Position numbers and translations under genes: made by a program
Shown here: positions 1 through 63,981 of the stretch, piece after piece
Layout of the letters: each line of letters opens with the position of its first letter
Numbering within the stretch: position 1 is the first letter of the stretch
Source of the DNA: Chloroflexota bacterium
GTDB taxonomy: Bacteria; Chloroflexota; Limnocylindria; Limnocylindrales; CSP1-4
Assembly (NCBI GenBank): GCA_003152995.1
Contig: PMBR01000117.1
Location: 1-63,981, forward strand
Length of the DNA stretch: 63,981 nucleotides
Direction of reading: 5' to 3'
The notes under the pieces: model-generated
Seen by the model: the letters and a program-made list of their open reading frames with translations, nothing else
The model's database searches: none
What the model was told of the DNA's origin: nothing

Positions 1-760
1 GCGGTGGTGATGCCGCTGACCGCGACCGGGGTGGAGCTGTTCGTCGTGGTCCCGTTGCCGAGCTCGCCGTAGTAGTTGGATCCCCAGCAGCGGACGGAGC
101 CGCCGGTGAGGAGGGCACACGTGTCGCTGCCGCCGGCGGAAATCGCGGTCGCGGTGGTGATGCCGCTGACTGCGACCGGGAGTGGAGCTGTTCGTCGTGG
201 TCCCGTTGCCGAGCTCGCCGTAGCCGTTGTATCCCCAGCAGCGGACGGAGCCGCCGGTCAGGAGGGCACAGGTCTGATAGTCACCGGCTGAGATCGCGGT
301 CGCGGTGGTGATGCCGCTGACCGCGACCGGGGTGGAGCTGTCCGTCGTTGTTCCGTCCCCGAGCTGGCCGGCCCAGTTGTATCCCCAGCAGCGGACGGAG
401 CCGCCGGTCAGGAGGGCACAGGTGTGATAGTCACCGGCTGAGATCGCAGTGGCGGTGGTGATGCCGATGACCGCGACAGGGGTGGAGCTGTCCGTCGTTG
501 TTCCGTCCCCGAGCTCGCCGAAGGCGTTGCGTCCCCAGCAGCTGACGGAGCCGCCGGTCAGGAGGGCACACGTGTCGCTGCCGCCAGCGGAAATCGCGGT
601 TGCGGTGGTGATGCCGCTGACTGCGACCGGGGTGGAGCTGTTCGTCGTGGTCCCGTTGCCGAGCTCGCCGTAGCCGTTGTATCCCCAGCAGCGGACGGAG
701 CCGCCGGTCAGGAGGGCACAGGTGTCGCTGCTGCCAGCGGAAATCGCGGTTGCTGCTGCC
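1..760. repeat. Tandem 150-bp DNA repeats (about 5 units) encoding the RCC1 blades
   Basis: The string 'ggagggcaca' recurs at about 111, 261, 411, 561 and 711. Long near-identical blocks such as 'gcggtggtgatgccgctgac.gcgaccgg' flank each occurrence. Confidence 0.9.
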
Positions 761-909
761 GTCGTAAGTGCGAGGCCAGCGCTCGCCGCTGGAGCGCTGG
801 CCACAGGAGCCACCGCGGGCGACCCGCCGGCCATCACTCTCCCCGGCAGAGCGCCCGCAAGCAGAAGGGCGAAGAACAGGCCCACGCCCTCTACTCGTCG
901 GATTGCCAC
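1..909 (-). CDS. Secreted RCC1-repeat (beta-propeller) protein, C-terminus outside the window; apparent 1-nt frameshift at nt 181
   Basis: Absent from the ORF track because it runs off the window. Minus-strand translation from GTG at 909 (GGAGGAG about 10 nt upstream) gives the signal-like peptide [23 protein letters not shown]. At least 5 units of about 50 aa follow: [44 protein letters not shown], an RCC1 signature. An extra 'a' at 181 relative to sister repeats shifts the frame, and the motif continues in another frame down to nt 1. Confidence 0.75.
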
Positions 910-1349
910 CGTGCGCACTCCTCCCGAGGGAACCCTCCCATACGACCCAAACCCGCATTGAGTCTGTGGTCGAATCAACACTACGAAGACTCTGGCGACC
1001 CGAGGCCGTGACATTTGGGGGAGCCCCGCGTGGACTCCCAAGCTGCACCTGCTCGCCCGCCAAGCCCGCTACCCTAGGGCGGACGAACCCACCTCATTCT
1101 AGGCACGGCAAGTCAGCACGGGCGTATGCCAAAGGTCCTACTGCCGAGCGGCCCGGCGCCTCTCGAAGCGACGAAGGCGGGGATCGTGGAGTCCGGCAGC
1201 AACTCCGAGCCCTGCTCGCCGACCGTCGCTATCGCTGGATCGTGATCATGCGGAATCCGCCTATCGCGGAAACGAACGGCAGGTAGGCTTGACTCGAATC
1301 CCGCCGCTGCGGGCAGTTCGTCTGGCCGCCAACGATCGCAGGGGGTCCG

Positions 1350-1880
1350 ATGTCTCAGCTGAAAGACGCGCTGACCTGTCCGAAGTGCGGTGCGGCGATG
1401 GTGAGGCGGGAGCGAGGCAGTGATGGCTCCCCATTCTGGGGCTGTTCACGCTTTCCTCAGTGCCGAGGCACGCGACAGCTGGTGGACACGGGCCACACCG
1501 TTCCCACATTCGGTCCCGAAGCCAAGCCTGAGAGGCGCCGCGGAAGGCGCTTCGATCGGCTCGTACTGGCCTGCGGCGCAGTCGGCCTCGCAATCGGGCT
1601 CGGGTTCATCGTCGTCGGGCTTGGGGTCGGGCCGGCAACGTACAGCCTCCTCGGGGCCATCCTCGTGGCCCTCGTGGGCCTTGTGGTCCTCACGTCGCCG
1701 TTCCTGCCCCGGGATTTCGCCAGGAGCTCCGCGCTGAAGGTCGCGCTCTTCTGCGTTGTCGCGGCGGTCTTCGTCGTCGCGCTGGTTCCGGTCTCTGGGT
1801 GGCTAGCCCAGTATCTGAGCGGCGCGATCCTGCACTCTATCCCGACGCCCTCGGCGGCCGCTCCCACGCTCACACGCTGA
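1350..1880 (+). CDS. Membrane protein with N-terminal topoisomerase-type C4 zinc finger
   Basis: CPKCGAAMVRRERGSDGSPFWGCSRFPQCRGT resembles the zf-C4_Topoisom pattern. Several hydrophobic TM segments follow (LVLACGAVGLAIGLGFIVVGLGV...). Confidence 0.6.
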   Translation: MSQLKDALTCPKCGAAMVRRERGSDGSPFWGCSRFPQCRGTRQLVDTGHTVPTFGPEAKPERRRGRRFDRLVLACGAVGLAIGLGFIVVGLGVGPATYSLLGAILVALVGLVVLTSPFLPRDFARSSALKVALFCVVAAVFVVALVPVSGWLAQYLSGAILHSIPTPSAAAPTLTR

Positions 1881-1953
1881 CTGAGCCACGCCGGAGCACC
1901 CGGTTTCGCGACTAACTGCTCATCGTGTGGGCGTGCGGGCGGACCGGACACCT

Positions 1954-4900
1954 TCACCGAAGGGCGCTTGTCTCCAACCCGAGCAGCCGGGTCACTAGGC
2001 CTTCGATACGCGGCCCAACACCGTCACCTTCTAGCGCGGAGCGGATCAGTCGCCGAGCCCGAATGAAGTTGACGCCCGACGGCAGAGCGACAGATGCGCT
2101 CACAACTTCCGCCTGCCCGGCGGCGGCCACGAGATCAACGTGAAGAGCGTCGCTGGCCGAGAAGTCCGGGATGGGCAACTCAAGCATGACCTTGTCGAAG
2201 TCGCGCGCGCCCCACTGCCCTCGGCTCTGGAGATGGGCGGCGCCGGCCCTGGCCGTCTCACTGTTCAGGATGGCCTCCAGGTAGCGAGCCTCATCTTCGC
2301 CGGCGGCTGTCCAGTAGAGCTTGTGTTCCACAATCGCCCGCCGGTCACGCAGGATCGCTGCCGCCGGCAGTGTGCCGGAGGCACCGTAGATCACTCGGAT
2401 CGGTCCGGGTGGCATCTGAGCACTGAGTTGGCCGAAGAAGTCGAGCCGCGGAACAAGTGGCTCGTCACTCCGCTTGCCATGTTGTTTCCAGAGCTCTTCC
2501 ACCTCGCTCAACCATCGGCTGAGGTTCAGGCGAGCAGCGTCCCGGGCGGCGTCACGATCGAGCAACTTGCCCGCATCATCATCCCAGGGGATGACAGCGA
2601 GCGGCGCGTCCAGCAGCCGAAATGGCGCAATTGACTCGCCGAGGTACAGAGGCCGTAGGAACTGCGCTTCGACGCGTCCTTCAAGGGCAGGGAGGCTGCG
2701 CCACGGCTCTTTCTCCAGCGCCGTCCTGCGACTCCTGACAACTGGCGCGGCGGGATCGCCGCCGAGACGGCCGACAGGTGCTCGTTCGACGACGAATAGG
2801 ACGCGGGGCAGGATGATCGCGCCTTGCCGGAACCGCTTCTCGTACGACGAGGGCTCGGTGGACAGGTGCCCTGTCCACGGCCTCACGTATGCCGTCAATA
2901 CCGCATTTGCTTCCGTGGGCGTTGCGTCGCGCCGGGGCAATTCGCCCTCGAACATGGTCACGGAATCAGGCAGCGGCCCGGTCTCTCCAGCCCGCCCGAT
3001 GAGCACGCAAGACGGCACCGGGAAGAGCGGCTGGACGGTCTCATCAAAGCCCCAGGCTTCGATGAACTTGACCGAGGCGAAGACATGCTGAGTCTGCGGA
3101 CGACCCTGTGGGCTGGAGTAGTTGCCAGTGAGGAACTTCTCGAAATGGTGCCGGCTCAGCGCCGCGAACGGCATGACAAAGGCGATCGTGGCGCCGGGGT
3201 CCAGGTACAGTTCAACGCATCGGGCGTAGAAGTAACCAGAGAGATCCTGGTGTGGGGACCGGCCTGCTCCGCCTACCCATACGCCGAGTCTCTTCGACTC
3301 ATCCCAGAACTGCTGCTGCATCGCTGGAGCCATGTAGCGGTAGGAGAGCCACGGCGGATTTCCGACAATGACGTTGGGGCGCTGACCTGCACTCGACAGC
3401 CAGATCGGACGCGATAGGTTGCGGGCGACATACCCCCAGATGTGGTTTCGCCCTGCCTCGCGGAGGTCTCGGAGGAGCATGTAGGTGGCCGCTAACTCGG
3501 CAACGTCTGACGAGTCTGTGATGCCGGCTCGTCCGAGCCAGGCTCGGAAGGGTCCCTCGTCTGCCTTCTGCTCGCCGAGTTCAAGCATCGCCTCAATGAC
3601 GGAGTCGAGAACGCCTGGGTCGTGCGTGACGGAGAACGGGAAGACGATGGCGCGGGTCTCGTCCGGAACCGAGATCGAGATCTCCCGCTCACCCATGAAC
3701 GTGCGGGTGTTCCACTGAAGGGAGTCGCCGAGATAGACGGGCACGGTTATAGCCGGCCGATCGCGCAGCCCGTTCTCACCTAGCGCCAGTAGATAGGTGA
3801 CGCGGGCGATGATCGCCGCGACCGGATGAACATCGATCCCCAGAACGCTCGCACAGCAGCGGCTAACGGCTTCCGCGCTTGCGAGGCCAGCCGCATCCGC
3901 CGCCGCCAAGAACATCCGCACGGCGTGGAAGAGGAAGGTGCCACTACCGCAAGCAGGGTCGAGCACGCGCTGCCCCAACGGATCGGTTATCGCACGCTCG
4001 CAAACGCGCGCCGCCAGCCAGTCGGGTGTGTAGTACTCGCCGAGGTCGTGGCGCTGCTCCGGATCGATCAGCGACTCGTACAGGCCCTTGAGTACGTCAG
4101 CCTGCACTTCGGCGAGCTTGAACCGCGAAACCTGTCGGGCAATCCGCTCGACCAAGTCCGCACCCCCGGGTGCGTCGAGGACCCAGTCGAAGAAGTCGCT
4201 CTCGACGGCGCCATGAATGCCAGCATCCGTGAACGGCGTACCGGCAAGGAGGTCCGAAGCCTCTGGGACGCCGGCCCCAAGGACCTGGGTGGCCATAGTC
4301 TTGGCCACGATTGTCAGGTACGTGTGCTGATAGAAGAGGTCGTCCGCATCCATGCTGACGCCATAGACGCGGCTCAGGAGGTCGGCCCAAAGACGGCGTC
4401 GCAGTTGAACGTCGGGCCGCTCCCTGGCCTCCGCCCACAGCGCTTCGAGAGTTCCTTTCGACCGCTGAAACGCGACGCTCTCGCGGCCTAACTCGCGACG
4501 CACCAGTTCAGGGGTGGGTGCGAGATCAGCGCGAACGGAGACCGCGGCGTCGAGCCAGAGCAGCAGTTCCGTTCCTTGGTCTTTTGTCCCAAAGCCTGGC
4601 AGCTCCGTCAGCCGACCGCGCCGCAACTCGTACGGAACGAACTGGGCGCCGTCGGTCGCGATCCCGACGAACCGCAGGCCGGTCTGCCGCTCACGATCGG
4701 TTAGGTACCGGGTGAGTTCCTCTTCCGCGTCAGCCTTCTCCCGCCGCAGGTCGCGCTTGAACTCGAATATCGTCTGACCGAGGAGAGCGTCAATCCGCCC
4801 ACGCACTTCGGGGACTGGACGCTCGAAGTCCACGTCGGCGCTAGACGCGCCCAGGCCATCAACGAGGAGGGCGTAGACGAGCGCCCGCACTTTCTCATGG

Positions 4901-4959
4901 CCAGGTCGGGTGGAGAGTTCGGCGACGATCTCGTGTAGGCGCTCCCGCTCCAGGACCAC
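1954..4959 (-). CDS. Type IIG/IIL bifunctional restriction endonuclease / N6-adenine DNA methyltransferase (MmeI-like)
   Basis: 1001 aa. N-terminal D-x8-E-x-K (RIDALLGQTIFEFKRD). Methyltransferase motif I DPACGSGTFLFHAV and motif IV VIVGNPPWLSY. Long C-terminal region of target-recognition size. Confidence 0.6.
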   Translation of the reverse strand: MVLERERLHEIVAELSTRPGHEKVRALVYALLVDGLGASSADVDFERPVPEVRGRIDALLGQTIFEFKRDLRREKADAEEELTRYLTDRERQTGLRFVGIATDGAQFVPYELRRGRLTELPGFGTKDQGTELLLWLDAAVSVRADLAPTPELVRRELGRESVAFQRSKGTLEALWAEARERPDVQLRRRLWADLLSRVYGVSMDADDLFYQHTYLTIVAKTMATQVLGAGVPEASDLLAGTPFTDAGIHGAVESDFFDWVLDAPGGADLVERIARQVSRFKLAEVQADVLKGLYESLIDPEQRHDLGEYYTPDWLAARVCERAITDPLGQRVLDPACGSGTFLFHAVRMFLAAADAAGLASAEAVSRCCASVLGIDVHPVAAIIARVTYLLALGENGLRDRPAITVPVYLGDSLQWNTRTFMGEREISISVPDETRAIVFPFSVTHDPGVLDSVIEAMLELGEQKADEGPFRAWLGRAGITDSSDVAELAATYMLLRDLREAGRNHIWGYVARNLSRPIWLSSAGQRPNVIVGNPPWLSYRYMAPAMQQQFWDESKRLGVWVGGAGRSPHQDLSGYFYARCVELYLDPGATIAFVMPFAALSRHHFEKFLTGNYSSPQGRPQTQHVFASVKFIEAWGFDETVQPLFPVPSCVLIGRAGETGPLPDSVTMFEGELPRRDATPTEANAVLTAYVRPWTGHLSTEPSSYEKRFRQGAIILPRVLFVVERAPVGRLGGDPAAPVVRSRRTALEKEPWRSLPALEGRVEAQFLRPLYLGESIAPFRLLDAPLAVIPWDDDAGKLLDRDAARDAARLNLSRWLSEVEELWKQHGKRSDEPLVPRLDFFGQLSAQMPPGPIRVIYGASGTLPAAAILRDRRAIVEHKLYWTAAGEDEARYLEAILNSETARAGAAHLQSRGQWGARDFDKVMLELPIPDFSASDALHVDLVAAAGQAEVVSASVALPSGVNFIRARRLIRSALEGDGVGPRIEGLVTRLLGLETSALR

Positions 4960-5159
4960 AGTTCCCTCCGCGCATTCGCCTGTCCCGACCCGCCAACGGC
5001 GCCGGCTCCCAAGGTTACCGGTCCATTGTGCTGCCTGGAAGGTCCGGAAACACTACGCGAACATCGTCTGCAATCAGATTCTGAGGAGCCTTCGCCGAGA
5101 AACCGCCGTCGCCGGGACGATCCGTCTTCGTCTCGGCGCCGGAGCCCCGGTTCCCACGC

Positions 5160-5564
5160 CTAATGCTCCACCGTGTCCGTCACCTTGAGATCTATGTTTC
5201 GATCGGAGAGGCTACCCCTGATCGCCTTGACATTCCAACGCTTGAACACAGAGAGAAGGTCGGCACCAGAACGCCCGTACGGCAGCGAGAACCGCGTAAC
5301 AGGGATTGCCCCGTCATTCGCTTCGGCCAGGCGGCGCAGACTCTCGGGGTCCGCCCCGATAGTCCTCCTGACAGCCAGGAGCCAGGCACCGTTGTCTTCG
5401 TAGCCGCCCCACAGCTCGATGCCTAGGACATGCCACTGGCTGGGATCGATCCCCGCCAGTTCGCAGACCGCGTTCGTCGCCGGATTCTCGTCAAAGGCAG
5501 CCGTCCCTCGAAAGTCGTTGTACTGCGCCCGCGCCGTGCCGAGACGCTCTGTCATGGGCCTCAC
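5160..5564 (-). CDS. Hypothetical protein (134 aa)
   Basis: Clean ORF with no overlapping better candidate. No recognisable motif. Confidence 0.45.
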   Translation of the reverse strand: MRPMTERLGTARAQYNDFRGTAAFDENPATNAVCELAGIDPSQWHVLGIELWGGYEDNGAWLLAVRRTIGADPESLRRLAEANDGAIPVTRFSLPYGRSGADLLSVFKRWNVKAIRGSLSDRNIDLKVTDTVEH

Positions 5565-5676
5565 TCCGATCTGCTGCCAGTTTTGATGGTCGCCCTATGC
5601 TGCCCGCCTCACGTCACGATCCGCGACATCTGACGAAATGGAAGCGGACCGGATAGGGCCAACGGTCTCGCGTACC

Positions 5677-6681
5677 TCATGGGCCATCGTAGTAGCGAGT
5701 AACGGTGAACTTGGTGTAGCGGCTAGTTGGGAGGCTGGCGCTCGCGTGAGTTTGCGCCCCTCGGAATGCGTACTGCGTCGTGGACAGCCACCAAGTACGG
5801 AGGCCTCCAACGCGGCCGCCAGCCGTGATCTCAATGTTACTGAAGGTGGCGGCCTTGAACGGCCCGGCATCGCTGATGTTTGTCATATAGCCGAAATAGA
5901 GGCCGTAAACCGAACCCGCCACCGAGATCTTCTTCGTTACTCCGTGCGCAGAGAAGGAGACCGAAGATCCAGAAACCGAAGCTGTGATAGCGCCGTAGGC
6001 AGGGAAAGACATGGGGTCGCCGTTGTCCTTCTGGATGAAGGCGTCGTCCATTTCTTGAGTGCCGACGCACTCCGAGGCGTTGCCCAGCATGACGCTCGTT
6101 CCGCCACTTGATTGGACGATAAGGAAGAACCCGTCCTGAACGTCGTGGTATTCCATCCAGGCCCCGCAGGCATAGTCATCAACCGACGGAAGGTTCACCG
6201 TGACGCGTGTGATCGGTTCCTGGGAAGTGACCTGGTAGCCAGCTTGGCGGGCGCTTGTGGCAGTCTGGACAGGCGGAAGGCCGGGAGCCGGGACTCGGGT
6301 CGGTGCCAACGTCAGCCGCGGAGTGACGGTCGGTTCTGGGGTATTGGTCGGCTGGCGGGTGTCCGTGGGAGTTGCCGTCGGGGTCGATGTTGGCACCGCG
6401 GTGGGCGAGTCAGGGGCAGCAGCCGTCGCCGAGCCCAATGCGACTGCAGGGCCAGTCGGTGTCGGCGAGGGGTGAGCGCTGCCTGAGAGCACCGCCGTTC
6501 CAGCGACGACTAGTGCGATCACGAGTACGACGCACCCCATGAGAGCGAGCACCAAACCAGTCTGGGCGTGCTCAGCGGGGCTCCGATCCTCAACCCGAGG
6601 CGGGATGGGTCTTGGCCGATGGCAGGAATAGCAAAGGGCAGCCGACGGACGGTTCAGAGAATGGCACTCGCACTCCCACAC
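5677..6681 (-). CDS. Zinc-ribbon / single-TM / PT-linker / extracellular-domain protein
   Basis: N-terminus CECHSLNRPSAALCYSCH, TM segment LVLALMGCVVLVIALVVAG, a Pro/Thr-rich linker, then a beta-rich domain of about 190 aa. Confidence 0.6.
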   Translation of the reverse strand: MWECECHSLNRPSAALCYSCHRPRPIPPRVEDRSPAEHAQTGLVLALMGCVVLVIALVVAGTAVLSGSAHPSPTPTGPAVALGSATAAAPDSPTAVPTSTPTATPTDTRQPTNTPEPTVTPRLTLAPTRVPAPGLPPVQTATSARQAGYQVTSQEPITRVTVNLPSVDDYACGAWMEYHDVQDGFFLIVQSSGGTSVMLGNASECVGTQEMDDAFIQKDNGDPMSFPAYGAITASVSGSSVSFSAHGVTKKISVAGSVYGLYFGYMTNISDAGPFKAATFSNIEITAGGRVGGLRTWWLSTTQYAFRGAQTHASASLPTSRYTKFTVTRYYDGP

Positions 6682-6862
6682 GATCGCGCTCCCCTCCGGG
6701 CCCTGTATCCGTCCAAGCAGGGCGATGGTCCGATTGTAGGCGGCAGCCCGCTACGGCACGAGACCAGATCGTTCGTGCTCGGCTATGTGGTCATCGTGTG
6801 GGTTCGGTGTGGCGCGCAATCCGACCCGCGCGCGATGCTTCGCCTCCGTCCACGGGTCCTGG

Positions 6863-7798
6863 TCAGTCGGCGGGGATCGCCACGGCCTCGTGTCCGCCCG
6901 CCGTGGTGACGACCGCCGGCAGGCCCTGAGCAAATGCGATAAAGAGCAGCACCATACCCACGAGGCTCCCCAAGCTGATAAGGATCGGCTGGTACGGGAA
7001 GGCGAAGCCGACCAGTACGTGGGAGTACGCCGCGAGGTTCAGGGCGGTCACCAGAATGGCCACGCCGAGAAGCACGGCCGAGCCGGCGAAGACCAGCAAC
7101 CAGAACCTGCGCGGCTCCTCTTTGGCCCGAGCCGCGGCCAGAGTCGACCAGGCGAGTGCGCCCACGGTCAGTAGCCTCAAGGGCCCAAGAGCCGCGAAGG
7201 CGACCAACCAGGGGTAGCCAGGGGTGACCTGGATCGTGGTCCCCGAGAAGTCGCTGAGTGCGCCGTTCGCAGCAAGCAGGCACAGCATGGCCGTGGCAAC
7301 CAGCGTGGGCCCGACCAGCGCCCCCGGCCAGGTCGTTTCGGTACGTCTACTTCGCAGCAACGCGATGGCAACAAGAGCCGGTCCGGCCACCGAAACCAGA
7401 TCCGCCAGACCCCGGGCAATCTGTAGGTCGGAGAAGACAGATACATCCGGCCACTGCTCAGGCGAGAGTACCTGCTGGGCCCACGACACGACATCCCCGA
7501 CCAGCGGAATGGAAGTCCACACGATGGCTCCCAGCAGCAGCAAACGGGCCGACCGCCACGCATCACGGCAGCCGATCAGGATCGCCACCGGCAGGAGCGC
7601 TCCGGCAGCAATGCCCGCGCACAACAAGTCTGGTAACGCATTCGAGAGGAATAGCTGTCCGTTGGCCGCGACGGCGAATGCCGCCAGAAGGATGAAGGGC
7701 CAGGCCTCACGCGGGACACGCTGACCTCGGGCGGCCAGCCCATCCTGTATTTGGGTCAAGCCACGCGGATCGGCAGGTTCGTAGTCGGTCCCATTCAC
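6863..7798 (-). CDS. Polytopic integral membrane protein
   Basis: 311 aa, dominated by repeated hydrophobic helices. Confidence 0.6.
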   Translation of the reverse strand: MNGTDYEPADPRGLTQIQDGLAARGQRVPREAWPFILLAAFAVAANGQLFLSNALPDLLCAGIAAGALLPVAILIGCRDAWRSARLLLLGAIVWTSIPLVGDVVSWAQQVLSPEQWPDVSVFSDLQIARGLADLVSVAGPALVAIALLRSRRTETTWPGALVGPTLVATAMLCLLAANGALSDFSGTTIQVTPGYPWLVAFAALGPLRLLTVGALAWSTLAAARAKEEPRRFWLLVFAGSAVLLGVAILVTALNLAAYSHVLVGFAFPYQPILISLGSLVGMVLLFIAFAQGLPAVVTTAGGHEAVAIPAD

Positions 7799-8115
7799 GT
7801 GTACTCCCTCTCTCGTATCGATCGGCTACCGGCCGCGGTGGCATCGAACCACCAATGCGGTCTGCGTCACTCAAGCTAGAGTCGGACCCGACGGCAAGCG
7901 TTCCCAACGCAGGAAGTCGCCGCCAACCCGCCCACAAAGATAGACCTCTGCGAGCGCGCGCAGGTTCGGGCCGGTGACACTGCCCTCGAGCAGGATCGCC
8001 CCCGGTTCTTCCGACGGATCGGATCCCACCCTATCAAGCCGTCGTAAGGGTCGACTTCGGCCCATCGAAGCTCCAGAATGGGGAGCGAGGGAACGGTTGT
8101 GGAAGAGGCGGCACT

Positions 8116-8772
8116 ATGAACTGCCCACGGTGCGGAGCTCAGATCGCGCTCGGCGCGGCTTGGTGCCCTCGGTGCGCGCTACCGCTGGCGGCACAGCCTT
8201 GGCAGCCCCCGCTGGCATACGTGCAACCCACGCCACGCCGGAGCCCGCTCGTATGGCTCGGGTTGGCCATTGCCGTCCTATTCGTCTGCGCCCTGGCGAT
8301 CGCCGCGGCCTCGAGGGTCGCCTCGACCGCTGGCGCTTCGCCGACACCAGCCGGCCCGGCCGTCTACAGGCCCGGCGACACGGCAACGGTTACGCGTGAT
8401 GGCTGGACCGTGAAGATCACCGTATCCGACGTTCAGGTTGTCGACTCGTACAAGGGCGACTACGTGACCGAGCAGCCGCAGGTCCAGGGCGACGTGTTCA
8501 TTTCGGCGAAGGTGACCTACGAAGCAGTCACGGATCACGTCTCGTACGGTCTCGAGGATTGGAGCGCCTACTGCGCAGGCACCGCGGTAAGTACCGGCTA
8601 CGTCCTCTATGGCCCCGAACCAGACCTTGGCTTCGGCTCCCTGATCGCGGGACGGAATGCCTTCGGCTATCTCGTCTGGGAGGTACCGGCTACGGGTGAA
8701 GTCAGAATGGACTACAAGGCTGTGATCTTCGACGACACGCCGACATTCGAAGTCATCGTCCGCAGCACCTGA
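8116..8772 (+). CDS. Zinc-ribbon / TM / DUF4352-like extracellular domain protein
   Basis: CPRCGAQIALGAAWCPRC, a TM segment, then YRPGDTATV...GRNAFGYLVWEVPATGEVRMDY (DUF4352-like). Paralogous to 9317..9970. Confidence 0.7.
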   Translation: MNCPRCGAQIALGAAWCPRCALPLAAQPWQPPLAYVQPTPRRSPLVWLGLAIAVLFVCALAIAAASRVASTAGASPTPAGPAVYRPGDTATVTRDGWTVKITVSDVQVVDSYKGDYVTEQPQVQGDVFISAKVTYEAVTDHVSYGLEDWSAYCAGTAVSTGYVLYGPEPDLGFGSLIAGRNAFGYLVWEVPATGEVRMDYKAVIFDDTPTFEVIVRST

Positions 8773-8970
8773 GCGCTCGCGGCAGAGGCCGGAGCCCGGC
8801 AGCCCGGATTCGGACCGAATCGAGGCCCAGTTCCTAGGGCGACCCGCGTTAGGTGCGATCGAGCGGGGTGACGCTCCAAACCTTCAGGCGCCCGCATAGT
8901 CAGCCCCACTGTTGTCACCCCGGCCACTAGCGGGTGATAGCGCCCGCCCCATTCCGGGGCGCGCATTCTC

Positions 8971-9270
8971 TCAGTGGTGAGCACCCATGTTCGCGAGGAT
9001 CAGCAGGATGAGAAAGATGGTCGGAATGATTAGCAGGCATCCGCAGCCCCAGCCAAAGCCCTGAGTGATCGAACCTCCGAGACTGGGCTGCTTCTGCGGC
9101 GGGACGTAGTACTGCGGCGCCTGATACTGGGGCGTGGGCGGCGCTGAATAGCCAGGCGGAACGACCGGAGGCGGCGCTGGCTGTGAGAAGCGGCCGCCGC
9201 AGTTGGGGCAGAAAGCCGCCCCCGGTCCGACGGATCCGCGACAGAACGGACACTGATAGATCTGCTGCAT
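8971..9270 (-). CDS. Small zinc-ribbon, proline-rich, C-terminally TM-anchored protein
   Basis: CPFCRGSVGPGAAFCPNCG, then a PPxY-rich stretch, then the TM segment CLLIIPTIFLILLILA. Confidence 0.55.
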   Translation of the reverse strand: MQQIYQCPFCRGSVGPGAAFCPNCGGRFSQPAPPPVVPPGYSAPPTPQYQAPQYYVPPQKQPSLGGSITQGFGWGCGCLLIIPTIFLILLILANMGAHH

Positions 9271-9316
9271 AGTCGCCCCTCGCCCTGGTGCGTCGCTGCC
9301 CCTGCGATCCCAATGC

Positions 9317-9970
9317 TCACGCGGCCCGGATGATTACCTCAAACACAGGGCCGCTGTTCGAGAAGATATTCCCGCCGTAGGACATGCGGACCTCGCCCTT
9401 TCCTGGCACCTCATAAACCACGTAGCCCGTGGCCTTGCGCCCATTCGGCAGCTTGCCTGAATCCAGCTCGGGCTTCGGCGCGTTCATAAGGAACGTGGTG
9501 TTGTTGACGGCCATACCGGCGCAAAAGACCTGCCAGTCGAAGGGGTTGTAGTCGACGCCGTCCTGGAGAGCCTCGTAGGTCACCTTGGCCTGGATGAAGA
9601 CGTTGCCACGGGTCTGGGGTTTGTCGGTGTAGTAGCTGCCCTTGTACGAACCCACGATCTTGACGTCGGTGATCGTAATCTTCGCCCAATCGCTGCCGCT
9701 CTCGGTAACAGTGATAGCATCGCCGACCTTGTAGGTCGCCGGGCCAGCCGGGGTGGGCGTCGGCGTTACGAGGATTACGTTCGGTGTTGGCGCCAGGGTC
9801 GGGGCCTCCGCCACTTCAGTCGCGGCCGGACTTGCCTCGGTAGGCTCAGGCGCGACCGAAGCCACCGACGCCGTCGTGGACGCAGCCGGTTGGACGTTGC
9901 CGACCGATTGGGTGGCGCACCCCGCCACGACCATGACCCCTGTTAGGACGAGCGCGATTCTGCCGTGCAT
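9317..9970 (-). CDS. Lipoprotein with DUF4352-like domain
   Basis: Internal start MHGRIALVLTGVMVVAGC provides a lipobox. The domain aligns by eye with 8116..8772. The longer track ORF (to 10174, TTG start) adds an Arg/Ser-rich extension that is unlikely to be real. Confidence 0.7.
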   Translation of the reverse strand: MHGRIALVLTGVMVVAGCATQSVGNVQPAASTTASVASVAPEPTEASPAATEVAEAPTLAPTPNVILVTPTPTPAGPATYKVGDAITVTESGSDWAKITITDVKIVGSYKGSYYTDKPQTRGNVFIQAKVTYEALQDGVDYNPFDWQVFCAGMAVNNTTFLMNAPKPELDSGKLPNGRKATGYVVYEVPGKGEVRMSYGGNIFSNSGPVFEVIIRAA

Positions 9971-10163
9971 GCTGTACCCCTTCGTCGAGTCTCCCCTAGG
10001 ACGCATGCTTCCACGGTAGCCAGCGAAGTCACTATGCATATGGGCCACTTGGCTAGTCAGAGGCGTACTCGCCGAGCGCCCGCGATGCCGCGATGGTGAA
10101 CTCACTTTGGCACGACGAAGACGAGAGGGTCGTGACGAACCGAGCACCGGTAGAATCGCCCGC

Positions 10164-10784
10164 GTGAGCGACAAGTTTGGTCAGGGTGACATCGTCCGAG
10201 TGCTTGAAGGCCCGCACGCGGGTCGCGAGGGTGCGATCTACGATGCGATCGGTATTCCCCACGATCCCTGGATGAGGATGGACGAGGAGGGTCGGCCAGA
10301 GTATCGCGTCTATTTCGGGCTAGAACGTGGCATCGACGCCGGTTGGTTCAGCGACGAGGACCTGGAGATCGTGAGGCCAATGCCCGGAGTGGCATTTCGA
10401 ACCGGGGATCGAGTGCGCATCAGGGCGGAGGCCTACTGGGCCCGGGGCGAGCTCGGGACTGTCAATCCCGGCGCTTGGGCCCCGCCACTCACCCCCCGAG
10501 TCGTACATCGGCGCGAGGGTCCCGTACGGGTACACATGGTCCATCTCGATCATCCGCGGCGCGATGCAAGCGGGGACGGCCCGTACACGGTCGGCTCATT
10601 CGCCGAAGCGGAACTCGAACTGCTGGACGACCCGACGGATTGGGCGCCGGCTTACCCGGCGGCCCGCCTCGCCTCGGAAGGCGGCGCGCTCAAGCAGGTG
10701 ATAGAGAACCCGGGTCTCGGGAGACCCTCAAAAGGCGCGCAGACCGGCGCGACCGGGCCTAAGCGGAATCGACCGCGGACCTAG
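10164..10784 (+). CDS. Hypothetical protein with two KOW/SH3-like GD-V-R-V motifs
   Basis: GTG start giving VSDKFGQGDIVRVLEGPHAG; second motif GDRVRIRAEAYW. Function unknown. Confidence 0.45.
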   Translation: MSDKFGQGDIVRVLEGPHAGREGAIYDAIGIPHDPWMRMDEEGRPEYRVYFGLERGIDAGWFSDEDLEIVRPMPGVAFRTGDRVRIRAEAYWARGELGTVNPGAWAPPLTPRVVHRREGPVRVHMVHLDHPRRDASGDGPYTVGSFAEAELELLDDPTDWAPAYPAARLASEGGALKQVIENPGLGRPSKGAQTGATGPKRNRPRT

Positions 10785-10940
10785 TCAGCGAGGGCACCAA
10801 AATAGCCTAGTCCTGGCGACCTCTGACCAGATTCCGGGCGGTGGGAGAGTCGTCGTCGCCACCATTTGGTCATAGCGTTGCTATCCGAGCGCACCTGAGT
10901 GAGGTATGTGGGTGACCACTCCGCACCCGAGGCGCCCACG

Positions 10941-11876
10941 ATGACCGCTCAACCGCTCCCCGCACTGACCAGCGGAGACCCATCTGCCTGGGACCAGGCC
11001 CTCTACGCCTTCTTGATCGAGAAGGGCAACCGGTCGGGCTCGAAACGCACCGTCGAGTCCTACAGCCGGATGCTCTGGCCGTTCTTCGCCGACCTCGGCA
11101 AGACGCCTGATCGAGTCAAGCCGGCCGACGTCCTGGCCTGGGTGCACGGCATCGGCAAGTCGGGCCGGACCCCTTCGGCAACCACGGTCGGCGCCAGGAT
11201 CGCGTGCCTCTCCTCCCTGTACCGCTTCTTGATCCGGATGGGTCTGGTTGTCTCGAACCCCTGCGACGCCGTCGAACGGCCCAGGGCGGTCCAGTCGGTC
11301 GCTCGGGGTTACAGCGCCGATGAGGTACGTCGGCTCCTTGCCGTCGTCCCCGACACCATTGCCGGCCGGCGCGACCGGGCCATCCTGCTCACCCTCGTCT
11401 TGACCGGGAGACGGCGGGCGGAGGTGATCGGCCTGCGCGCAGGCGACCTGAGTCTGGAGGGGGAGACCACCTTCTACGCCTACCGAGGCAAAGGGGGCAA
11501 GCGAGGACGACGAGAACTCCCCCACCCCGCTTACGAGGCCATCTGCGCAACGCTCGCCGACGCCGGCAAGGAGCTGGCGACCATGGCTCCTGCCGAGTCG
11601 CTCTGGCAAGCGGCTGCTCGGCCGGAGGGAGTCACAAGCGGCACGTTCTACGCCCGCTTCAGACGCTACCTCGCGGCGGCTGGCATGGCCCCGACTGGCA
11701 TCCATGTCCTGCGGCACACCGCTGCCAAGCTGCGACGCGATGCTGGCGAGTCGATCGAGTCGGTCAGCCAGTTCTTGGACCACAGTTCGCTCGCGGTCAC
11801 GAGCGTCTACCTCCGCCGACTCGAGGGTCAGGAGGACCTGACCTGGCGCGAAGTAGCGCAGGCGATCGGGGTCTAG
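10941..11876 (+). CDS. Tyrosine recombinase/integrase (XerC/D-like), copy A
   Basis: TGRRRAEV, HVLRHTAAKL and LAVTSVYL supply the R, H-x-x-R and Y catalytic elements. About 92% aa identity by hand count to 45883..46818. Start ATG 10941 chosen because homology between the copies and the shared MTAQPLPAL begin there. Confidence 0.9.
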   Translation: MTAQPLPALTSGDPSAWDQALYAFLIEKGNRSGSKRTVESYSRMLWPFFADLGKTPDRVKPADVLAWVHGIGKSGRTPSATTVGARIACLSSLYRFLIRMGLVVSNPCDAVERPRAVQSVARGYSADEVRRLLAVVPDTIAGRRDRAILLTLVLTGRRRAEVIGLRAGDLSLEGETTFYAYRGKGGKRGRRELPHPAYEAICATLADAGKELATMAPAESLWQAAARPEGVTSGTFYARFRRYLAAAGMAPTGIHVLRHTAAKLRRDAGESIESVSQFLDHSSLAVTSVYLRRLEGQEDLTWREVAQAIGV

Positions 11877-11898
11877 ATCTACACCCACCCAACGGCGG

Positions 11899-12693
11899 CT
11901 AGAAGAACGGTTCGAACCTGGGAAGCACGTTTCGAGTGACTGCGCTATAGAGGTGGTTGACTACGTCCTCGAGGGGCCAAGCAGACGCCCAAAGCGGCCA
12001 GTCCTCTGCGAACCCCCGAGGGGGCTGCGCCAGCGTTACCTGGATCGCGAAGCGTGCCTGAAGTCCAGATATTGCTGAGTCGATTGGGAGCCAAATCTCA
12101 GCGTCATTCCTGGTGGTGGGAACGGCAAAGCCAGGCTCCGAGGTATCGCCGTCCGGTCGGTTGTAGGTCGCGGAGTCTGGCATCACGAACGAGTAGCCAA
12201 ACAAGATCGTCCGATGTTTCGCCACATTCCAGAGCGTTTCGAGAGTGGCAAGGGCGCGATAAGTGCTCCAGTCGTCCCCATCCTCGCGTCGACTCTCATA
12301 TGGCTGCAACTCTTCGATGATCCGATTGGCGTCGTCGGGAACGGAATCGAGTTTCCTCTTGCTGAGAGCCGTGAAGCCGCCAGATCCATCGGATTGGCGA
12401 CAAATAGGGAAGGCTGAGCCTCTCGAGGGCCCGTCGGGTCGCATCTCGCCGACCAGATAATCGAGGCTTGATCGAAGGTTGTCGATGAAGTCTCCTACGG
12501 TGAGGGCCACGTCGGATGGCACGGGCTCGGGATCATGGGCTCGCCAGATACGGCATTGGACACCATTCCGCTCGCCGATGCCTTCGGTCACCAAGAAGGG
12601 TCTTCGAAGGCGGTACGTGTCCAACTGACGCAGGAGCGATTCACGATGGCGGTTTGCCCATTGGATCTTGAGCACCAATGCTTGAGGGGTCAC
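11899..12693 (-). CDS. Hypothetical cargo protein (264 aa) in the variable slot of module A
   Basis: Start GTG 12693 (or TTG 12696) preceded by GGAGG. The upstream part of the 415-aa track ORF runs through the non-coding repeat. No confident family assignment. Confidence 0.55.
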   Translation of the reverse strand: MTPQALVLKIQWANRHRESLLRQLDTYRLRRPFLVTEGIGERNGVQCRIWRAHDPEPVPSDVALTVGDFIDNLRSSLDYLVGEMRPDGPSRGSAFPICRQSDGSGGFTALSKRKLDSVPDDANRIIEELQPYESRREDGDDWSTYRALATLETLWNVAKHRTILFGYSFVMPDSATYNRPDGDTSEPGFAVPTTRNDAEIWLPIDSAISGLQARFAIQVTLAQPPRGFAEDWPLWASAWPLEDVVNHLYSAVTRNVLPRFEPFF

Positions 12694-12875
12694 CAACCTA
12701 CCCTCCGTCTTGGGGAAACCGCGAGGGTCCGTCGGGCCCCGCTGCCCATCCAGACTACGCCGGCCGGTCTGCAGTTTCCTGTCCGGTGGGCGCGAGTCGG
12801 GGTGCAAGATGGTTGGCAACCATCCCGCGGGAGCAGATAAGCCGCAGCTAAGCGGCGCCTGATACGGTCGCTCCG

Positions 12876-12957
12876 GGTCGGGCTCCGCTCTGTGACCGGG
12901 CCGATGCCGGACGACGGTGAGCGAGCCAGCGAGGCGGCTGCCCCAGGCGTCCCGACC
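12876..12957. repeat. 82-bp conserved repeat, copy 1 (homology to copy 3 extends back to about 12824)
   Basis: ggtcggg...cccgacc termini form a 7-bp inverted repeat. Nearly identical to 47849..47930 except for a cluster of 4 substitutions at about 12937-12945. Confidence 0.85.
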
Positions 12958-12973
12958 CAACCGGCCGGCGTCT

Positions 12974-13189
12974 CTACCGATTGGTATCGCGCAGTCGCCG
13001 GCGAAGCTCGTCGCCGTCCTTGTCGCCGACACTGAGTCTCGGGTCAGGAAAGTACGGGCCCGCAATGACGGTTGCGCCACAGACTGGACAGCGGAACTTC
13101 GGACTGCCACGCAGGTGGCCGGTCTTGCGCACGAACCGATGCCCACTCGGGCAGATCAGCTCCAACTGCTGATCGTCAAAAGGCGCCAA
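12974..13189 (-). CDS. Small zinc-ribbon protein (about 71 aa)
   Basis: TTG at 13189 lies 7 nt after GAGGA. Motif CPSGH...CPVCG. The longer track ORF runs through repeat copy 2. Confidence 0.45.
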   Translation of the reverse strand: MAPFDDQQLELICPSGHRFVRKTGHLRGSPKFRCPVCGATVIAGPYFPDPRLSVGDKDGDELRRRLRDTNR

Positions 13190-13270
13190 ATGCTGATCCT
13201 CTAACGCGGCGCTTGGGTCAGATGAGCCGTCGCGCGAATCTAAGTCCTGGGCAGAAAGCCTATCCGCCCG

Positions 13271-13352
13271 CGTCGAGCTCCGCTCTGGCGCCGGGCCGAT
13301 GCCGGACGACGGTGAGCGAGCCAGCGAGGGTGATGCCGCAGGCGTCCCGACC
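13271..13352. repeat. 82-bp conserved repeat, copy 2 (5' arm degenerate)
   Basis: Matches copies 1 and 3 over 'ctccgctct...gccgggccgatgccggacgacggtgagcgagccagcgagggtgatgccgcaggcgtcccgacc'. Confidence 0.85.
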
Positions 13353-13408
13353 CGTCGGTCCCACAGGGCGGCAGGATCGGACGTGGGCGGTGGTTGCACC
13401 CGCGCGGA

Positions 13409-14329
13409 TCAGGTCGACGAGCCGCCACTCGCAGCGTCTTCGACCCGCAGTCGCCTGCGACGCGCATCCTGGCGCTCCGCGTTCTTCACCTTGCGACAGT
13501 TGGAACACCAGACTGCGTCCGATCTGCGGCGATGTCCGCCGGGGCTACGGTCTGGGAGAAGAGCCCCGCATCTGCGACATGCCGACGGCCGTCCGGAGGT
13601 CGTCATGGCAGAGCGAGCTTGGAGTTGGGCGATTAGCTGAGCGTACGCGTAGCCCAAGAGCGTCAGGCAGCGCACCTCGGGCATTGGTTGAGCCGGAGAC
13701 CAATCTCGCTGATGTATAGGCTTGGCAAGCCAGTCCTCCATCGGAACCCGCAAAGACCAGGTCTCCTCCACGGTGAGGGAGACCCATTCGAGGATCTGCC
13801 ACTCGCCGGTCTCCATGTCGCGCGGCGAGGGCGATGGTCGTCCCGGCTTGAGGTTGAGACCATTGCGGCCCACGTCTAGCGGTCGAAGGTCGGCTAGGGA
13901 GCTCTGCAGCGCGGCTGCCGCCTGGCGTCGAACCGAGTCAAACCGCTCCAGCGTCGAAGCCTTAGAACCTCTGGCTTGAGCCCGTGCCCCAGCCAGCCCG
14001 ACTCGCGCCAAATCCCGCAGGAGCCCAAGGACCAGCGCCTCTGATCGGATCGCGTCGACGATCTCAGCTTTGGGCGTGCCGGACGAAGTCGAGTAGAGCC
14101 CAGTGAAGCGATTAGCGAACCGCTCAACGGCCTGATCGTCGGCATTTGCCAGGTCAACAAGCCGATCGAGCAGCTCCGGGTCACCTTGAAACGGCGGCTC
14201 GTGGAGTCGGCCGTCGGCCACCAGGCAGATGTCGCCGTCAAGTTCAGCCAACCGCCAGCGCCAGCGCTCCAGGAACACTCGGAAGGGGAAACCGAACCAG
14301 TCTGGTAGAAGTGTGTGCGGATCCGTCAC
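13409..14329 (-). CDS. Hypothetical protein with C-terminal zinc ribbon (306 aa)
   Basis: GTG start. C-terminus CRRCGALLP...WCSNCRKV. No family recognised. Confidence 0.55.
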   Translation of the reverse strand: MTDPHTLLPDWFGFPFRVFLERWRWRLAELDGDICLVADGRLHEPPFQGDPELLDRLVDLANADDQAVERFANRFTGLYSTSSGTPKAEIVDAIRSEALVLGLLRDLARVGLAGARAQARGSKASTLERFDSVRRQAAAALQSSLADLRPLDVGRNGLNLKPGRPSPSPRDMETGEWQILEWVSLTVEETWSLRVPMEDWLAKPIHQRDWSPAQPMPEVRCLTLLGYAYAQLIAQLQARSAMTTSGRPSACRRCGALLPDRSPGGHRRRSDAVWCSNCRKVKNAERQDARRRRLRVEDAASGGSST

Positions 14330-14374
14330 CGGCTAATAGTAGAGCCGGGGTCTCCGGCGTCGTAAGTTCGGTCC

Positions 14375-14557
14375 GTGACAGCGGAACGCGTCGGTCGATC
14401 TCGGCGAGCACCTAGCGAAGCCTCTCGCCGACTTGCACGACCCCTCGACCTAGAGCGTGTATGTGCTCCTGACGCGCCGGCTATGGTGGCTGCCCTTCGG
14501 GTGGTTCTAGGCCTTCCGAGACAGCTTCCCGACCGCGGTCAGGGAGGTGCCCGATGA
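14375..14557 (+). CDS. Small conserved ORF translationally coupled to LSR-A
   Basis: Its stop overlaps the LSR start (ATGA). The C-terminal roughly 40 aa, RRLARPLDLERVCAPDAPAMVAALRVVLGLPRQLPD, are conserved with 48812..49027. Many differences are synonymous, including aga/cgc and ctt/ttg. The true start is uncertain. Confidence 0.6.
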   Translation: MTAERVGRSRRAPSEASRRLARPLDLERVCAPDAPAMVAALRVVLGLPRQLPDRGQGGAR

Positions 14558-16212
14558 CGGTGGCGGCAGGGGTCCGGCGAGTCGCGACCTACGAGCGAGT
14601 GAGCAGCGACGACCAGCGCGAGCGCGAGACCATCAAGACCCAGACCGATCAGCTGGATCGCTGGCTCGCTCGCGAGCCCGGTGTCGAGCTCGTTGGCCGG
14701 TACAAGGACGATGGCGTTAGCGGAACCATCGCCCTGCAGGATCGCCCCGGTGGTGGCAGGCTGCTGCGCGACGCGGCGGCGGGACTCTTCACCGAGCTGT
14801 GGGTGTACAAGACCGATCGGCTCGGTCGCGATGCCCCCGACGTCCTCCAGGTGCGTAGGCGACTCTCCTGGCTAGGCATCCGGCTTCTGAGCGAAGCTGA
14901 AGGCGAACAGAGTCCTCTCGCGTTCGACATCCAGACCGTGGTCGACGACTACTCCCGGGTCGAGTTCCTGCGCAAATCTGCCCACGGTATGGCGCGCGCC
15001 GCCCGTGAAGGCCGCTACTGCGGCGGCATCGTCCCCTTCGGCTTCCGAGTCGAGGGCGCCAAGCAGACAGCTCGCCTGGTGCCCGATGAGACGATTGTTT
15101 GGGCCGACAAGAGCGCAGCCGATCTCGTCCGCGATATCTACGAGCGTCTCTCCCTTAGGCGCCAGAGCTGCCGAGCGATTGCCCTCGACTTCAACGTTCT
15201 CGCTATTCCGACTCACTACACACGCGACGGGCGCGGGGTGAGGGGCAAGCTAACGCAGGGTTTGTGGCGGGCGGGTCGTATCCGCAACCTCGTGGTCAAC
15301 CCGGTCTATCGCGGCGAGCTGCAGTACGGCCGGCGGATCGACCAGCGCGGTCCCAAGACCGAGCGTCGTGGTCACGAGATTACCAGCGCTCCCATCGAAG
15401 GCTTGGTCTCCCCTACCCTCTGGCAAGCCGCCCAGGATGCCCTGGCCGCCAACCGCCGCTGCACCAAGAACACCCACAGGGTCTACCTCCTCAAGGGCGT
15501 GATGAAGTGCGGCATCTGCGGCCTGACCTACGGTGGCTCAGCAGGCACGCCCAACAATTGGTATCGCTGCCGCGGACAACTTTCAGATCGCGGTCCGGTG
15601 GTCGGCCGCTGTCCTGGGTATTCGATCCGCGACGATCGGGTCGAACCTGTCATCTGGACCGAGGTGGAAGCCTGGCTGCGCAATCCAGGCGATGTGCTTG
15701 ATGCCCTTGACGGCACCCGCGAACGCGAGGCTGCCGGAGCCATTGCCGAAGCCGAGTCGATCACCCTGCGGCGGGCCCTTGATGGACTCGAAGCTCAGCG
15801 CAAGCAGGCCACTGCCCTCAACATCCGCGGCCGGCTCAGTGATGCGGACCTCGACGCCGAGCTTGATCGCATCGAGATGGAACGAGGGGCGCTGGAAGCC
15901 CGCGTGGCCGCGTCAGAGGCCGCTATGGGCGATCCGCTACCCCAGGAGGCGCACGACTTCCTGACTGAGATCAGAGCCCGCCTGGACGCCGGACTGACCG
16001 ATGAGCAGCGGGCCGAGATCGTCCGCCTCCTCGTGCGCATCGTCATCCACACCGACCTGTCCGGCCCCAAGAAGACCGTCAAGGCCGCAGTGACGTTCCG
16101 CTTTCCCGCTGTAGTTAGTTTCTTCACGGGCATCCGTGAAGAGGTGAACTACACCACCGTGCGCCGGGTGATCGAGTTGCCGGTGGGCCGCCAGAAGGTA
16201 GCGGTGGGATGA
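14554..16212 (+). CDS. Large serine recombinase (LSR-A)
   Basis: Resolvase catalytic motif YERVSSDDQ, followed by recombinase, zinc-ribbon (CGICG...RCRG...GRCPG) and coiled-coil regions. 552 aa. Confidence 0.9.
   Translation: MTVAAGVRRVATYERVSSDDQRERETIKTQTDQLDRWLAREPGVELVGRYKDDGVSGTIALQDRPGGGRLLRDAAAGLFTELWVYKTDRLGRDAPDVLQVRRRLSWLGIRLLSEAEGEQSPLAFDIQTVVDDYSRVEFLRKSAHGMARAAREGRYCGGIVPFGFRVEGAKQTARLVPDETIVWADKSAADLVRDIYERLSLRRQSCRAIALDFNVLAIPTHYTRDGRGVRGKLTQGLWRAGRIRNLVVNPVYRGELQYGRRIDQRGPKTERRGHEITSAPIEGLVSPTLWQAAQDALAANRRCTKNTHRVYLLKGVMKCGICGLTYGGSAGTPNNWYRCRGQLSDRGPVVGRCPGYSIRDDRVEPVIWTEVEAWLRNPGDVLDALDGTREREAAGAIAEAESITLRRALDGLEAQRKQATALNIRGRLSDADLDAELDRIEMERGALEARVAASEAAMGDPLPQEAHDFLTEIRARLDAGLTDEQRAEIVRLLVRIVIHTDLSGPKKTVKAAVTFRFPAVVSFFTGIREEVNYTTVRRVIELPVGRQKVAVG
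16121..16142. other. Perfect palindrome tcttcacgg-gcat-ccgtgaaga; candidate attP-type recombination site inside the LSR-A 3' end
   Basis: 9-bp arms with a 4-bp spacer. The homologous position in LSR-B (50597..50609) keeps only the left arm and spacer, after which comM sequence starts. Confidence 0.55.
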
Positions 16213-17564
16213 GCAGCCTCGAGCGCCTCGGTGACAGTGCTGCAGCCCGCAAGGTGTTTGCGCGTGTCGAAGAGACCGCTCAGGACGGCGTGGTGGCCAT
16301 CAAGCCCGTCGCGCCGCTGCCCGAACCACTCGAAGCGATCGACCTCTCGCAGGTTCGAACCCGACCCATCGACTGGCTGTGGCGCGGCTACATCCCGCTG
16401 CGCAAGCTCACGATCCTCGATGGCGACCCGGGTTTGGGTAAGTCGACGATCCTGCTCGACTTGGCCTCACGTGGCTCGATTGGCGGTGTGGCGCCCACAG
16501 GTGAGCCCCTCGGCGATGCCTTCACGACCATCTACATCACGGTCGAGGACGACGCCGAAGACACGATCCTGCCGCGCATCCTCAAGGCCGGGGGAGACCC
16601 ATCTCGGTTCCACCTGGTCCGGAAGCTCGTCCTGCCCGCGGAGATCGACAGGCTCGAAGAAGCAGCCACAAGGCTGAAGGCTCGACTGATCGTCATCGAT
16701 CCGCTGATGGCCTACCTCGGCGATGGGGTCAAGACCAACGACGACCATCTCGTCCGCCGGGCCCTGGAACCGCTAGCCGAAATGGCTGCTCAACTCGACG
16801 CCGCAGTCGTGGCCATCCGCCACCTGAACAAGCGGGTCGGTGATGACGCGATCTACCGCGGCGGCGGCTCGATCGGGTTCGCGGGACTCGCCCGCAGCGT
16901 CCTAGCCGTTGGTCGCGATCCCGACGACTCCGACCGGATGATCCTTGCGGCCACCAAGCTCAACGTGGCCCGGCGCCCTGCCTCGCTGGCCTACCGGATC
17001 GTCGCCGACGGCGACTACGAGCCGGCCCACATCGCCTGGGACGGAACGTCAGATCGGACCGCCGAAGACCTCATAGGTCGTACCCGAGACGAGGTCGCTG
17101 GACGCTCCAAGACCGGTGACCTCGCCCACGCCATCCGCGAACTCCTCAAGGCGAACGGTGGCTCGATGCCGACCGGCGAGGCGTGCGAGGCCTTGAAGAA
17201 GCAGGGCTTCGACATCAGCTCCCAGGACAACCTCGGGCGGGCTCGGGCCCAAGCCGGCGTCAAGAGTGCCAAGGCGGGATACGCCGGCGGCTGGGTCTGG
17301 TCCTTTTCGTCGTCAGCGGGGAGATCGGAGCCTTCGGTGCCTTCGGAGCCTTGGCAGACCAATCCGTCGAAGACTCCGAAGAGTCCGAAGACACCGACCA
17401 AGACACCGAAGACACCGATTTCCTCCTCTAAGGAAGAACCGGTCTCTTCAACCCCAGAACCATCCCTAGAAGAGGGGGCGGCCACCTTCTGGGAGGACAA
17501 CTCCCTCCTTCAAGGAACGGTCTCCGCCAGTCGCACGAGAACCTTTGAAGGAAGGCCAAGATGA
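16209..17564 (+). CDS. RecA-fold AAA_25/RepA-like ATPase
   Basis: Walker A DGDPGLGKSTILLDLA. ATGA overlap with the LSR-A stop. Lys/Pro/Thr-rich C-terminal tail. Confidence 0.7.
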   Translation: MSSLERLGDSAAARKVFARVEETAQDGVVAIKPVAPLPEPLEAIDLSQVRTRPIDWLWRGYIPLRKLTILDGDPGLGKSTILLDLASRGSIGGVAPTGEPLGDAFTTIYITVEDDAEDTILPRILKAGGDPSRFHLVRKLVLPAEIDRLEEAATRLKARLIVIDPLMAYLGDGVKTNDDHLVRRALEPLAEMAAQLDAAVVAIRHLNKRVGDDAIYRGGGSIGFAGLARSVLAVGRDPDDSDRMILAATKLNVARRPASLAYRIVADGDYEPAHIAWDGTSDRTAEDLIGRTRDEVAGRSKTGDLAHAIRELLKANGGSMPTGEACEALKKQGFDISSQDNLGRARAQAGVKSAKAGYAGGWVWSFSSSAGRSEPSVPSEPWQTNPSKTPKSPKTPTKTPKTPISSSKEEPVSSTPEPSLEEGAATFWEDNSLLQGTVSASRTRTFEGRPR

Positions 17565-18802
17565 GCGTCCAGACTCCCCTGCCCTCCCTGGTCGTCGAGG
17601 AGGTCCCGATCGATCTCCTCCGTCCTGATCCCGCCAACCCTCGACGGATCAGCGACGAGGAGCTGGACTCCCTGGAGCGCAGCCTCCGCCAGTTCGGCTT
17701 CGTCCAGCCGGTCCTCGCTCGCAAGGAGGACAAGACTGTCATCGGCGGTCACCAGCGCCTGCTTGCCGCCCGCCGGCTCGGCCTGGCCACAGTCCCGGTC
17801 ACCTACCTCGATCTATCTACAGAGCAGGCTCGTCTGCTCAACCTCGCCCTCAACAAGATCTCCGGGTCCTGGGACGACGCTTTGCTCGCCCGTCTGCTGG
17901 CCGACCTGCAGGCCAGCCCGAACATCGACCTGACCCTCTCCGGCTTCGGAGACGACGAGATCGCCGATCTCCTCCGCAGTCTGGAGACCCGCGAGAAGAA
18001 GGAGCGGGTCGAGGACTTCGATCTCGACTCCGCTCTAGAGGACGCAACCCGGACTCCGCGCTCCAAGCCTGGCGATCTATGGGCCCTCGGCGAGCACCGA
18101 CTCCTGTGCGGGGACGCCACCAAGCCCGAGGACCTCGAACGGCTTCTGGCTGGCGCTCAAGCCTCGATGGCGTTCACCGATCCGCCATACAACGTCAGCC
18201 TCGGCGATCACGGTGGCCAGCAGAGAGGATCGCGAAAGAGACGGATCGCCAACGACTCCATGGACCCGATCGCCTGGGAGGTCTTCGTCCGGGCCTGGGG
18301 CCGGACGCTCCTGACCAGCGTCGACGGCGCCATCTACTGCGCCATGAGCAGCAAGGAGATGCCGCTCGTGTCGCGGGTCCTGGCCGAGGAAGGCGGCCAC
18401 TGGTCCGACACGATCATCTGGCACAAGGATCGCTTCGTCCTCGGACGTGCCGACTACCAGCGGGCGTATGAGCCGATCTGGTTCGGTTGGCGGGAAGGCG
18501 CGAGCCACCACTGGTGCGGGGATCGCGACCAGGACGACGTCTGGGAGATCAACCGACCATCCGACGCTCCGCTCCACCCCACGATGAAGCCTCTGCCGTT
18601 GATGGAGCGCGCGATTGCCAACAGCAGCGAGGCGGGTGATCTGGTGCTGGACCTCTTCGCCGGCTCAGGCAGCACCCTCATCGCCTGCGAGCGGACCGGC
18701 CGGCGGTGTGCGGCCCTCGAACTCGATCCTCGCTATGTAGACGTAGTGCTGGCGCGCTTCGAGAGGTTCAGCGGCCAGACTGCGGAGCGGCTCGATGGCT
18801 AG
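17561..18802 (+). CDS. ParB-like N-terminal domain fused to N4/N6 DNA methyltransferase
   Basis: IDLLRPDPANPRRI...GGHQRLLAARRLG (ParB/Srx fold). FTDPPYNV and LDLFAGSGSTLIACE methyltransferase motifs. Confidence 0.85.
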   Translation: MSVQTPLPSLVVEEVPIDLLRPDPANPRRISDEELDSLERSLRQFGFVQPVLARKEDKTVIGGHQRLLAARRLGLATVPVTYLDLSTEQARLLNLALNKISGSWDDALLARLLADLQASPNIDLTLSGFGDDEIADLLRSLETREKKERVEDFDLDSALEDATRTPRSKPGDLWALGEHRLLCGDATKPEDLERLLAGAQASMAFTDPPYNVSLGDHGGQQRGSRKRRIANDSMDPIAWEVFVRAWGRTLLTSVDGAIYCAMSSKEMPLVSRVLAEEGGHWSDTIIWHKDRFVLGRADYQRAYEPIWFGWREGASHHWCGDRDQDDVWEINRPSDAPLHPTMKPLPLMERAIANSSEAGDLVLDLFAGSGSTLIACERTGRRCAALELDPRYVDVVLARFERFSGQTAERLDG

Positions 18803-19196
18803 ACGAGCATCGCCACCCAAGCCGGCGTCGGGCGCCACCGTGGCTCGTGTGCGCCGATCGAGATCCAAGTCGGCCACGAACGCGACTCGCGCCCTGCGTG
18901 CGAGCGTGGACGCCCTCGCGGCCAAGGTTCCCCTCCAGGCAGCAGACCGCAATGACTCGACCCGCTGGGCGCTCCGCTATCTAGAAGCCAGCCGACCGAC
19001 GAGCGTCCTAGCACCCACACCCCTGAGCGCGGAAGACAAGACCAAGATGGTCTATGTCCAGGCCGATCAGTTGGTGGGCGTGATCAGAGCCGTGCTGGAG
19101 GGGCTCAACCTGTCGGACGCCGACTACACCCGCGGCATCGACCTCGCGATCAAGGAGCTTCGGGCTGCCTCCTCGCAAGGCTGGGAGCCGCTGTGA
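18795..19196 (+). CDS. Hypothetical protein (133 aa)
   Basis: Overlaps the upstream stop by 8 nt, consistent with operon continuity. Confidence 0.45.
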   Translation: MARRASPPKPASGATVARVRRSRSKSATNATRALRASVDALAAKVPLQAADRNDSTRWALRYLEASRPTSVLAPTPLSAEDKTKMVYVQADQLVGVIRAVLEGLNLSDADYTRGIDLAIKELRAASSQGWEPL

Positions 19197-19251
19197 GCGA
19201 CCGACCCTATGGCGAGATGGCGAGCACCCGGCGGTATACCAGAGGTAAACG

Positions 19252-19671
19252 ATGGTAAACCGCGGCTGCACCTTCGAGATGCCCGACGGCCTCCTGTGTC
19301 AGGCTCCAGCGCTGCGCGGCAAGGCGCTCTGCTACTGGCACGAACCCGACGCATCCGACGCGGCGCAGGAAGCTCGGCGGGTCGGAGGCCACCATCGGCG
19401 CAAGGCCCGAAGCGTCGCGACCATCTACGACTTCGCAGGGTTGCGCACCGTCGAGAGCGCCCAGCGACTGCTCGAGACCGCGGCCATTGAGACGTTGGCC
19501 TTGGAGAACTCGATCCAGCGCAACCGCACCCTCATCAGTGCCGCAGCCGGTGCCGGCAAGCTCATCGAGGCAGGCGATCTAGCAGACCGACTGACCGCCG
19601 TTGAAGCCGCCGTTGGCCCCAAGGCCCATCCCGAAGGCGATGCCGCCTTCCCCGAGGAGCCAGCTCGATGA
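19252..19671 (+). CDS. Hypothetical protein (139 aa)
   Basis: ORF coupled to the next gene through an ATGA overlap at 19668. Confidence 0.45.
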   Translation: MVNRGCTFEMPDGLLCQAPALRGKALCYWHEPDASDAAQEARRVGGHHRRKARSVATIYDFAGLRTVESAQRLLETAAIETLALENSIQRNRTLISAAAGAGKLIEAGDLADRLTAVEAAVGPKAHPEGDAAFPEEPAR

Positions 19672-20450
19672 CCCTTAAGCGACGCCTCGACTCCCTTGAG
19701 ACCTCACTGTCCCCCACCCAGCTTGTCCTGCGCTGGCTGGCCGAGGCTCATACCTACGGCGACATCGAGCCCTACGTAGCCTCGCTCCTGGCCGAGCCCA
19801 CGCCGGCCGCTCCTCTGGATCGTCTGGCCCGGGAGGCAGTCCAGGGGGCTAGGACTGCAATGCGCGGCAAGCGTCCCGAAGTGGTGGATGCCGCAGTCCG
19901 GAGCGCCCTACGCGAGACGGTCTTTCGCTTCGAGCTGGTGATGCGCATCAACGTGACCGCACACGAGCTACTGGATCGGGAGGCCTTGATCGACGCCGCC
20001 CTGTCAGCCAACCTCTGCCTTGCCTTCGGCGGGGATCAGCAGGCCGACCCGAAACGCGTGGAGCACCTCGCGACCCTGCGCGATCTGATCTGCGTCCGGG
20101 TTGACGAGCTATTGGCCAGCGGGGAAGCGCGCACGCTCGTCGAGAATCGCTACCTCGACGGCCATGACGCGCTCTTCCCCGACCTCGCAGCGGCCTGGGA
20201 AGAGCAGATCCACAGCACACAGGTGATCGCGGCTATGGCAGTCCGCATGGCCGAACTCGACGGCGCCCGGGCCGCTCCAACGCCGGACCCCGAGACGCCG
20301 TCCCGGCGGACGACGGAGCTTGTGGCCGATCTGGTGGAGCCTGCGAAGTCCGAAACGCTCGACAAGCTCGGGGAGGGCCGGCGGTCGCTGGACATCGCCA
20401 ACGCCTGGGTGCGGCGCAAGCTCCGCCAAGTTCCGCAGCCGGAGCCGTGA
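19668..20450 (+). CDS. Hypothetical protein (260 aa)
   Basis: Coupled to the upstream ORF. No motif recognised. Confidence 0.5.
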   Translation: MTLKRRLDSLETSLSPTQLVLRWLAEAHTYGDIEPYVASLLAEPTPAAPLDRLAREAVQGARTAMRGKRPEVVDAAVRSALRETVFRFELVMRINVTAHELLDREALIDAALSANLCLAFGGDQQADPKRVEHLATLRDLICVRVDELLASGEARTLVENRYLDGHDALFPDLAAAWEEQIHSTQVIAAMAVRMAELDGARAAPTPDPETPSRRTTELVADLVEPAKSETLDKLGEGRRSLDIANAWVRRKLRQVPQPEP

Positions 20451-20563
20451 ACGCCGTCACCATGGAACGATCGTGAGGTCGCCGTCCGACAACTCCGTCA
20501 CGATGCTAGCTATGCTGGCGTCCCAACCTCAATCGACGGGGCAGGCTCACAGAAGGGGATCAC

Positions 20564-22135
20564 GTGGAGCGGGGACCGGGTTCGTGGTCGGGTGGTAGAC
20601 GGGGTTCGTTCGGTCTGGCAGCGGTGGCGCTGATCGCTCTCGCGGCGACCGCGTGCACCGCGACGACGAGTCCGTCGCCGCAAGCATCAGCATCGCCGTC
20701 CGCGTCGGCAACGCCATCGGCAAGCGCCATCGGTTCGACCGAGACTGCCAGTCCGAGTCCGAGTCCGACTCCGAGCCCGACCGCCTTCTGGACCCCCGAT
20801 CTCGCCCTCACGCCGTCACCGACCGTCGCGCCGGATGACAACCCCACCGACGCGACGCCGACCCCGCCACTCCCCAAGGGCCCGCTGCCGAGCGTCGGCC
20901 CCGTCCCGACCGGCAACTGGACCGGCATCAAGTGGATCGCCATTCCCGGTGGCCACTCGCCGGCCATTCCGCCCTACACGGAGGACTACACCGTCAACGA
21001 CACTCTGGAAGGTTGGAGCCAGGGATACCTCGAGTTGATGTGGAACCCGTACAACCGCACGTTGACGCCGTGGGTTTCGACGGATGGGTTGAACTGGAGC
21101 TCCGGATCACGGATCGACATCAGCCTCTGGAGCGCCCAATTCAAGGGCTATGACCAGGGACTCGACGCCGCGGACCGCGCCGACTGCGGTTTCGAGGTCG
21201 TCCAATTTGAAGAAGGACCGGCGAACCTGCTGCTCCGAGGGAAGGTCGCCTGCAGCGGAGGCTGCGGCGGACCCTGGTATACGACCGAAACGATGTGGTC
21301 CTCTACGGACGCGAAGTCCTGGACGCCGATTGATATGCCAAAGATCTTCGGAGCTGGCGGGATCGGCCCGATCTCTGGTGGCTCGAGTGGCTTCGTCGCT
21401 CTCGGGGCCTCTCACGACAAACAGACCATATGGACTTCGAGCGACGGCCAGAACTGGGAACCTGGCGCGCTCCCTCCGGCTGCCCTAGCTACCGGATCAT
21501 GGGCCAACGATCCGGCTTCGTTCGCGGGCGGTTTCGTGCTCCCGGGTGTCGTGCTCGAGGCCAAGGGCCACGGCTTTGTCCCGCCGAACCATAGTGACTA
21601 CGGCTACGGCGGCGGCTACACCGACGGAGGTTGTGTTGGCCGTAGTCCAACAGACTTCTCGATGTACCGGGCCGCGATATGGTGGTCGCCCGACGGCAGC
21701 ACGTGGACACGAGCCACCTTGAGCGGGACCACAGCTGCCTCAAGCGTAGACATGGAGATCTATCGGATAGACGACCACACGTTGATAGCGCAGCAGATCG
21801 CTTCTACCGAGGACAGGGTGCTCACGTCCTGGATTTCCACCGACGGCAAGAGCTGGATGAGGCTCGTCAGTCGGTTCCCCGAGCTGCTGCCATGGCAGCT
21901 TATTGTGGGAAGGACTCGCGGCTTTATCTACGATTACGGGTGGGCCGGAGGCGAGGTCAGCACGATCCCGGCTACGACGCTGTCTGTCTTCACTCCCGAC
22001 TTCAGGATGGCCGATCTCAAACAGACCGGCGACGCTCCCTGGATCGACGAATGGCAGACCGCGCTGGGGCCGACCGGACTCCTCGTTACAGAAGATGGCT
22101 CGCAGTTCTGGATCGGGGTGCCGACTGCCGGGTGA
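20564..22135 (+). CDS. Lipoprotein with BNR/Asp-box beta-propeller repeats
   Basis: Lipobox LAATAC and a Ser/Pro/Thr linker. Five S-x-D-G-x-x-W boxes: WVSTDGLNW, SSTDAKSW, TSSDGQNW, WSPDGSTW, ISTDGKSW. Confidence 0.7.
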   Translation: MERGPGSWSGGRRGSFGLAAVALIALAATACTATTSPSPQASASPSASATPSASAIGSTETASPSPSPTPSPTAFWTPDLALTPSPTVAPDDNPTDATPTPPLPKGPLPSVGPVPTGNWTGIKWIAIPGGHSPAIPPYTEDYTVNDTLEGWSQGYLELMWNPYNRTLTPWVSTDGLNWSSGSRIDISLWSAQFKGYDQGLDAADRADCGFEVVQFEEGPANLLLRGKVACSGGCGGPWYTTETMWSSTDAKSWTPIDMPKIFGAGGIGPISGGSSGFVALGASHDKQTIWTSSDGQNWEPGALPPAALATGSWANDPASFAGGFVLPGVVLEAKGHGFVPPNHSDYGYGGGYTDGGCVGRSPTDFSMYRAAIWWSPDGSTWTRATLSGTTAASSVDMEIYRIDDHTLIAQQIASTEDRVLTSWISTDGKSWMRLVSRFPELLPWQLIVGRTRGFIYDYGWAGGEVSTIPATTLSVFTPDFRMADLKQTGDAPWIDEWQTALGPTGLLVTEDGSQFWIGVPTAG

Positions 22136-22302
22136 GCGGGCCAGGAAGGCAAGCAGCGCTCGGCCGCCACCATGACACCATCGCGTTCGCATCGGCCGTC
22201 CTGCCCAGACCTGGGCTGATTGGCTTCGCTCGCGGGGCCCTGACGTGCCCCCGGTCGGCTCGGTATCCTGTCGGGGCTGACCAAGGCGAGGGACAAGAGG
22301 GC

Positions 22303-24273
22303 ATGGCCAAACGCGCAACGTCCACCTATAAGCCTGTGAGGCCACGCAGTCGCGATCGCGCCGTCGGTGGCTGGCGTGGCCGCTTGCGCCTGCGGCGAGC
22401 TCGACCGCGACGCGAAGCCGTCCTTGTCGGTGGGCTCGCCCTGGCGGTGATCGTGGCCCTGGCCACTCTGGGCGGAGCGGTCCTGCTGGCCAAGGTCGAC
22501 CACGACTGGGCGAGCATCGCAACCGTGAACGGCCAGTCGATCAGTCGCGAGGCTCTGCGCTCACGGGTGAGCGTTCTGGAGTTACTCGCCACTGAGCGCT
22601 ACTCGTTCATCGCTAGCGAAGTTGGGCCGGGCGTCATCAGCGCCAGCGAGGCGAGCGATCTGGAGGCCGGAGCATCCGCACCACTGGCCGATATCGTGAC
22701 CGCAGCCCGCGAGAGCCTGATCGACGATGAGCTGGTCCGACAACTCGCAGATCGTGAAGGGGTCGCCACCAGCGCGCCTCCCGATCCCTGGGCCGAGGCA
22801 CTGGCGTACATAACGGGCGATCTGCGCCATCAGGTCCGAGTCGTGCGCTTTGGCCTGCCAACGAGCGGCGCAGGTTCGAACACCGCCACTGGCGGCTCTG
22901 GGCCCTGGCCGCCCGCCACCTCAGCCAACATCGCCGCCGCCACCGAGCGCCTGCGAGTGGAGCTTGCGGCCAACACGAAGGTGGAGACGATCGTGGCCGG
23001 CCTCCACGACGCGGGCTGGACCGTCACCGGCGAGGACGTAGCGCTGTCATCGAGCGGCGTACCTGCCGACGCCTCGCTCGCGCTCGACCCGCAGATCGCC
23101 GCCGGAGCCGAGACCGCGGGGGTCGACGATCTCCTGGGTCCCGCGACCGACGAATACGGCGAGGTCGCCATGGCCCGGGTCCTGGCTCCGACAGACACCA
23201 ACCGCGCCCTGATGGGTCTGCGCGAGGACGCCGGGAGCGCCAAGCTCGATACCGGAGCTCTCGCGGACTGGGCCGAGGGTCAGGCTCTCTCGCGTGCCCT
23301 GGCCGGCGACCTGGCGACCCGCCAGAAGACCGCGGGTGTGACCCTCGCGCACTTTCGAGAGCTCGTCATCGGAGATGCACCCGACTCATCGGGAACAGCT
23401 GGTCCCTGGGTCGAGCTATCGGGTCTGGCACTCGATCGACTCGCGTCGGTAAGCCCTAGCTCGATAGCCGGTGCTCCGGCCGGTCTGGATCTCGGAGCCG
23501 ATGCGCTGGCCAAGACTCTGCGCGGCCTGGCGCCACCCGATCGGATCAAGCTATTTGGTGCCCTGGTCAGCGGCGCCAACGCCGCACCCGGCTCGGATGG
23601 CCCCGATTCCTCTGGTGAGATCGGCTTTGCCACAAACGATGGTCTCCTCCCCGACATCGGTAAGGCGGCCTTCGATGCCAGGGTTCGGACCCCCGACATC
23701 CTGGGGCCGATCACTACCTCCGCTGGTCCGCAGCTATTCCTGGTCGAAGCCCGCTTTGGTGGAGCGCTCGACGAACGAGCGAAGGCTGCCCTGCAGGAGG
23801 TCCGGGCCGATCCCTCACCCGATCCGCTGACCTACACCACCCGCTTCTCGGCGCCCGATGCTGCTCTCGCGCGCGATGGCGGCTGGCGTGCCGACGCCGA
23901 GTTCGGAGCGGCCGAGGACGTTCGCTCCGCTCTCTTCGATACACCTCTTGGCACTCTCTCGGGTCCGTTCGTTCTCGATGGCAAGCTCGCCTGTGCCATC
24001 GTGGACTCCCGTTCGAGTGGCATCCCCTCTGCTCGAACGCTAGCTCGACTCTCGCTCGATGGCTTCGATGCCTGGTATCACGATGAGCGCATCGCGGCCA
24101 CCATCACCCGCTCGGATAACCCTCTACCCGAGCTTGCCTCTCCATCCCCGTCACCGACTCTGGCCCTGCCCACGATGCCCGGCCTCGCGACCCCGGCTCT
24201 GCCGACCATCCCGGGCCTTCCCGGGGCCACACCGGTCAGGACCGATGAGATGGGGTTGCCGGCGCTGCCGTAG
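22303..24273 (+). CDS. Membrane-anchored parvulin-type peptidyl-prolyl isomerase (SurA/PrsA/PpiD-like)
   Basis: ATG 22303 gives MAKRATS..., then a TM segment, a SurA-N-like region and the PpiC-like GEIGFATNDGLLPDIGKAAFD...GPQLFLVEA. The part of the track ORF 5' of 22303 overlaps the previous gene. Confidence 0.65.
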   Translation: MAKRATSTYKPVRPRSRDRAVGGWRGRLRLRRARPRREAVLVGGLALAVIVALATLGGAVLLAKVDHDWASIATVNGQSISREALRSRVSVLELLATERYSFIASEVGPGVISASEASDLEAGASAPLADIVTAARESLIDDELVRQLADREGVATSAPPDPWAEALAYITGDLRHQVRVVRFGLPTSGAGSNTATGGSGPWPPATSANIAAATERLRVELAANTKVETIVAGLHDAGWTVTGEDVALSSSGVPADASLALDPQIAAGAETAGVDDLLGPATDEYGEVAMARVLAPTDTNRALMGLREDAGSAKLDTGALADWAEGQALSRALAGDLATRQKTAGVTLAHFRELVIGDAPDSSGTAGPWVELSGLALDRLASVSPSSIAGAPAGLDLGADALAKTLRGLAPPDRIKLFGALVSGANAAPGSDGPDSSGEIGFATNDGLLPDIGKAAFDARVRTPDILGPITTSAGPQLFLVEARFGGALDERAKAALQEVRADPSPDPLTYTTRFSAPDAALARDGGWRADAEFGAAEDVRSALFDTPLGTLSGPFVLDGKLACAIVDSRSSGIPSARTLARLSLDGFDAWYHDERIAATITRSDNPLPELASPSPSPTLALPTMPGLATPALPTIPGLPGATPVRTDEMGLPALP

Positions 24274-24408
24274 GGTGAGGGCAGGCGACGGGCGGCATCA
24301 GTCGCGACGAGCCCCCATCGACATGACCGAATCAAGCGGCGCAACCAACCTATCTGGGGCCGAAAGTGTCCTAGATTCTTGACGCGGGACAAATCTCGGT
24401 GCGCGCGC

Positions 24409-24663
24409 TCAGCCCGGTGGACTCCAGAACTCCGCCCACTCCTGGGCGTGCGCTAACGCTCGGGGACCCAGTCTGTTCTTCCATAGGACGGGATCCAGAT
24501 CGTCCTCCGGCGTGTTCGAAAGGCTCTCGACGAAGCCGACGGCGACGCATTCGGTAACTTGGGGATCTCCCTTGTCCAACAGCCGCTCCACTAGGTCGAA
24601 TAGAGGCAGCCAACAGGACGAAGTGGATCGCGCTGCGAGTAATCGGGCTGAAGGCTCGCGCAA
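24409..24663 (-). CDS. Possible immunity-type small protein, perhaps frameshifted
   Basis: LFDLVERLLDKGDPQVTECVAVGFVESLSN resembles small helical immunity proteins. A plausible N-terminus lies in another frame (24371..24715 ORF). Confidence 0.35.
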   Translation of the reverse strand: MREPSARLLAARSTSSCWLPLFDLVERLLDKGDPQVTECVAVGFVESLSNTPEDDLDPVLWKNRLGPRALAHAQEWAEFWSPPG

Positions 24664-24793
24664 AATAGGCGCGGAGAAAAGCCAGCCGCCGAGCGGCTTG
24701 CGGGCGGCGAGTCATTGTTGGGCCTTTCTGCCAAGGTCTTAGGCCTCGACGAAGGGCTCGACGATCGCGGTGGGAGCGTCCATGAGAAATGGG

Positions 24794-25168
24794 TCAAATG
24801 AAAGAGAACCACGAGTCGCCTGGTCCCGCGCCTGCCAGAAGCGTCGGACCAATATGAGCGATCCAGCGTTCATACATCAAGTCCTCGGGTTCGGGAGCCG
24901 TTTCGAAGACGAGGCCCGAGTCCCACAGCAGACGCAGGTTGAACAGGTCACCGACGACCTCCAGCCCGGTCAACCTGGCTCCTTCGAGTACTCGGATATC
25001 TTCTGTCGACACCCCACTGCCGGAGACCAGCCGCCAGGAAGTCTGCACCCGAATCGACTGATGCTCGCCAAATCGCAAGAATGGATAGCCGTGCAGAATC
25101 TCGGCGGATTGGCAGGCCATGCCAACCAAACTCGACTGCAACTCGGCTACAACGCGCGCATCCATCAC
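24794..25168 (-). CDS. Candidate immunity protein for the orphan HINT toxin
   Basis: ATGA overlap with the stop of 25165..25920. 124 aa with no signal peptide. Confidence 0.55.
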   Translation of the reverse strand: MMDARVVAELQSSLVGMACQSAEILHGYPFLRFGEHQSIRVQTSWRLVSGSGVSTEDIRVLEGARLTGLEVVGDLFNLRLLWDSGLVFETAPEPEDLMYERWIAHIGPTLLAGAGPGDSWFSFI

Positions 25169-25920
25169 GGAGACAGCTCCAGGTGCGATAGGTCACGATC
25201 AATCTTGCCGCTGAGATTCGCGCCGGTGACGCCCAAAGGCTGCTCCGCGGCGTTCTGCACGATGAGCCGAGGGCCTTGGGGGCCTGAGCTCGCAGCTCCA
25301 TCCATGATCCGCCACGTGTTGCCGGTCGCGGGATCGGTGAAGATCACGCCCGCTTCCTTGCCGAGGGAAGGGACGCTCGGCCAGCCAGCTCTCTGCAGAT
25401 CAGAGATCAGTTGCGACCTCGACGTAGGCACGGCAGCGCCGGTCTTGCCGGCGACGAAGTCGCACAACGGGTTGAAGTTGTGCACGAGCACCGCGCCCGA
25501 GCCGACGAAGAAGGAGTGGGCGCCGTCGACGGTCAGGTCCCACATAGTAGAGGGAGTGGCCGAGACGGTGAAGCTCACGACCGTGGCGGGCTTGCGCGAC
25601 TCGGTCCGGACCTGCTCGCCGATCGCGAGTGAGCCAGCCTCCACCCAGCCGCGATCGGTCGTGAAGAAGGGGTGGTTCGGAGTCGTCTCGATGGGGCCCG
25701 TGTCGGTCACCAGGTGCTCGACGACTGGATCGGTGTGGGCCATGACCGCCGTCACGGTGTGCGGACCGGTGACGCCGGTCCGCGGGTCGTAGGCCTCGAC
25801 CGTGTCCCCGACCCTGATCTCGGAGATGGCGGTCTTGCCGGTCGGGGTGGCGACGAGGGTGTCGGAGCTGACGCGATCACTGCACCGCAAGCTCGCACAG
25901 ATCATGTACGAGGCCGCCAC
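25165..25920 (-). CDS. Orphan polymorphic-toxin module: Hint (intein-like) domain plus a C-terminal toxin domain of about 105 aa
   Basis: DTLVATPTGKTAISEIRVGDTV...TPNHPFFT...GAVLVHN is a Hint/PT-HINT signature. No N-terminal delivery region is present. Confidence 0.7.
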   Translation of the reverse strand: MAASYMICASLRCSDRVSSDTLVATPTGKTAISEIRVGDTVEAYDPRTGVTGPHTVTAVMAHTDPVVEHLVTDTGPIETTPNHPFFTTDRGWVEAGSLAIGEQVRTESRKPATVVSFTVSATPSTMWDLTVDGAHSFFVGSGAVLVHNFNPLCDFVAGKTGAAVPTSRSQLISDLQRAGWPSVPSLGKEAGVIFTDPATGNTWRIMDGAASSGPQGPRLIVQNAAEQPLGVTGANLSGKIDRDLSHLELSP

Positions 25921-26023
25921 CGACCTCTACGACTTCCAGGCCCGCAAGCTACGACCCGAGCCTTTTCGGGCTGCGCCGTTTCCTCAGCGTGCGAGACCTG
26001 CGACCCGGTCCAGCTGCGGATAC

Positions 26024-26581
26024 CTACAGCTTCGGCGTTCGGCCCGTCTGGCCATCGGTCAGCAGCTTCATGATCGTGGTCTGCGACGGCCACGGCCCGC
26101 CGCACGATATCGTGACGCGTTTGCCGGCTCGGCCCGGGACGCTTACCAGCTCCACCACGGGGGGGCTGCCAGACCTGGTGATCGCTGCGAAACGGGATCG
26201 ACCAACCGTGAGGCGCGCTACCTCTGACCACTCGTAGGTCCTGGAGTGGGTCAGATAGCCGATCCGGAGGCCTTTGCCGCTGACCCACAGCTCGGTCGGC
26301 ATGAAGACGAGCCGGCCGATGCGCCGCAGGAGATCCAGACAGAAGAGCACAGCCATGGGGATCGTGAAGAACGGGAAGTGCGCGAGCCTGTCTCCTGCAG
26401 ACTCCGGCGGCGGGGCCGGCGGCCCAAGCGAGATGCTCACCAGGTATAGGCATCCGATCAGGATCGCCGCGTCGAATGCCACCCAGGCCTGACGATTGCG
26501 AAGGACGGACACAGCAAGACACTCGCCGAGCTGTGGATCGGATCGGATGACGGCCCGGTAGTGGGGTCTGTATGTCGCCAT
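26024..26581 (-). CDS. Two-TM membrane protein with PH-like C-terminal domain; candidate RHS immunity protein
   Basis: ATG 26581 lies 4 nt after AGGAGG and immediately downstream of the RHS stop. TM helices AAILIGCLYLVSISL and FFTIPMAVLFCLDLL. Confidence 0.6.
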   Translation of the reverse strand: MATYRPHYRAVIRSDPQLGECLAVSVLRNRQAWVAFDAAILIGCLYLVSISLGPPAPPPESAGDRLAHFPFFTIPMAVLFCLDLLRRIGRLVFMPTELWVSGKGLRIGYLTHSRTYEWSEVARLTVGRSRFAAITRSGSPPVVELVSVPGRAGKRVTISCGGPWPSQTTIMKLLTDGQTGRTPKL

Positions 26582-26624
26582 TCGGCCTCCTAGCCCCAGG
26601 GATTGCCCTGGCGAAGTATGGTCC

Positions 26625-29600
26625 TCATGGATTGCCTGAGTCACGCACTGATAGGAGTCTGATGGCCTCGTAGTAGTCGTCTAGTTTCGGACAGTCGGAA
26701 TCGAAATTGCAGGCTACGGAATCCCAGGTAGAGCCGACCACGTTCGAAGTGACGACGCCCGCGATGACAGCCCCACCCCCGCAGATCAGAGCCTCCCCCG
26801 GGCCGGTAGCAAGCCCCAGTACGCATGCAGTTCCCACGAGGGCCCCGACCTTCAATCCCGCGTAGTCCTTCACCGCCGTCTTGGCCGACTGGTTTGCGCA
26901 ATTCAACTCGTCGCTCCAATCGCAGGTGGCCATGGTCAGGCCGGTGTCCGCCAGCAGTGCCGCAGCCCCGGCCTTGTCACTTATGCCCTCCAAAGCCGCT
27001 CCATTGCCTCCGGTGAACTGCTGTCTGACCATGCCTATCGCTGCGGAACGTGCGCTGGCTTCGGTCCAACCCCCACCCCTTGCCATGAAGCCTTCGAATA
27101 GCTTCTTGAATCTCGCCAGCCATAGCGCGTCCTTCGCGATGTCTGCCGGTACTTGGATATTGCCAACCGCCGTCGAGACGATCTCAGGAGGACCGTCGCT
27201 CGAGGAGTCACCAGCGATCTCTCCCCGCACGACCTTCTTCCATCGCCTGAGACACTCATCAAGATCCGAACCAGTGCTCAGGCACATGGTTAGGAACTGC
27301 CGGTGGGTATCGTTGAGCGTCGGCACAGTAGGGGTGCAGTCGTGATACTGGCATCCGCCATCGGTGACGGGTGGCACTGTCGGTGCCGGGGCCCCTCCCG
27401 TGGCCGGCGACTTGGGGCTGTTGCCGGTGTCCTTGCCTGTGCCCGTTTCCCAGCAGGAAGCATCCGTCACGATGTACTCACATATGCCCGTATGGCCATC
27501 CGGATCGATCAGCGTCGCCGGGTTGGCATCGCCGTAGAGATAGCGGTTCATGGAGATCGGGTTCTGGGCGGAGCCGCCGACGGAGTCGAACTGCGTGAAG
27601 GTGCCAAGGCCTGGGGAGTAGAAGCGGGCGCCGGCGTCGTAGAGGTCGGCGGCACCGGTTGCGGATACGAGCATGCGGCCCTGGTAGCGCCAGGGGGTCG
27701 GCAGGGAGGATGTGGTCGCGGCGATGAGGCGGCCGTAGGCGTCGTAGCGGAAGGCGTCGGTGATCGTGCCGAAGTTCCAGGTCGCCGCGGCGGCGACGTT
27801 GCCGTGGAGATCGGGTACGAGGAAGCTCAGGGTGTTGGAGCCGCCCACCTTTGTGGCGAGACGGCTGCCATCGGAGCCCAAGAGGGCGACGGTGGTGCTG
27901 TTCGAACCGCCGCTCGTGGCGATCTGGCAGACGGTCTCGCTCGTGCCGAGGTAGCTGTAGGTGTCGGTGGTGGCGGTCGGACTCGTCGCGGTGGTGCGGG
28001 TCGCGGTCCGGCCGAGAGGATCGAGGGTGAAGGTCGAGCTCGCGGTCGGGTTGGGAGCGGTGATGCCGAGCAGCCGATCGGCGATGTCGTACGTATAGGT
28101 GGTGGTCGAGCCACCGGCCACAGGTTCCGCGTCAGCGATCATGTTGCCGCCGGAGTCGTAGGCGAAGTAGTGGGTCGTGCCCGATACGGTCTGGCTCAAG
28201 AGCTGATCGGCGGCGTCATAGACGTAGGTCGTAGGCGAGCCGTCGGTCATGGACGTCCGGTTGGAGTCGCGATCGTACGTGTAGCTGATGCTGCGGGAGC
28301 CCAGGACATCGCTCACCACGCGCGCGAGGCCATCGTAAGTGAAGCTCGCGGTGTTGTTGCCCGAGTCGCCGGTGATGCCAGCGAACGTGCGGCCCTCGCT
28401 CTTGACGTTGCCGTCGCGATCGTAGGTCTGCGAGAGCGAGACGCTCGCTACCCCTGTGCCGCTGATCGCGAGGCCGACCGGACGCTTGGCGGCGTCGTAG
28501 GTGTAGGTGAACAGGGCATTGCTGCCGGTCCAGGTGCGTGACCCCAGGAGCCCATCGAGTCGATACGACCAGCGCGGTGTGAGGCTCGTCAGGCTCGTCT
28601 CGGACACGCTCGCCGGCCGCCCGGCGAAGTCGTAGCCGAACGTGGCCGTGCCGGTAGGATCGGTCCGGGTCCCAGCCGTGCCATCGGCGTTGTAGGTGTA
28701 GCTCGTGAGGACGCCGCCCGAACCGTCGCTGATCTCGATGGGTCGATCGAGCAGGTCGGGGCTGAAGTTGATGGTGAGGGTGGTCGTGCCTTCGACCGGT
28801 GAGGCGTATCTGCCGTCGAAGACCAGACGGGTCCTATAGCCGTCACCCTGGTATGTGCTGGTCCATGAGAGCGGTGAGGTGCCCGAGCCCGGAGCACCCT
28901 GGTAGGTCTTGACCAGCGTCGCTCGGCCGACCGCGTCATATGTCGTGGCGGTGTAGCGCGTGGCATTGGCACAGGTGCTAGCCCAGCTCGGGATCGTGCA
29001 GACCTGCGTGAGCCGGTTGCCCGCGTCGTATACCCAGGCGTTCGATGAGAGCTGGACGCCGCCCAGAGCGGTGACACCGGTTGGCAGAGGAGTCACGGTC
29101 GGTGGCTTCTGGTAGATGAGATGGCCGGCGGCGTCATAGGAGTAGTGCCAGGCGGTGGTCGCAGAACCCGAGGTCGGGTCGCACAAGGTGCCCGCGTCGC
29201 CGCGGTTCTGGGCGCTGCAGTAGCCGGTCATCTCGCCGAGGGCGTCATAGGCGTAGGTCGAGCTGACGTCGCGATCGGGGTTAGCGCTGCTCCACACGCC
29301 ATCGACGTAGTTGGAGGTGGTGGCGGTCACGCGGCCAAGGCGGTCGTAGACATAGTGGCTGTTGATGCCGGTCGGATCGACTAGATCGGTCTTGCGGCCC
29401 AGGGCGTCGTAGACGTTGGCGGTGACAAGGTTGGAGTCGGGCGCGGTTTCGCGCCCGGCGGCGAAGTGGCTCGACATCGTGCCGCCCGAGAGGGCGGCGT
29501 TGTAGAGGGCGACTTCGTCGATCGAGCCTGGGAAGAAGCCCGAGCCCGAAGCCGAGCTCGCGATCGTATTGGTCTTCGCGCCGCCGGTTGGCGTATACGA

Positions 29601-32600
29601 GCCGAAGCTGCCGGTTCCGGCCGCCGCCCCGTTGACGTAGTAGGTCACCGTTCCGCCAGCGGCGCTGAAGGTGGCGCCGACATGGGTCCACGTGTTGGTC
29701 GGGATGGTCACGTTGGCCGAGCCGGCGTTGGCGACGCCCGTGATCCGGGCCGCCAGATACAGATTGCCGCTCGAGCCCGTCAGAATCAGGCCGTAGCTGC
29801 CGGTGGCTCCGGCGACGATGGACTTGTAGCCGTCCGCGGAGCTCGCCGGGTTTACCCAAGCCTCGATGGTCCAGTCTCCGGTCGTGAGATCGCAACCGGC
29901 GAAGCCGACGTTGCCGCTTGCGCCATCGAAGGACGCCGCGGTCCGGGCCTCGTCAATGGCGCCGGCCACCCCGAGGGCGACCCCGCCGGTGTACGTGCCG
30001 TCATTGGATCCCTTCTTGTCTTCGGCAGCCGTGCCACCGCGCTCGTCGAGCGGCCAGTAGTCGAGGAGACTCGCCGTGTTGATGATGCTCGTGCTGTAAG
30101 CGTCGGTGGCATCGACCGAAGTCGCGACCAGGCGGCCGTCGGGGTCATATGCCGAGGCCGTGACCATCGGCTCATCGACCCCGGGCACACCCGGCGGGGT
30201 GACGTTCTCGATCGGATGGCTATCGGCGTCGTAGATCGTCTCCGAGGTGGGGATGTTCGATTGGGTCGTGACCGTGGCGGTCGCGTCCCAGACCACGACG
30301 TCGTCGAGATAGAAGTTGATCCAGCCCGAGGCGTCCTTGCGCACCGCGAAGTGGACGTTGCTGGCCCGATCGGCAGACGGCGTCCAGGTGCAGTCGATTG
30401 TCTGCCAGTGGCCGTTGGTGGAGAGCGAGCCGCAACTGTGGTAGTCGCCGCCTGATGCATCGACGCCGAAGAAAGAGGTGAGGGTGTAGCCACTCCAGCC
30501 GTCGATGTCGGCATGGATCTTGTAGGTGTGGCCGGCCAGGAAGGTCTGGCCGCCGTCCTGGGCCGAGAGGTCGACCCAGGCACCGCTATACGAGCCACTG
30601 GTGCTCGTCGCGACGCGGAGACGGCCGCGGCCATTGTCTGGCGCGGTCGTCTGGTAGGCAGAGCCGGCCGTGTCCTGATCGGACGATATCGCGCCGGCGG
30701 GAGCGCCGATGAAATAGCCACTCCCGCTACCGGTCCAGCCGTCGACGCCGCCCTCGAAGCTAAAGAGGCTCATGCCTGCGGCGCCGCTGCGATCCCAGTT
30801 GGCCAGCGTCGAGTAGGCGCGCCCGGCGGCGTCGTAGAGGGTCGCTGTCCAGGTCACGTCGTCGTCGCCCTGCGTGGACGAACCGGGCTGGCTCGTGGCG
30901 GCCGTCCGCCCGCCGGGCGTGTAGTCGGTCCGCGTCCAGGAGTTGTCTGGGCGGACCACCGCTGTGGCGCGGCCGAGGGCGTCGCGCTTGGTGGACGTAG
31001 TGTGGCCCAGGACATCGACGACACCCACGAGGTTGCCGTTGAGATCGAACTGGTTGTCGCTGCTTATGTCGCGGTCGGGGTGGCTCGGATCGTATGTGCC
31101 GGTGCTGTAGTTACCGACCGTCCGGACCTCGTGACCGTCGAGATCGAAGACGTGCTGGCTTGGGGTGCCGTAGGCGTCGTAGGTCATGGTCGGGCGGCCG
31201 GCCATGTCGAGCACGCTCACGCTATTGCAGTAGAGCGTCGTCGAACCAGGGCAGAGCCGGCCGCCGGTCGGCGCGATCGGGCCACGCGAGCCCGACGGCT
31301 TGGGCCGTGCAATCGAGCCGCTCACATCGAAGTAGGCGGTCGTTGTCCGTGAGTTCGTGTGAGCGGAATCCGAGTAGACGACGCTCTGGATGACGTTACC
31401 CAGGAGGTCGTACCCGCTCGTGGTCTCGGCATTGATCAGCCCGCTGCCGCCGTCGGAGATGACCGAGGCCTGGTTTCCCAGGTTGTCATAGGTGTAGTTC
31501 GTGGTGAGGTTGGCGGTGCCGCTCGTGCCCCCTCCGGAGACGGAGTTGGCGACCGAGCTCACGAGCAGGCCGTGGGTATACGTGCTCGTGTTCTGGATGC
31601 CGTTCGGGTCGGTCACGCTCACGGCATGGCCCGCGAGGTCGTAGGCCGTCGTGGTCATCTCGCCGAGCGGGCTCGTGACCGAGGTCCGGCGGCCGGCCGG
31701 GTCGTAGGCGTAGGTCGTGACGTTACCGACGCCATCGGCGGTGCTGGCCACGTCGGTCATATTGGTGGCGTAGGTTGTGGTGGCGCCGACGCCGTCGGGG
31801 TCGGTGGTCGAGATCGTCCGGCCCCAGGCGTCGTAGGTGGCGCTCGAGATCACGTCCTCGTCGGGCTTGGTCGGATCGAAGGAGCCGTTGACGTAGTTGG
31901 CCGTTCGCGAAGTGGGCAAGATGGCGGGCGTGACCGAGGAGGCGCCATACGCCAGGCGCGTATCGATCCCTCCTGTAGTGCCCGGTGTCTCCTGGTTCAG
32001 GACGAACGTGTCGGTCGGAAGCCCGGCCGGGGTCGCGCCGGTGCCATCCGCGTATGTCGTGCGCGAGTACATAGTCAGCAGATCGACGTCGTCGACGTAT
32101 CCGGTGCCGGCCGACGCGTCATTCCAGAACGAGACGCGGATACGTCCGTCGCCGCTGACCGGGACCCGAGTGTCGATCGCGTACTGGGTCCAACCGCCCG
32201 GCGCCTTGCTGGCGGTGGCCATTGCCGGAGTTTCCCAGGTCGAACCAGCGGCATCCTCGATCTTGTAGGAGACGTGTCCGCCTGAGACGCCATGCGCCCA
32301 GAACTGGAGCCGCATCGCCTGGCCGGGCACGAGGCGAACGGTCTGGGTTGCCGGGCCCGCGGCGCCGTTGGCGGCGAGCTTGAGCGACGCGGTGCCGCTG
32401 TGGACGCTGGCATCGGGCAGGCTCGTAGCCTGATAGATCGTGGCGCTGCTGCCCAGGGTCCAGCCCGCGTTGTTGCCGCCGGTGCCGTACTCGAATCCCT
32501 CGTTGGCAAGGTACGTGTCGTCGGTGACCGAGGTCGGATTGCCCGAGTCGTCGTAGAGCGTCTGGACGTCGTTGAGGACGGTCGCGGCGCCCTCGGCCCA

Positions 32601-35600
32601 GTGGGCCTCGATTGCCCCGGGGCTCAAGACGCCAGCGTAGACCGCCACTTCGTCGATTGAGCCTGCCCAATGAGCGCTCGCGTTGCCATCCTGGCCAATC
32701 CGCAGGGCGTGGCTCCCATCGGCGAGGAGCGCGGTGCCGACATAGACGCCCGAGCCGATCTGGATGCCATTGACGTAGATCTCGAAGTTGCCGCCGCCGA
32801 CGGTCTCCACGATGTGATACCAGGCTCCGGGGGCGTACTCGAATTCGGCGTCCGCGGCGGAGTTGAGCCATGCGCCCCCAGTCCCGATGGCGCTGTGGAT
32901 CTCGATCGGGTTGGTCGCGGTCGCAGGCGCTAGCTCGAGGGCGAAGCCATACGAGCCGCTCCCCACGATGGCCTGCTTGGCGGTTGCACTCGTGGTCTTG
33001 ACCCAAGCCTCGACCGTGAAGCTGCCTGAGAGCGCGAGGCCGGAGTTGATCGCAATCGAACCCGAGCTGCCGTTGAAGCTCATGGCCTTGTTGGCATCAC
33101 CCACGAGGGCACCAGGCTGCGCGAGGCTTACGCCGCTGCTGCTGATGGTGCCGGCGTGGTTGCCCGAGCTGGAGTCGGCCGCGGTCGAGCCGCTGGGCTC
33201 ACCAAGGCGCCAGTAGCCGGCGAGGTTCGGCCCGGCCGCCACGACCGTGGAATAGACGGGCTCCGGACTCGTATATGGGGTAATCGTGTCGACCACTTCG
33301 TGGAGCGCGTTGTACGTGTAGGTGGTCCGATACAGTCCCGGATTGCCTGCGGCGACCGAGGCGTAGTACTGGTCGGCGCTCTGGCTCCACAGCGTCTCGG
33401 CGCCGGTCAGCGGATCGGCCAGGTTGTCGACCGCGAGCGCGGCGTTCGTGCCGCGGCGGCTCACGACCTGATTGCCTCCGCCGGTGCTCGTGCAGCCGGC
33501 GGTCTGACAGCGGGTTTCGGTGCTGTAGTGGCCGACGCCATCGAAGGCGTAGCTCGCCATCAGATCGCCAGCGTCGACCGCTGGGGTGCACGCACTCGAG
33601 CTGCACGTCAGCGGCTGGTATTCGTTGAGAGTCGTCCCATCGGGGCTCAGGTCGATGTACAGAGCCTTGGAAGCTGCCAACGCGGGGCCGTTCTGCCAGA
33701 GCACGCGCCTGTAGGTATCCGAGCTCGCGGAGTAGGTGTCCACGACGAGCATGTCCTCGTCGGGACTCGCGGACACATCGGTGATCTTGGTCGGGCGATT
33801 GGTCCCGTCGTACGTGACCATCGTGTAGAAGTTGTTGCCGCTCGATCCCGTGTCGCGAGGGTCGCGGATCTTCCAGAGCAAATTGGAGCCTGTGTATTCG
33901 AACTTGAGACATCCCGATGCGGTGCCAACGGCCGCGCACCCCGTGCCGACGTGTTGCGCCGGGATGACGGTCATGAGGTTGCTGCTGGTCAGATCGAATT
34001 CGGTGGCGCGACCGCTGTGGCTCGTCGTCGAGCCGAGTTCTTCGGTGAATGTCACCTTGCCGCTGGCGTAGGCCACGGCGATGTCGCGCTGCGCCGTGCC
34101 GCTCGAAAGCGCCATGCCATCGGAGGGGGCGTGGATCTTGGTCAGGGTGTAGGCGGCCTGGCCCGACTTGGAGGTGTCGTACGTCCAGTCGAAGGTCGTG
34201 GTCTGGCCGTTGCGATCGACGATGCGCTCCAGGAGGCCATCGAGATTGAAGTAGTGCTGGCTGCCGTCGGCGCCGGTGGCGACGAAGTCCTCGGATCCAG
34301 GGGCGATAAGCGGATCGGCACCGGTCTGGCTTGTGAGGTAGTCGTCGTCGAACAGGGCGTACTGACCGTCATACGCGATGAGCTCGTAACCGGTCAGCTG
34401 CACGTCATCGGGGATAGGGCCATTCGAGGGCGCGGCCCCGGGCGAGCTCGAACCAGGATTGTCGTTGTAGAAGCCGAGAACCTGGCGGGCGTCGTCTTCG
34501 AGATCGCGCGTGACCGGAGTCCAACTCACCGGCAGCGAATCGGAGATCTTGATCGGGTTCGCATAGCCCTTGTTCTCGCCGGCGTAGTAGGTGATGGTTT
34601 GGCTGATGTTGGTGCGAACGTCCTTGATCGTGAAGGCTTGGGCGATCGTTGTCCCGCCGACCTTGCGCCAGTACCAGCGGGCGAACGGGTAGACGTACAG
34701 CGGCGTTGTGAGGCCGCTCACCGTCGGACTGGCCGACAGAGGCGTGATGGCAGTCACCTGGAGCGAGTCCGCGCCGATGGCCTTGTCCGAGCTGTTCAAG
34801 CTTGCGTAGCTGCCACTACCGCCGACAAAGGTGGGCAGGCTGTCGTCGAAAGCGACGCTGCTGCCGGGCTCGAGGGCGGCCCCGTCGAACCAGAGGCTTC
34901 CACCCGACACGTAGCCCGTGATCTCGACCGCAAGCACCAGATACGAGTCGTGGTCGGTAGCAGCGCCAAAGAGGCTCTTGTTGGCGTTGACGTCGTTCCA
35001 GACGTTGCGCTCGTACGGCGTCCAGGATGTGGATATGCCACCGATGTCGGTCTGCCAGTCCATGCCAGCGATCGACCAGGACGCCCCGAAGTTGTAACCG
35101 AACCAATTCTGCGTCGAGGTATTGGTGTCGTAGATGTCGAGCGCGATGCCGGCCTTGTTGTATGTGAGCGAGCTTGTCTTGGCGCTGAAGTCCAGCAGCG
35201 GGTATGAATTGAGGGGAACCTGGGGCGTGATGGCGGCGCTCGTCGTGGAGCGGCTGTCGATCTTGGTCGAGAAGGCGCCCGACGATGCGGTCAAGTGGTC
35301 GTACGTCGGCGGCGAGCTCCAGGCGAGCTTGTTGTCGTCGAACAACGTCCAGCGCGTGCGCGCCAGGGCCGAGGGTGCGCTCGAGATCAACTGGCCGTTG
35401 CCGTCGGCGCCCACGAAATAGCTGTTGCCCGACGGGTCCTGGTATGTGTAGGTGCCCGGCGCGGTCGTGCTGACGTTGAGCCGTTCATCGAAGTTGGTCG
35501 ACCAGCCGCATGCTCCCAGGATCTCGGCGCAACTGGAGATCGCGCCCGAGTCGTACTGGTATGACAGGTTCACAGGGTCGAGGTCGTTGAAGCCCACACC

Positions 35601-38387
35601 GCCCGAGCCATCGACATGGAGCGTGCCCGACCACAGGTTCACCGCAGCGGTCGAGCCATCGCCGAGGGTTACCGACTTGACCGGGCCCTGTGCGGTGCCG
35701 CCGCCCGAGACCACGCTCATCGAGAACTCGTCGCGCTCGATCACCGAGCCACCGGTCCAGCGGGTGTTGGCGGGATCGAAGGAGCGTTTGTCGCGGGCCA
35801 TGAAGAGCTTGGGGTTCGCCCAGTCCGAGGCCCAAACGCACTGGACTCCAGCGGTCGAGCAGTCCGCGCCGGTGACGTGGACGAGATCCAGACGCAGGGT
35901 GTACGAGCCCGGCGTTGGGGGCGCGGTGACTGCCAGGGTTACGGCCCCGGTGTGTCCGTCGGTGATCCCGCCGGACGGCAGATCCTGGGTCCCCGGCGCA
36001 GGGCTGGTGACCAGCTTGCCGGTCTGGTCGAACCAGCGATAGCCGGCCTTGTAGTACCAGCCGGCGCTGTCGGGATTGTTCTTGTCGTTGAAGGTGAAGC
36101 CCGAGCCGTTGTTGGTGATCACGATCGGGAGGTTTGTCACCTGGCCCGCGGGCATCGCCGAGGGGGCGTAATTCGGACCCAGTTCGGTCGCGAAGTCGAT
36201 CTGGGTCTGGGGCACGACGTAGTTGATCGTGAGGAGCGGCCGGTTCGTGACCGGCGAGGCCGTACCGAGATCGAAGTCGATCTCGTTCTTGGTCTCGTCG
36301 GTCTGGACGAGCATGAAGCCGAGGTTCGCCATCCAGTCCGCGGCTCGGTTGGTGTACAAGTCGCGAACGATGGCGGTCACATCGAAGGTGTCCGTACAGT
36401 TGTCTGAACCGTGCCCCCCGCATGAGTTCGCCGTGGCCTGCTGCACGGTCGTGCCGCCGCCGTTCACCTGGGCCCAGGTCGACTCGCCGGTCCAAGCATT
36501 GCGCATCCGCTGCGCGGCGAGGGTCATCGTCCCGGTGCCGTAGTTGTACATCTGGTGGATCGTGAGCGAGGCGCTGATAACCTGGCCGCCGTCCTCGGTG
36601 CAGCCCGTGCCGTCGCACAACGAAGCCGAGGGGAAGAACACGAGCGAGCGCATCAAGCCGAAGCCGGTGCCGCGGGCATCCACGCCGACGCGCTCGAAGC
36701 CGCGCCCGGTCGGGTAGTACTGGGGCATGCCGGCCATGAGGTAGGTGTCGAGGTATCCGGTGTTGGTGCAGCCGGTCCCACCGTTCTGGATGCAAATCGA
36801 CGGATCGAGGCTGACCGGGAAGGTGCGGACAGAGGCGGTGAGCCAGCTCGGAGCGATGGCGTAGACGAGCAGAACCTCAGTTGGCCCCAGGCCAGAGACC
36901 GTTGCGGCGGACACGCCGGCGGGATAGGTCGTGTCGCCCGGATGAACGAGGGCAACCGAAATGTCCGCGTTGGTGGAGCCGAGCCCTGTGGCATCGACTA
37001 GACCCGGCGCCCCGATCCGGCCGACCACGTCGGGCCCGCTCTGGCCGGCGGCCGGAACGCCGGCAGGGTCGATCAGAAGGACGCTCTGGCCATCGGTGTC
37101 GAGGGTTGCCTGCAGGGAGCCCGCGTCGAGGGCGTAGGCGTACGTCGTCGCCGCGCTCGCGTTGTTGAGGGTCGCCCCGAATTCGAAGCCGTCTGCCGTG
37201 GGGATGACGCTCAGCGCCCCCGCCACGCCCGTGCCGGCAAAGCTTAGGCCGCCATTCGGACCGACATTGGCGATCGGATTGACCGAGGGTGTGGGCGTAG
37301 CCGAAGGTGTGGGCGTGGGCGCGGGCGTAGGCGCGGCCGAAGGTATGGGCGTGGGCGTAGCCGAAGGTGTGGCCGAGCCCGATGGTGTGGGCGTGGCCGA
37401 AGGCGCGGGCGACTGAGTCGGCAAAGGCGCGGCCGACGCCGTCGGCTGGGCCGAAGTTGCTGGATTACCCGTTGGCGGGGGCGTGGCAGCGGCGGCAGGA
37501 TTGGCCGAGGGTGTGGGTGTGGGTGTGGGTGTGGCCGAAGCCGTTGGCTGAGCTGAAGGTGCTGGATTACCCGTTGGCGTTGGCGTTGGCGTTGGCGTTG
37601 GCATGGCCGTCGGCGTGGGCGTGGCCGAGGGGGTGGGCGTGGCCGTCGGCGTGGGCGAAGGAGATGGACCGACCGTGAGTCCCCCCAATGAGGCCGATCC
37701 GTAGCCGGGCGCACGCAGCTTGATCGAGTAGGGTCCCGACGCAAGTTGGGCTAGGCCCGCAGTCGCGTCGCGGTCGCTGAGCTGAAGCGAGACGTCATTG
37801 GCTTTGGTCCCTAGATCGTAGGCGCCTGCGGTCTTGGCCACGAGACTCGTGTCGATCGGGGCCCAGGCGCCGGTGGTGTCGCGGTAGTTGACTCGCACCG
37901 GGTAGTAGATGAGGGTGATCGTGCCGTTGGTCTCAGCGTAGGCACGGACGTTGGGGCCCCAGCGAGTCATGGCCGGCGTCCGGACCGATGGCGCCTTGTA
38001 TGTCGGCTGGGTCGGCCGCAGCGAGACCCCTCCGTCTGCAGTGGCTCCTGCGCTCCCCGGCTGCTGGGGAACGTCGATCGGGGCGCGTTCGACAGCCGAA
38101 GGGATCGAGTTCGCCCCGGAGTCAGTGGCGGGCAGACTCCCGCCTTGGGCCGGTGGCAGGGCGGTGGTCGCGGCAACGGCGGAGACGGTGATCGAGGTGG
38201 CGACGAGCACCAGGCACGTTGCCGTGCTCAGAGCCCGACCAATGACACCACGACGGAGCAGACGCGAGCGCACGCGTCGAGCGAGGTCGACCCTCACGTT
38301 ACCCCCGGCCCTGCGGCCCTGTCTTTGGCGCGCCAGCGCGCCGTTCTCCACCTCTGCGGCTCGCTGACGGAAGCGAACCGGGTCCAC
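26625..38387 (-). CDS. Giant RHS/YD-repeat polymorphic toxin (3920 aa)
   Basis: N-terminal signal anchor and PT-rich linker. Two LamG-like modules (FTVEAWVK / WTIEAWVN ... IDEVA-Y), two CBM-like modules and dozens of YD repeats (Y-YD--G). RHS core end is YDAGARFYSPGLGTFTQFD...NRYLYGDANPATLIDPDGH, followed by a 288-aa C-terminal domain. Confidence 0.95.
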   Translation of the reverse strand: MDPVRFRQRAAEVENGALARQRQGRRAGGNVRVDLARRVRSRLLRRGVIGRALSTATCLVLVATSITVSAVAATTALPPAQGGSLPATDSGANSIPSAVERAPIDVPQQPGSAGATADGGVSLRPTQPTYKAPSVRTPAMTRWGPNVRAYAETNGTITLIYYPVRVNYRDTTGAWAPIDTSLVAKTAGAYDLGTKANDVSLQLSDRDATAGLAQLASGPYSIKLRAPGYGSASLGGLTVGPSPSPTPTATPTPSATPTPTAMPTPTPTPTPTGNPAPSAQPTASATPTPTPTPSANPAAAATPPPTGNPATSAQPTASAAPLPTQSPAPSATPTPSGSATPSATPTPIPSAAPTPAPTPTPSATPTPSVNPIANVGPNGGLSFAGTGVAGALSVIPTADGFEFGATLNNASAATTYAYALDAGSLQATLDTDGQSVLLIDPAGVPAAGQSGPDVVGRIGAPGLVDATGLGSTNADISVALVHPGDTTYPAGVSAATVSGLGPTEVLLVYAIAPSWLTASVRTFPVSLDPSICIQNGGTGCTNTGYLDTYLMAGMPQYYPTGRGFERVGVDARGTGFGLMRSLVFFPSASLCDGTGCTEDGGQVISASLTIHQMYNYGTGTMTLAAQRMRNAWTGESTWAQVNGGGTTVQQATANSCGGHGSDNCTDTFDVTAIVRDLYTNRAADWMANLGFMLVQTDETKNEIDFDLGTASPVTNRPLLTINYVVPQTQIDFATELGPNYAPSAMPAGQVTNLPIVITNNGSGFTFNDKNNPDSAGWYYKAGYRWFDQTGKLVTSPAPGTQDLPSGGITDGHTGAVTLAVTAPPTPGSYTLRLDLVHVTGADCSTAGVQCVWASDWANPKLFMARDKRSFDPANTRWTGGSVIERDEFSMSVVSGGGTAQGPVKSVTLGDGSTAAVNLWSGTLHVDGSGGVGFNDLDPVNLSYQYDSGAISSCAEILGACGWSTNFDERLNVSTTAPGTYTYQDPSGNSYFVGADGNGQLISSAPSALARTRWTLFDDNKLAWSSPPTYDHLTASSGAFSTKIDSRSTTSAAITPQVPLNSYPLLDFSAKTSSLTYNKAGIALDIYDTNTSTQNWFGYNFGASWSIAGMDWQTDIGGISTSWTPYERNVWNDVNANKSLFGAATDHDSYLVLAVEITGYVSGGSLWFDGAALEPGSSVAFDDSLPTFVGGSGSYASLNSSDKAIGADSLQVTAITPLSASPTVSGLTTPLYVYPFARWYWRKVGGTTIAQAFTIKDVRTNISQTITYYAGENKGYANPIKISDSLPVSWTPVTRDLEDDARQVLGFYNDNPGSSSPGAAPSNGPIPDDVQLTGYELIAYDGQYALFDDDYLTSQTGADPLIAPGSEDFVATGADGSQHYFNLDGLLERIVDRNGQTTTFDWTYDTSKSGQAAYTLTKIHAPSDGMALSSGTAQRDIAVAYASGKVTFTEELGSTTSHSGRATEFDLTSSNLMTVIPAQHVGTGCAAVGTASGCLKFEYTGSNLLWKIRDPRDTGSSGNNFYTMVTYDGTNRPTKITDVSASPDEDMLVVDTYSASSDTYRRVLWQNGPALAASKALYIDLSPDGTTLNEYQPLTCSSSACTPAVDAGDLMASYAFDGVGHYSTETRCQTAGCTSTGGGNQVVSRRGTNAALAVDNLADPLTGAETLWSQSADQYYASVAAGNPGLYRTTYTYNALHEVVDTITPYTSPEPVYSTVVAAGPNLAGYWRLGEPSGSTAADSSSGNHAGTISSSGVSLAQPGALVGDANKAMSFNGSSGSIAINSGLALSGSFTVEAWVKTTSATAKQAIVGSGSYGFALELAPATATNPIEIHSAIGTGGAWLNSAADAEFEYAPGAWYHIVETVGGGNFEIYVNGIQIGSGVYVGTALLADGSHALRIGQDGNASAHWAGSIDEVAVYAGVLSPGAIEAHWAEGAATVLNDVQTLYDDSGNPTSVTDDTYLANEGFEYGTGGNNAGWTLGSSATIYQATSLPDASVHSGTASLKLAANGAAGPATQTVRLVPGQAMRLQFWAHGVSGGHVSYKIEDAAGSTWETPAMATASKAPGGWTQYAIDTRVPVSGDGRIRVSFWNDASAGTGYVDDVDLLTMYSRTTYADGTGATPAGLPTDTFVLNQETPGTTGGIDTRLAYGASSVTPAILPTSRTANYVNGSFDPTKPDEDVISSATYDAWGRTISTTDPDGVGATTTYATNMTDVASTADGVGNVTTYAYDPAGRRTSVTSPLGEMTTTAYDLAGHAVSVTDPNGIQNTSTYTHGLLVSSVANSVSGGGTSGTANLTTNYTYDNLGNQASVISDGGSGLINAETTSGYDLLGNVIQSVVYSDSAHTNSRTTTAYFDVSGSIARPKPSGSRGPIAPTGGRLCPGSTTLYCNSVSVLDMAGRPTMTYDAYGTPSQHVFDLDGHEVRTVGNYSTGTYDPSHPDRDISSDNQFDLNGNLVGVVDVLGHTTSTKRDALGRATAVVRPDNSWTRTDYTPGGRTAATSQPGSSTQGDDDVTWTATLYDAAGRAYSTLANWDRSGAAGMSLFSFEGGVDGWTGSGSGYFIGAPAGAISSDQDTAGSAYQTTAPDNGRGRLRVATSTSGSYSGAWVDLSAQDGGQTFLAGHTYKIHADIDGWSGYTLTSFFGVDASGGDYHSCGSLSTNGHWQTIDCTWTPSADRASNVHFAVRKDASGWINFYLDDVVVWDATATVTTQSNIPTSETIYDADSHPIENVTPPGVPGVDEPMVTASAYDPDGRLVATSVDATDAYSTSIINTASLLDYWPLDERGGTAAEDKKGSNDGTYTGGVALGVAGAIDEARTAASFDGASGNVGFAGCDLTTGDWTIEAWVNPASSADGYKSIVAGATGSYGLILTGSSGNLYLAARITGVANAGSANVTIPTNTWTHVGATFSAAGGTVTYYVNGAAAGTGSFGSYTPTGGAKTNTIASSASGSGFFPGSIDEVALYNAALSGGTMSSHFAAGRETAPDSNLVTANVYDALGRKTDLVDPTGINSHYVYDRLGRVTATTSNYVDGVWSSANPDRDVSSTYAYDALGEMTGYCSAQNRGDAGTLCDPTSGSATTAWHYSYDAAGHLIYQKPPTVTPLPTGVTALGGVQLSSNAWVYDAGNRLTQVCTIPSWASTCANATRYTATTYDAVGRATLVKTYQGAPGSGTSPLSWTSTYQGDGYRTRLVFDGRYASPVEGTTTLTINFSPDLLDRPIEISDGSGGVLTSYTYNADGTAGTRTDPTGTATFGYDFAGRPASVSETSLTSLTPRWSYRLDGLLGSRTWTGSNALFTYTYDAAKRPVGLAISGTGVASVSLSQTYDRDGNVKSEGRTFAGITGDSGNNTASFTYDGLARVVSDVLGSRSISYTYDRDSNRTSMTDGSPTTYVYDAADQLLSQTVSGTTHYFAYDSGGNMIADAEPVAGGSTTTYTYDIADRLLGITAPNPTASSTFTLDPLGRTATRTTATSPTATTDTYSYLGTSETVCQIATSGGSNSTTVALLGSDGSRLATKVGGSNTLSFLVPDLHGNVAAAATWNFGTITDAFRYDAYGRLIAATTSSLPTPWRYQGRMLVSATGAADLYDAGARFYSPGLGTFTQFDSVGGSAQNPISMNRYLYGDANPATLIDPDGHTGICEYIVTDASCWETGTGKDTGNSPKSPATGGAPAPTVPPVTDGGCQYHDCTPTVPTLNDTHRQFLTMCLSTGSDLDECLRRWKKVVRGEIAGDSSSDGPPEIVSTAVGNIQVPADIAKDALWLARFKKLFEGFMARGGGWTEASARSAAIGMVRQQFTGGNGAALEGISDKAGAAALLADTGLTMATCDWSDELNCANQSAKTAVKDYAGLKVGALVGTACVLGLATGPGEALICGGGAVIAGVVTSNVVGSTWDSVACNFDSDCPKLDDYYEAIRLLSVRDSGNP
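37275..37667. repeat. Low-complexity Pro/Thr/Ser/Ala-coding repeats in the RHS N-terminus
   Basis: The DNA shows reiterated 'ggcgtgggcgtggccga'-type units, giving about 131 aa of PTPTPSATPTP-type sequence. Confidence 0.8.
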
Positions 38388-38514
38388 GATCTCGGGCGAT
38401 GAGTCAGAGCGCGGTCAACTCCTGCCCGGCCACCTCACCCGGAATGGACCGGTTCCGAGTCTAGTAGGTTGCGACCCGCGGGTTAAGGCGATTCCGCATG
38501 CCGGCCGGCGCATA

Positions 38515-38826
38515 GTGGCGGGGGTGGTCTGGGGCTTTCGCCATGCCTTTGCCTGCGAGGCAGTGGGCGAGTCGGGCACGGGCCGCCGCACCACCCTCGC
38601 CGAGATCTACGGTCGTGGCCTCACGATCGAGAATGTCATCCCGGCCCTGCTAGATCTCAAGGCTTACCCGATCCGCAGGTGCCGCCGTGCGACAGTGGAT
38701 CGTCGCGATCCGCGCATAGCGTCGACGCCGGCTGGTGAGCACAAGACGGCCAACGAGCACAAAGCCTCTACTGTCGTTACGCCTGCTCTCCGCCCATCGG
38801 ATCAGGGTTCACTGCCTGGAGCGTAG
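38515..38826 (+). CDS. Possible small protein in the RHS upstream gap
   Basis: Only an ORF with fairly GC-rich third codon positions. No motif, and it overlaps a convergent gene end. Confidence 0.25.
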   Translation: MAGVVWGFRHAFACEAVGESGTGRRTTLAEIYGRGLTIENVIPALLDLKAYPIRRCRRATVDRRDPRIASTPAGEHKTANEHKASTVVTPALRPSDQGSLPGA

Positions 38827-39449
38827 TTGCCTTCCTCGTCGATTACGAGCCACCTGTTGTCGATATGCTGGAGTTCGAGAGTGAAGATCATCGTATTCTT
38901 CGGGTGCGCGACGACCAGCTTGCCGCCGTCCTGTACCTGGGCGATGTCCAGCCAGACGTCCGCCTGTACCGTCGCGGTCACCATGTCACACGGCAGCGGC
39001 GTGCCGACTGCACCCGAGGGATCCGCGGCCGGCACGGCGCTAGCGCAGGTGTCCAGAGACACGATGTCGATACGGCTAACACCAGCGTCCAGGTACCGCA
39101 CGTCGCCGACCATCTGACCATCCAGGTTCTGTGCTAGGACTGTATTCCGTTTGGCCAGTTCGTTTCCCGCAAAATACTTAGCGAGATCGGACCTACCAAG
39201 GCCTTCAATTGTCGCGCGGTCTGCCTGGGCCAACGCCCGGCCCTTGAAGTTGGCCCCGGGCATCGGCGCCATCTGTTGGCTAATGATCGCGTTCTTGATG
39301 GCAAGCCGAATGGGCGCCTCGTCAGGAGCCGCTTTCGTCGCGCTCGGAAACGAAAGCACAATAGCTGCCGCGACCATCGCGGACAAACCAGCTAGCGATG
39401 CGAGCACTCTTCGTGATAGTCGGTGGCGACCCACGGACCACTTGTTCAT
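38802..39449 (-). CDS. Secreted hypothetical protein
   Basis: Signal peptide LASLAGLSAMVAAAIVLSFPSATKA. Confidence 0.55.
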   Translation of the reverse strand: MNKWSVGRHRLSRRVLASLAGLSAMVAAAIVLSFPSATKAAPDEAPIRLAIKNAIISQQMAPMPGANFKGRALAQADRATIEGLGRSDLAKYFAGNELAKRNTVLAQNLDGQMVGDVRYLDAGVSRIDIVSLDTCASAVPAADPSGAVGTPLPCDMVTATVQADVWLDIAQVQDGGKLVVAHPKNTMIFTLELQHIDNRWLVIDEEGNYAPGSEP

Positions 39450-39479
39450 GGCTCTTGTCCCTTCTCTACCGTTTCGAGA

Positions 39480-40112
39480 CTACGGCGTATTGGGATCGAT
39501 GTGGATCCGGGTGATCATCGTCGTCGCCTGGTTATTAGCGTTGTAATCTCCGAGATTCCAAAACGCGTGCTTCCGGGACACGCTGTGCTGGTCGACCAAG
39601 TCGCCCACCCAGCCATTTGGATCGGTGCCATAGCCTACTTGTATAACTGAATGAGACACGCCGTAACGATTTGAGTCGTCCCAGTCGAAGTAGAGGACGT
39701 CGCCGACGCTCACGCCAGACCTGGACCCAGATCCTTGAGTGGGACCGTAAATCCTTGCGAGCCCGCCGTAGGTCTGCCAGTAAAGCCACTGCAGCTGGTC
39801 GAAAGCTATCGACCAGCTGAACGAAGCATTATCCGTACTTGTTCCGCTGACGAACCAGTTCTTCAGCGTGCTCCGATCGCCTCCTACGTACGAGCTAACC
39901 ATCGAGATTCCCCCGGCATGGAGGGCCTGGGACACGAAGTTCGTGCAGTCGTCTCCGGTAAACACGGGGTAACTCGGATTGCTTGTCGCGGCCCATTGGT
40001 CCGCGTATGAGGCGGCAGCGGTTGGGTTATAGGCTAACGTGGCTCGAGGGGCCAACGCCGCTAGGACAAGAGCCACGAGGATCACCCCGCAGCAGTATCG
40101 TGTTCTATGCAC
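39480..40112 (-). CDS. Secreted putative amidase-domain (Amidase_6 / NlpC-P60-like) protein
   Basis: GTG 40112 follows GGGGGCGG. Motifs DDCTNFVSQALHAGG and YGVSHSVIQV, with a candidate Cys/His pair. Confidence 0.65.
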   Translation of the reverse strand: MHRTRYCCGVILVALVLAALAPRATLAYNPTAAASYADQWAATSNPSYPVFTGDDCTNFVSQALHAGGISMVSSYVGGDRSTLKNWFVSGTSTDNASFSWSIAFDQLQWLYWQTYGGLARIYGPTQGSGSRSGVSVGDVLYFDWDDSNRYGVSHSVIQVGYGTDPNGWVGDLVDQHSVSRKHAFWNLGDYNANNQATTMITRIHIDPNTP

Positions 40113-40122
40113 AATCCGCCCC

Positions 40123-40608
40123 CTAATAGTCCTTGATCGAAGAAATCTGGTTGTCCCAGCCCTGGAGGTCGCCTGATGAAACGTCACTCGTGTAGGTGAG
40201 ACACGTGCCCGTCAGTCCATCCCAGCACAATGACCACTTAACGCTGACGCCGTGACTCATGTTGAATGTTTGGAAGCTGGAGATGACGTCATTCCATGTC
40301 GTACACATGAGGTGGCAGCCAGCCCCGAAATTCTCGACCATTCCTCCCAGGTTTGGCCATTGCGCCTGATTGCCACAGAGGAGCATATACCGACCAGTGA
40401 AACTTGGGCTCTCCCATAGCTCGATCCCCGGACCGTAGAAGCATCGTGTATCTCCCGATGAGTACTGCGCCGCACTCGCAATCTTCGGCTCGGCAATAGG
40501 CCGCGCCATCGAGGCAATCGCTGGCGAAGGGATCGATGCGGCGACCAAAGCGGCCACCACCACAGCCCCTCCCCAGCGGAGTCCCGCGCCAGAAGTCCTC
40601 ACGTTCAC
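40123..40608 (-). CDS. Secreted beta/gamma-crystallin-like protein
   Basis: Signal peptide, then Greek-key-like IELWESPSFTGRYMLL...WNDVISS and GDLQGWDNQISS. Confidence 0.55.
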   Translation of the reverse strand: MNVRTSGAGLRWGGAVVVAALVAASIPSPAIASMARPIAEPKIASAAQYSSGDTRCFYGPGIELWESPSFTGRYMLLCGNQAQWPNLGGMVENFGAGCHLMCTTWNDVISSFQTFNMSHGVSVKWSLCWDGLTGTCLTYTSDVSSGDLQGWDNQISSIKDY

Positions 40609-40733
40609 CCTCCTTGAACTGACGGTCGAACAAGCACGAGTTTGAGCAGGTCAGGCTGAGGACATCCCTCCCTCCGGGCTACACCCTGGAGACGACTTCT
40701 ACCGAGGCGATCCGGGGTTCGCCTGGACCGTGA

Positions 40734-41537
40734 CTAGTGAGTTACCTTCTCGGGCACGCCGTTCGAAACAATCTCCGAACCCGACAGCAAGTCGTGTAAC
40801 CCTCGTTTGGACCGGTTCATATGCGTGCTCACCAAGAGAACGGATGACCAGACATATCCCGCTAGGTAGGCCGTCATCCACGGGATCGCGAGGCCGTTGC
40901 TCAGGACAGAGCCAACCGTTGAGGCTGGGGTACTCAGCCATGCGTTTGTCGGCGTACGCGACAACCAGTCAGTTGCGCTGAGGATAACGATAGCGGCGCT
41001 CACCGATGCGAGAGACAGCGATGCCCCAAAGCCGGAGAGCCAGAACCATCGGGAGAGTGCGCCAGAGGCCGTGAGCCTCCCGCGGCCGCTTGCTTGAGCG
41101 ACCGAGAGTCCCATCAATCGTTGCCCCAGGGTGGCCCCTAGCTTCGTCCAGCTGCCAGCGTAATAGAAGCCTGCGAAACCGACGTATGCCAAGAGAATAA
41201 TTGCGACAAGGAGACCGTTCGAATGGAGGAGCGGCGCGCTCACCAATTGGAACGGATGAACTCCGCTGGCGTCCATCTGGGGTTCTGTCTGCGGGACTAG
41301 GCGCATCTGATCGATCGCCAATCCGTTGGGGCCCAGGGCACCCACTACGAGCGCGAGCAGCAAGAACGCGCCGCCTGCAAGCCCAACGATCGCCGAATCG
41401 ACGAACCAGGCGAGTACTCGCCGTCCAATCGATGGTGGGCGCGCTCCACCCGAGTATCTCGGCCTGCGAGAAACATCATCCACCCTGATGCCTCCGTCCC
41501 ACCGCGGTCGCCCAAGGTTCGATCGTAACCGTGTCAA
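40734..41537 (-). CDS. RDD-family membrane protein
   Basis: RRVLAWFVDSAIVG motif plus multiple TM segments. Confidence 0.65.
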   Translation of the reverse strand: MTRLRSNLGRPRWDGGIRVDDVSRRPRYSGGARPPSIGRRVLAWFVDSAIVGLAGGAFLLLALVVGALGPNGLAIDQMRLVPQTEPQMDASGVHPFQLVSAPLLHSNGLLVAIILLAYVGFAGFYYAGSWTKLGATLGQRLMGLSVAQASGRGRLTASGALSRWFWLSGFGASLSLASVSAAIVILSATDWLSRTPTNAWLSTPASTVGSVLSNGLAIPWMTAYLAGYVWSSVLLVSTHMNRSKRGLHDLLSGSEIVSNGVPEKVTH

Positions 41538-41920
41538 GGCCCAATATACACATTTGAGCGCCCGGACAGACTACATCATCCGTTTCGACACTTTCCGGTT
41601 CTTGATGTCGACCAACGGCTCGTGTCTGCCGCGCCTGTGCGGGTCCGAATCCAACTGTCGCCGTTTGAGAAGGTTGCGGGCATCCGCGCGTCGGTGAAGC
41701 ACTTGCACTCTGAATCGAGTTGACCCGGTAGAGGTCAACGTCGTCTCCGGCCGCCTCGCTACGCCCCTCACGAGGTGGTCATCGTGTCCGCGACCCCCAC
41801 AGTCGAGAGTCGAGCCGGTTCATCCGCGACGGGACCGCCCCGTGTTCTCTGGCAATCGCTCCAGCTGGTGCGGCTGCTTGATGGGCAGGGCCATGACTCA
41901 GCCGAAGGGGCCGGCATCGG

Positions 41921-43033
41921 CTACTCCGGGGTCACCGTCCAAGCGCCGTCGGCATTGATCACCAGGAGCATCATCCCCGGCGGCAGCTGAATCTCGCCAC
42001 TGAACTTGCCAATCTCGTTCACCAGCAGGTCTCGGCCGCTGTCGCTGTAACTCCAGACGGCGAAGTTCGAGGAACCTGAGTGCGTGATAGTCGCCGTCGT
42101 GAGCCCGACTATCGGCTCCTGGAGCAGGACAACATCGTCGCCGCGGCCAGTCAACTTGGACACGCCGTCCCACAACCTCGCCGCCTGAATGGGCTTCACT
42201 GTGATGGTCCAAGAACCGCTCGACTCAACCTTGAACGCGACGGAATGCTCGCCCGAACCCGTATCGAAGATCACGGTTCCTGAGTAGTTGCCGATCACGT
42301 TCACCAGGAGGTCGAGTGTCGAGCCATCGGCCCCTATCGACCAGACCACGAAATTGGCGCTGCCACGATTGGCGATCGTGGCAGTCCCGGGCACGTCTTC
42401 CGGGATCGTGAACTTCGGCACCTTGTTGCCCCGCCCCGAGAGCTTGATGGGATTGAAGTCGAGGACGGGCGTCGGTACGGCCGTCGGCGACGGAGCCGGT
42501 GTCGGGGTCGGCATAGCCGTCGGCGACTGGGTAGGCCCGGTGGTCGGCGTCGGTACGGCCGTCGGCGACTGGGTAGGCCCGGTGGTCGGCGTCGGTACGG
42601 CCGTCGGCGACGGCGTGGGTGTCAGGGTCGGCGTCGGTACGGCTGTTGGTGACTGGGTAGGCCCGGTGGTCGGCGTCGGTGCAGTCGCATCGGTTGCTGT
42701 TGGATTCGGAGTCGGGCTCGCGGTCCCCATTGCCACCAGCGCGGTTGGAGTGGCCCCCGCGCTCTTCGGCTTCTGCTCCGTCGCGCCCGCAAACACGATG
42801 GCAGCTACCCACACGGCAGCGAGAGCGATGGACGCCCCAATGCGCAGCCGCCGGTCCTCTCGGACTCGGGCCAGTTTTCCGAGGACCCAGTAGCCTGCAT
42901 CGAACACTAGCGGCCCGTACAGCGCCGCGAACGTAGCGCAGACGAACAGGGCTGCCAGCGCCACTTTCAAGCCGACAGATGCGGACCGCCACTTCGGCTC
43001 GAACCATCGCCAGAACCTGCCACTGATTGGCAT
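41921..43033 (-). CDS. Membrane-anchored protein with a PT-repeat linker and two beta-rich domains
   Basis: N-terminal TM helices, then 14-aa [14 protein letters not shown] repeats, then duplicated [18 protein letters not shown] modules. Confidence 0.6.
42471..42690. repeat. 42-bp tandem repeat array (two perfect copies at 42517..42600, flanked by degenerate units)
   Basis: 'ccgtcggcgactgggtaggcccggtggtcggcgtcggtacgg' occurs twice back to back. Confidence 0.85.
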
Positions 43034-43431
43034 GCGAGCGACCCCTTCTTTAGGTTCGAAGGACGCGACGGCGAACGCCAGTTGCGACCCACGCGATTAT
43101 GCTCGTCCCTCTACCTAGAAGGGGGGCTGATTCGGCGCAGTTCCACGACCTTCGGGCGCGATCGTAGACATCATCGCGGTGGTGCCGGGCCATCAGGGCG
43201 GGCGAAAGTGCTCCGCACGATCAAGCCATAGGGTTGCTCTTGGGGTGAGGTCTGGCCGGTGCCATCATTCGGTCTGCCTCTCCGACGCCTGCCCTCCGCT
43301 GCTGGCCAGGTGGGCCGCCCACTCGATGACGTCGAAGAAGCTTCGTCCGGCCGCCTCGCGGAAGAGAGCCGAAACTGAGAACGTGGGTAGGCGCTCAAGC
43401 GCGGTTGTATTCCGTCACGGCGCCATCTACG

Positions 43432-44601
43432 TCAGTCCGACTCAGGCCCGTCCGCGCTCAGCGGAGCGCCGGAGGCCTCGAGCTCGTCCTCGTCGTCTGG
43501 CGCGGGCGCTGGCTTCTCCGGATAAATCTCGCGGTACAACCCAGCTCCCATGAGTTGGTCGATGGCCCCCACGAACCAGGCCACCGCGTCCTCCGAGTTG
43601 TCGACCAGGATTGCACGCTTCGTCGTCTTGAGGACGGGCCAGCCTTCCACTGGGCGTCCCCAATCAGCGAGCGAGTCGTGACGCTTGGCCCAGTCTCGGA
43701 CGACGCCCCGGACATCGGCGTACTTGGGATCGGCCTCGAGCCAGACGGTCATGTTCGTCTCGCCATCTATAGGCTCGTAACCGTAGGTGACCCAGACGCG
43801 GCGACCGTTGCCAAAGAAGAGCGTCACTCGCCCGTGGGCGGCGAACTGGTTGCGGCACGTTCGCTCAACCCAGTGATTGGGCCAGCGGAACTCGGGCGGA
43901 AACCCCAACTCGCGATGCTCCGGAGCGTCGAGGGCTTCGTTCACCTGCCGGAGCACCGCGAGGGCCTTGCGGAATAAGTGGTAAGCATCTTCGAGCGAGA
44001 TCGCCTCCCGGGCTGAGACCGGCAGCGTCCATTCCTCGGTCATCTTGATCTCCTGCAGGTATTCACGAAGATCGAGCCAGTGCTCACCTGGCTTGTGAGT
44101 GTCCCTGACGGCGTCCGCGATGGCTTGCCAGCGGAGCTGGTGAGGCTTGGCTTCACTGTCCATCGGCTCGGGCGCGAGCAGAACCAGGTCGCGCCGGCTG
44201 TCTGGATGGGCTTCGATGTAGTCTCGGTAGTGTGCCAGCTGATTGCCGCTTAAGCCGGCGTTCACCTTGTTCTCGAACCAGATCTCTCTCCGGGTTTCGC
44301 TGTGGCCCCGTCCGTCTGGTCGGGCGATCGTGAGATGGAGCACCAGATCGATGAAGCCGTAGGAGGGAGCCGCCGCCGAGGCGGGCATCGGCCACTGGGT
44401 GACCGCGGTCACTCGGGCGTGATGGACCTCGTCCTCGTCGATGATCCCCGCCCGGCCGAGGGCAAGAAGAATGGGCTGCGGATTGCGGCGGATCGCCTCG
44501 GCCAGGGCCTCAGTGGTGAAGTTCTCCTGACTTTCGACAAGTCTCTCGTCGCCAGCTCCCGACACCTTGGCGTACCGGAACAGGTGCTCCAGGGTGGACA
44601 T
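43432..44601 (-). CDS. PD-(D/E)xK nuclease-superfamily protein
   Basis: FIDLVLHL ... EIWFENKV gives a D...E-x-K arrangement. 389 aa. Confidence 0.55.
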   Translation of the reverse strand: MSTLEHLFRYAKVSGAGDERLVESQENFTTEALAEAIRRNPQPILLALGRAGIIDEDEVHHARVTAVTQWPMPASAAAPSYGFIDLVLHLTIARPDGRGHSETRREIWFENKVNAGLSGNQLAHYRDYIEAHPDSRRDLVLLAPEPMDSEAKPHQLRWQAIADAVRDTHKPGEHWLDLREYLQEIKMTEEWTLPVSAREAISLEDAYHLFRKALAVLRQVNEALDAPEHRELGFPPEFRWPNHWVERTCRNQFAAHGRVTLFFGNGRRVWVTYGYEPIDGETNMTVWLEADPKYADVRGVVRDWAKRHDSLADWGRPVEGWPVLKTTKRAILVDNSEDAVAWFVGAIDQLMGAGLYREIYPEKPAPAPDDEDELEASGAPLSADGPESD

Positions 44602-44822
44602 CCGACCCCTTCATCGAGATCCGGCCGGCGGCCGAACCGATGAGCCAATCCTAGCGCGCGCTTGCCGGCCTCGTCCCACCAATCGCACGATCGGGTGATC
44701 GTGGCTCGTGTCTGACGAGCCGCTCCACAAGTTCGGGAGCCAGTAGAGCTCCGACGGGCTTTCGCTGGCGCCGCTACCAGCCGCGGGCCTCGCTCGCATT
44801 ATTGCTGACCGGCAGCTGGCGC

Positions 44823-45659
44823 TTATGCGGTCGCGGCAGGCGTCGCACCAGCGCGGTCTCGAGCGTTCACTCGGAGGACCGCAACTGCAGCGGGTAGCAA
44901 AGTGACGACCCCTACTCCGCCCACGACCACGGCAACAGCGAGGGGAACCTCATCGCCGGCGAGCGCCGCAAAAGCAAACCCTCCGACGATGCCCGCTGAG
45001 GTGAGGAAGAGCCAGATGAGCATCGGGAGCGCGAACGCTCCGGCGACCGGGACACCTCGGAGGAGGCCAACGCCGGCCACGACGCACAGCGGCAGGAAGA
45101 GTCCGAGATCGAGGGCATAGACGGGGTTCGTTGGGAGGCCGGCCTTCGCGAGGTCCACGGGCGGAACGCCACTCGTCGTGGCGGTCGCGATCTGCCCCAG
45201 CCAGAGCATCCCAAAGAGGGCCGCAACGAGGAGGAGCACGGCGACCGATGTGCGGCGCGGGAGCCGCCCGATGAGGACGCGGCCGGCGCCAGCGAGGTCC
45301 GCGGAGGACAGGCTGAGCACGAGGCTCCAGACCGCGAGTCCTAGGATCGCGATATAGACCGCGGCGAGCGGGTTCATCACCACGGAGAACGCGAAAATCG
45401 CGTAGTTGTAGACGAGGTAGAGGAGGCCAGCAGTCGCCGCAAGGCGGCCCACGAGCGAGCCATGACGGGCAGTCGCCAGACCCACGACTAGGATCGGCAC
45501 CGCCAGGAACAGCGTCGCAAGGTCAATCCCGCGCGCCTGTTGGGCCCAGAAGGGGACGTCACGGTAAAGACCGCCGATACCAAGTCCGGCCGCCGCGGCG
45601 ACGGCGGCAAGCAGGGCCGCGATCCAGGCCAGCGGGTCGGCGATGGCGAGTCGGTTCAT
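44823..45659 (-). CDS. Polytopic membrane protein
   Basis: 278 aa made up almost entirely of TM helices. Confidence 0.6.
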   Translation of the reverse strand: MNRLAIADPLAWIAALLAAVAAAAGLGIGGLYRDVPFWAQQARGIDLATLFLAVPILVVGLATARHGSLVGRLAATAGLLYLVYNYAIFAFSVVMNPLAAVYIAILGLAVWSLVLSLSSADLAGAGRVLIGRLPRRTSVAVLLLVAALFGMLWLGQIATATTSGVPPVDLAKAGLPTNPVYALDLGLFLPLCVVAGVGLLRGVPVAGAFALPMLIWLFLTSAGIVGGFAFAALAGDEVPLAVAVVVGGVGVVTLLPAAVAVLRVNARDRAGATPAATA

Positions 45660-45882
45660 TGAGACCTCCTGAGAACGCGTGCCTGAAGCTCGTTGTCGCC
45701 AAGGGCGGACGCCCCTCCAGGGTGGGGTTCCGCCGGGCGAAGAGGCAGAGTCGATTGGCCCTCAGCCGGCCCGCTTCGTCAGGGCCTACTGGTCCGGCTG
45801 CCACGATGCCGCGATAGCGTTGCTTTCTCCGGCCAGCTGAGTGACTCATGTGGGCGACCACCTTGTACCCGAGGCGCCCACG

Positions 45883-46818
45883 ATGACCGCTCAACCACTC
45901 CCGGCCCTGACCAGCGGAGACCCCTCCGCCTGGGACCAGGCCCTCTACGCCTTCTTGATAGAGAAGGGCAACCGCTCGGGATCGAAGCGGACGGTCGAGT
46001 CATACAGCCGGATGCTCTGGCCCTTCTTCGCCGAGCGCAGCTTGACGCCTGATCGAGTCAAGCCTGGCGAGGTCCTCGCCTGGGTCCATGGCATCGGCCG
46101 CTCCGGTCGGACACCGTCCTCAACCACGGTCGGTGCGCGGATCGCGTGCCTGTCCTCCTTCTACCGCTTCCTGATCAGGATGGGCCTGGTCGTCAGCAAC
46201 CCCTGCGACGCCGTCGAGCGACCCAGAGCCATTCAGTCCGTTGCCCGGGGATACAGCGCCGACGAGGTGCGACGGCTCCTTGCGGTGGTCCCCGACACCA
46301 TCGCCGGGCGGCGAGACCGAGCCATCCTCCTCACACTCGTTCTGACGGGACGGCGTCGGACCGAGGTGATCAGCCTGAAGGCCGGCGACCTCAGCATCGA
46401 AGGCGAGACGGTCTTCTATGCCTACCGAGGCAAGGGCGGTAAGAGAGGTCGGCGGGAACTCCCTCGCCCGGCCTACGAGGCGATATGCGCGACGCTTGCC
46501 GATGCCGGCAAGGAGCTGGCCTCGATGACTCCGGCCGAGTCGCTCTGGCAAGCCGCCGCACGAGTGGAGGGAGTCACGAGCGGCACGTTCTACGCCAGGT
46601 TCCGCCGATATCTGCAGCTTGCCGGCATGGCCCCGACCGGCATACACGTCTTGCGGCATACGGCGGCAAAGCTGCGGCGAGATGCCGGGGAGTCGATCGA
46701 GTCAGTCAGCCAGTTCTTGGACCACAGTTCGCTCGCGGTCACGAGCGTCTACCTGCGCCGACTGGAGGGTCAGGAGGACCTGACGTGGCGCGAGGTTGCG
46801 GAGGCAATCGGGGTCTGA
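45883..46818 (+). CDS. Tyrosine recombinase/integrase, copy B
   Basis: Same catalytic motifs as copy A. DNA homology to copy A spans about 45813..46818. Confidence 0.9.
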   Translation: MTAQPLPALTSGDPSAWDQALYAFLIEKGNRSGSKRTVESYSRMLWPFFAERSLTPDRVKPGEVLAWVHGIGRSGRTPSSTTVGARIACLSSFYRFLIRMGLVVSNPCDAVERPRAIQSVARGYSADEVRRLLAVVPDTIAGRRDRAILLTLVLTGRRRTEVISLKAGDLSIEGETVFYAYRGKGGKRGRRELPRPAYEAICATLADAGKELASMTPAESLWQAAARVEGVTSGTFYARFRRYLQLAGMAPTGIHVLRHTAAKLRRDAGESIESVSQFLDHSSLAVTSVYLRRLEGQEDLTWREVAEAIGV

Positions 46819-46890
46819 GGCTTGATAAGAATCAGTCGGCCCCGGCGCCTTGCGCCAGGAACTCGCCCAGAATCGCCCACCCAACCAGCA

Positions 46891-47691
46891 TCACAGGCGT
46901 GCCCACCGCTCCGAGACTCCACCGATGATCTGCGGGGGTATGCCGAGTGCTGCGACGAAGTTCGGCTCGGGCACGATGGGCACTCCGTAGTCTCGCGCCT
47001 TCTGCAGAGTGGTCGTCACTTCGTTCGAATCGGCGACGATCAAGACCTGCGTCTTCTTGGTAAGCCGTGGGAGCACTTCGCAACCGGCCCATCGAGCGAG
47101 CATGACCTGAGCGTTTCGGTCGAGTGGCGCGCCGTAGAGAGTGGTCGAGCCCTGTCCGCTAAAGACGACGGACTTTCCGCCCCAAGTCGAGTCCGCTGGT
47201 GTCCGATTGTCGGTCGCCAGCTCCACGATGCACTCGCCCGGCGTCCCTAGGTGAAGAACGACACCCACGCCTCCACGTTCAGACTGGAGCGCGGCATCAC
47301 ATGCCACCGCGGGCGGAGTAGCCCCTGATGTCGCCGCAAGCCAGCGAAAGACCGGTTGATAGCTTGCCGCGTCGGTCCGAGACAGGTAGCCCGCCAACGA
47401 CCAGGTGCCGCCCGCCCACAGGACCACAGCAATCGCGTTGCGGTCGTACTGGTTGGCGGGCTCAGCAACGAGCAGTGCCTTGTAGTAGCCCGGCGGCGGC
47501 CCGGGCATCCCAGGCGGGAGATCGTTTGGCCCGGGCGGCCGCGCAAGCCTCACCGACGCTTGTCGGTAGTACTCGCCGACGACCGGCAGCATCGCGTCGT
47601 CGCGCAAACGGGTGAAACACGTCACGTTGAGGCGGGCGGAGTTAACTCCGCTACCACCGAGAAAGCGCCGTAGGAAACTCATGCCTCGCAC
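46891..47691 (-). CDS. HIRAN-domain / BRCT-domain protein (variable-slot cargo of module B)
   Basis: HIRAN-like VVGEYYRQ...LLVAEPANQYDRNAIAVV...GYLSR. C-terminal BRCT-like GKSVVFSG...TKKTQVLIVAD...KARDYGVPIV. Confidence 0.7.
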   Translation of the reverse strand: MRGMSFLRRFLGGSGVNSARLNVTCFTRLRDDAMLPVVGEYYRQASVRLARPPGPNDLPPGMPGPPPGYYKALLVAEPANQYDRNAIAVVLWAGGTWSLAGYLSRTDAASYQPVFRWLAATSGATPPAVACDAALQSERGGVGVVLHLGTPGECIVELATDNRTPADSTWGGKSVVFSGQGSTTLYGAPLDRNAQVMLARWAGCEVLPRLTKKTQVLIVADSNEVTTTLQKARDYGVPIVPEPNFVAALGIPPQIIGGVSERWARL

Positions 47692-47848
47692 CCTCTAGCA
47701 CCGTGAGCACCCTCAATAACCTACGCGCTTTTGGTCAGTGACGGACGACGAGTACGCACGGACTGACCCGTAGCCCCGGCGAAGAGCCCGCGGTCCGAGG
47801 GAGCGCCAGATAAGCGCCCGATAAGCGGCGACTGCTAGGGTCGGCTCG

Positions 47849-47930
47849 GGTCGGGCTCCGCTCTGTGACCGGGCCGATGCCGGACGACGGTGAGCGAGCC
47901 AGCGAGGGTGATGCCGCAGGCGTCCCGACC
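47849..47930. repeat. 82-bp conserved repeat, copy 3 (homology to copy 1 extends back to about 47800)
   Basis: Same orientation as copies 1 and 2. Lies 158 to 239 nt upstream of the HIRAN-BRCT start codon on the minus strand. Confidence 0.85.
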
Positions 47931-47935
47931 TAGCC

Positions 47936-48727
47936 TTGCCGCGCGACCCCACGGGACGTGGGCCGGGGCGAGACAATGCAGCCGTGACAGGGTCGAGAGA
48001 TCGCGATAGCCATGGAAGCGCTCGCGGGCCGCAGGACCAGCGCCGGCTCCATGACTGGCTGGCGTGGGACGAGTCGGTCAGGCGAGGGCGACGCATTCTC
48101 TCCTTCGATCCGGACTGGACGCCCCGACCAGGCGGCCCTCAGTCCCCCGAGTACATCCGCTGGCGACAGGCCGTCGAACTTCGTCGCCTGCTCGCGGAGG
48201 CCAACCGCGCCCTGATCGAGCTGCACCTGCCGGCCCTGTTCCGCGACTACTGGATCGCCTGCTTCCTAGCGCCCTACGAGCGCGATGGTCTCGAGGTCAT
48301 CTGCGATCCGCAGCCAACCGGGGACGTGACCACCGAGCGCGTCTACCCGCCGCCCTCGGAGTCGTGGTTCGACGCGGGCATCGACTACTCCACCGCTCCG
48401 GCCACACTGCTGATAGAGGGACCAGCCGCGCTCGCGAGCAGCCTCGTCCTTCGTGCCGCGGTTCGTCGGGCGCTGGAGAGCAAGCGACGGTCGGGCTTTG
48501 CGGCCCAGCACCCGCTCATGCGGACGCGGCAGATCGGAGCCGTGGCCGAGGATCGCACCGCCGCGAGGGGCCGGCCGAACCCTGCCAAGGAGGTCGCCAT
48601 CCGCCGTGCGCGAGCATGGGCAGCAGGCGGAGAGAAGCCCGAGTTCATTGCGCTTCGCCTCACCGAGCGCGGGTATCAAGTGTCCGCGCGAACCGTGCGG
48701 CGGTGGCTGGACGTGCCGCCAGAATAG
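47936..48727 (+). CDS. Hypothetical protein with C-terminal resolvase-type HTH
   Basis: PEFIALRLTERGYQVSARTVRRWL. The N-terminal limit is uncertain. Confidence 0.5.
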   Translation: MPRDPTGRGPGRDNAAVTGSRDRDSHGSARGPQDQRRLHDWLAWDESVRRGRRILSFDPDWTPRPGGPQSPEYIRWRQAVELRRLLAEANRALIELHLPALFRDYWIACFLAPYERDGLEVICDPQPTGDVTTERVYPPPSESWFDAGIDYSTAPATLLIEGPAALASSLVLRAAVRRALESKRRSGFAAQHPLMRTRQIGAVAEDRTAARGRPNPAKEVAIRRARAWAAGGEKPEFIALRLTERGYQVSARTVRRWLDVPPE

Positions 48728-48811
48728 GGAAATTGACACGCCGTCTGGGCAGCACGAGGGGCCGAAGCCGAAGGCATAGGCGACGATCAGGCCCCCGGAT
48801 AATCTCGCCTC

Positions 48812-49027
48812 ATGGCCGCACGAGACACCGCGACACCAACAGCAGCCGGCGCTACTCGACATGAGACGCCGGCGCCCGGACTCGCCCTGCCTCGTCGTCG
48901 ACTTGCACGACCCCTCGACATCGAGCATGTGTATGTCCCTGACCGCGACGTCATGGCGGCAGCCCTCCGGATCGTCCTGGGACTTCCCCGCCGCTTGCCC
49001 GACGGTCTGCATGGGAGACCTCGATGA
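48812..49027 (+). CDS. Small conserved ORF translationally coupled to LSR-B
   Basis: ATGA overlap with the LSR-B start. C-terminus RRLARPLDIEHVYVPDRDVMAAALRIVLGLPRRLPD is homologous to 14375..14557. Confidence 0.6.
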   Translation: MAARDTATPTAAGATRHETPAPGLALPRRRLARPLDIEHVYVPDRDVMAAALRIVLGLPRRLPDGLHGRPR

Positions 49028-50778
49028 GCGCGATGACAACGGCGGTGGCGGTCCGGCGGGTGGCGATCTACATCCGAGTCAGCAGCGAGGACCAGGCGGA
49101 GCGCGGCAGCATCAAGACCCAGGAGGACGAGATCCGGCGTCGCCTGGAGCGCGAACCCGGAGTGGTCATCGTCGGCGTCTACTCCGATGAGGGCGTGTCG
49201 GGCACGGTGCCCCTGGCCGAACGTCCGGCTGGTGCCAGGCTCCTGGCCGACGCCCGGGCGGGACTGATCGACGAGGTCTGGGTCTACAAGCTCGATCGCC
49301 TGGGCCGCGACCTCATTGGCCTCGCGATCGCCCGCCGCAGCCTCGTGGAGCTTGGCGTCCGCCTGGTCAGCGCCCATGAGGGTGAGCCCGACGAGTTCAT
49401 GTTCGACATCCAGTCCGCGGTCGCCGCCAACGAACGCCGGGTCTTCCTGCGGCGCTCGGCCGAGGGGATGAGCCGGGCGGCGCGAGAAGGTCGCTATACC
49501 GGCGGGATCGTGCCGTTCGGATACCGCGTCGCCGGCGAGAAGCAGAAGGCGCGCCTGGAGCCCGACACGGCCCCGCTGTGGGGCGATCTCTCGGCGGTTG
49601 ATCTCGTGCGCCGCATCTACAACTCGCTCGGTCTGGAGCGCCGGAGTTGCCGCTCCATCGCAGCGGAGTTCAACGCCCTGGGCATCCCGACCCACTACTC
49701 ACGCGATCATCGCGAGGTCAAACGGGGAGAACGCAAGGAGCGCACCCAGGGCCTCTGGCGGGCCGGGCGTATCCGGAACCTGGTCGTGAACCCGATCTAC
49801 AAGGGTCTCCTCCAGTACGGCCGACGGAGTGACAAGGCTCGCGAGCCCATCCCGGCTCAGATCGAGCCCCTCGTGTCTGAGGACCTTTGGCAGGCTGCTC
49901 AGCAGACCCTGGCTGCCAACCGGACCATCGCCAAGAACACCCACCGGCGCTACCTGCTCAAAGGCGTCATCCGGTGCGGCCTCGACGGGTTGACATACGT
50001 TGGCTCGCAGGGCCGCCAGGGTGTCGGCTGGTATCGCTGCGGTGGTCAGCTGGTCGAGCGCGGTCCCCTCCCCGGCCGGTGCTGGGGTCAGTCGATCCGG
50101 ACCGACGTCATCGAACCGCCGATCTGGGACGACATCGAAGCCTGGCTTCGCAACCCTGGCGACATCCTCCAAACGCTCGAAGCGGAGATCGAGCGGGTCC
50201 CGGACGTGCCCGACGAGTCGATCGCCCTTCGCCGTGCCCTCGAAGAGGTCGAGCAACGCCGGCGACGGCTCGTCTCCCTAGCCGAGGAGGGCCTTCAGAC
50301 GACCGCTGAGCTTCGTCCCGAGTTCGCTCGCCTGGCGGGCCAGCGCGAGGAGATCGAGGCACGCCTGACTCGTCTGGCGCCCCGGCCGCAGGAGCCTGTG
50401 CCGGCGGAGACCATCGACCTCCTCTCCGATGTGCGTACTCGCCTGGAATGCGGACTCACCGACGAGCAGCGCCAAGAGATCGTCCGGCTGCTCGTCTCGG
50501 TCGTCGTCCACACCGACACGGGCGCGGACGGCAAGAAGCAGGCCAGAGCGGTGGTGGAGTACCGGTTCCCCAATGGCGTAGATGGTGTAGTCGATTTCTC
50601 CACGGGCATGGATTCATCGCGGCGACGAGTTGGAAACGTGACGGGAAGACCGCCGCTCGGCCCACCCGGGCGATCGCGACCTGGCCGTCCTCCAGCGGCT
50701 GTCGCAGCGCCTCAAGAGCACCGCGGTCGAACTCGGGCAACTCATCGAGGAAGAGGATTCCGTCGTGCGCCAAAGTGA
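49024..50778 (+). CDS. Large serine recombinase (LSR-B) with a chimeric C-terminal tail
   Basis: YIRVSSEDQ catalytic motif. About 60-65% identity to LSR-A over the stretches aligned by eye. From about 50610 the reading frame is antisense comM sequence (about 56 aa). Confidence 0.85.
50597..50618. other. Island/chromosome junction (attR-like hybrid site)
   Basis: tctccacgg-gcat matches the left arm and spacer of the LSR-A palindrome. The following ggattcatc is comM coding sequence (antisense of ATGAATCC). Confidence 0.6.
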
Positions 50779-51715
50779 CCTCGCCCGGGGAAAGGCGAGG
50801 GCCGCCGCCGACCATGGCCGCATACGAGATGGTGTGGTGAGGCGATCGGAATGGGCGCCGTCTGATCAAACCTCGTATCGGGACCGTGCCGGCAACAGAG
50901 GCGATGATCGTCGCCACCCGCGATTCCTCGTCGTCGAGAGGGGGCAGCAATCCCGGAATCGTTCTGGCCAGAAGAGTCTTGCCCGATCCGGGCGGGCCGA
51001 TCATCAGCAGACAGTGACCGCCGGCCAGCGCCACCTCCAGGCCCCGTCGAGCCTCCAGTTGGCCTCGTACCTCCGCCAGGTCAGGCGCCGCGTCGCCGTC
51101 CTCCGACGCCTGCCCCACCGCCGAGCAATGAGCGTCTCCGTCATCGGCCTCGAGGCGCACCGCGTCCGATAGTTCGACGCGTGGCGGCATCGTTCGCGTT
51201 CGCCCGTGGCGGCTGGCGCGCAGCAGCGCCGCCGCCTCTGCCAGTGTGGCCGCCGGCACGACCTCGACGCCATCCGCGAGCGACGCCTCAGCAGCGCCAT
51301 CCGCAGGCACGATCACGCGCCTGACGCGCCGCCTTCCCAGCGCCATGACCATCGGCAGCAGGCCCGGCACGGGGCGCAGGTCCCCGCCCAGCGACAACTC
51401 GCCGAGCACCGCCCACCTGCCCGTAGCCTTGACCTGCTCCGAACCGACCATGATGCCGAGGGCTATCGCCAGATCGAGCGACGCGCCACCTTTGCGCAGG
51501 TCGGCGGGCGCCAGGTTCACCGTAATGCGCCGTGGTGGGTAGTCGTAGCCGCTGTTCCGGATCGCCCCCCGGACTCGCTCCCGCGCTTCCTGCAAGGCAG
51601 TGTCCGCGAGCCCAACGATCGTGAAGCCCGGCAGACCTGGAGCGACATCGACTTCGACGCGAACGATGCGGCCATCGAGGCCGTGAACGGTGGCAGATAG
51701 CAGTGACGCAAGCAC
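50601..51715 (-). pseudogene. comM: comM/yifB (Mg-chelatase-like ATPase), 5' fragment truncated by island insertion
   Basis: N-terminus [15 protein letters not shown]...[22 protein letters not shown], Walker [18 protein letters not shown], ending ...[11 protein letters not shown], where family members continue CG. The last 47 aa of the track ORF are unrelated island sequence. Confidence 0.85.
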
Positions 51716-52064
51716 ACCGGCGACGCTACGCCTGGGGAATCAACTCCGGCTTATCTGAGCCTTACGGAAGCGGCGCCCCGGCGCCCAGACCGCAACGAGG
51801 CTCGCCGTCTCGGTGGTCTGCGAAGGCGCATGGAAGGCACGATCGCGGTCGCCTACAACCTGCGGGTCCGGACTCGATCGATGGCATCCGCCGACTCCTG
51901 GAGACCAACCTGACGACATCGCGCCGCGGGCAGCCACCCGTCCGAACCGGCCAGCGCGACGATCCTCCCACCCGATTGCATGGGCCTTCTACCGGAACAA
52001 TGATCCGCCCGGCGGTGCGGCCACATGCGTTTGGCGAAACTCGCGCCGTTGGAGGATTCCTCGA

Positions 52065-53351
52065 ATGGCTGCCGAACCGCTCACCGAACCCATCGTTCTA
52101 GCCGATGCCGCTCCCGAAGCTCCACTAGCTGAGCCGTCCCGCTCGCGGCGCTCGATCCTCGGGGCCGGGCTCGCAGGCCTGGCCGGTCTGGTTCTCGGCT
52201 CGCTCGGGAGACCGCAAGCGGCTGACGCAGCGGCGGGTGGCTCGCTCGTGATGGGTGCGGCCAACAGCGCCGGCACGACGAACACGAGCCTCGCGACCAA
52301 CTCGACCGGCACAGCCATGTACGTCACCCAGGCCGGCACCGGCACCGCCGTTCGAGGCATTGCCAACAACGGCATCGCCGGCTTCTTCACCAGCTCGAAC
52401 GGCTCGGGTGTCAGCGGTGTCGTGGCGAACAACACCAAGTACGGCGTGTACGGCGCTAACGACGCGTTGACCAACGGTGGCGGCGCCGCCATCCGGGCCA
52501 GCGGTGAGCAGAACCACGGTCTCGTGGCCACCACGGCCAGTACCTTCGCCTATGCCATCAAGGCGACCAACACGAACCCGGGCACCGGCTATTCGTCGGG
52601 CGCTGGCATCCGTGCCCTCGCGGGAAACGGCACCGACGCCGACATCGATGACCTGGCGGTGCCTCACGGCGCCGGGGAGTTCTGCGGCGGAAATGGCATC
52701 GTGGCCGTGTCCCATGGAGGAGCGGGGAACGGCGTCTCGGCCTACAGCGTCTCAGGAGCTGGCGTCTACGGTTCCTGCGGCACGGGGTGGGCCATCTACG
52801 GTTCCAGCGGCTCGGGGTACGGCGTCTACAGCAACGGCAACGCGGGGGTCTCCGGCAACCTCGACGTCATCGGCACGCTGTCCAAGGGCGGCGGCTCGTT
52901 CAAGATCGACCATCCCCTCGATCCCGCGAACAAGTTCCTCTATCACAGCTTCGTCGAATCGCCGGACATGCTCAACGTGTACAGCGGCACGGTCACGCTC
53001 GATGCCAGGGGCGAGGCGACTGTCAGTCTGCCGGCCTGGTTCGACGCCCTCAATCGAGACGCTCGGATCCAGCTCACAGCGGTCGGCGAGTTCAGCCCGC
53101 TGTACGTCAAGTCGGAGATGCACGGGGGCTCCTTCTCGATGGCTGGTGGCAAGGCTAGCCAGCGGGTGTACTGGCAACTCACCGGCATCCGACAGGACGC
53201 TTGGGCCAACGCCCACCGCATCCCGGTGGAAGAGGAGAAGCCGGCAGCCGAGCGCGGGCTCTACCTCCATCCGACCGAGCACGGCCAGGCTGCCGCCAAG
53301 GGTATCGACGCCGTCCGCAACGCCGCGATGAAGCCGCACGCGGGTAAGTAG
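52065..53351 (+). CDS. Tat-exported Gly/Ala/Asn-rich beta-helix-like protein with a conserved C-terminal domain
   Basis: ATG 52065 after GGAGGA. Twin-arginine motif SRSRRSILGAGLAGLAG. Repeats GV-G-A-N. C-terminus GGGSFKIDHPLDPANKFLYHSFVESPDMLNVYSG. Confidence 0.6.
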   Translation: MAAEPLTEPIVLADAAPEAPLAEPSRSRRSILGAGLAGLAGLVLGSLGRPQAADAAAGGSLVMGAANSAGTTNTSLATNSTGTAMYVTQAGTGTAVRGIANNGIAGFFTSSNGSGVSGVVANNTKYGVYGANDALTNGGGAAIRASGEQNHGLVATTASTFAYAIKATNTNPGTGYSSGAGIRALAGNGTDADIDDLAVPHGAGEFCGGNGIVAVSHGGAGNGVSAYSVSGAGVYGSCGTGWAIYGSSGSGYGVYSNGNAGVSGNLDVIGTLSKGGGSFKIDHPLDPANKFLYHSFVESPDMLNVYSGTVTLDARGEATVSLPAWFDALNRDARIQLTAVGEFSPLYVKSEMHGGSFSMAGGKASQRVYWQLTGIRQDAWANAHRIPVEEEKPAAERGLYLHPTEHGQAAAKGIDAVRNAAMKPHAGK

Positions 53352-53570
53352 CGGGCCGAATGGGGCCGGACCTCCGCCATGTCGATCCCGGCCCTCGCTC
53401 CGCCATCTCACACCCACACGATGGCTGCCTCGTGACGGCTCTGCGCCTCTGTCCGGGCGCCTGCGCGCCGTTCGCCCAGCCCCGGTCCCGATCAGTTGAC
53501 GACGATGCCGCTCTGGCTGCCCTTGAGCGTGGCCGTCACGGTGTCCGTGGCTTTTACGGATTGGGCAGGC

Positions 53571-54776
53571 TCAGCGGGCGACTTTCGCCGCCGGTCGATC
53601 GGACAGGTCCTTGTCCAGCGCCTTCACAAAATCGAGCATGTTGCGGCCCAGGACCGAGTCCGACTTGGTGTACATGAACGGAGCGCCACTGTTCAGAGCG
53701 CCGATAGCCGAGCGGTACTCGTTGACGATCTGGTAGTCGATGCGGCGCTTGAGGGCACTCTCGGCGTTCTTCACGTTTATGCCCGTGAACGCGTTCGACC
53801 GATTGAGAATCAGCTTCACCTTCTCGTCTGAATAGCCGAGGTGGCCGATCGTCTCGAGCACCAGGCGGACGTTCTTCAAACACGGAAGGTCGGCGGTCAT
53901 GACGACAAAGATGGTCTGGGCTACGTCCATGACGCGGAGATTCACTTCGTCGAGGCGTTTGTCAACGTCCAGAACGATGTAGTCGAACTCGGTCGTCATC
54001 ACATTGATGACCTCGGGCAAGTGGTCGGACGTGACGAGCTCGGCGGTCTCCGGCGACGGCGGCGCAAGAAGCAGATCGATCCCAGATTCGTGCTTCACGA
54101 GAACCTGGCGGATGAGGTCCAAATCGAATCCCGGCGCCGTCGAAAGATCAACGATGCTCATCTTGTCCAGACCGAGGTCCATGAAGACCCGATGGTCCCC
54201 GAACTGCAGGTTGGCGTCGATCAGGCAGACTCGCTTGCCGAGTTCCTTGTGTAGGGCAATCGCTGTGTTGATGGCGATCGTTGTGGTGCCGACGCCGCCT
54301 TTGGCCCCATAGAACAGAATCACTCGGGCCGGGTCGCGACGCCTTGAGGGCGCGATCGCCGTTGGCCGCTGGACGGGTATGGGCGCCGAATCGGTCGGTG
54401 CGTATCGAGACAGAAGGCTGCGCATTCGAGCCATCAGCTCGGCCGGATGGAACGGCTTGATCAGATAGTCGTCGGCGCCGGATCGAAGGGCCTTGCCGCG
54501 ATGCTCCGCCTCGTTTTCCGCGAGCAGCAGGATGACCGGCGTGTGAGTGGAGGGGCCGTCCTCCATTCGCAGACGGCTGACGATCGTGAACCCGTCGACG
54601 CCCGGAAGATTGCCCGCGATAAGGACAAGCGCCGGCCGGTCCGCGCGCGCAACTCGCAGGGCCTCGGCGCCATCGCTCAGCGCAGTTGGCTGATACCCGG
54701 CCTGGCTCAGCGCGTTGGAGAGAGCCCGCTGGACGGTGGGGTCCGCATCGACTACTAGGATCCTGACGGCCATCAA
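53571..54776 (-). CDS. Response-regulator receiver domain fused to a CpaE/MinD-ParA-type ATPase
   Basis: REC motifs ILVVDAD...D...LP-VDG. Deviant Walker A GAKGGVGTTTIAIN. Confidence 0.75.
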   Translation of the reverse strand: MMAVRILVVDADPTVQRALSNALSQAGYQPTALSDGAEALRVARADRPALVLIAGNLPGVDGFTIVSRLRMEDGPSTHTPVILLLAENEAEHRGKALRSGADDYLIKPFHPAELMARMRSLLSRYAPTDSAPIPVQRPTAIAPSRRRDPARVILFYGAKGGVGTTTIAINTAIALHKELGKRVCLIDANLQFGDHRVFMDLGLDKMSIVDLSTAPGFDLDLIRQVLVKHESGIDLLLAPPSPETAELVTSDHLPEVINVMTTEFDYIVLDVDKRLDEVNLRVMDVAQTIFVVMTADLPCLKNVRLVLETIGHLGYSDEKVKLILNRSNAFTGINVKNAESALKRRIDYQIVNEYRSAIGALNSGAPFMYTKSDSVLGRNMLDFVKALDKDLSDRPAAKVAR

Positions 54777-54991
54777 CTCACCTGGCTGTAACGCACGCAG
54801 ACATGCACTCGATACCGTGGCGGACAGCCGCCCCCAACCCGGGACGCTACTAGGACGGGCTGATTATAGGCAGCCTCCCGCGGGAGTGGCATAGTCCCCG
54901 GTGGAGCCACGCCGAATCGCAAGGGAGGCTGCGCTCTTCTGTAACCCTGGCCCCGCCCAAGACGTCTCGCGACGCCCCGGTCAGGCCGTCA

Positions 54992-55909
54992 CTAACCGCG
55001 CTTGGGACTCGCTTGCGGGTCGACCGCCGCCATCCCAGACTGCACCATTGCCCCCAGAGGGCCCAGGAGCTGGGTGAACTCAAGCGGGATGATGAACTTG
55101 GTCGCGGGGCCGCTGCCGAGTGCCTTGAGTGCATCGAGGTACTGCAATGTCATCGTCTTCTGATCGATGTTCTTGGCAGCGCCGAAGATCGTGTTCAATG
55201 CCTCGCTGAAGCCTTGAGCGCGGAGTATTGCTGCCTGGCGGTCGCCCTCGGCCCGAAGGATGGCGGATTGCTTGTCGCCCTCGGCGACGTTGATCGTGGC
55301 CTGGCGAGTTCCTTCCGATTCGGTGATGACGGCGCGGCGGGTTCGCTCGGCGGAGAGCTGCCGGTTCATCGCATCCTGGACTCCGGGCGGCGGAAGGATC
55401 TCGCGAATCTCGACCGTGGTGACCTTGCCGCCCCAGCGCTCCGTGACCTCGTCCAGCTTGAGCCGCAGCGTTTCATTGATCTTCTCCCGCTGCGAGAGCA
55501 CGTCGTCGAGCGGAATGTCGCCGATGACGGAGCGCAGCGAGGTTGCGGCCACGCCCTGGAGGGCGCCCGAGAAGTTGGTCACGTTGACCAGGCTCATGAG
55601 TGGATCGACCACCTTCCAGTAAATCAGGAAGTCGACGCCCAACGGCGCGTTGTCCTTGGTAATGGCGGTCTGGCGCGGGACCTCGATGAATTGTTCGCGA
55701 AGGTCGACTTGATAGCCTCTGTCGACGAACGGTATGAGGAGATTCAAGCCCGGGGCCCGAACCAGGCCCTGGTTCGTCTGCCCCCAGCGATAGACCACCA
55801 GCTTCGCCCATTGGGGCACGATCCGGATCGAGAGCGCCGCCGCGGCGATCAGCAAACCAGCCACTACGATCAGAACGATCAGCAGCACCGTCGTCCCACT
55901 CGTGTCCAT
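54992..55909 (-). CDS. SPFH/band-7 (stomatin-like) protein
   Basis: ATG 55909 lies 8 nt after GGAGG. TM segment plus IVPQWAKLVVYRWGQ...ITKDNAPLGVDFLIYWKV. Confidence 0.85.
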   Translation of the reverse strand: MDTSGTTVLLIVLIVVAGLLIAAAALSIRIVPQWAKLVVYRWGQTNQGLVRAPGLNLLIPFVDRGYQVDLREQFIEVPRQTAITKDNAPLGVDFLIYWKVVDPLMSLVNVTNFSGALQGVAATSLRSVIGDIPLDDVLSQREKINETLRLKLDEVTERWGGKVTTVEIREILPPPGVQDAMNRQLSAERTRRAVITESEGTRQATINVAEGDKQSAILRAEGDRQAAILRAQGFSEALNTIFGAAKNIDQKTMTLQYLDALKALGSGPATKFIIPLEFTQLLGPLGAMVQSGMAAVDPQASPKRG

Positions 55910-56117
55910 TCCCCGTACCTCCAGCAGCACTGATGCCCAAATGGGCTGTTCTAACGGGCAACTGCCGCGTCGGCGATTGAGCTTCGACCCGGCGACCCGA
56001 TTTCTGCAATATCCACTCTCAGTACCCTACCTCCCCACCCGGCGACTATCTCGCAAGCTTGACCTGAAGCTCTTTCGAGGGCGAGGCCTGCGACTGCGAC
56101 AAGAACCTGCGACATGG

Positions 56118-57704
56118 CTATTCCACCGAATCGACAACCAGGATCAGGCCTTCTTTCCGCACAACCTTGACCCGCTCCCCCCGAACGGCGCTGCCGCCGC
56201 CGGCCAGTCTGGCCGACCATGACTCCCGTGCGACATAGACCGTGCCAAGCGGGTTCAAATCCTTCTCCACCACGCCGGTCATTCCGATCACGTCGACGGT
56301 ACCCACCATCCCCGAACCTGCCGGCAATGCCTGGTGCCTCATGCGGACCAGCGTCCGCACGAGGATCAGACCGTAGGCGGCGGCGGCTGCGGCCATCGTC
56401 GCGATTATCGGCCACGCGACCGTGGCTGCCGGCAGATATGGTCCTGGTGAGCCGTAAAAGGCGACCGCTCCGACGACGAAGCTGGCGAGCCCACCTACGG
56501 CCAACAAGCCGTGGCTCGGCAGGTTCGGTTCGAGCACGAACATGGCGATCCCGAGGATGACGAGTACGACCCCCAGCATGTTCAGTGGCAGGCTGCCCGA
56601 CCCGTAGAAGGAGAGCGCCAGGCACAAGGCCCCCAACAGACCCATCACCAGCGTGGGGTGGAATAGCTCGATCACCACTAGCAGGACGCCGAGCACGAGC
56701 AGGATGAAGGCGATGTTGGGGTCGTCCAGGCCGTGCAGGATGGACTGGATCGGATCCTCTCCGATCGTGACGATCGTGGCGCCCTTCGTGTGCAATTCGA
56801 CCTGAGCGCTGCCGACAGTGGCCGTCTTGAGATCGACCTGATTGAGCACGTCGTCGAGACTGGCCGCGGTGCCGTCGACGAGTCCCTTGTCAAACGCATC
56901 CTGGGCCGAGTACGACGCGGCACTCGCCACGGTGGCGACCGCCAGGTCCACAGGTCGATGACGAAGCTGGGCGATCCCGGTCATCGCGGCCACTGCGTCC
57001 TGCATGACCTTGTCGGCCTCCGTTTGACCGTAGGCCTTGACTATGTCCTGGCCCCCGGCAGCTACCGGAGACGCAGCCCCGATATTGGTCGCAGGAGCCA
57101 TGTAGGCGAAATTCGCGGCAAGCGTGATAAACGTTCCTGCGCTGGCCGCCTTCGCGCCCGAGGGCCCGACCCAGACGATCGTCGGGATCGTGGCGTTCTC
57201 GAGGGCCTTGTAGATGGTCGTCATCGAGCTTCCGCTGCCGCCCAGCGTGTCCAGCTGGATCACCACCGCGACCGCCCCGTCGGCCTCGGCCTGACGAATG
57301 CCCCCCGTAACGTAGCTCGCCATGACGTCGTCGACGACGCCGCCGGTCGGCAGGACGACCACCTCCGGCCCCGACGGAGCGCCTGCCACGGGCGATGGCC
57401 GCGGCGTGGACTGTGCCGGGAATAGTTCCGCGCCGGAGCCGCCGGCCCGAGTGTGAGTCGCAGCGAAGACCAGTCCGAACGCCACCGCGAATGTGGCCGT
57501 CAGCCGAACCGCCGCATACGCAGCCCGACCCGTGCGTCCAGATAGAGAGTCGATCGCCGACAGCCAGCGCGGGAGGCTCAGGCGAGGCTTCTCGGACTGG
57601 ACCGCCCACGGCAGGGCGACCGTCTCGGCGGGGAGTGGCGGTGTCCTGGTGCTATCGGCGAATTTCCGCAACCGCTCTTCCATGTCGAGGTCTGAATCGC
57701 TCAC
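56118..57704 (-). CDS. NfeD-family membrane serine protease (ClpP-class) with an extra N-terminal cytoplasmic segment of about 90 aa plus a TM
   Basis: VVIQLDTLGGSGSS...GAKAASAGTFI (ClpP fold), 4-5 TM segments and a C-terminal OB-like NfeD domain. GTG 57704 follows AGGGGG and overlaps the sigma-factor stop. Confidence 0.8.
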   Translation of the reverse strand: MSDSDLDMEERLRKFADSTRTPPLPAETVALPWAVQSEKPRLSLPRWLSAIDSLSGRTGRAAYAAVRLTATFAVAFGLVFAATHTRAGGSGAELFPAQSTPRPSPVAGAPSGPEVVVLPTGGVVDDVMASYVTGGIRQAEADGAVAVVIQLDTLGGSGSSMTTIYKALENATIPTIVWVGPSGAKAASAGTFITLAANFAYMAPATNIGAASPVAAGGQDIVKAYGQTEADKVMQDAVAAMTGIAQLRHRPVDLAVATVASAASYSAQDAFDKGLVDGTAASLDDVLNQVDLKTATVGSAQVELHTKGATIVTIGEDPIQSILHGLDDPNIAFILLVLGVLLVVIELFHPTLVMGLLGALCLALSFYGSGSLPLNMLGVVLVILGIAMFVLEPNLPSHGLLAVGGLASFVVGAVAFYGSPGPYLPAATVAWPIIATMAAAAAAYGLILVRTLVRMRHQALPAGSGMVGTVDVIGMTGVVEKDLNPLGTVYVARESWSARLAGGGSAVRGERVKVVRKEGLILVVDSVE

Positions 57705-58306
57705 TTTGTGCCCCCTGTCGCCGGTTCGATACGGCGGCGCAGCGTCTGCAACGCAGCATGGTGCCGTGACTTGACCGTGCCGATCGGAATGCCCAACCGA
57801 TCGGCGATCTCGGCCAGCGGCAGATCTCCCCAGTAGCGCAGCACGATCACCATGCGAAGTTCCGTGCTGAGGCTGGACAGCGCCCGGCCTACGACGTCGC
57901 GAGCGAGAGCGGACCGGAACGGGTCGGCGCCCTCCAGATCGATCTCATCCACGTCCAGGGTGCGCTGGCGAGACCGTTTGCTCAGCTTCGTGCGGCAAAC
58001 GTTGACGAGGATCTGGCTGAACCACGAGTGGAACTTGTCGCGTTCGCGCAGGTTCGACCAGGCGCGCCATGCCCTGACGGACGCTTCCTGGACGGCATCC
58101 TGAGCCTCGGCCGAGTCTGCCAGAAGGTAGCCGGCGAGCCGATAGGCGCCGCTCAACTCGTCCGATAGAGCTTCGGCGAACTCGGTGTCAATGGCTCGGC
58201 TACGAGCACCGGCCGCCTCGGCGGGAGCCCGAACGACTTCGGGCGTCAGATACGCTTCCTTGACGAACATGCCACGCTCTCTCGGCGGACCGACGTGGTC
58301 GCTCAT
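57701..58306 (-). CDS. ECF-type sigma-70 family sigma factor
   Basis: Region 2 AQDAVQEASVRAW...FHSWFSQILVN. Region 4 LPLAEIADRLGIPIGTVKSRHH. Start ATG 58306 overlaps the upstream stop. Confidence 0.8.
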   Translation of the reverse strand: MSDHVGPPRERGMFVKEAYLTPEVVRAPAEAAGARSRAIDTEFAEALSDELSGAYRLAGYLLADSAEAQDAVQEASVRAWRAWSNLRERDKFHSWFSQILVNVCRTKLSKRSRQRTLDVDEIDLEGADPFRSALARDVVGRALSSLSTELRMVIVLRYWGDLPLAEIADRLGIPIGTVKSRHHAALQTLRRRIEPATGGTK

Positions 58307-58911
58307 CCCTGAGACTCCGTCGGCGCGGCGTAGGTTCGGTCGTCGAGCGCATCCAATACCAGCTGGCTCCACGTTTCCATGCGATCGTAGACCGTTCGAA
58401 CGACCTCGAGCGGCGCGAACCCGCCGGTCAGCTTGTGCGTCTCACGAACTGCCACCGGCCTGCCGGCGGCGTCAGCGAGGTAGACCACGCCCAGATGATG
58501 CCGGCCGACATCCACTTCGTCGTCGTTGAGCAGCCCGAAGAACTCGAACTCGGGAACGAAGTCGGCAGCAATCTCCTCGCGCCATTCGCGCGCCAGACAC
58601 ACCAGGACCGATTCATCGCCCGGGTTCATGTGCCCTCCCACTCCCACCGAGTAGTGGTCGTGGAGCCGGGCATCGCCGCCGGCTCGAGTCCGTTTCATCA
58701 GGAACACCCGCTCGCCGTCGCGCAGGACCAGGTACGGGATGATCTGCTTGATGGTCGTGTCCGCCTCGGCGGAAGGACGTGCGTAGAACGCGCCTCGGTC
58801 GAGGCGGCACAGAATCTCCTCGACGTTCGCTGTTCGTACGCCCCGCCACGTTGCCTGGCCCATGAGCACGTCGCGCGGCACTGCATAGACGAGCTCTGGC
58901 GCTGCGGTCAT
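58303..58911 (-). CDS. NUDIX-like hydrolase
   Basis: Near-canonical Nudix box GGHMNPGDESVLVCLAREWREEI. ATG 58911 overlaps the tyrA stop. Confidence 0.6.
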   Translation of the reverse strand: MTAAPELVYAVPRDVLMGQATWRGVRTANVEEILCRLDRGAFYARPSAEADTTIKQIIPYLVLRDGERVFLMKRTRAGGDARLHDHYSVGVGGHMNPGDESVLVCLAREWREEIAADFVPEFEFFGLLNDDEVDVGRHHLGVVYLADAAGRPVAVRETHKLTGGFAPLEVVRTVYDRMETWSQLVLDALDDRTYAAPTESQG

Positions 58912-59795
58912 CGCGAATCGGATTCTTCGAGCCGGTCTTTCGCCGACGCGAAGCGGGCCTCGAGCGCGTCGGCGTCCGGGCCGCCGTTCTGTTCCAGTTC
59001 GACGAGCCATCCGTCGATCGCACCGCGCAGGTCCCGCAACCTCGAGGCGATGGCAGCCGAATTCGTGGCGGCTATGCCGGCGCCCATCGCCGGCTCGCCT
59101 CGTGCCAGGCGCGTCATGCCGGCCCAGCCGGTGGCGGCGAGCGCTTCGGCAGCCTGCCAGTCGGGTCGCTCGGGGACACCGGGACCGCCCGCGAGCGACT
59201 CAACCAGGGCCGCCGAGACAACGAGTGGCATGTGGCTGATGGCCGCGACCGCATCGTCGTGAGCAGCCGCCAGCATCGGCATCTGAACCGCTCCGCAGGC
59301 CTCCACCAGTTCGCGTACCCGTTCCACGTCGATCGGCCGAGCGAATACGCCCGCCACAGTGACCCAGGGCCGCCCGACGAATAGATCCGGCAGGGCGGCC
59401 GCGTAGCCGCTCACTTCGCGGCCCGCCATGGGGTGCCCGCCGATGAAGGGCAGGCGCATAGCGTCGGCTCTGGCCACGATCCGCGCCTTTGAGCTGGCCG
59501 CGTCCGTGACCGTGGCGCCTTCCGGCAGCGACACACGCATGGCCCCACCGATCTCGTCGATCAAGTCCAGACAGGCCAGCGGCGGGGCGGCCAACAACAC
59601 CAGGTCCGCGTCGCGCAGGGCCTCCTCCAGCGTTGCCGCGGCAACCTCCAGGACGCCATCGTCCACCGCCTGCCGCACGGGACCGGGCGTGCGGCTCCAG
59701 GCTGTCACGTGCCACTCCTCTGCCCCACCACGCCGGTGAAGCGCACGGGCTATCGAGCCGCCGATCAAACCGAAGCCTATGATCGATACTCTCAC
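58908..59795 (-). CDS. tyrA: Prephenate dehydrogenase
   Basis: Rossmann motif VSIIGFGLIGGSIARAL and FIGGHPMAG. GTG 59795 chosen as start; the longer track ORF adds an unlikely extension. Confidence 0.8.
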   Translation of the reverse strand: MRVSIIGFGLIGGSIARALHRRGGAEEWHVTAWSRTPGPVRQAVDDGVLEVAAATLEEALRDADLVLLAAPPLACLDLIDEIGGAMRVSLPEGATVTDAASSKARIVARADAMRLPFIGGHPMAGREVSGYAAALPDLFVGRPWVTVAGVFARPIDVERVRELVEACGAVQMPMLAAAHDDAVAAISHMPLVVSAALVESLAGGPGVPERPDWQAAEALAATGWAGMTRLARGEPAMGAGIAATNSAAIASRLRDLRGAIDGWLVELEQNGGPDADALEARFASAKDRLEESDSR

Positions 59796-60053
59796 GCCGC
59801 CATTATGGGGCGGCGCGTCGCAACCATATGCCGGTCGCGGCTCCAATCTCGCGTCCGTGCGCCGCTCCTGGCCCAATGAATCCGGGCTCTTCTCGGTGCC
59901 CGTTCGGGGTACCCCTCCGGGTCATTTATGGCACACCCGTACGAATTAGTGCGCAGCGCCCCAAAGTCCGACTAGAATGCAAGCGGTTCCTGGGCCGATG
60001 CCGGCAGCTTTCATCTGCCGGTCTTCGCGGCCAACCAAGAAGGGTCAAGAGCG

Positions 60054-60749
60054 ATGGTCGAATCGTATGGCGAGACCAGGCCGATCCGGGTCCTCCTTGT
60101 CGACGACCATCAGCTTCTGACTGGCGCTCTGTCGCAGATGCTCAGCCGCGAACCGGACATCATCGTGGCCGGCGTCGCAGGCAGCGTGGCCGAGGCCAAG
60201 GCCATGGCCCGCGAGCGCCTCGATGTCGTCCTCATGGACTATCGCCTACCCGACGGAACCGGGGCCGAAGCCACTCGTGCAATCAAGGCCCGCTGGCCCG
60301 CTGCCCGGGTAGTGATGCTGACCGCCCTCACGGACGACGAGACGGTGCTCGAATCGATCCAGGCCGGCGCGGACGGCTACCTCACCAAGGACCGGGCAAT
60401 CGACGAGGTAGTCAACGCAGTGCGGGCCGCTTATGCCGGGGAGACGCTTCTGCCCCGCTCGGTGATCGTCGGCATCGCCCAGCGCGTCGCCGCGGCCAGG
60501 GAGCGCGGCACCGAGCGCCGCCAGATCGAGCCTCTCACGCCGCGGGAACTGGAAGTGCTCAAGGCCCTGACCGAGGGTCTGGCCACGCCGGAGATCTGCG
60601 AGCGCCTCTACATAGCCCCGAACACGCTGCGCACGCACGTCCAGAACATCATGGGCAAGCTGCGGGTGCACTCAAAGCTCGAGGCCGTGGCCTTCGCGCT
60701 CCGCAATCGGCTCGTGGAACCGCCGAAGTCGGACGACAGCCTCTTCTGA
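60054..60749 (+). CDS. Two-component response regulator, NarL/FixJ (LuxR HTH) family
   Basis: IRVLLVDDHQL...DVVLMDYRLPDG (REC). LTPRELEVLKALTEGLATPEICERLYIAPNTLRTHV (LuxR HTH). Confidence 0.9.
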   Translation: MVESYGETRPIRVLLVDDHQLLTGALSQMLSREPDIIVAGVAGSVAEAKAMARERLDVVLMDYRLPDGTGAEATRAIKARWPAARVVMLTALTDDETVLESIQAGADGYLTKDRAIDEVVNAVRAAYAGETLLPRSVIVGIAQRVAAARERGTERRQIEPLTPRELEVLKALTEGLATPEICERLYIAPNTLRTHVQNIMGKLRVHSKLEAVAFALRNRLVEPPKSDDSLF

Positions 60750-60851
60750 TCCCCCGGATCGCCCGCGAGCGATTCGCCGGATAGACATCCGCGCCTTCAG
60801 CCCGGTCCGCACCGCTCGGGCCCCTGCATTCGAGGCCCCGGCCGCAACGCC

Positions 60852-61091
60852 CTAGACGGCGCTCCGCCGCCGCCGGGCGGTGCGACGGTCGGTGACGCGC
60901 CGTTCCTCGCCGCTCGGTGAGGTCCCCTCGCTCCTCTGACGCCTGGCGAGTACGCGCCGGTCCCACGCTCGCCGATCGTCACGCAGCGAGGCTCCGCAGC
61001 GCGGGCAGCGTCGCTCTTCGGCGAAAAGCTGGGCAAGCGGGACCGTCGCCCATATGGTCCGTCCGCAGGAGGAGCATGCGAGTCGTGGCAT
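60852..61091 (-). CDS. Small zinc-ribbon, Arg-rich protein
   Basis: CSSCGRT...CPRCGAS. Otherwise low complexity. Confidence 0.4.
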   Translation of the reverse strand: MPRLACSSCGRTIWATVPLAQLFAEERRCPRCGASLRDDRRAWDRRVLARRQRSEGTSPSGEERRVTDRRTARRRRSAV

Positions 61092-61437
61092 GGCTCGATG
61101 CTACGTCATCGCCAGCCGATGTGGACGATCGCGCTGTGCCCGATACCGGGGTGCCGGTGGTGGGTACGCAAATACGTTGCTTGCACGATGCTCCGAGCCG
61201 AATGTTGGAGCCATCATCTATACGTTCGCCGGCAACGGCGACGTGACGATCGCTCTGACGAGTGGTCGTGTCGGCGGGTCGCTTCGCTCCCCCCGGAGCG
61301 ACCCGCTCAGAACTCCATTCGGAGCTCGTTCCCCGCCGATCGCTACCTCCTCCTCCAGCGATCGGCTGTCTCCGGGCAGACGATCGTCCGCGATCGGCGG
61401 CCCCGCGGCGCCGAAGGTGCCCAACGCCGTGAATCGG

Positions 61438-61470
61438 AAAGGCCGCGCCCTGAGGCGCGGCCTTTCTCTT
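61438..61470. terminator. Intrinsic terminator hairpin, bidirectional, 20 nt downstream of trpB2
   Basis: aaa-ggccgcgcc-ctga-ggcgcggcc-tttctcttt: a 9-bp GC stem with a 4-nt loop and T or A tracts on both sides. Confidence 0.6.
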
Positions 61471-61484
61471 TGGCGACGGGTGGG

Positions 61485-62840
61485 TTACGCCTCGACACCC
61501 TCGAGAGCGAGCTTGACCGCTTCGGCCGGATATTCGTAGTCCTCGAGCAGGCCGGAGAGATAGCGTTGATACGACGTCATGTCGAAGTAGCCGTGGCCCG
61601 ACAGGTTGAAGAGGATGACCTTCTTCTCGCCGGTCTCCTTGGCCACCAGGGCCTCGTCGATCGCGGCGCGGATGGCGTGCGTGGACTCGGGCGCCGGGAT
61701 GAGGCCTTCCGTCCGGGCAAACTGGATGCCCGCCTCGAAACAGGGGCGCTGATGGACGCTGCGGGCCTCGATGAAGCCTTCGTGCTTGAGCAGGCTGACC
61801 TGCGGCGACATGCCGTGGTAGCGGAGGCCGCCGGCGTGAATGGGCTCGGGGATGAAGTCGTGGCCCAGCGTGTACATCTTCACTACGGGTGCCATCTTGG
61901 CTGTGTCCCCGTAGTCGTATGCGTAGCGACCGCGCGTCATGCTCGGTGCCGCTTCCGGCTCCACGGCGATGATCCGGTACTTGCGACCGCCACGGAATGT
62001 CTGCCCGAGCCATGGGAAGGTCAACCCGGCGAAGTTGGAGCCCCCGCCGGCGCAGGCGATGATGACGTCCGGCTCCTCGCCGGCCATCTGCATCTGCTGG
62101 ATTGACTCGAGGCCGATCACGGTCTGGTGCAGCATCACGTGGTTGAGGACCGATCCCAGTGAGTAGTGGGTGTCCTCGCGCTTGACCGCGTCCTCGACAG
62201 CTTCGCTGATAGCGATGCCGAGAGATCCGGTGCTGTCCGGATGCTGGGCCAGGATCGCCCGACCGGCATCCGTTTCCATGCTCGGGCTGGCGGTCACACT
62301 GGCGCCGTAGGTCTCCATCATCAGGCGACGGTACGGCTTCTGATCGTAGCTGGCCCGCACCATGTAGACCTTGACTTCGATGCCGAACATCGCTCCCGCG
62401 TAGGCAAGGGCGCTGCCCCACTGGCCGGCGCCGGTCTCGGTAGCAATGCGGTTGATGCCCTCTTGCTTGTTGTAGAAGGCCTGCGGGATAGCCGTGTTCG
62501 GCTTGTGGCTGCCGGCGGGGCTGACGCCTTCGTTCTTGTAGTAAATGTGCGCGGGCGTGTCGAGCGCCTTCTCCAGCCGAAGAGCTCGGACGAGCGGACT
62601 CGGCCGGTATTGCTTGTACAAGGCGCGGACGGGCTCGGGAATCTCGATCTCCCGCTCCGTCGAAACCTCCTGCATGATCAACGCCATGGGGAAGAGCGGC
62701 GCCAGATCGGCGGGGCCGAGCGGTTGATGCGTCCCCGGATGGAGCGGCGGTGCTTGCGGAACGGGCAGATCCGCGGCGATGTTGTACCAAGCGCGAGGGA
62801 TCTTGTCCTCGTCCAGCATGTAACGCGTGCGCTCGACCAT
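61485..62840 (-). CDS. trpB: Tryptophan synthase beta-like PLP enzyme, TrpB2 type
   Basis: [19 protein letters not shown] (PLP lysine motif). The long N-terminal extension and 451-aa length are typical of TrpB2. Confidence 0.9.
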
Positions 62841-63052
62841 CCGACTCCTCCCGCCGGCTTCCCGGCGACCTGCGGGTAATTGCCCCTCCCGCCCCCATCA
62901 GGACGGCTGGATCGAAAGCCTACGGCTTCCGGCGGGTTCCGTGCAAGGCGATCCGGCACGTTCGGCGGGATGGGCCGACGGTCGCGACCGAAATCCATGG
63001 AATCGCGCGGACCTCGCCGCTCCAATCCCCTGCTCGGTTTCCGCGCCGGCAG

Positions 63053-63727
63053 TCAGACGGCTCCGAGACGTGCCTCGACCAGGGCTTCGTAACGGGTCGG
63101 GCCGTGACCCTGATGACTCTTGTACAAGACCAGGCTGTCCGCCTGCCACGTCAGCCGCACGTCGCGTGCCAGTTCGATCAAGCGGCTTGCTTTCTCGTCG
63201 GACCCGGGGACGCCGTCGGTGCGAGCCAGTGTCAGGTGGGCCGCCAACGGCCTATCCTCCGGCGGCCACCCAAGGCGCTGCAGCTCGCCGTTCAGCCGCC
63301 GCGCCAGATCCACAAGTTCCGCCTCGCCCGCCCCGATCCCGATCCACAGGACGCGAGGGTGCTGCGCTGTCGGGAATGCCCCTCCCCCGGTGAGCTCGAC
63401 ACGGAACGGGGCCGCTTCCCTCGCGGTGGCGGCCACGGCCGCTGACAACTCATCCACGCGCACGTCCGGCGTCGCCCCGAGGAACCGGAGGGTCAGATGC
63501 AAACCGTCGATGCTGACCCAACGCGGCTGACCCGGGCCGCGCACGTCGATCGGAGCTCCGGCCAGCTGCTCCATGAGGCGGCCCACCGCTTCTCGAACTT
63601 CGTCGGCGACCGGCACAGCCATGAAGAGCCGGCTCGTGCCCGGAGGATCGTCCTGCGGCCGCACGAAGGGGCGCCGCCCTCCGCCGCCAGGTCTCCGTCC
63701 ATAGCTCATCGCGTCGGCAGGAGTCAC
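63053..63727 (-). CDS. thpR: 2H phosphoesterase, RNA 2',3'-cyclic phosphodiesterase / LigT-like
   Basis: Two H-x-T-x motifs: HLTLRFLG and HLTLART. Confidence 0.8.
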   Translation of the reverse strand: MTPADAMSYGRRPGGGGRRPFVRPQDDPPGTSRLFMAVPVADEVREAVGRLMEQLAGAPIDVRGPGQPRWVSIDGLHLTLRFLGATPDVRVDELSAAVAATAREAAPFRVELTGGGAFPTAQHPRVLWIGIGAGEAELVDLARRLNGELQRLGWPPEDRPLAAHLTLARTDGVPGSDEKASRLIELARDVRLTWQADSLVLYKSHQGHGPTRYEALVEARLGAV

Positions 63728-63981
63728 TCGTTGTAGAGGCGCTCTTCGATCAGCTTTTCCTGCACCGACCGGCCGTTCGGATCGAAGCAGGAGTACTCGA
63801 AGTGCTTCTCGAATTCGAGATCGATGTTGTCCTGGCCGCCCCGGTTCTTCTCGATCGAGAGGATCACCCAGTCGCGGAACCGCTGCGCCTGGTACGGGTT
63901 GAACTCGATGTTGACCTTGGCGACGACGTGGTACTTCTCGTTGATGATCAGGATTATGTCGGCCTCGTAGTTGATCGCCGA
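63724..63981 (-). CDS. DnaB-like/RecA-fold ATPase C-terminus (N-terminus outside the window)
   Basis: Not in the ORF track. Minus-strand translation gives ...ADIILIINEKYHVV...WVILSIEKNRGGQDNIDLEFEKHFEYSCF...LYNE* with stop at 63724..63726. Confidence 0.5.
   Translation of the reverse strand, partial: SAINYEADIILIINEKYHVVAKVNIEFNPYQAQRFRDWVILSIEKNRGGQDNIDLEFEKHFEYSCFDPNGRSVQEKLIEERLYNE

Follow-up and report, generated by a model that had tools for sequence, protein, structure and literature searches.

Why does one stretch of DNA carry two copies of a fixed pair, a tyrosine recombinase followed by a large serine recombinase (LSR), and what does each enzyme move? The window analysed here, 63,981 nucleotides of a Chloroflexota contig, contains two co-oriented modules, module A (10860-16212) and module B (45802-50608). 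Pfam and blastn confirmed the positions and the common order and orientation that the original prediction had given them. Both modules include an Xer-like tyrosine recombinase (INT), an 84-nt repeat, a small open reading frame (ORF) and an LSR. Pfam Phage_integrase is matched by the ORFs at 10899-11876 and 45841-46818, and Resolvase, Recombinase and Zn_ribbon_recom together by those at 14554-16212 and 49024-50778. Only three blocks are homologous between A and B in blastn: one at INT (10872-11874 with 45814-46816, 83.6% nucleotide identity), one at the LSR (14420-15782 with 48889-50243, 65.8%) and, as the last, the repeat. The genes between these blocks gave no blastn homology, so the cargo of the two modules is unrelated, as had been proposed.

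Is such a pair an accident of this genome or of its assembly? The multi-copy INT repeat does break assemblies, and contigs terminate at INT. However, modules A and B have diverged by 16% in INT and 34% in the LSR at the nucleotide level, each has been assembled independently from many samples, and both are found unchanged in more than 20 contigs of other samples. Neighbourhood mining from either recombinase as anchor recovered the architecture at about 100 loci in Limnocylindrales and other Chloroflexota genomes and in metagenomes. An artefact or a chance duplication limited to this genome is refuted by this recurrence and can practically be dismissed, and the fixed arrangement of the two recombinases is borne out. 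Of the approximately 33 genome loci that were anchored on INT and long enough to judge, about 25 have an LSR following INT on the same strand. LSR loci number 264; among those from metagenomes that reach 4 kb or more upstream of the LSR, the majority show this arrangement, even at 47-51% LSR identity. One locus with an LSR and no INT (L094) is a secondary deletion, which has left in place the site described below, the promoter of INT and roughly 24 of its codons. The two-recombinase module is genuine and frequent among uncultured Chloroflexota of peat.

The role of the LSR can be read from its 3′ end. LSR-A (14554-16212, + strand; PHROG integrase match 1.7e-74) has a native C-terminus, the same as in L004, L043 and L094, and the best NCBIfam matches of the LSR are XisF and CcrB. 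In contrast, homology of LSR-B (49024-50608, + strand) to other LSRs stops at about 50608, and its ORF extends to 50778 because it runs into antisense comM. The comM/yifB fragment (50609-51715, − strand) is a 5′ part matching Mg_chelatase profile positions 1-161 of 207; many further loci, like LSR-B, terminate in antisense comM truncated at 'NPCP'. The attR junction (50595-50619, TTTCTCCACGGGCA joined to TGGATTCATCG) is shared by L001, L013, L029, L035, L042 and many of L075-L154. An intact attP-like palindrome (16111-16152, GTAGTTAGTTTCTTCACGG-GCAT-CCGTGAAGAGGTGAACTAC) lies in the 3′ end of LSR-A. Furthermore, L001 and L004, contigs of one population that are 99.6% identical, part exactly at CACGGGCA within the LSR 3′ end, one form being fused to comM and the other having the native LSR ending. 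These junctions show the LSR to be the chromosomal integrase, which inserts the element into comM; its attP is the 42-bp palindrome within the last ~30 codons of the LSR gene itself. Integration into comM replaces the last ~27 LSR codons. Since attP lies inside the LSR 3′ end, integration swaps the LSR C-terminus and severs the LSR from the backbone operon, which past LSR-A is intact (16209-18802, + strand) and encodes a helicase-like AAA_25 protein together with a fusion of ParB_N and a DNA methylase; these genes also lie 3′ of native LSRs in L043, L090, L094 and L097. A second serine-recombinase family targets tRNA-Arg and carries the same INT unit; its members overlap tRNA-Arg(CCG), just as LSR ends of the first family overlap comM.

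The window had been taken for one element with a duplicated module, a view that does not hold. The fusion of LSR-B to truncated comM, and the intact attP of LSR-A with its own AAA_25/ParB-methylase operon behind it, show that the window comprises two related elements joined in tandem. As the 3′ part of comM, which is absent from the window, and the far element end were not found, tandem integration and cointegration are not distinguishable.

What kind of enzyme is INT? INT-A (10938-11876, + strand; Phage_integrase and SAM_1 in Pfam) has 312 amino acids, and INT-B (45880-46818, + strand) matches Phage_integrase. The ATG codons at 10938 and 45880 are the likely starts, since most of the more than 3000 homologues found have 311-312 amino acids. 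INT has the customary catalytic set of tyrosine recombinases (R, K, HxxR, H, Y), which can be read in TGRRR, GKGGK, HVLRH, LDHSS and SVYL, and among solved structures XerD, XerA and Brujita gp33 come nearest. Matches to NCBIfam Xer and integron models fall far under their cut-offs (45 bits for the integron-integrase model, cut-off 265). Single metagenome-assembled genomes (MAGs) hold several INT copies. INT-A and INT-B are 92.9% identical in amino acids, close to the 92% estimated earlier, and the LSRs are 54.7% identical, below the estimated 60-65%. Recent gene conversion of INT is not required for this disparity: dS is 0.73 for INT and 1.08 for the LSR, and dN 0.053 and 0.39. INT and the LSR are thus similar in age, and INT is far more constrained.

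The DNA between the recombinases is a mosaic. In module A, INT is followed by cargo A2 (11899-12702, − strand; start uncertain, no assigned function), which matched nothing in any family library searched. Next come repeat copy 1 (12834-12958, + strand), in which a pair of GATAAG-type boxes and a TGnTAnnnT motif accompany the 84-nt core (12875-12958), a 71-amino-acid Zn-ribbon ORF (12974-13189, − strand) homologous to cargo between INT and the repeat in L020 and L043, repeat copy 2 (13270-13353, + strand), which has the core only and degenerate boxes, the 306-amino-acid ORF A3 without assigned function (13409-14329, − strand) and the small ORF (14375-14557, + strand). In module B they are cargo B2 (46891-47691, − strand; weak HIRAN and BRCT matches, PADLOC PDC-S48 at 1.7e-10), a repeat copy (47807-47930, + strand) with boxes, TGCTAGGGT and core (47848-47930), the variable gene B3 (47936-48727, + strand) with an HTH-like C-terminal tail and a homologue in L029, and the small ORF (48812-49027, + strand) upstream of LSR-B. 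The expected translational coupling of the small ORF to the LSR is supported by its overlap with the LSR start (ATGA), and synonymous third-position variation in its C-terminal half at 12 loci indicates that it is a real coding sequence. The original prediction had the cargo between INT and the repeat as an exchangeable slot on the reverse strand. Cargo indeed varies among loci: the gap is 'empty' (130-170 nt) in 18 loci and holds 0.36-1.46 kb of unrelated genes in others. However, insertion points are variable and the cargo is not always on the reverse strand, so this interval behaves as a hotspot and not as a precise slot.

The repeat itself, formerly described as 82 bp and present once per module, has a core of 84 nt and three copies, two of them in module A. 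Together with the GATAAG boxes it is a conserved non-coding element travelling with INT. Lying upstream of the variable + strand gene, the small ORF and the LSR, it may be a candidate cis-regulatory or protein-binding region. Could it instead be a structured or guide RNA working with INT, as the bridge RNA of IS110 does, or a short coding segment? Its strong conservation (81-97%), its location on the INT strand in 87 of 88 nhmmer hits and the extended −10-like TGnTAnnnT upstream would suit an RNA. However, an Rfam search of the repeat gave no match, its folding energy is not better than that of shuffled sequence, the consensus structure from RNAalifold on 32 copies is weak, although its covariation term is positive, a search for a consensus sigma-70 promoter found none, and the repeat does not change with the class of spacer in the adjacent site; as for coding, codon periodicity is absent and 1-nt indels are present. 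This explanation is very improbable.

On the other side of INT lies an ordered array of sites. The motif CAC(G/C)AT-N6-AT(C/G)GTG, an 18-bp inverted repeat, occurs upstream of INT in a single orientation. The INT-proximal copy, 61-78 nt upstream of the start codon, abuts a −35-like TTGC. At INT-A (10860-10877, + strand, caccatTTGGTCatagcg) it is the left limit of the module homology, which begins at 10872 in its right arm; the INT-B copy is at 45802-45819 (+ strand, cacgatGCCGCGatagcg). Further sites punctuate the cargo region upstream of INT in intergenic gaps. Array A has sites at 5051-5068 (spacer GCGAAC, cactacGCGAACatcgtc), between the start of a type IIG restriction-modification gene (4959) and the stop of a 134-amino-acid ORF (5160), at 6781-6798 (GTGGTC), intergenic and just before the ORF 6863-7798 (− strand), and at 10081-10098 (GCCGCG, cgcgatGCCGCGatggtg), which repeat family D17 joins to the INT-B-proximal site. 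Array B has sites at 38704-38721 (CCGCGC), between the start of an RHS gene and the next ORF, 41769-41786 (GTGGTC), 43216-43233 (CAAGCC) and 44686-44703 (CGGGTG). All of these, like a site at 20458-20475 (GGAACG), are on the + strand; further array sites are at 22168-22185 and 24079-24096. The window has 7 occurrences of the motif where 0.6 would be expected, and none of 100 shuffles reached 7. Loci with a close INT average 1.6 sites per 10 kb, compared with 0.5 where INT is absent, and 18% of sites, versus 62% of random positions, fall inside a confident ORF. No such 18-bp site was found upstream of distant INT homologues (58-68% identity).

The spacers fall into classes, each seen 5-36 times with unrelated flanks, and their order from the far end to INT is GCGTGC, GCGAAC, CCGCGC, GTGGTC, CAAGCC, CGGGTG/CGGGCG, GCCGCG and TTGGTC. 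This order, which was derived from the same loci, is concordant in 162 of 164 site pairs at 38 loci, and the site at 5051-5068 agrees with it in class and position. Between one pair of classes the contents differ from locus to locus: 19 intervals between GCCGCG and TTGGTC form 17 clusters unrelated to one another, and 13 intervals between CGGGTG and GCCGCG form 13. Homology of the unit stops at the core site in every unit (about 40 loci), and homology between loci starts exactly at a site in L024 (612) with L095 (1820) and in L018 (4553) with L038 (5404). The precisely bounded exchangeable slots are those between the ordered 18-bp sites, on the opposite side of INT from the repeat.

How could order persist while cargo changes? 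The modules would be the conserved recombination ends of two related Limnocylindrales integrative elements lying in tandem in comM, and INT would be the enzyme acting on the 18-bp sites. Tyrosine recombinases of the Cre/Flp/Xer type require identical spacers in both partner sites, and by this rule a site should recombine with its own class alone. Two co-resident elements would be fused by a first crossover; a second, at a different class common to both, would undo the fusion and exchange the intervening block, preserving slot order while reassorting cargo. The window has the look of a fusion or tandem of this kind. Exchange would be rare or regulated, as the two arrays of the window recur without any change in more than 20 contigs of other samples; same-class sites stand in direct repeat in the window without deletion (6781 with 41769, 10081 with 45802), which speaks against a constitutively active enzyme. 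The INT-proximal sites belong to several classes, implying either past joints between unlike classes or stepwise growth of the array. Also against this reading, the site arms are conserved over only 6 bp each, short for an Xer-type site. Overall, we consider it probable that LSR-integrated tandem elements here carry a cargo-exchange platform of INT and heterospecific sites, integron-like or dif-module-like.

Other functions of INT have to be weighed against this. It could be a multimer-resolution recombinase of an excised replicating element, like Cre/loxP, ResD/rfsF or XerS/difSL, using the single site beside its own gene while the other motifs are incidental or serve otherwise. In XerS/difSL and Cre/loxP the recombinase gene is likewise adjacent to its site, INT is Xer-like, the elements have replication-type genes (AAA_25/DnaB-like and DUF3631), and the arrays are stable at the population level. 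Nevertheless, related elements would share both flanks of a resolution site, whereas homology halts exactly at the site in those 40 or so loci; breakpoints also occur at distal sites, and recurrent ordered classes with unrelated flanks are left unexplained, which makes this role unlikely. Sequential capture as in integrons, in which circular cassettes with their own sites enter at the attI-like INT-proximal site, unlike spacers are tolerated (as by IntI and Tn916 Int) and array order records insertion history, appears equally unlikely. Random capture should vary neighbour pairs, yet nearly all pairs are concordant; unrelated DNA lies between one class pair, so that a class is not bound to a given cassette; and the sites are short double-stranded palindromes and not attC hairpins, besides the low integron-integrase score of INT. 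Nested arrays ending variously in CGGGCG, GCCGCG or TTGGTC, additional INT-proximal cassettes that L027 and L099 have over L018 and L036, and cassette genes directed away from INT by about 2:1 do agree with capture.

Less probable still is that INT and the repeat form a selfish, IS-like unit inserting upstream of serine-recombinase genes, the LSR link being parasitic. INT and the LSR co-diverge (INT 58-63% where the LSR is 47-51%), which indicates that they have long been linked; nothing resembling the left core site occurs at the right end of the repeat, and neither a spacer match between the ends nor a target duplication was found. Such a unit could explain the multiple INT copies in single MAGs, an 'empty' INT-repeat unit that is compact (about 1.3 kb) and sharply bounded on the left and right, INT identities of 87-93% across two unrelated serine-recombinase element families, INT remnants accompanying full copies and an inverted INT segment in L112/L113.

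How does the favoured cargo-exchange platform compare with known systems? A literature search found no description of a two-recombinase module with ordered cassette sites. Among LSR elements, A118 in comK, SPbeta and skin of Bacillus and the XisF fdxN element likewise have an LSR with Resolvase, Recombinase and Zn-ribbon domains at the extreme element end, interrupting a conserved host gene; they differ from the present elements, in which attP lies within the recombinase's own 3′ coding end, the target is comM (tRNA-Arg in the second family) and a tyrosine recombinase is constantly linked. In this position of attP they resemble SSV-type archaeal tyrosine integrases (PMC7253208). Integrons (IntI, attI, attC) also have a tyrosine recombinase gene with a primary site just upstream, and from that site cassettes, mostly of one gene and poor in promoters, follow one another in an array; most of their genes point away from the recombinase, and new cassettes are recombinase-proximal. 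Unlike integrons, with their folded attC hairpins of 60-130 nt, the present system has 18-bp double-stranded inverted repeats with 6-bp spacers, few spacer classes in fixed order, an INT that fails integron-integrase models and a platform carried on an LSR-integrating mobile element. In Acinetobacter, pdif sites are 28 bp (11-6-11) with distinct XerC and XerD arms, adjacent sites alternate in orientation, and host Xer enzymes do the work. These dif modules, whose pdif sites are used by XerC/XerD (see PMC6449649, PMC13141974 and PMC7399989), similarly have short Xer-type sites (arms and a 6-bp centre) bounding accessory modules shuffled among related replicons, but here the arms are symmetric and of 6 bp, orientation is uniform, spacers follow an order and the recombinase is a dedicated one whose gene adjoins the array. 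The inferred logic is that of heterospecific lox/FRT cassette exchange, in which arms are identical and only like spacers recombine together; those sites are man-made for genome engineering, and the spacer requirement of INT is presumed. To our knowledge no natural ordered multi-site array of heterospecific sites is known, and a literature search found no natural ordered multi-site array. If the lox/FRT logic applies, the block between any two classes could be swapped without loss of order.

Both modules lie where the original prediction had placed them, as Pfam and blastn searches of the window showed, in a sequence of 65% G+C whose closest relatives are peat and fen MAGs bearing the name Candidatus Limnocylindrales or Chloroflexi. 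Each module, A (10860-16212) and B (45802-50608), carries a Xer-like tyrosine recombinase gene (INT; Pfam tyrosine recombinase at 10899-11876 and 45841-46818, with likely starts at 10938 and 45880) and a large serine recombinase gene with three Pfam domains (LSR; 14554-16212, and from 49024 onwards in the second copy). By blastn, the similarity of A to B is confined to INT (83.6% nt), a repeat, and a small ORF together with LSR (65.8% nt), so that the cargo genes are indeed unrelated. At the amino acid level the two INT proteins are 92.9% identical, close to the 92% estimated earlier, and the two LSR proteins 54.7%, below the earlier 60-65%. The repeat had been described as 82 bp long; it is present, with a core of 84 nt in three copies (12875-12958, 13270-13353 and 47848-47930).

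Among the cargo genes of the window are those for a type IIG restriction-modification enzyme, an amidase and membrane proteins, as well as an RHS/PT-HINT toxin locus and genes with weak matches to candidate defence families. For 16.2-45.8 kb, neither Pfam, over its scanned ORFs, nor PHROGs, run there on the AAA_25 protein alone, gave a match to phage structural or packaging genes, and only one related contig was found in IMG/VR. The window has no tRNA genes, which rules these out as INT targets within it. At its start (1-781) there are tandem repeats with a 150-nt period, 83-91% identical to one another, which extend leftward beyond it (L161:2-3493) and are part of a minus-strand repeat protein of more than 1164 amino acids running past the window start.

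Is this pairing of recombinases general? With INT as the anchor, 64 loci were found in the genome collection, several per MAG, and about 25 of the 33 with enough downstream sequence have a serine recombinase of either the comM family or the tRNA-Arg family 2.3-6 kb downstream on the same strand. With LSR as the anchor, 264 metagenomic stretches encode relatives, of which 80 loci were kept, and most of those with at least 4 kb of upstream sequence have INT upstream on the same strand. The module thus recurs under both anchors. Metagenome loci in which LSR is only 47-51% identical still have an INT, 58-63% identical. In L094, an LSR locus without INT, the INT-proximal site survives together with the INT promoter region and some 24 codons of INT. 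L094:9762-10001 and L037:~3000-3299 share this deletion variant, in which the remnant, from the core site through the INT promoter to the last of these codons, is joined directly to the 3′ half of the small ORF, immediately ahead of LSR. INT is missing from L094 by secondary deletion, and its linkage to LSR is both old and general. There is no need to invoke recent gene conversion of INT, as dS between INT-A and INT-B is 0.73 (dN 0.053); with dS 1.08 and dN 0.39 between LSR-A and LSR-B, the uneven divergence reflects constraint rather than recent conversion.

LSR has the make-up of a phage-type large serine recombinase, with a Resolvase domain bearing the catalytic serine (YERVSS motif), a Recombinase domain and a Zn-ribbon, and it matches the PHROG 95 integrase at 1.7e-74. 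To the right of LSR-B, the minus-strand ORF is a comM/yifB Mg-chelatase gene broken off at profile position 161 of 207, and the LSR-B reading frame continues into the antisense strand of comM. In one metagenomic population, ten contigs that are 99.6% identical (INT 94% identical) fall into two forms, which diverge exactly at CACGGGCA within the LSR 3′ end: in one form LSR runs into antisense comM, as LSR-B does, and in the other it has the native ending TGI(P/R)E..NYT..RRV.ELPVGRQ, as in LSR-A. Since this point is, in module A, the centre of a 42-bp palindrome (16111-16152), attP lies within the last ~30 codons of LSR and the target is comM. Judged from sequence, the native and comM-fused forms and the palindrome, with a short core and inverted repeats, probably reflect attP × attB exchange.

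The comM junction seen at LSR-B recurs in dozens of loci, and this first family targets comM at the 'NPCP' codons (junction 50595-50619). A second serine recombinase family, found behind the same INT, targets tRNA-Arg(CCG), which the recombinase 3′ end overlaps in six loci (L012, L021, L023, L025, L032 and L033). Both families carry attP inside their own 3′ coding end, and about 27 last codons are replaced on integration. LSR-A retains attP and is followed, by an ATGA overlap, by the AAA_25 protein and a ParB-methylase, an arrangement found also in L043, L090, L094 and L097. With its attP intact and its own downstream operon, LSR-A indicates that the window consists of a tandem of two related elements, of which the one on the right alone is joined to comM by its LSR. 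The tandem may have arisen by successive integration or as a cointegrate. The 3′ half of comM, which would mark the far element end, was not found by motif search or tblastn in the window and all loci, in a search of limited sensitivity with the C-terminus of E. coli YifB as the query. A leftward walk through the source contig gained only 3.9 kb.

INT itself belongs to the tyrosine recombinase superfamily (PF00589 Phage_integrase, 1.8e-17 and 4e-18 for the two copies), and the catalytic residues R-K-H-R-H/W-Y are present, with the motifs TGRRR, GKGGK, HVLRH, LDHSS and SVYL readable in the translation. It scores below the NCBIfam equivalog cut-offs for XerC (91.9 bits against 335) and XerD (88 against 330), and below those of the integron-integrase models TIGR02249 and PRK15417 (45.4 bits against 265 and 25.6 against 435). 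Housekeeping XerC and XerD are encoded by single-copy chromosomal genes, whereas INT is present in several copies per MAG. Among solved structures XerD, XerA and Brujita gp33 come closest to it, and no relative above 36% identity was found in the plasmid and phage collections.

Several further observations concern INT. Relative to the repeat and LSR, the INT segment, taken exactly from core site to stop codon, has the opposite orientation at L112:3776-4711 and L113:1186-2202, and beside it lies a fragment like a tRNA 3′ half (GGGTTCAAATCC) in which ARAGORN calls no tRNA. A minus-strand tRNA-Glu(UUC) gene (L046:9248-9322) is located 213 nt from an INT-repeat unit that lacks a serine recombinase within 10 kb. 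Remnants of the 3′ part of INT are found downstream of a full INT in L030, L040:4726-4815, L057, L061, L131 and L135; their tblastn alignments start between codons 231 and 266 and end at codons 288-312, and the one in L040 begins 33 nt past the repeat. These remnants suggest that INT units have been added repeatedly, older ones decaying. Metagenome contigs tend to end at or just past INT (L160, L169 and L178; L160 stops 4 nt past the INT-A stop codon), which fits the view that short-read assemblies break at INT because it is a multi-copy repeat.

The segment between INT and LSR had been predicted to contain an exchangeable slot between INT and the repeat. Its content does vary, but it forms no precise slot. 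In 18 loci only 130-170 nt separate INT from the repeat, in the order INT stop codon, a hairpin that is rich in G+C and shows compensatory changes, AGTCTAG, GATAAG boxes (two to four, at 11-nt spacing), TGnTAnnnT and the 84-nt core, which ends sharply at CCCGACC. In other loci, 0.36-1.46 kb of unrelated genes lie between INT and the boxes, at differing insertion points and on either strand. The two repeat copies of module A enclose a small Zn-ribbon ORF, the same gene that occupies the space between INT and repeat in L020 and L043. Module A has therefore gained A2, the cargo gene between INT-A and the repeat, and with it a further copy of the repeat, both placed on the INT side of a unit that is older. 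Past the repeat, variable plus-strand genes, several with HTH-like tails, begin shortly and lead to the small ORF and LSR. At 14420-14470, 48889-48943 and in 12 other loci, a stretch upstream of LSR (TCGACTTGCACGACCCCTCGA..TAGAGCGTGTATG) shows conservation of the DNA itself; it falls in the part of the small ORF that encodes the N-terminal half, and may be regulatory rather than, or besides, coding.

The repeat is restricted to the clade in which INT is at least about 81% identical, and nhmmer found no remoter copies beyond the blastn set. We treat it as a putative element acting in cis, in regulation or in binding. The reading as a known or structured RNA is unsupported: Rfam 15 gave no match at the gathering score over the whole window (a chance-level one only at relaxed thresholds), folding does not surpass that of shuffles, and 32 copies show no covariation. 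A coding sequence is rejected, as the repeat has no codon periodicity and contains 1-nt indels; so is a programmable guide, since the repeat does not co-vary with the spacer class of the INT-proximal site, and so is a second INT site (attR) at its right end, which has neither arm similarity nor spacer match to the left site. A scan for consensus promoters and terminators around module B found nothing.

Upstream of INT, homology among 39 aligned regions stops at an inverted repeat, CAC(G/C)AT-N6-ATGGTG, directly followed by TTGC(T/A)TTC and located 61-78 nt ahead of the INT ATG. The 6-bp spacer of this core site varies by locus, being TTGGTC in module A (10860-10877) and GCCGCG in module B (45802-45819), and the A/B homology noticed originally starts at its right arm. 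Further sites in the same orientation precede INT-A (5051, 6781 and 10081) and INT-B (20458, 22168, 24079, 38704, 41769, 43216 and 44686). The motif is enriched more than 10-fold in the window (7 matches against 0.6 expected, a number reached by none of 100 shuffles) and, over all loci, is commonest where a close INT is present. Information content is limited to the 18 bp, at background level outside, and the sites are mostly intergenic, with 18% of them in a confident ORF as compared with 62% for random positions. The polymorphic-toxin locus (25165-38387, minus strand), which encodes a 3920-aa RHS/Laminin_G_3 protein and then a PT-HINT ORF, occupies one large block between sites 24079 and 38704. 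Beyond the element, on the right-hand side of comM, there is another match to the motif, with one mismatch (CACGATGGCTGCCTCGTG, 53417-53434).

A few spacer classes recur, 5-36 times each, with unrelated flanks, and from the far end towards INT they follow the order GCGTGC, GCGAAC, CCGCGC, GTGGTC, CAAGCC, CGGGTG/CGGGCG, GCCGCG and TTGGTC. This order, derived from the same data, is kept by 162 of 164 site pairs in 38 loci, where a random arrangement would make about half discordant; the two discordant pairs resemble a second array. Intervals bounded by one and the same pair of classes nearly always contain different DNA (17 sequence clusters in 19 GCCGCG>TTGGTC intervals, 13 in 13 for CGGGTG>GCCGCG). 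Homology breakpoints coincide with the sites: where a block is shared, homology begins at the first base of a site (L024:612 with L095:1820; L018:4553 with L038:5404), and extra blocks are found on the INT side. Block genes are oriented away from INT by about 2:1. Nested arrays end at different classes, which suggests a scaffold extended step by step from the side of INT.

How can a fixed order be combined with such free content? We infer that INT acts on the 18-bp sites, because it adjoins one in every unit, the anatomy (inverted arms and a 6-bp spacer) is that of a core site, and site density tracks INT. Cre, Flp and Xer recombinases need identical spacers in partner sites, and by analogy INT would too. 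Each spacer class would then pair solely with its own kind, and two crossovers at different classes of co-resident elements would swap the block between them in register, which would explain fixed order with free content. We rate the system as a cassette platform driven by a tyrosine recombinase, in a role that INT presumably fills. The full reading, that of a multi-slot cassette-exchange platform with a dedicated Xer-like recombinase and at least eight ordered heterospecific sites, coupled to a serine integrase with attP in its own gene, is put forward tentatively, at somewhat under an even chance. Such sites would share their arms and differ in their 6-bp spacers, any cargo block being exchangeable between co-resident elements.

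The main rivals are that INT serves only for resolution, that cassettes are captured as in an integron with no requirement as to the spacer, and that INT and the repeat form a selfish unit. High activity is argued against by the stability of the arrays across more than 20 samples and by the persistence of same-class sites as direct repeats in the window. Contigs with the exact cassette proteins of the window all show the same neighbours, giving no cassette polymorphism in the population, and those covering its left part are collinear with it; no swap was caught in the act in either set. That the system is a distinct mechanism, ordered heterospecific-site exchange, is a substantial possibility, which we again put a little short of even.

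If INT works as proposed, this would be a third natural organisation of exchangeable gene cassettes, beside integrons and dif modules. It would explain the in-order reassortment of cargo (restriction-modification systems, RHS toxins and candidate defence genes) among many co-resident elements of abundant uncultured peat and fen Chloroflexota, and it would make available a compact recombinase along with a ready-made set of orthogonal 18-bp sites, as well as two serine integrases with defined targets, comM and tRNA-Arg. No description of such arrays, of natural heterospecific exchange or of the mobile elements of this lineage was found in the literature. Like an integron, the system has a cassette array beside an integrase, with a primary site adjoining the integrase gene, yet its boundaries are 18-bp sites rather than attC sites, which are imperfectly palindromic, 60-130 nt long and folded in single-stranded form, and INT is not of the IntI type by the models TIGR02249 and PRK15417. 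The pdif sites of XerCD-dependent dif modules are 28 bp long, with distinct XerC and XerD arms and alternating orientation, whereas here the arms are symmetric and of 6 bp, and all sites have one orientation relative to INT. In its working the system is like an integron or the dif-module plasmids of Acinetobacter, yet it fails the features that define each of them. The logic of ordered heterospecific sites is, to our knowledge, so far familiar only from genome engineering, and with this platform engineered multi-lox cassette exchange would have its equivalent in nature.

Follow-up and report, generated by a model that had tools for sequence, protein, structure and literature searches.

An 82-bp element conserved beside Xer-like tyrosine recombinase genes of Limnocylindrales is a candidate att-like site at a cargo hotspot

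The window, by which we mean the whole stretch of DNA analyzed here, comprises 63,981 nucleotides of a Chloroflexota bacterium of the order Limnocylindrales (assembly GCA_003152995.1, contig PMBR01000117.1, positions 1 to 63,981). It carries two genes for tyrosine recombinases (Yint1 and Yint2), two genes for large serine recombinases (Sint1 and Sint2), and three direct copies of an 82-bp element, E. The copies share one orientation and lie at 12875/6-12957, 13270/1-13352, and 47848/9-47930, the places claimed by a sequence-only reading of this DNA. Two copies are preceded by a repeat-bearing segment, the arm. The features in order are as follows.

10860..10883, + strand: left edge of the Yint1 unit, palindrome CACCAT-TTGGTC-ATAGCG, then TTGCTA
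10899..11876, + strand: Yint1, an Xer-like "simple" tyrosine recombinase, 325-aa ORF (Pfam, NCBIfam, and PDB)
11899..12693, - strand: 264-aa putative cargo gene of unknown function, in the candidate hotspot that extends from the Yint1 stop codon to the E1 arm
12834..12874, + strand: E1 arm, with GATAAG at 12836-12841 (-39), GCTAAG at 12847-12852 (-28), and TACGGT at 12863-12868 (-12)
12875..12958, + strand: E copy 1 (E1), full length, with arm
12974..13189, - strand: 71-aa zinc-ribbon ORF in the small segment between E1 and E2, with weak matches to zinc-binding domains
13270..13353, + strand: E copy 2 (E2), distal, first 20 nt diverged, without arm
13409..14329, - strand: 306-aa ORF with a C-terminal CxxC...CxxC, in the variable region from E2 to the serine recombinase
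14554..16212, + strand: Sint1, large serine recombinase (Pfam Resolvase, Recombinase, and Zn_ribbon_recom)
45802..45825, + strand: left edge of the Yint2 unit, CACGAT-GCCGCG-ATAGCG, then TTGCTT
45841..46818, + strand: Yint2, a paralog of Yint1 (DNA 83.6% identical)
46891..47691, - strand: 266-aa HIRAN-BRCT putative cargo gene, in the same candidate hotspot as the 264-aa gene
47807..47847, + strand: E3 arm, with GATAAG at 47809-47814 and 47820-47825 and TGCTAGGGT at 47833-47841
47848..47931, + strand: E copy 3 (E3), full length, with arm
47936..48727, + strand: 263-aa ORF (orf263p), starting 6 nt after E3, GC3 0.79
49024..50778, + strand: Sint2, large serine recombinase, abutting a truncated comM (50456-51715, minus strand)

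An identical 39-mer lies inside E1, E2, and E3, against a chance expectation of 0.00 (100 dinucleotide-preserving shuffles, up to 3 mismatches allowed), and the copies retrieve one another by blastn inside the window with E values of 1e-30 to 2e-40. As first read from the sequence, copies 1 and 3 share about 50 bp of additional 5' homology (12825-12875 with 47795-47848) and differ by 4 substitutions within a 9-nt patch (GGCGGCTGCCCC versus GGGTGATGCCGC). The distances from each copy to the nearest ORF start were also correctly given: 183 to 264 nt (12693), 82 to 163 nt (13189), and 158 to 239 nt (47691). The 7-bp terminal inverted repeat GGTCGGG...CCCGACC had been assigned to all three copies; it is perfect in copies 1 and 3 but is matched at only 5/7 positions in copy 2, which starts with GCGTCGAG. 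Similarly, each copy in the window lies 5' of a minus-strand gene, whereas across the family the neighboring cargo and right-flank genes occupy both strands. The missing arm of E2 corresponds to a deletion of ~55 nt relative to locus L026 (L numbers denote loci). E2 and E3, which are 92% identical over 90 bp, are possibly attL and attR of a 34.6-kb island. The 8-mer CGGCGTCT occurs 9 nt after E1 and does not generalize.

Yint1 contains a Phage_integrase domain (Pfam, 1.8e-17) and a SAM-like N-terminal domain. Its top NCBIfam matches are Xer models, its nearest PDB chain is XerD, and Brujita Gp33 (5vfz) is among the few PDB matches. The true start of the protein is likely the ATG at 10941, after GAGG at 10929-10932. 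At the left edge of the unit, TTGCTA resembles a -35 box. The 264-aa gene has no Pfam, NCBIfam, or PADLOC match, while the HIRAN-BRCT gene shows weak Pfam HIRAN and BRCT matches and falls into the PADLOC candidate defense family PDC-S48 (1.7e-10). Homologs of the zinc-ribbon ORF (77 to 81% identity) stand directly after the Yint stop codon at L013, L026, L169, and L201, and homologs of the 263-aa ORF also follow right after E at L033, L173, and L208. On the right, the mobile region as a whole ends at the Sint2-comM junction, beyond which lie housekeeping genes; the Sint-comM' junction recurs at many loci.

Pattern scans on the center of E, performed independently of Yint, yielded 169 matches, 105 of them distinct sequences, from Limnocylindrales MAGs and peat metagenomes. 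In an alignment of 73 sequences, mean column identity over the 82 bp is 90%, and the flanks are unalignable. Viral contigs contained no exact copy of a 22-mer of E, and the Yint1-E2 region has no blastn match among the plasmids of PLSDB. Rfam gave no match at the gathering threshold for the whole window, with only noise in 12700-13500 (E = 4.6 and 9.3). There is no tRNA or tmRNA in the window, and E cannot be drawn as a cloverleaf.

E is closely linked to Yint. This count was confined to the 70 copies preceded by ≥3 kb of sequence; in 68 of them, a same-strand Yint gene has its stop codon ≤3 kb upstream, usually at a distance of 145 to 190 bp, and 2 are solitary copies away from Yint. At ≥83% identity there are 48 distinct Yint genes, and 39 of them have E downstream. 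The serine recombinase is less tightly linked, with a homolog ≤3 kb downstream of E in 39/94 testable cases. The unit formed by Yint and E is sharply bounded on both sides: information content climbs from 0 exactly at the left-edge motif (70 distinct left flanks) and falls from ~1.5 bits to ~0 within 2 to 3 nt after CCCGACC(C) at the razor-sharp 3' edge of E (87 distinct right flanks). Single MAGs contain several copies of the unit, and many contigs are broken at this point.

Sharp edges, many distinct flanks, multiple copies per MAG, contig breaks, and a 7- to 8-bp terminal inverted repeat (GGGTCGGG...CCCGACCC) could all be accommodated if E were the end of an IS-like or MITE-like unit (Yint plus E, or E alone) inserting at many sites. 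We nevertheless consider this origin highly improbable. Unlike a MITE or an IS terminal repeat, E is essentially never dispersed as a solitary copy (2/70), and no target-site duplication was seen at the edges. There is no plasmid match, and the palindrome at the left end (CACCAT-N6-ATGGTG) is not clearly related to the right end. Furthermore, the right flanks consist of mobile-element genes, 41% of them with the same serine-recombinase context, and this context is kept even at L044, beside a 76%-identical Yint that lacks E.

At "empty" loci, the order of features is Yint stop codon, GC-rich hairpin, CAGTCTAG, GATAAG at -50, -39, and -28, TANNNT at -12, and E. Across the 83 arm-bearing copies, the GATAAG starts are fixed at these three positions, that is, in an 11-nt phase. 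TANNNT occurs at -12 or -13 in 68/83 copies, within a conserved TGnTANNNT at -15 to -7. Because Yint consists of core-binding and catalytic domains only, without an arm-binding domain, the phased GATAAG repeats either need another binding protein or represent a promoter/operator feature. A promoter-operator had been among the first proposals; both TGnTANNNT and the 11-nt-phased GATAAG fit it, but it would face rightward (+ strand).

If the arm were an activator-dependent extended -10 promoter, E would start a rightward transcript and act as a leader or small RNA at the outward-facing end of the Yint module. It would drive or regulate the DNA on its right side, in a manner resembling the integron promoter Pc driving its cassettes, and GATAAG repeats would replace a -35 box. 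The position of TANNNT predicts a transcription start at the first G of E, the GATAAG repeats keep fixed positions, plus-strand ORFs often begin 6 to 110 nt after E (orf263p at +6 included), and variation in the helix 55-58/65-68 is mostly wobble, which fits the plus strand. This account is, in our judgment, unlikely. Rightward of E, the first strong ORF is plus-strand in 53 cases and minus-strand in 35, the arm is absent from distal copies, and a generic sigma-70 and terminator scan, whose scope does not extend to extended -10 promoters, retrieved nothing at the arm or the hairpin. Rfam likewise returned nothing.

The predicted fold of E is also weak. RNAalifold gave a consensus energy of -7.38 kcal/mol, to which covariation contributed a term of -0.13, and the structure conservation index was 0.19 on the plus strand and 0.41 on the minus strand. 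In a hand-built model, 2/24 pairs changed on both sides, and the covariation score (0.085) was barely above the shuffled mean (0.078). Single copies folded no better than shuffled sequence (z-scores of -1.3 to +0.8). Hence, within the limited sequence variation of E, no conserved fold with compensatory changes indicative of a new structured RNA was found, and the absence of compensatory changes noted for the three copies still holds with 73 sequences. The suggestion that E is a leader RNA of the downstream minus-strand gene did not survive: cargo lies on either strand elsewhere, there is no conserved fold or covariation, and "empty" loci have only the integrase terminator hairpin to the left of E. 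Inspection of the alignment bears out that E is non-coding, as substitutions lack 3-nt periodicity and plus-strand frames 1 and 2 contain stops. Derivation of E from a diverged 3' end of the Yint gene was rejected, with local alignments at noise level. A short GGCGTC/GGGGTC resemblance between the two does not generalize.

The left and right flanks of E reassort. Locus L218, a metagenome contig, matches window positions 12833-14155 at 98.7% identity, with the same right side (E1, zinc-ribbon ORF, E2, and a 100% identical 306-aa ORF). On the left, by contrast, it lacks the 264-aa gene, and its Yint DNA is only 87% identical; since the last 58 aa are the same as in Yint1, every difference is synonymous. 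Other locus pairs agree to the left of E and differ to its right, or vice versa. Within E, the 3' part tracks the right flank (0.928 versus a background of 0.876) and the 5' part, together with the arm, tracks the left flank, in statistics drawn from few pairs (13 and 105). We found 15 distinct two-copy arrays, with spacings of 0.2 to 1.1 kb, and none with more than two copies. Proximal copies are full length with an arm. Distal copies, 213 to 1,090 bp downstream, nearly always lack the arm, often start at model position 14 to 40, and reach the 3' end or stop a few positions short of it. Among 268 loci there was no occupied/empty pair for an E-segment-E' array. Linkage, boundaries, reassortment, and repeat anatomy are directly observed properties of E.

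A protein might also bind E and its arm in a process unrelated to recombination, for instance, at an iteron-type replication origin or partition site, in which case reassortment at E would be homologous recombination at a conserved patch. Read on the opposite strand, GATAAG becomes CTTATC, similar to the beginning of a DnaA box; the repeats are direct and helically phased, and what is conserved is the primary sequence; moreover, AAA_25/RepA-like and ParB-N6 methylase genes follow Sint1 and occur at L040, L014, and L038 as well. However, replication and partition genes are absent from most loci, and E tracks Yint (68/70) far more. E is GC-rich without an AT-rich unwinding region, and 3'-anchored truncated copies and a razor-sharp edge are unexpected for an origin. 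Such a role outside recombination is, in our judgment, quite improbable.

More distant relatives provide a further comparison. The Yint homologs at L059, L069, and L071 (65 to 77% identity) are followed by three GACAGC direct repeats and then by the partial 3' end of a tRNA, which occupies the same place as E. ARAGORN detected no full tRNA at this place in the three loci. Such repeats with a partial tRNA are a classical integrase-att arrangement. At L043, the 3' end of the Yint gene, not E, makes up the repeated unit of a five-copy array.

Taken together, the comparative data favor one candidate of the sequence-only reading, in which E serves the neighboring tyrosine integrase as a recombination site and permits cargo to be exchanged. 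This preference stems from the Yint linkage, the 3' edge, the reassortment, the 3'-anchored distal copies, and the partial tRNA in relatives. We propose that E and its arm may constitute an att-like, cis-acting recombination site of the Xer-like Yint that makes a cargo hotspot, and on the sequence evidence we give this proposal an even chance of being right. The logic of the hotspot is integron-like, yet it is not an integron. Yint, the terminator-like hairpin, the arm, and E would form one module of ~1.25 kb with sharp edges, carried by integrative elements of Limnocylindrales (Chloroflexota), often several per genome. Strand exchange would probably fall within the 3' half of E or directly at the 3' boundary (...GGCGTCCCGACC|C), joining different DNA segments on the right. 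It would also insert small integrase-less segments, each insertion leaving a second, arm-less E that is often 5' truncated. The Yint stop codon may be immediately followed by a second variable slot. In the window, E1 and E3 would be the arm-bearing sites beside Yint1 and Yint2, E2 the distal copy bounding the zinc-ribbon segment, and the 264-aa and HIRAN-BRCT genes the cargo of that second slot. From these patterns we infer the binding and cutting of E by Yint, the place of crossover, and a protein on the GATAAG repeats.

Several points speak against an att-like site. No canonical core (inverted arms of 9 to 13 bp, spacer of 6 to 8 bp) was recognized in E, in which the inverted repeats are 7 to 8 bp long and 66 bp apart. 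A stretch of 82 near-invariant bp exceeds most recombinase core sites, and the reassortment could result from homologous recombination at a conserved patch.

A more far-reaching version holds that Yint, arm, and E are an integron-like capture platform without IntI, which arose as an independent invention in Chloroflexota. Here, a simple Xer-like recombinase would capture integrase-less cassettes by means of a site of ~135 bp with a possible promoter. As attachment sites, the cassettes would carry 3' pieces of E or, in the L043 sister lineage, 3' pieces of the recombinase gene. The cassettes would comprise defense-like, toxin-antitoxin-like, and small ORFs. We put this version forward tentatively and with considerable doubt.

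If E is the site of Yint, then the two form a compact recombinase-plus-site module that is absent from the databases searched here. Such a module would shape the gene content of Limnocylindrales, an uncultured lineage that abounds in peat and freshwater, and E would mark a hotspot for swapping defense-like and toxin-antitoxin-like genes. An arm-less recombinase with a long, well-defined, and conserved site would also be of practical interest for genome-engineering tools. Finally, related integrases are associated with three repeat types (a tRNA end, an unrelated 82-bp sequence, and the end of their own gene); thus, the evolution of att-site choice is directly testable among close integrases.

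Among known systems, the integron offers a similar logic: a tyrosine recombinase gene lies beside a reserved site, short integrase-less segments, mostly with a single ORF, seem to gather at E and to be each bounded by a further E, an outward promoter at E is possible, and the cargo is of accessory or defense type. The differences are nonetheless extensive. Yint is not IntI, a family with an extra domain of its own, as TIGR02249 scores 45.1 bits against a cutoff of 265 and aligns only with residues 46-215, and PRK15417 scores 27 versus 435. E lies downstream of Yint on the same strand, whereas the integron site is upstream and divergent. E starts with GGGTCGGG and ends with ...GTCCCGACC, without the GTTRRRY/RYYYAAC boxes of attC, and is conserved by sequence, while attC sites are conserved by structure (imperfect palindromes with R''/R' boxes). 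Arrays of E so far hold two copies, with cargo on either strand.

Tycheposons carry an Xer-related tyrosine recombinase at one end of the element, some have a large serine recombinase instead, and their cargo consists of adaptive genes; these elements and tRNA islands show repeated integration at the same site, tandem accretion, and scattered, 3'-anchored partial att copies (Hackl et al., bioRxiv 10.1101/2020.12.28.424599). The E system appears to share these traits, and the remoter Yint homologs adjoin partial tRNAs. The modal spacing of 145 to 190 bp also agrees with the 100 to 200 bp expected between integrase and repeat in a tRNA-type island. E is, however, neither a tRNA nor an RNA known to Rfam, and the DNA to its right is of mobile-element rather than host origin. 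Full-length copies of a "target gene" without Yint are likewise lacking (2/70), whereas about half would be expected to be integrase-less for an island.

Arm-less "simple" tyrosine recombinases such as Brujita gp33 and XerT mobilize elements (class as defined by Smyshlyaev et al. 2021, PMC8138268). Yint resembles them in having core-binding and catalytic domains only, but the sites described for them are short, whereas E is a conserved 82-bp block with phased repeats beside the gene. The Xer/dif, IMEX, and pdif modules are of another kind: the alignment of E contains no dif-like core of ~28 bp (two 11-bp arms and a 6-bp spacer), and Xer/dif modules use the host XerC/D, while Yint is element-borne and multicopy.

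In TnpI/IRS of Tn4430 and Cre/loxP of P1, each element has one site beside the recombinase gene, composed of a core with additional direct repeats, and the flanks are reassorted when sites on separate molecules recombine. E differs in that no inverted-repeat core was recognized and in that its second copies, truncated and in direct orientation with cargo in between, suggest insertion and not resolution alone. A possible likeness lies in the phased direct repeats beside E and in a site that adjoins the recombinase gene and is usually single.

The window (65.7% G+C) carries two paralogous E-bearing modules about 34.9 kb apart. In each, the order is Yint (+), unrelated cargo (-), E, about 1.1 kb of unrelated sequence, and Sint (+), where E is the 82-bp repeat and Yint and Sint are Xer-like tyrosine and large serine recombinases, respectively. 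The features are as follows.

10860-10877 and 45802-45819: 18-bp left-edge palindrome, CAC(C/G)AT-N6-AT(A/G/C)G(C/T)G
10899-11876, + strand: Yint1, 325-aa tyrosine recombinase
12875-12958, 13270-13353 and 47848-47931, + strand: E copies 1, 2 and 3
14554-16212, + strand: Sint1, large serine recombinase
45841-46818, + strand: Yint2, 325-aa tyrosine recombinase
49024-50778, + strand: Sint2, large serine recombinase

Sint2 runs up to or into an adjoining comM (Mg-chelatase/ChlI) whose C-terminal part is missing (49024-51715). Genes to the right of comM are housekeeping genes throughout, and mobile-type DNA lies to the left (methylases, a 3920-aa repeat protein with a pretoxin-HINT ORF, and AAA_25 and ParB-methylase genes). 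Taken together, the truncation and this division of gene content place both E modules within mobile DNA inserted into comM by a serine integrase. Because the Sint-comM' junction recurs in more than 10 other loci from MAGs or metagenome contigs (L007, L022, L024, L033, L036, L171, L239, L260, and others), comM is the predicted attB of this serine integrase family. Within the mobile region, at 25165-38387 (-), the 3920-aa protein is a single ORF with internal 18-nt and 102-nt repeats at 37258-37665; with the pretoxin-HINT ORF that comes after it (25165-25920), it looks like a polymorphic-toxin or RHS-like locus. Tandem repeats of 150 bp (at least 5 copies, 78-91% identity) fill positions 1-781 and run past the left end, and 42-nt repeats (5-6 copies, 42459-42710) lie inside an ORF at 41921-43033 (-).

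The sequence-only reading described the geometry of the three E copies correctly: their places on the + strand, their exact distances to the starts of three minus-strand ORFs, the roughly 50 bp by which the homology of copies 1 and 3 extends on the 5' side, and the 4 substitutions within a 9-nt patch that separate these two. A 39-mer, CCGGGCCGATGCCGGACGACGGTGAGCGAGCCAGCGAGG, is common to all three without differences and has 0.00 expected occurrences (100 shuffles) even at 3 mismatches; blastn of the copies against each other inside the window gave E-values of 1e-30 to 2e-40. The proposed 7-bp terminal inverted repeat stands except in copy 2, where it is degenerate (start, GCGTCGAG). E was also said to be non-coding, and a coding role is indeed rejected by stops in + strand frames 1 and 2 and by substitutions without periodicity.

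The exact 39-mer is present in five Chloroflexota MAGs. Loci were gathered by a Yint protein search (78 loci) and two degenerate pattern scans and were then screened with nhmmer, yielding 169 E matches (105 distinct sequences); the collection scans used exact patterns from the E center and could therefore have passed over copies that have diverged or that keep only the 3' part. All matches came from Limnocylindrales-type MAGs, which may be population composites, and from peat, fen, or lake metagenomes, one contig of which (L250) encodes window proteins at 100%. No E-like sequence was found in Rfam, viral contigs, or PLSDB. We know of no earlier description of E or of the Yint-arm-E module, and none of the databases queried contains one.

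E is constantly downstream of Yint on the same strand. Where at least 3 kb of sequence precedes E (70 copies), a Yint stop codon falls within that distance in 68, most often 145-190 bp away, and E is present at 39/48 distinct Yint genes (≥83% identity). A serine recombinase follows E in only 39/94 cases. Solitary E copies are essentially absent, which argues against a MITE. At cargo-free loci the order is fixed: stop codon, a GC-rich hairpin whose arms differ from locus to locus, about 30 nt, CAGTCTAG, GATAAG repeats, TGCTAGGGT, and E. In the arm, the conserved stretch directly upstream of E, the GATAAG repeats start at -50, -39, and -28 from the E start (i.e., in 11-nt phase), and TGCTAGGGT has its TANNNT at -12 or -13 in 68 copies out of 83. 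Of the window copies, 1 and 3 retain the two proximal GATAAG-type repeats as well as TANNNT. In copy 2, a deletion of some 55 nt, judged against locus L026, has removed the arm.

Such an arm could also be an outward promoter with an extended -10 and a start at the first G of E, making E a leader or small RNA; we regard this main rival as unlikely. Single E copies fold no more stably than shuffled sequences (z-scores, -1.3 to +0.8), and the RNAalifold consensus of 73 distinct E sequences reaches -7.4 kcal/mol with no covariation term (structure conservation index: + strand, 0.19; - strand, 0.41). When five helices were modeled by hand, both sides changed in only 2 of 24 pairs, and the covariation score (0.085) is barely above the shuffled mean (0.078). 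These results weaken a structured-RNA reading, though a mean identity of 90% leaves little variation. The earlier suggestion that E is a leader for minus-strand cargo genes is rejected, as cargo occurs on either strand at other loci (+ in L010 and L001, - in L036 and L033). Likewise, by ORF calls that are crude in this high-GC DNA, the strong ORF nearest to E on its right is a + strand ORF 53 times and a - strand ORF 35 times.

Several comparisons bear on DNA exchange at E. Metagenome contig L218 has a right side (E1, the zinc-ribbon ORF, E2, and orf306) with 98.7% DNA identity to window positions 12833-14155 and a left side of another lineage, which has the hairpin, the CTAG motif, and three GATAAG repeats and lacks the 264-aa cargo gene. 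Over the final 58 codons, its Yint is the same protein at only 87% DNA identity: 22/174 nt differ between Yint1 (11703-11876) and L218 (4-177), all 22 are synonymous, and 58/58 aa are identical, which indicates that the C-terminal catalytic region of Yint is under very strong purifying selection. Other locus pairs have a common left flank and diverge immediately after CCCGACC, and further pairs have the right flank in common and different left sides. In a small flank-linkage comparison (13 and 105 pairs), similarity of the E 3' part was 0.928 with the right flank in common versus 0.876. With the far-left flank in common, similarity of the 5' part plus arm was 0.880 versus 0.857, and the 3' part (0.870) did not rise. 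This suggests that crossovers may occur inside E.

Two E copies were found in 15 distinct loci. The Yint-proximal copy is full length with an arm, and the distal copy (E'), 213-1090 bp further right, nearly always lacks one; E' often starts at model position 14-40 and ends at the 3' end or a few positions short. This pattern, like that of the partial tRNAs of genomic islands, is a signature of integration into the site by something carrying a replacement 3' part. No occupied/empty pair was found for an E-segment-E' array.

Both edges of the module are sharp. Over 87 distinct right flanks, information content drops to zero within three positions of GGCGTCCCGACC; position +1 is C in 73/87, +2 and +3 are weakly biased, and there is no conservation further out. 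Over 70 distinct left flanks, the palindrome CAC(C/G)AT-N6-AT(G/C)GTG stands directly before TTGCT(A/T)T, a sequence similar to a -35 box. The palindrome has two alleles (spacer TTGGTC or GCCGCG) and may serve as an operator or as an additional recombination site. Thus, Yint-arm-E forms a discrete module of about 1.25 kb amid highly mosaic surroundings, with several copies per MAG. Nine nucleotides after E1 (12958-12976), the 8-mer CGGCGTCT matches the last Yint codons in L026 (ATCGGCGTCTGA). Found in L218 and L242 too, it could be left over from a junction with the 3' end of Yint, and it is not general among right flanks.

The position after the Yint stop is variously occupied among Yint relatives. 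In L059, L069, and L071 (Yint identity, 65-77%), the E position is taken by three direct GACAGC repeats followed by a partial tRNA 3' end, and ARAGORN found no complete tRNA at that place; this is the textbook integrase-att arrangement, and it agrees with exchange at E. In L043, from a palsa MAG (Yint identity, 76%), it is the terminal ~165 bp of the Yint gene that is repeated, with five copies in region 1104-8710. Each stops at the stop codon, their 5' ends differ, and the copies are separated by 1.1-2.6 kb of unrelated cargo DNA; the integrase gene's own 3' end appears to serve as the att repeat at this locus. Shorter Yint 3'-end fragments occur in E-type loci (L003, L018, L037, L039, L190, L229, and L252). 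In three MAGs (L020 at ~1936, L029, and L032) with a Yint of the same clade (87-88% identity), the Yint stop abuts the stop codon of a convergent msrA and E is absent; this site may be the chromosomal or ancestral location of the recombinase. The 3'-end repeats and msrA junctions thus make the position just past the Yint stop a further junction or hotspot. In the window, this slot holds the 264-aa gene and the HIRAN-BRCT gene (46891-47691, -), whose protein matches PADLOC candidate family PDC-S48 at 1.7e-10. Elsewhere, L014 carries a two-gene cargo pair (7944-8774), one protein of which resembles an XRE-type helix-turn-helix regulator, and in L017 two ORFs form a pair that is flanked by E and E' (10104-10991). 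The hotspot cargo looks defense-like or toxin-antitoxin-like.

On evidence that is comparative throughout, given the strong purifying selection on Yint, the fixed distance and orientation of a sequence-conserved block with phased repeats upstream, the sharp 3' junction, the reassorting flanks, and the 3'-anchored partial copies bounding small inserts, we put at roughly an even chance that E is the site on which Yint acts, with strand exchange in its 3' half or at its edge. Exchange at E would join differing right-hand modules and would insert small circles bearing partial E. Yint has core-binding and catalytic domains only, so that by the classification in PMC8138268 it counts as a "simple" tyrosine recombinase; the GATAAG repeats would thus be bound by an accessory protein. 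By analogy, a recombination site at E and a promoter/RNA function would be mutually compatible. The integron attI/Pc region unites both functions.

The module is alike in logic to the integron platform. Membership of that group is rejected: Yint scores 45 bits versus the 265-bit cutoff of the integron-integrase model, Xer models and XerD match it best, and E lacks attC boxes. In its accretion, the module resembles tRNA-type islands and tycheposons, which carry Xer-related integrases at the element end, integrate in tandem, contain partial att copies scattered along them, and in some cases have large serine recombinases (bioRxiv 10.1101/2020.12.28.424599). It differs from a classical tRNA-type island in one defining respect, as no full-length target copy without Yint was found. 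In layout, Yint-arm-E appears similar to TnpI/IRS-type resolution sites.

Follow-up and report, generated by a model that had tools for sequence, protein, structure and literature searches.

The window analysed here is a stretch of 63,981 nucleotides from a Chloroflexota bacterium (contig PMBR01000117.1), and it contains two genes for large serine recombinases (LSRs) on the plus strand. LSR-A (14554-16212) encodes 552 aa with the Pfam domains Resolvase, Recombinase and Zn_ribbon_recom. LSR-B lies in an ORF at 49024-50778. Its recombinase proper ends at 50608, and the last 56 codons are antisense comM, which gives an unrelated Arg/Pro-rich tail. The two proteins are 55% identical, with homology stopping at FFTGI/FSTGM, and PF00239, PF07508 and PF13408 were found in both. 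The AF2 model of LSR-A shows long helices (residues 388-455) between the strands of the zinc ribbon, and Foldseek matched this model to the full-length phiC31, SPbeta and Bxb1 integrases with E-values of about 1e-19. A sequence search against the PDB matched the catalytic domain only; it was the fold search that reached full-length integrases, to which the sequence identity is 15-17%. Both LSR-A and LSR-B are bona fide LSRs: Pfam, AF2 and Foldseek together give a catalytic resolvase domain, a recombinase domain and a zinc ribbon with an inserted coiled coil. We found 554 homologs of LSR-A at E <= 1e-20. Repeats of roughly 90 bp were also seen upstream of the LSRs; an Rfam scan of the window gave no match.

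The 3' end of LSR-A contains a 9-4-9 palindrome at 16121-16142, with sequence and coordinates exactly as an earlier note on this DNA had given them. Its arms TCTTCACGG (16121-16129) and CCGTGAAGA (16134-16142) match perfectly and flank GCAT (16130-16133). They are the inner half-sites of a 44-bp imperfect inverted repeat at 16110-16153 (site A), which reads TGTAGTT-AGTT-TCTTCACGG-GCAT-CCGTGAAGA-GGTG-AACTACA, that is, TGTAGTT-N30-AACTACA around the palindrome. The dinucleotide CA at 16131-16132, which straddles codons 526 and 527 of LSR-A, is the centre of the inner and the outer symmetry alike. The site thus has the form of an attP, an imperfect inverted repeat of ~40-50 bp around a non-palindromic central dinucleotide. 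The symmetry about 16131/16132 is 16/22, the joint highest of all positions in the window. TGTAGT-N31-AACTACA occurs once in the window, at site A (0.16 expected), and so does the exact 22-mer with up to three mismatches (none expected). Perfect inverted repeats with 9-bp arms and a spacer of 0-8 bp are more common: the window has 13, compared to 6.2 ± 3.3 expected from first-order Markov random sequences. The 9-4-9 palindrome is by itself not unusual, and its significance comes from its position and from the conservation of the site across the family.

The corresponding codons of LSR-B (50597-50609) read tctccacgggcat (TCTCCACGGGCAT), and antisense comM follows beyond them. They belong to an attR-type site (site B) at 50587-50629 with the order (T)GTAGTC-GATT-TCTCCACGG-G-CA-TGGATTCATCGCGGCGACGAG and CA at 50607-50608. 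The homologies to LSR-B and to comM abut exactly at CACGGGCAT; from 50609 onward the minus strand is comM/YifB, and the homology to the intact comM of the relative L193 stops at 50601. The 5' part of comM, a YifB family Mg chelatase-like AAA ATPase (50601-51715, minus strand), is cut after codon about 372 (AAMNPCP), with the insertion point at the NPCPCG codons. The fragment covers positions 1-161 of 207 of Pfam Mg_chelatase and scores 382 bits for TIGR00368, compared to a cut-off of 362. In three relatives with intact comM (L193-L195, 90% identical protein) the target reads GCCGCACGGG-CA-(C/G)GGGTTCAT. The earlier note had made its proposal depend on whether intact comM carries the core, and CACGGG-CA is present in these genes. 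Its suggestion that a block of nine bases is shared holds in so far as CACGGGCA occurs in all three; the ninth base, T, falls on a variable third codon position. The comM attB reads ...GCCGCACGGG-CA-yGGrTTCAT..., a reconstructed attB is CCCTCGCCGGCGTGGCCGCACGGGCATGGATTCATCGCGGCGACGAGTTGG, and a repaired comM is predicted to read ...GCACGGG-CA-TGGATTCAT....

Site A can thus be described as P-P' and site B as a P-B' hybrid, as the earlier note had proposed, and its placement of the crossover in or next to GCAT agrees with the centre of both symmetries, which lies within GCAT. We infer that the crossover lies at CA, at 16131-16132 and 50607-50608. Among distant relatives CA alone is common to the attP-type and attR sites: OZ242360 has CCACCCG-CA-TCGCTG at the one and CCACCCG-CA-CGGATTCAT at the other. 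Motif searches and tblastn revealed no comM 3' or C-terminal fragment anywhere in the window, and pattern searches revealed no second att-like site. The window thus does not reach the left boundary of the array or of element A. Presumably the contig stops short of the 3' part of comM; the outer attL next to that part is absent from the window, and we found no contigs reaching further left. Neither an excision junction nor a repaired comM was recovered from the source organism. Among the comM homologs closest to this one in the clade, about one in four is shortened near the insertion point (~365-400 aa compared to ~525), with an insertion confirmed only at the loci examined.

Of the 552 residues of LSR-A, the first 526 are encoded on the P side of the crossover and the remaining 26 (527-552, IREEVNYTTVRRVIELPVGRQKVAVG) beyond it, on the P' side. 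As the attP lies within the coding sequence of the recombinase itself, integration swaps the last 26 residues for antisense-comM read-through. Among the 120 closest homologs 29 have the conserved tail and about 80 have antisense-comM tails. The tail is conserved at the protein level, as the last 11-26 residues with the motif NYTxxxRV[I/V]xL, and is predicted to form a beta-strand. The stop codon of LSR-A overlaps the start codon of the next gene (ATGA).

We then compared the site across relatives. A scan of genome contigs with LSR-A as a single protein gave no match, and an alignment query was used instead. All four site types were found: P-P' as in site A, P-B' as in site B, B-P' in 16 other genomes and B-B' in intact comM. 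The host attB has the same central dinucleotide as the attP-type site, and the hybrids have their half-sites exactly exchanged. The B-P' (attL) junctions came from a genome scan with a loose pattern, which returned 89 loci, of which 16, in species-representative genomes, were genuine once the comM C-terminal motif was required; further ones were found in metagenomes, and the scan missed the attL of CAVYIM010000007.1. Each attL has the order antisense comM 3' end, CCGCACGGG-CA, P' arm and AACTACA, and is followed by the module of ParB-methylase, o139 and o260 seen at 16209-20450 in the window. The same left-end module also occurs downstream of tail-bearing LSRs. At the sequence level, conservation across a large family of recombinases in Chloroflexota extends to the outer motif, to the 30 bp between its two halves and to the central CA; the inner arms vary and are often non-palindromic (symmetry of 8/9 in L081 and 6/9 in L092).

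With these junctions the window can be divided into two elements. The right-hand part of element A occupies positions 1-16132 in plus orientation. Element B extends in the same orientation from P' arm to P arm over 34,476 bp (16133-50608), which is the distance between the two CA centres. An element at 16134-50605 had been proposed before; our data support it with its ends moved by 1-3 bp. Its left-end module (16209-20450, plus strand; Pfam, PHROGs) consists of an AAA_25 helicase-like protein (16209-17564), a ParB_N-DNA methyltransferase fusion (17561-18802) and three ORFs of 133, 139 and 260 aa. Both elements have a right-end module of a Xer-like tyrosine recombinase and an LSR, at 10899-16132 and 45841-50608. 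The Xer-like gene of element A (10899-11876, plus strand) matches NCBIfam XerC/XerD-like models below the family cut-offs, has a Phage_integrase match in L084 and is 83.6% identical in nucleotides to the copy of element B (45841-46818, plus strand; Pfam Phage_integrase, NCBIfam). In relatives the Xer-like gene is likewise kept upstream of the LSRs. The cargo includes an RHS protein of 3920 aa. The two elements are thus related, share one orientation and one target, have their own end modules and are separated by an internal hybrid att site. The palindrome is very probably the inner core of an attP-type site of a comM-targeting LSR family and marks the junction of A and B in a head-to-tail tandem (accretion) array in comM.

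Eight further contigs (ENA and JGI assemblies) also support this array, as they run across the A/B junction at 99.9-100% identity. The origin of the two arms is illustrated by contig L081. As far as 50609, the DNA of its LSR matches LSR-B with 93% identity; CCGTGAAGAGGTGAACTACA... comes next, and past the crossover the contig is 90-100% identical to positions 16134-20476 of the window. LSR-A is only about 62% identical to this LSR. In L081 the P' arm CCGTGAAGA-GGTG-AACTACA is thus joined to a P arm of the LSR-B type (TCTCCACGG). The same P' arm on a P arm of the LSR-B type implies that the perfect symmetry in the window arises from the P arm of A and the P' arm of B; judged by these alignments, the left arm of the palindrome is from element A and the right arm from element B.

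The earlier note had offered tandem elements as one of two readings and had favoured the other on account of the perfect arm symmetry, namely that a larger island carries an intact attP of element A. There would then be a single element A continuing rightwards of 16134, and the sequence from there on would go with LSR-A instead of LSR-B. The overlap of the LSR-A stop with the next start is operon-like and fits such an element. All eight other contigs that encode LSR-A also continue in the same way, and the outer attL x attR could well mobilise A and B together as one unit. Against this, L081 joins the same P' arm and downstream module to a gene of the LSR-B type. Across the family the module is the left end of an element, directly after attL, and Xer and LSR are its right end, directly before attR; element B owns a complete right-end module. 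The symmetry on which the preference had been based is not conserved in L081 and L092. We consider a single element A improbable, and two elements in tandem remain the best supported reading.

An assembly artefact is less probable still. An A-type element with a nearly identical left-end module of its own, either a free circle or integrated elsewhere, could have been misjoined to B via the shared 4.3-kb module, because different elements share long stretches of this module at 98-100% identity, which makes it repeat-like for short-read assemblers. However, independent assemblies from several samples and pipelines cross both module boundaries unbroken (L084 spans 6815-22978), and the identical architecture recurs in chromosome-level assemblies and in a 301-kb contig that is unrelated. 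The fallback of the earlier note, that the ParB-domain protein encoded downstream binds the palindrome as a parS-like site, is very unlikely. The half-sites TTCAC/GTGAA are parS-like and there is a ParB_N gene 1.4 kb downstream, but its product combines ParB_N with an N6/N4 methyltransferase, and no ParB HTH domain was detected in it. A parS palindrome would be conserved together with an HTH-bearing ParB and usually be present in several copies; the window has a single copy, and relatives with a 78-88% identical ParB-methylase have very different inner arms (CCCTGCAAG, GGGTTCATA, CCGTGAAGG). Moreover, the left arm and the ParB gene belong to different elements. We rejected this reading. We also rejected a chance palindrome in GC-rich coding sequence, which is hardly credible even though a stretch of 64 kb should contain about 6 palindromes of this type, as this one coincides exactly with the LSR-B/comM breakpoint and is embedded in a 44-bp symmetric site that is unique in the window and has a conserved architecture across the family.

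Tandem arrays of this kind are not restricted to the window. The 301-kb contig CAVYIM010000007.1 has the same layout: a tail-bearing LSR is followed by AAA_25 and ParB-methylase, and the LSR found 33.6 kb downstream is truncated and fused to comM; the inner element, of 33.6 kb, is analogous to element B. In OZ242360.1 three LSRs lie in tandem, and the final one is fused to comM. In each of the SPRUCE MAGs 394, 155 and 597 there is a single attL together with two LSRs, of which one bears the tail and the other matches only to the crossover (residue 526); in SPRUCE 394 the comM fusion was confirmed downstream of the latter. The arrays can comprise at least 6 elements and span about 400 kb.

From established LSR biology we would expect a recombinase dimer to bind the roughly 44-bp site, with the recombinase domain reading the inner motifs and the zinc-ribbon domain the outer TGTAGTT/AACTACA. 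Both strands would be cut with a 2-nt stagger at the central CA, the probable position of cleavage, and the half-sites would be exchanged with those of the comM attB. Site B would be the attR product, with the matching attL to the left of the window, and site A may be active at present. A P-P' junction, either in a free circle or between tandem elements, would restore the LSR tail and would couple the LSR translationally to the downstream AAA_25/ParB-methylase operon. Canonical LSRs recombine attP x attB only, or attL x attR with a directionality factor. Given these limits, the formation of a tandem would need attP x attL, attP x attR or a double circle that had fused before it integrated. We identified no directionality factor in the elements.

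This is a known kind of system. The domain architecture and fold are those of the phiC31, Bxb1, SPbeta and A118/LI integrase systems, and as in serine integrase systems in general we see a 40-50-bp attP with an imperfect inverted repeat and a non-palindromic central dinucleotide, an unrelated attB with the same dinucleotide in a host gene, and hybrid attL and attR sites. Less usual is that the site lies inside the recombinase gene and that a tail conserved at the protein level is encoded across it. Unlike in serine integrase systems, the attP is within the recombinase 3' coding region and the C-terminal 26 residues are exchanged. The elements also differ from serine integrase phages in that they are non-phage, with an AAA_25 helicase-like gene, a ParB-methylase, a Xer-like recombinase and cargo. 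In the SSV1-type archaeal integrases the attP lies inside the coding sequence of the element and the int gene is split into two large parts; in the integration-dependent immunity of the mycobacteriophage BPs it also lies in a coding sequence, and the repressor loses a C-terminal tag. Both use tyrosine recombinases. The present system shares with them an attP inside the element's own gene and a product altered by integration, whereas here the recombinase is a serine recombinase and only the last 26 residues are exchanged. In Tn4451 and Tn5397 (TnpX, TndX) the joint of the excised circle creates a promoter and changes the expression of the recombinase. Here, in contrast, the joint appears to complete an ORF and to couple the LSR to the downstream operon. 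A literature search returned no account of an attP inside an LSR gene and no description of this LSR family of Chloroflexota (Limnocylindrales, Dehalococcoidia), of its tail-splitting attP or of its tandem arrays, which is no proof of absence.

The target itself may be a frequent one. The label 'ATP-dependent protease' is a common older annotation of ComM/YifB. In a survey of LSRs in isolate genomes, one gene family with this label was targeted by 12.4% of the predicted site-specific LSRs (Durrant et al., 10.1101/2021.11.05.467528); that family may be comM, and the target here is YifB/ComM. Our own evidence base consists of metagenome assemblies. For the zinc-ribbon motif, an inward shift of 4-5 bp in attB relative to attP has been described (PMC11722253). 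Reading by eye, we saw GTAGT in Dehalococcoidia at -16..-12 in the B arms and at -20..-16 in the P arms, 4 bp nearer the centre in the former, which may be the same shift; in the Limnocylindrales attB the motif is weak (GGCGTG/GGCATG).

The arrangement of related islands head to tail at one target with repeated att cores resembles the ssrA islands of Dehalococcoides (PMC3146451), composite SCCmec and ICESt1/CIME. The Dehalococcoides islands are also from Chloroflexota and carry an LSR (DsiB) beside ParB-domain and DNA-modification genes (PMC3146451). They differ from the present elements in several ways: the target here is comM and not ssrA, the recombinase is at the opposite kind of edge and its ORF spans the att site, a second, small serine recombinase is missing, and the internal junction reconstitutes a full-length recombinase gene.

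A more speculative possibility, which we regard as doubtful, is that the recombinase is its own sensor of the integration state and that directionality control is built into the structure of the gene and not solely into a separate directionality factor. Every member of the clade would encode the last 11-26 residues beyond attP, so the full-length enzyme would be made only in the free circle or at tandem P-P' junctions and the enzyme made from an integrated single copy would lack the tail or have an unrelated one. The tail might bias the enzyme towards integration (attP x attB), and its loss might fix the element in the integrated state or switch the enzyme to excision. If this were true, it could explain the growth of arrays to such sizes with one full-length LSR kept.

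These results provide attP, attB, attL and attR at the sequence level, together with a predicted central CA, for a large and uncharacterised LSR family of Chloroflexota, a phylum with few genetic tools; new orthogonal integrases are wanted for genome engineering. With about a quarter of the nearest comM homologs in the clade shortened and arrays that can reach at least 6 elements, the elements are a major part of the genome variation in Limnocylindrales and Dehalococcoidia. An attP inside the recombinase ORF with a conserved tail beyond it suggests a simple coupling of the form of the recombinase to its integration state.

The palindrome that the earlier note had described was confirmed in sequence and position: TCTTCACGG-GCAT-CCGTGAAGA lies at 16121-16142 with perfectly complementary 9-bp arms, at the 3' end of the gene for LSR-A (ORF 14554-16212, 552 aa), one of the two large serine recombinases (LSRs) in the window. 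By itself this is weak proof of an attachment site, since perfect inverted repeats with 9-bp arms and a short spacer are not rare (13 in the window compared with 6.2 ± 3.3 in first-order Markov random sequences). The palindrome forms the inner portion of a larger symmetric site at 16110-16153, TGTAGTT-AGTT-TCTTCACGG-GCAT-CCGTGAAGA-GGTG-AACTACA (site A). Around the CA at 16131-16132 the symmetry holds for 16 of 22 positions, a score matched by only one other position when all window positions were scored. The pattern TGTAGT-N31-AACTACA occurs once in the window, at site A, where 0.16 occurrences would be expected. The attP sites of serine integrases are imperfect inverted repeats of 40-50 bp with a non-palindromic central dinucleotide (PMC11722253), and the site at 16110-16153 fits this description in both size and shape.

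LSR-A and LSR-B each contain Resolvase, Recombinase and Zn_ribbon_recom domains and are 55% identical to each other, their protein alignment stopping at ...FFTGI / ...FSTGM. They are only 15-17% identical to solved large serine integrases, to which they belong by domain content and fold. A search with LSR-A gave 554 homologs at E ≤ 1e-20. Among the best 120, 29 match over the full length and share a near-invariant C-terminal tail (...NYTTVRRVIELPVGRQKVAVG), whereas about 80 cease to align at residue ~527 and run on into variable Arg/Pro-rich sequence (e.g. TGTGSWPRATGTAK...), which is antisense comM in translation. The LSRs thus form a large clade that carries attP within its own 3' coding end and targets comM. 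The hosts are Chloroflexota, with related loci in Limnocylindrales, Chloroflexia and Dehalococcoidia MAGs, and the closest comM proteins carry the name Candidatus Limnocylindrales.

Four types of site were distinguished at comM, where P and P' denote the half-sites of the element attP and B and B' those of the comM attB. The attR (P-B') is represented by site B, whose core at 50597-50609 (TCTCCACGGGCAT) lies inside the LSR-B ORF (49024-50778): the P arm TGTAGTC-GATT-TCTCCACGG-G-CA is followed by the B' arm TGGATTCATCGCGG..., and past 50609 lies, on the minus strand, the coding sequence for the ~370 N-terminal residues of a Mg-chelatase-like ATPase (YifB/ComM), which breaks off after AAMNPCP. 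The attB is seen in the intact comM of three database contigs (L193-L195, protein 90% identical), which in the orientation of the window reads ...CCCTCGCCnGCrTGGCCGCACGGG-CA-sGGGTTCATGGCCGCCAC...; DNA homology to the window stops at 50601, the left edge of CACGGGCAT. The core shared with site B is present in these intact genes, with only its ninth base, the third position of a Pro codon, varying. Pattern scans for the attL (B-P': antisense comM 3' end, CCGCACGGG-CA, P' arm, AACTACA...) found junctions in 16 species-representative genomes, one of them a Gaiellales actinobacterium, and in further metagenome contigs. The attP type comprises site A and junctions in L081, L092, L100, L117 and other contigs. 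This comparison supports the interpretation in the earlier note of site A as P-P' and of site B as a P-B' hybrid with a core shared with intact comM.

The actinobacterial Gaiellales MAG contig CAZCCL010000026.1 (L214) contains a true attL junction at comM, built in the same way (CCGCACGGG-CA ... AACTACA), and the LSR family is therefore not limited to Chloroflexota. In L094/L111 and L112 what precedes the LSR tail remnant and P' arm is neither comM nor LSR sequence; another target, decay of the element or a rearrangement may account for this. The intact comM of L193-L195 is flanked by a response-regulator/ParA-like gene, retained in the window at 53599-54929, and by dprA, which here must lie past the left end of the array.

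The crossover had been placed in or next to GCAT and can be narrowed further. The inner arms vary by element (P' arms include CCGTGAAGAGGTG, CCCTGCAAGTCAC and GGGTTCATACGTG, and P arms TCTTCACGG, CTCGCACGG and TTGCACCGC); the outer motif does not, nor do its 30-bp spacing and the CA at the centre. In the window elements CACGGG-CA, left of centre, is common to attP and attB. In the distantly related OZ242360 array the attP-type site reads CCACCCG-CA-TCGCTG and the attR CCACCCG-CA-CGGATTCAT, and (G)CA alone is common with comM. Because CA is the only sequence common to every case and also the centre of symmetry, we infer that the crossover is at CA, 16131-16132 and 50607-50608. By eye, GTAGT in the B arms of Dehalococcoidia attB sites lies 4 bp nearer the centre than in the P arms, which would fit the zinc-ribbon motif shift that separates attB from attP in serine integrases (PMC11722253); in Limnocylindrales attB the motif is weak.

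This crossover falls between LSR codons 526 and 527, and residues 527-552 therefore come from whatever adjoins on the right. At a P-P' junction they form the conserved tail, and the LSR stop and the AAA_25 start overlap in ATGA; at attR the tail is an unrelated antisense-comM read-through, which in LSR-B extends over 56 codons. The tail motif NYTxxxRV[I/V]xL is kept in Dehalococcoidia elements despite quite different DNA (e.g. NYTKLQRVVHL and NYSRLQRVVQV, each ending at the stop codon), and close relatives show synonymous changes. The tail is therefore conserved as protein, beyond conservation of the DNA site alone. In an AF2 model the residues encoded by the crossover core form a low-confidence linker (520-528), followed by a beta-strand at 533-542 (pLDDT about 65), which hints that the tail may be structural.

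The earlier note had weighed two tandem elements, the second (B) mobilised by LSR-B, against an intact attP of element A inside a larger island, and had favoured the latter on account of the perfect symmetry of site A. In the JGI metagenome contig L081 the gene for LSR P0105 follows that of LSR-B at 93% identity as far as window position 50609, compared with only ~62% identity to LSR-A. Past the crossover L081 reads GCAT-CCGTGAAGAGGTGAACTACA... and is then 90-100% identical to window 16134-20476; thus what lies right of 16133 goes together with recombinases of the LSR-B type. Across the family, a ParB-methylase - o133 - o139 - o260 module, often preceded by the AAA_25 gene, directly follows attL and is therefore the left end of an element; an Xer-like tyrosine recombinase and the LSR directly precede attR and thus mark the right end. 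The window runs from Xer-A and LSR-A to AAA_25, ParB-methylase, cargo, Xer-B and LSR-B and then to the 5' part of comM, so that a right end meets a left end, as in two elements in tandem. Element B occupies 16133-50608 (34,476 bp). Neither the comM 3' part nor attL was found in the window, and element A is therefore incomplete. The perfect symmetry of site A is that of a hybrid between the P arm of A and the P' arm of B; the corresponding arms match at 8/9 positions in L081 and at 6/9 in L092. The tandem arrangement is thus the better supported of the two readings.

Similar layouts were observed elsewhere. In CAVYIM010000007.1 (301 kb) a tail-bearing LSR is followed by AAA_25 and ParB-methylase, with a comM-fused truncated LSR 33.6 kb downstream. 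OZ242360.1 has three tandem LSRs (L147, L169, L161), the last one comM-fused, and in OZ253578.1 a stretch of ~400 kb contains at least six tail-bearing LSR paralogs, all oriented alike (L148, L150, L151, L152, L155, L158; 3.367-3.776 Mb); these two Chloroflexota chromosomes may hold very large tandem arrays at comM. In each of the MAGs SPRUCE 394, 155 and 597 a single attL is accompanied by a single tail-bearing LSR and by one LSR whose match ends at the crossover (residue 526); in SPRUCE 394 a comM fusion downstream of this LSR was confirmed. These parallels also make it unlikely that the A/B junction is an assembly chimera, misjoined through the conserved left-end module. The junction is also crossed, at 99.9-100% identity, by eight further contigs that come from different samples and assemblers and of which one spans 6815-22978; this argues against a misjoin, short of proof. 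We rejected the suggestion that the palindrome binds the downstream ParB-domain protein as a parS site: the site is single-copy, ParB_N is fused to a methyltransferase with no HTH domain detected, and the inner arms vary where the ParB-methylase protein is conserved. A chance palindrome was rejected on the comparative data.

Each LSR gene has an Xer-like gene upstream (10899-11876 in A, 45841-46818 in B) that is conserved in relatives. At the DNA level the two copies share 83.6% identity, compared with only ~66% for the LSR genes, and they may act in dimer resolution or co-integrate formation. The ~2 kb between Xer-B and LSR-B (46817-48889), which include an ORF with weak HIRAN and BRCT matches (46891-47691), are missing from the otherwise collinear L081. 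A repeat of ~90-136 bp (86-92% identical) lies upstream of LSR-A (12825-12957, 13263-13352) and of LSR-B (47795-47930); it matched no Rfam family and could be a regulatory element or small RNA common to right-end modules. Element B also contains, on the minus strand, a 3920-aa ORF with RHS repeats and Laminin_G_3 domains (26625-38387), a candidate polymorphic toxin, adjoined by genes for an Amidase_6 protein (39480-40187) and an RDD protein (40734-41537). At the far left contig end (1-750) there are five copies of a 150-bp tandem repeat (88% matches), which may be the reason that the assembly ends there.

Under the established LSR model the recombinase would bind the ~44-bp site and make a 2-nt staggered cut at CA, followed by subunit rotation and religation with the comM attB. 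An array could then arise if a second circle integrated into attL or attR, a non-canonical pairing for classical serine integrases. Alternatively, A and B could first be fused into one circle, for example by homologous recombination in the near-identical left-end module or at an Xer site, and this circle could integrate via one of its two attP sites. Excision of the entire array by attL x attR would restore comM.

A gene annotated 'ATP-dependent protease' is reported to be the target of 12.4% of predicted site-specific LSRs (Durrant et al., bioRxiv 10.1101/2021.11.05.467528); this is probably comM/YifB, and the choice of target is therefore likely not new. The Dehalococcoides ssrA islands, which also contain ParB and DNA-modification genes, are a known case of tandem LSR-island accretion in Chloroflexota (PMC3146451). 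Our literature search found no description of an attP within an LSR ORF with a conserved, exchangeable tail. The nearest analogies are the SSV1-type split integrases and integration-dependent immunity in mycobacteriophages. About one quarter of the 120 closest comM homologs (P0121-P0240) end at roughly 365-400 aa compared with about 525 aa, which suggests very frequent insertion at this codon in Limnocylindrales.
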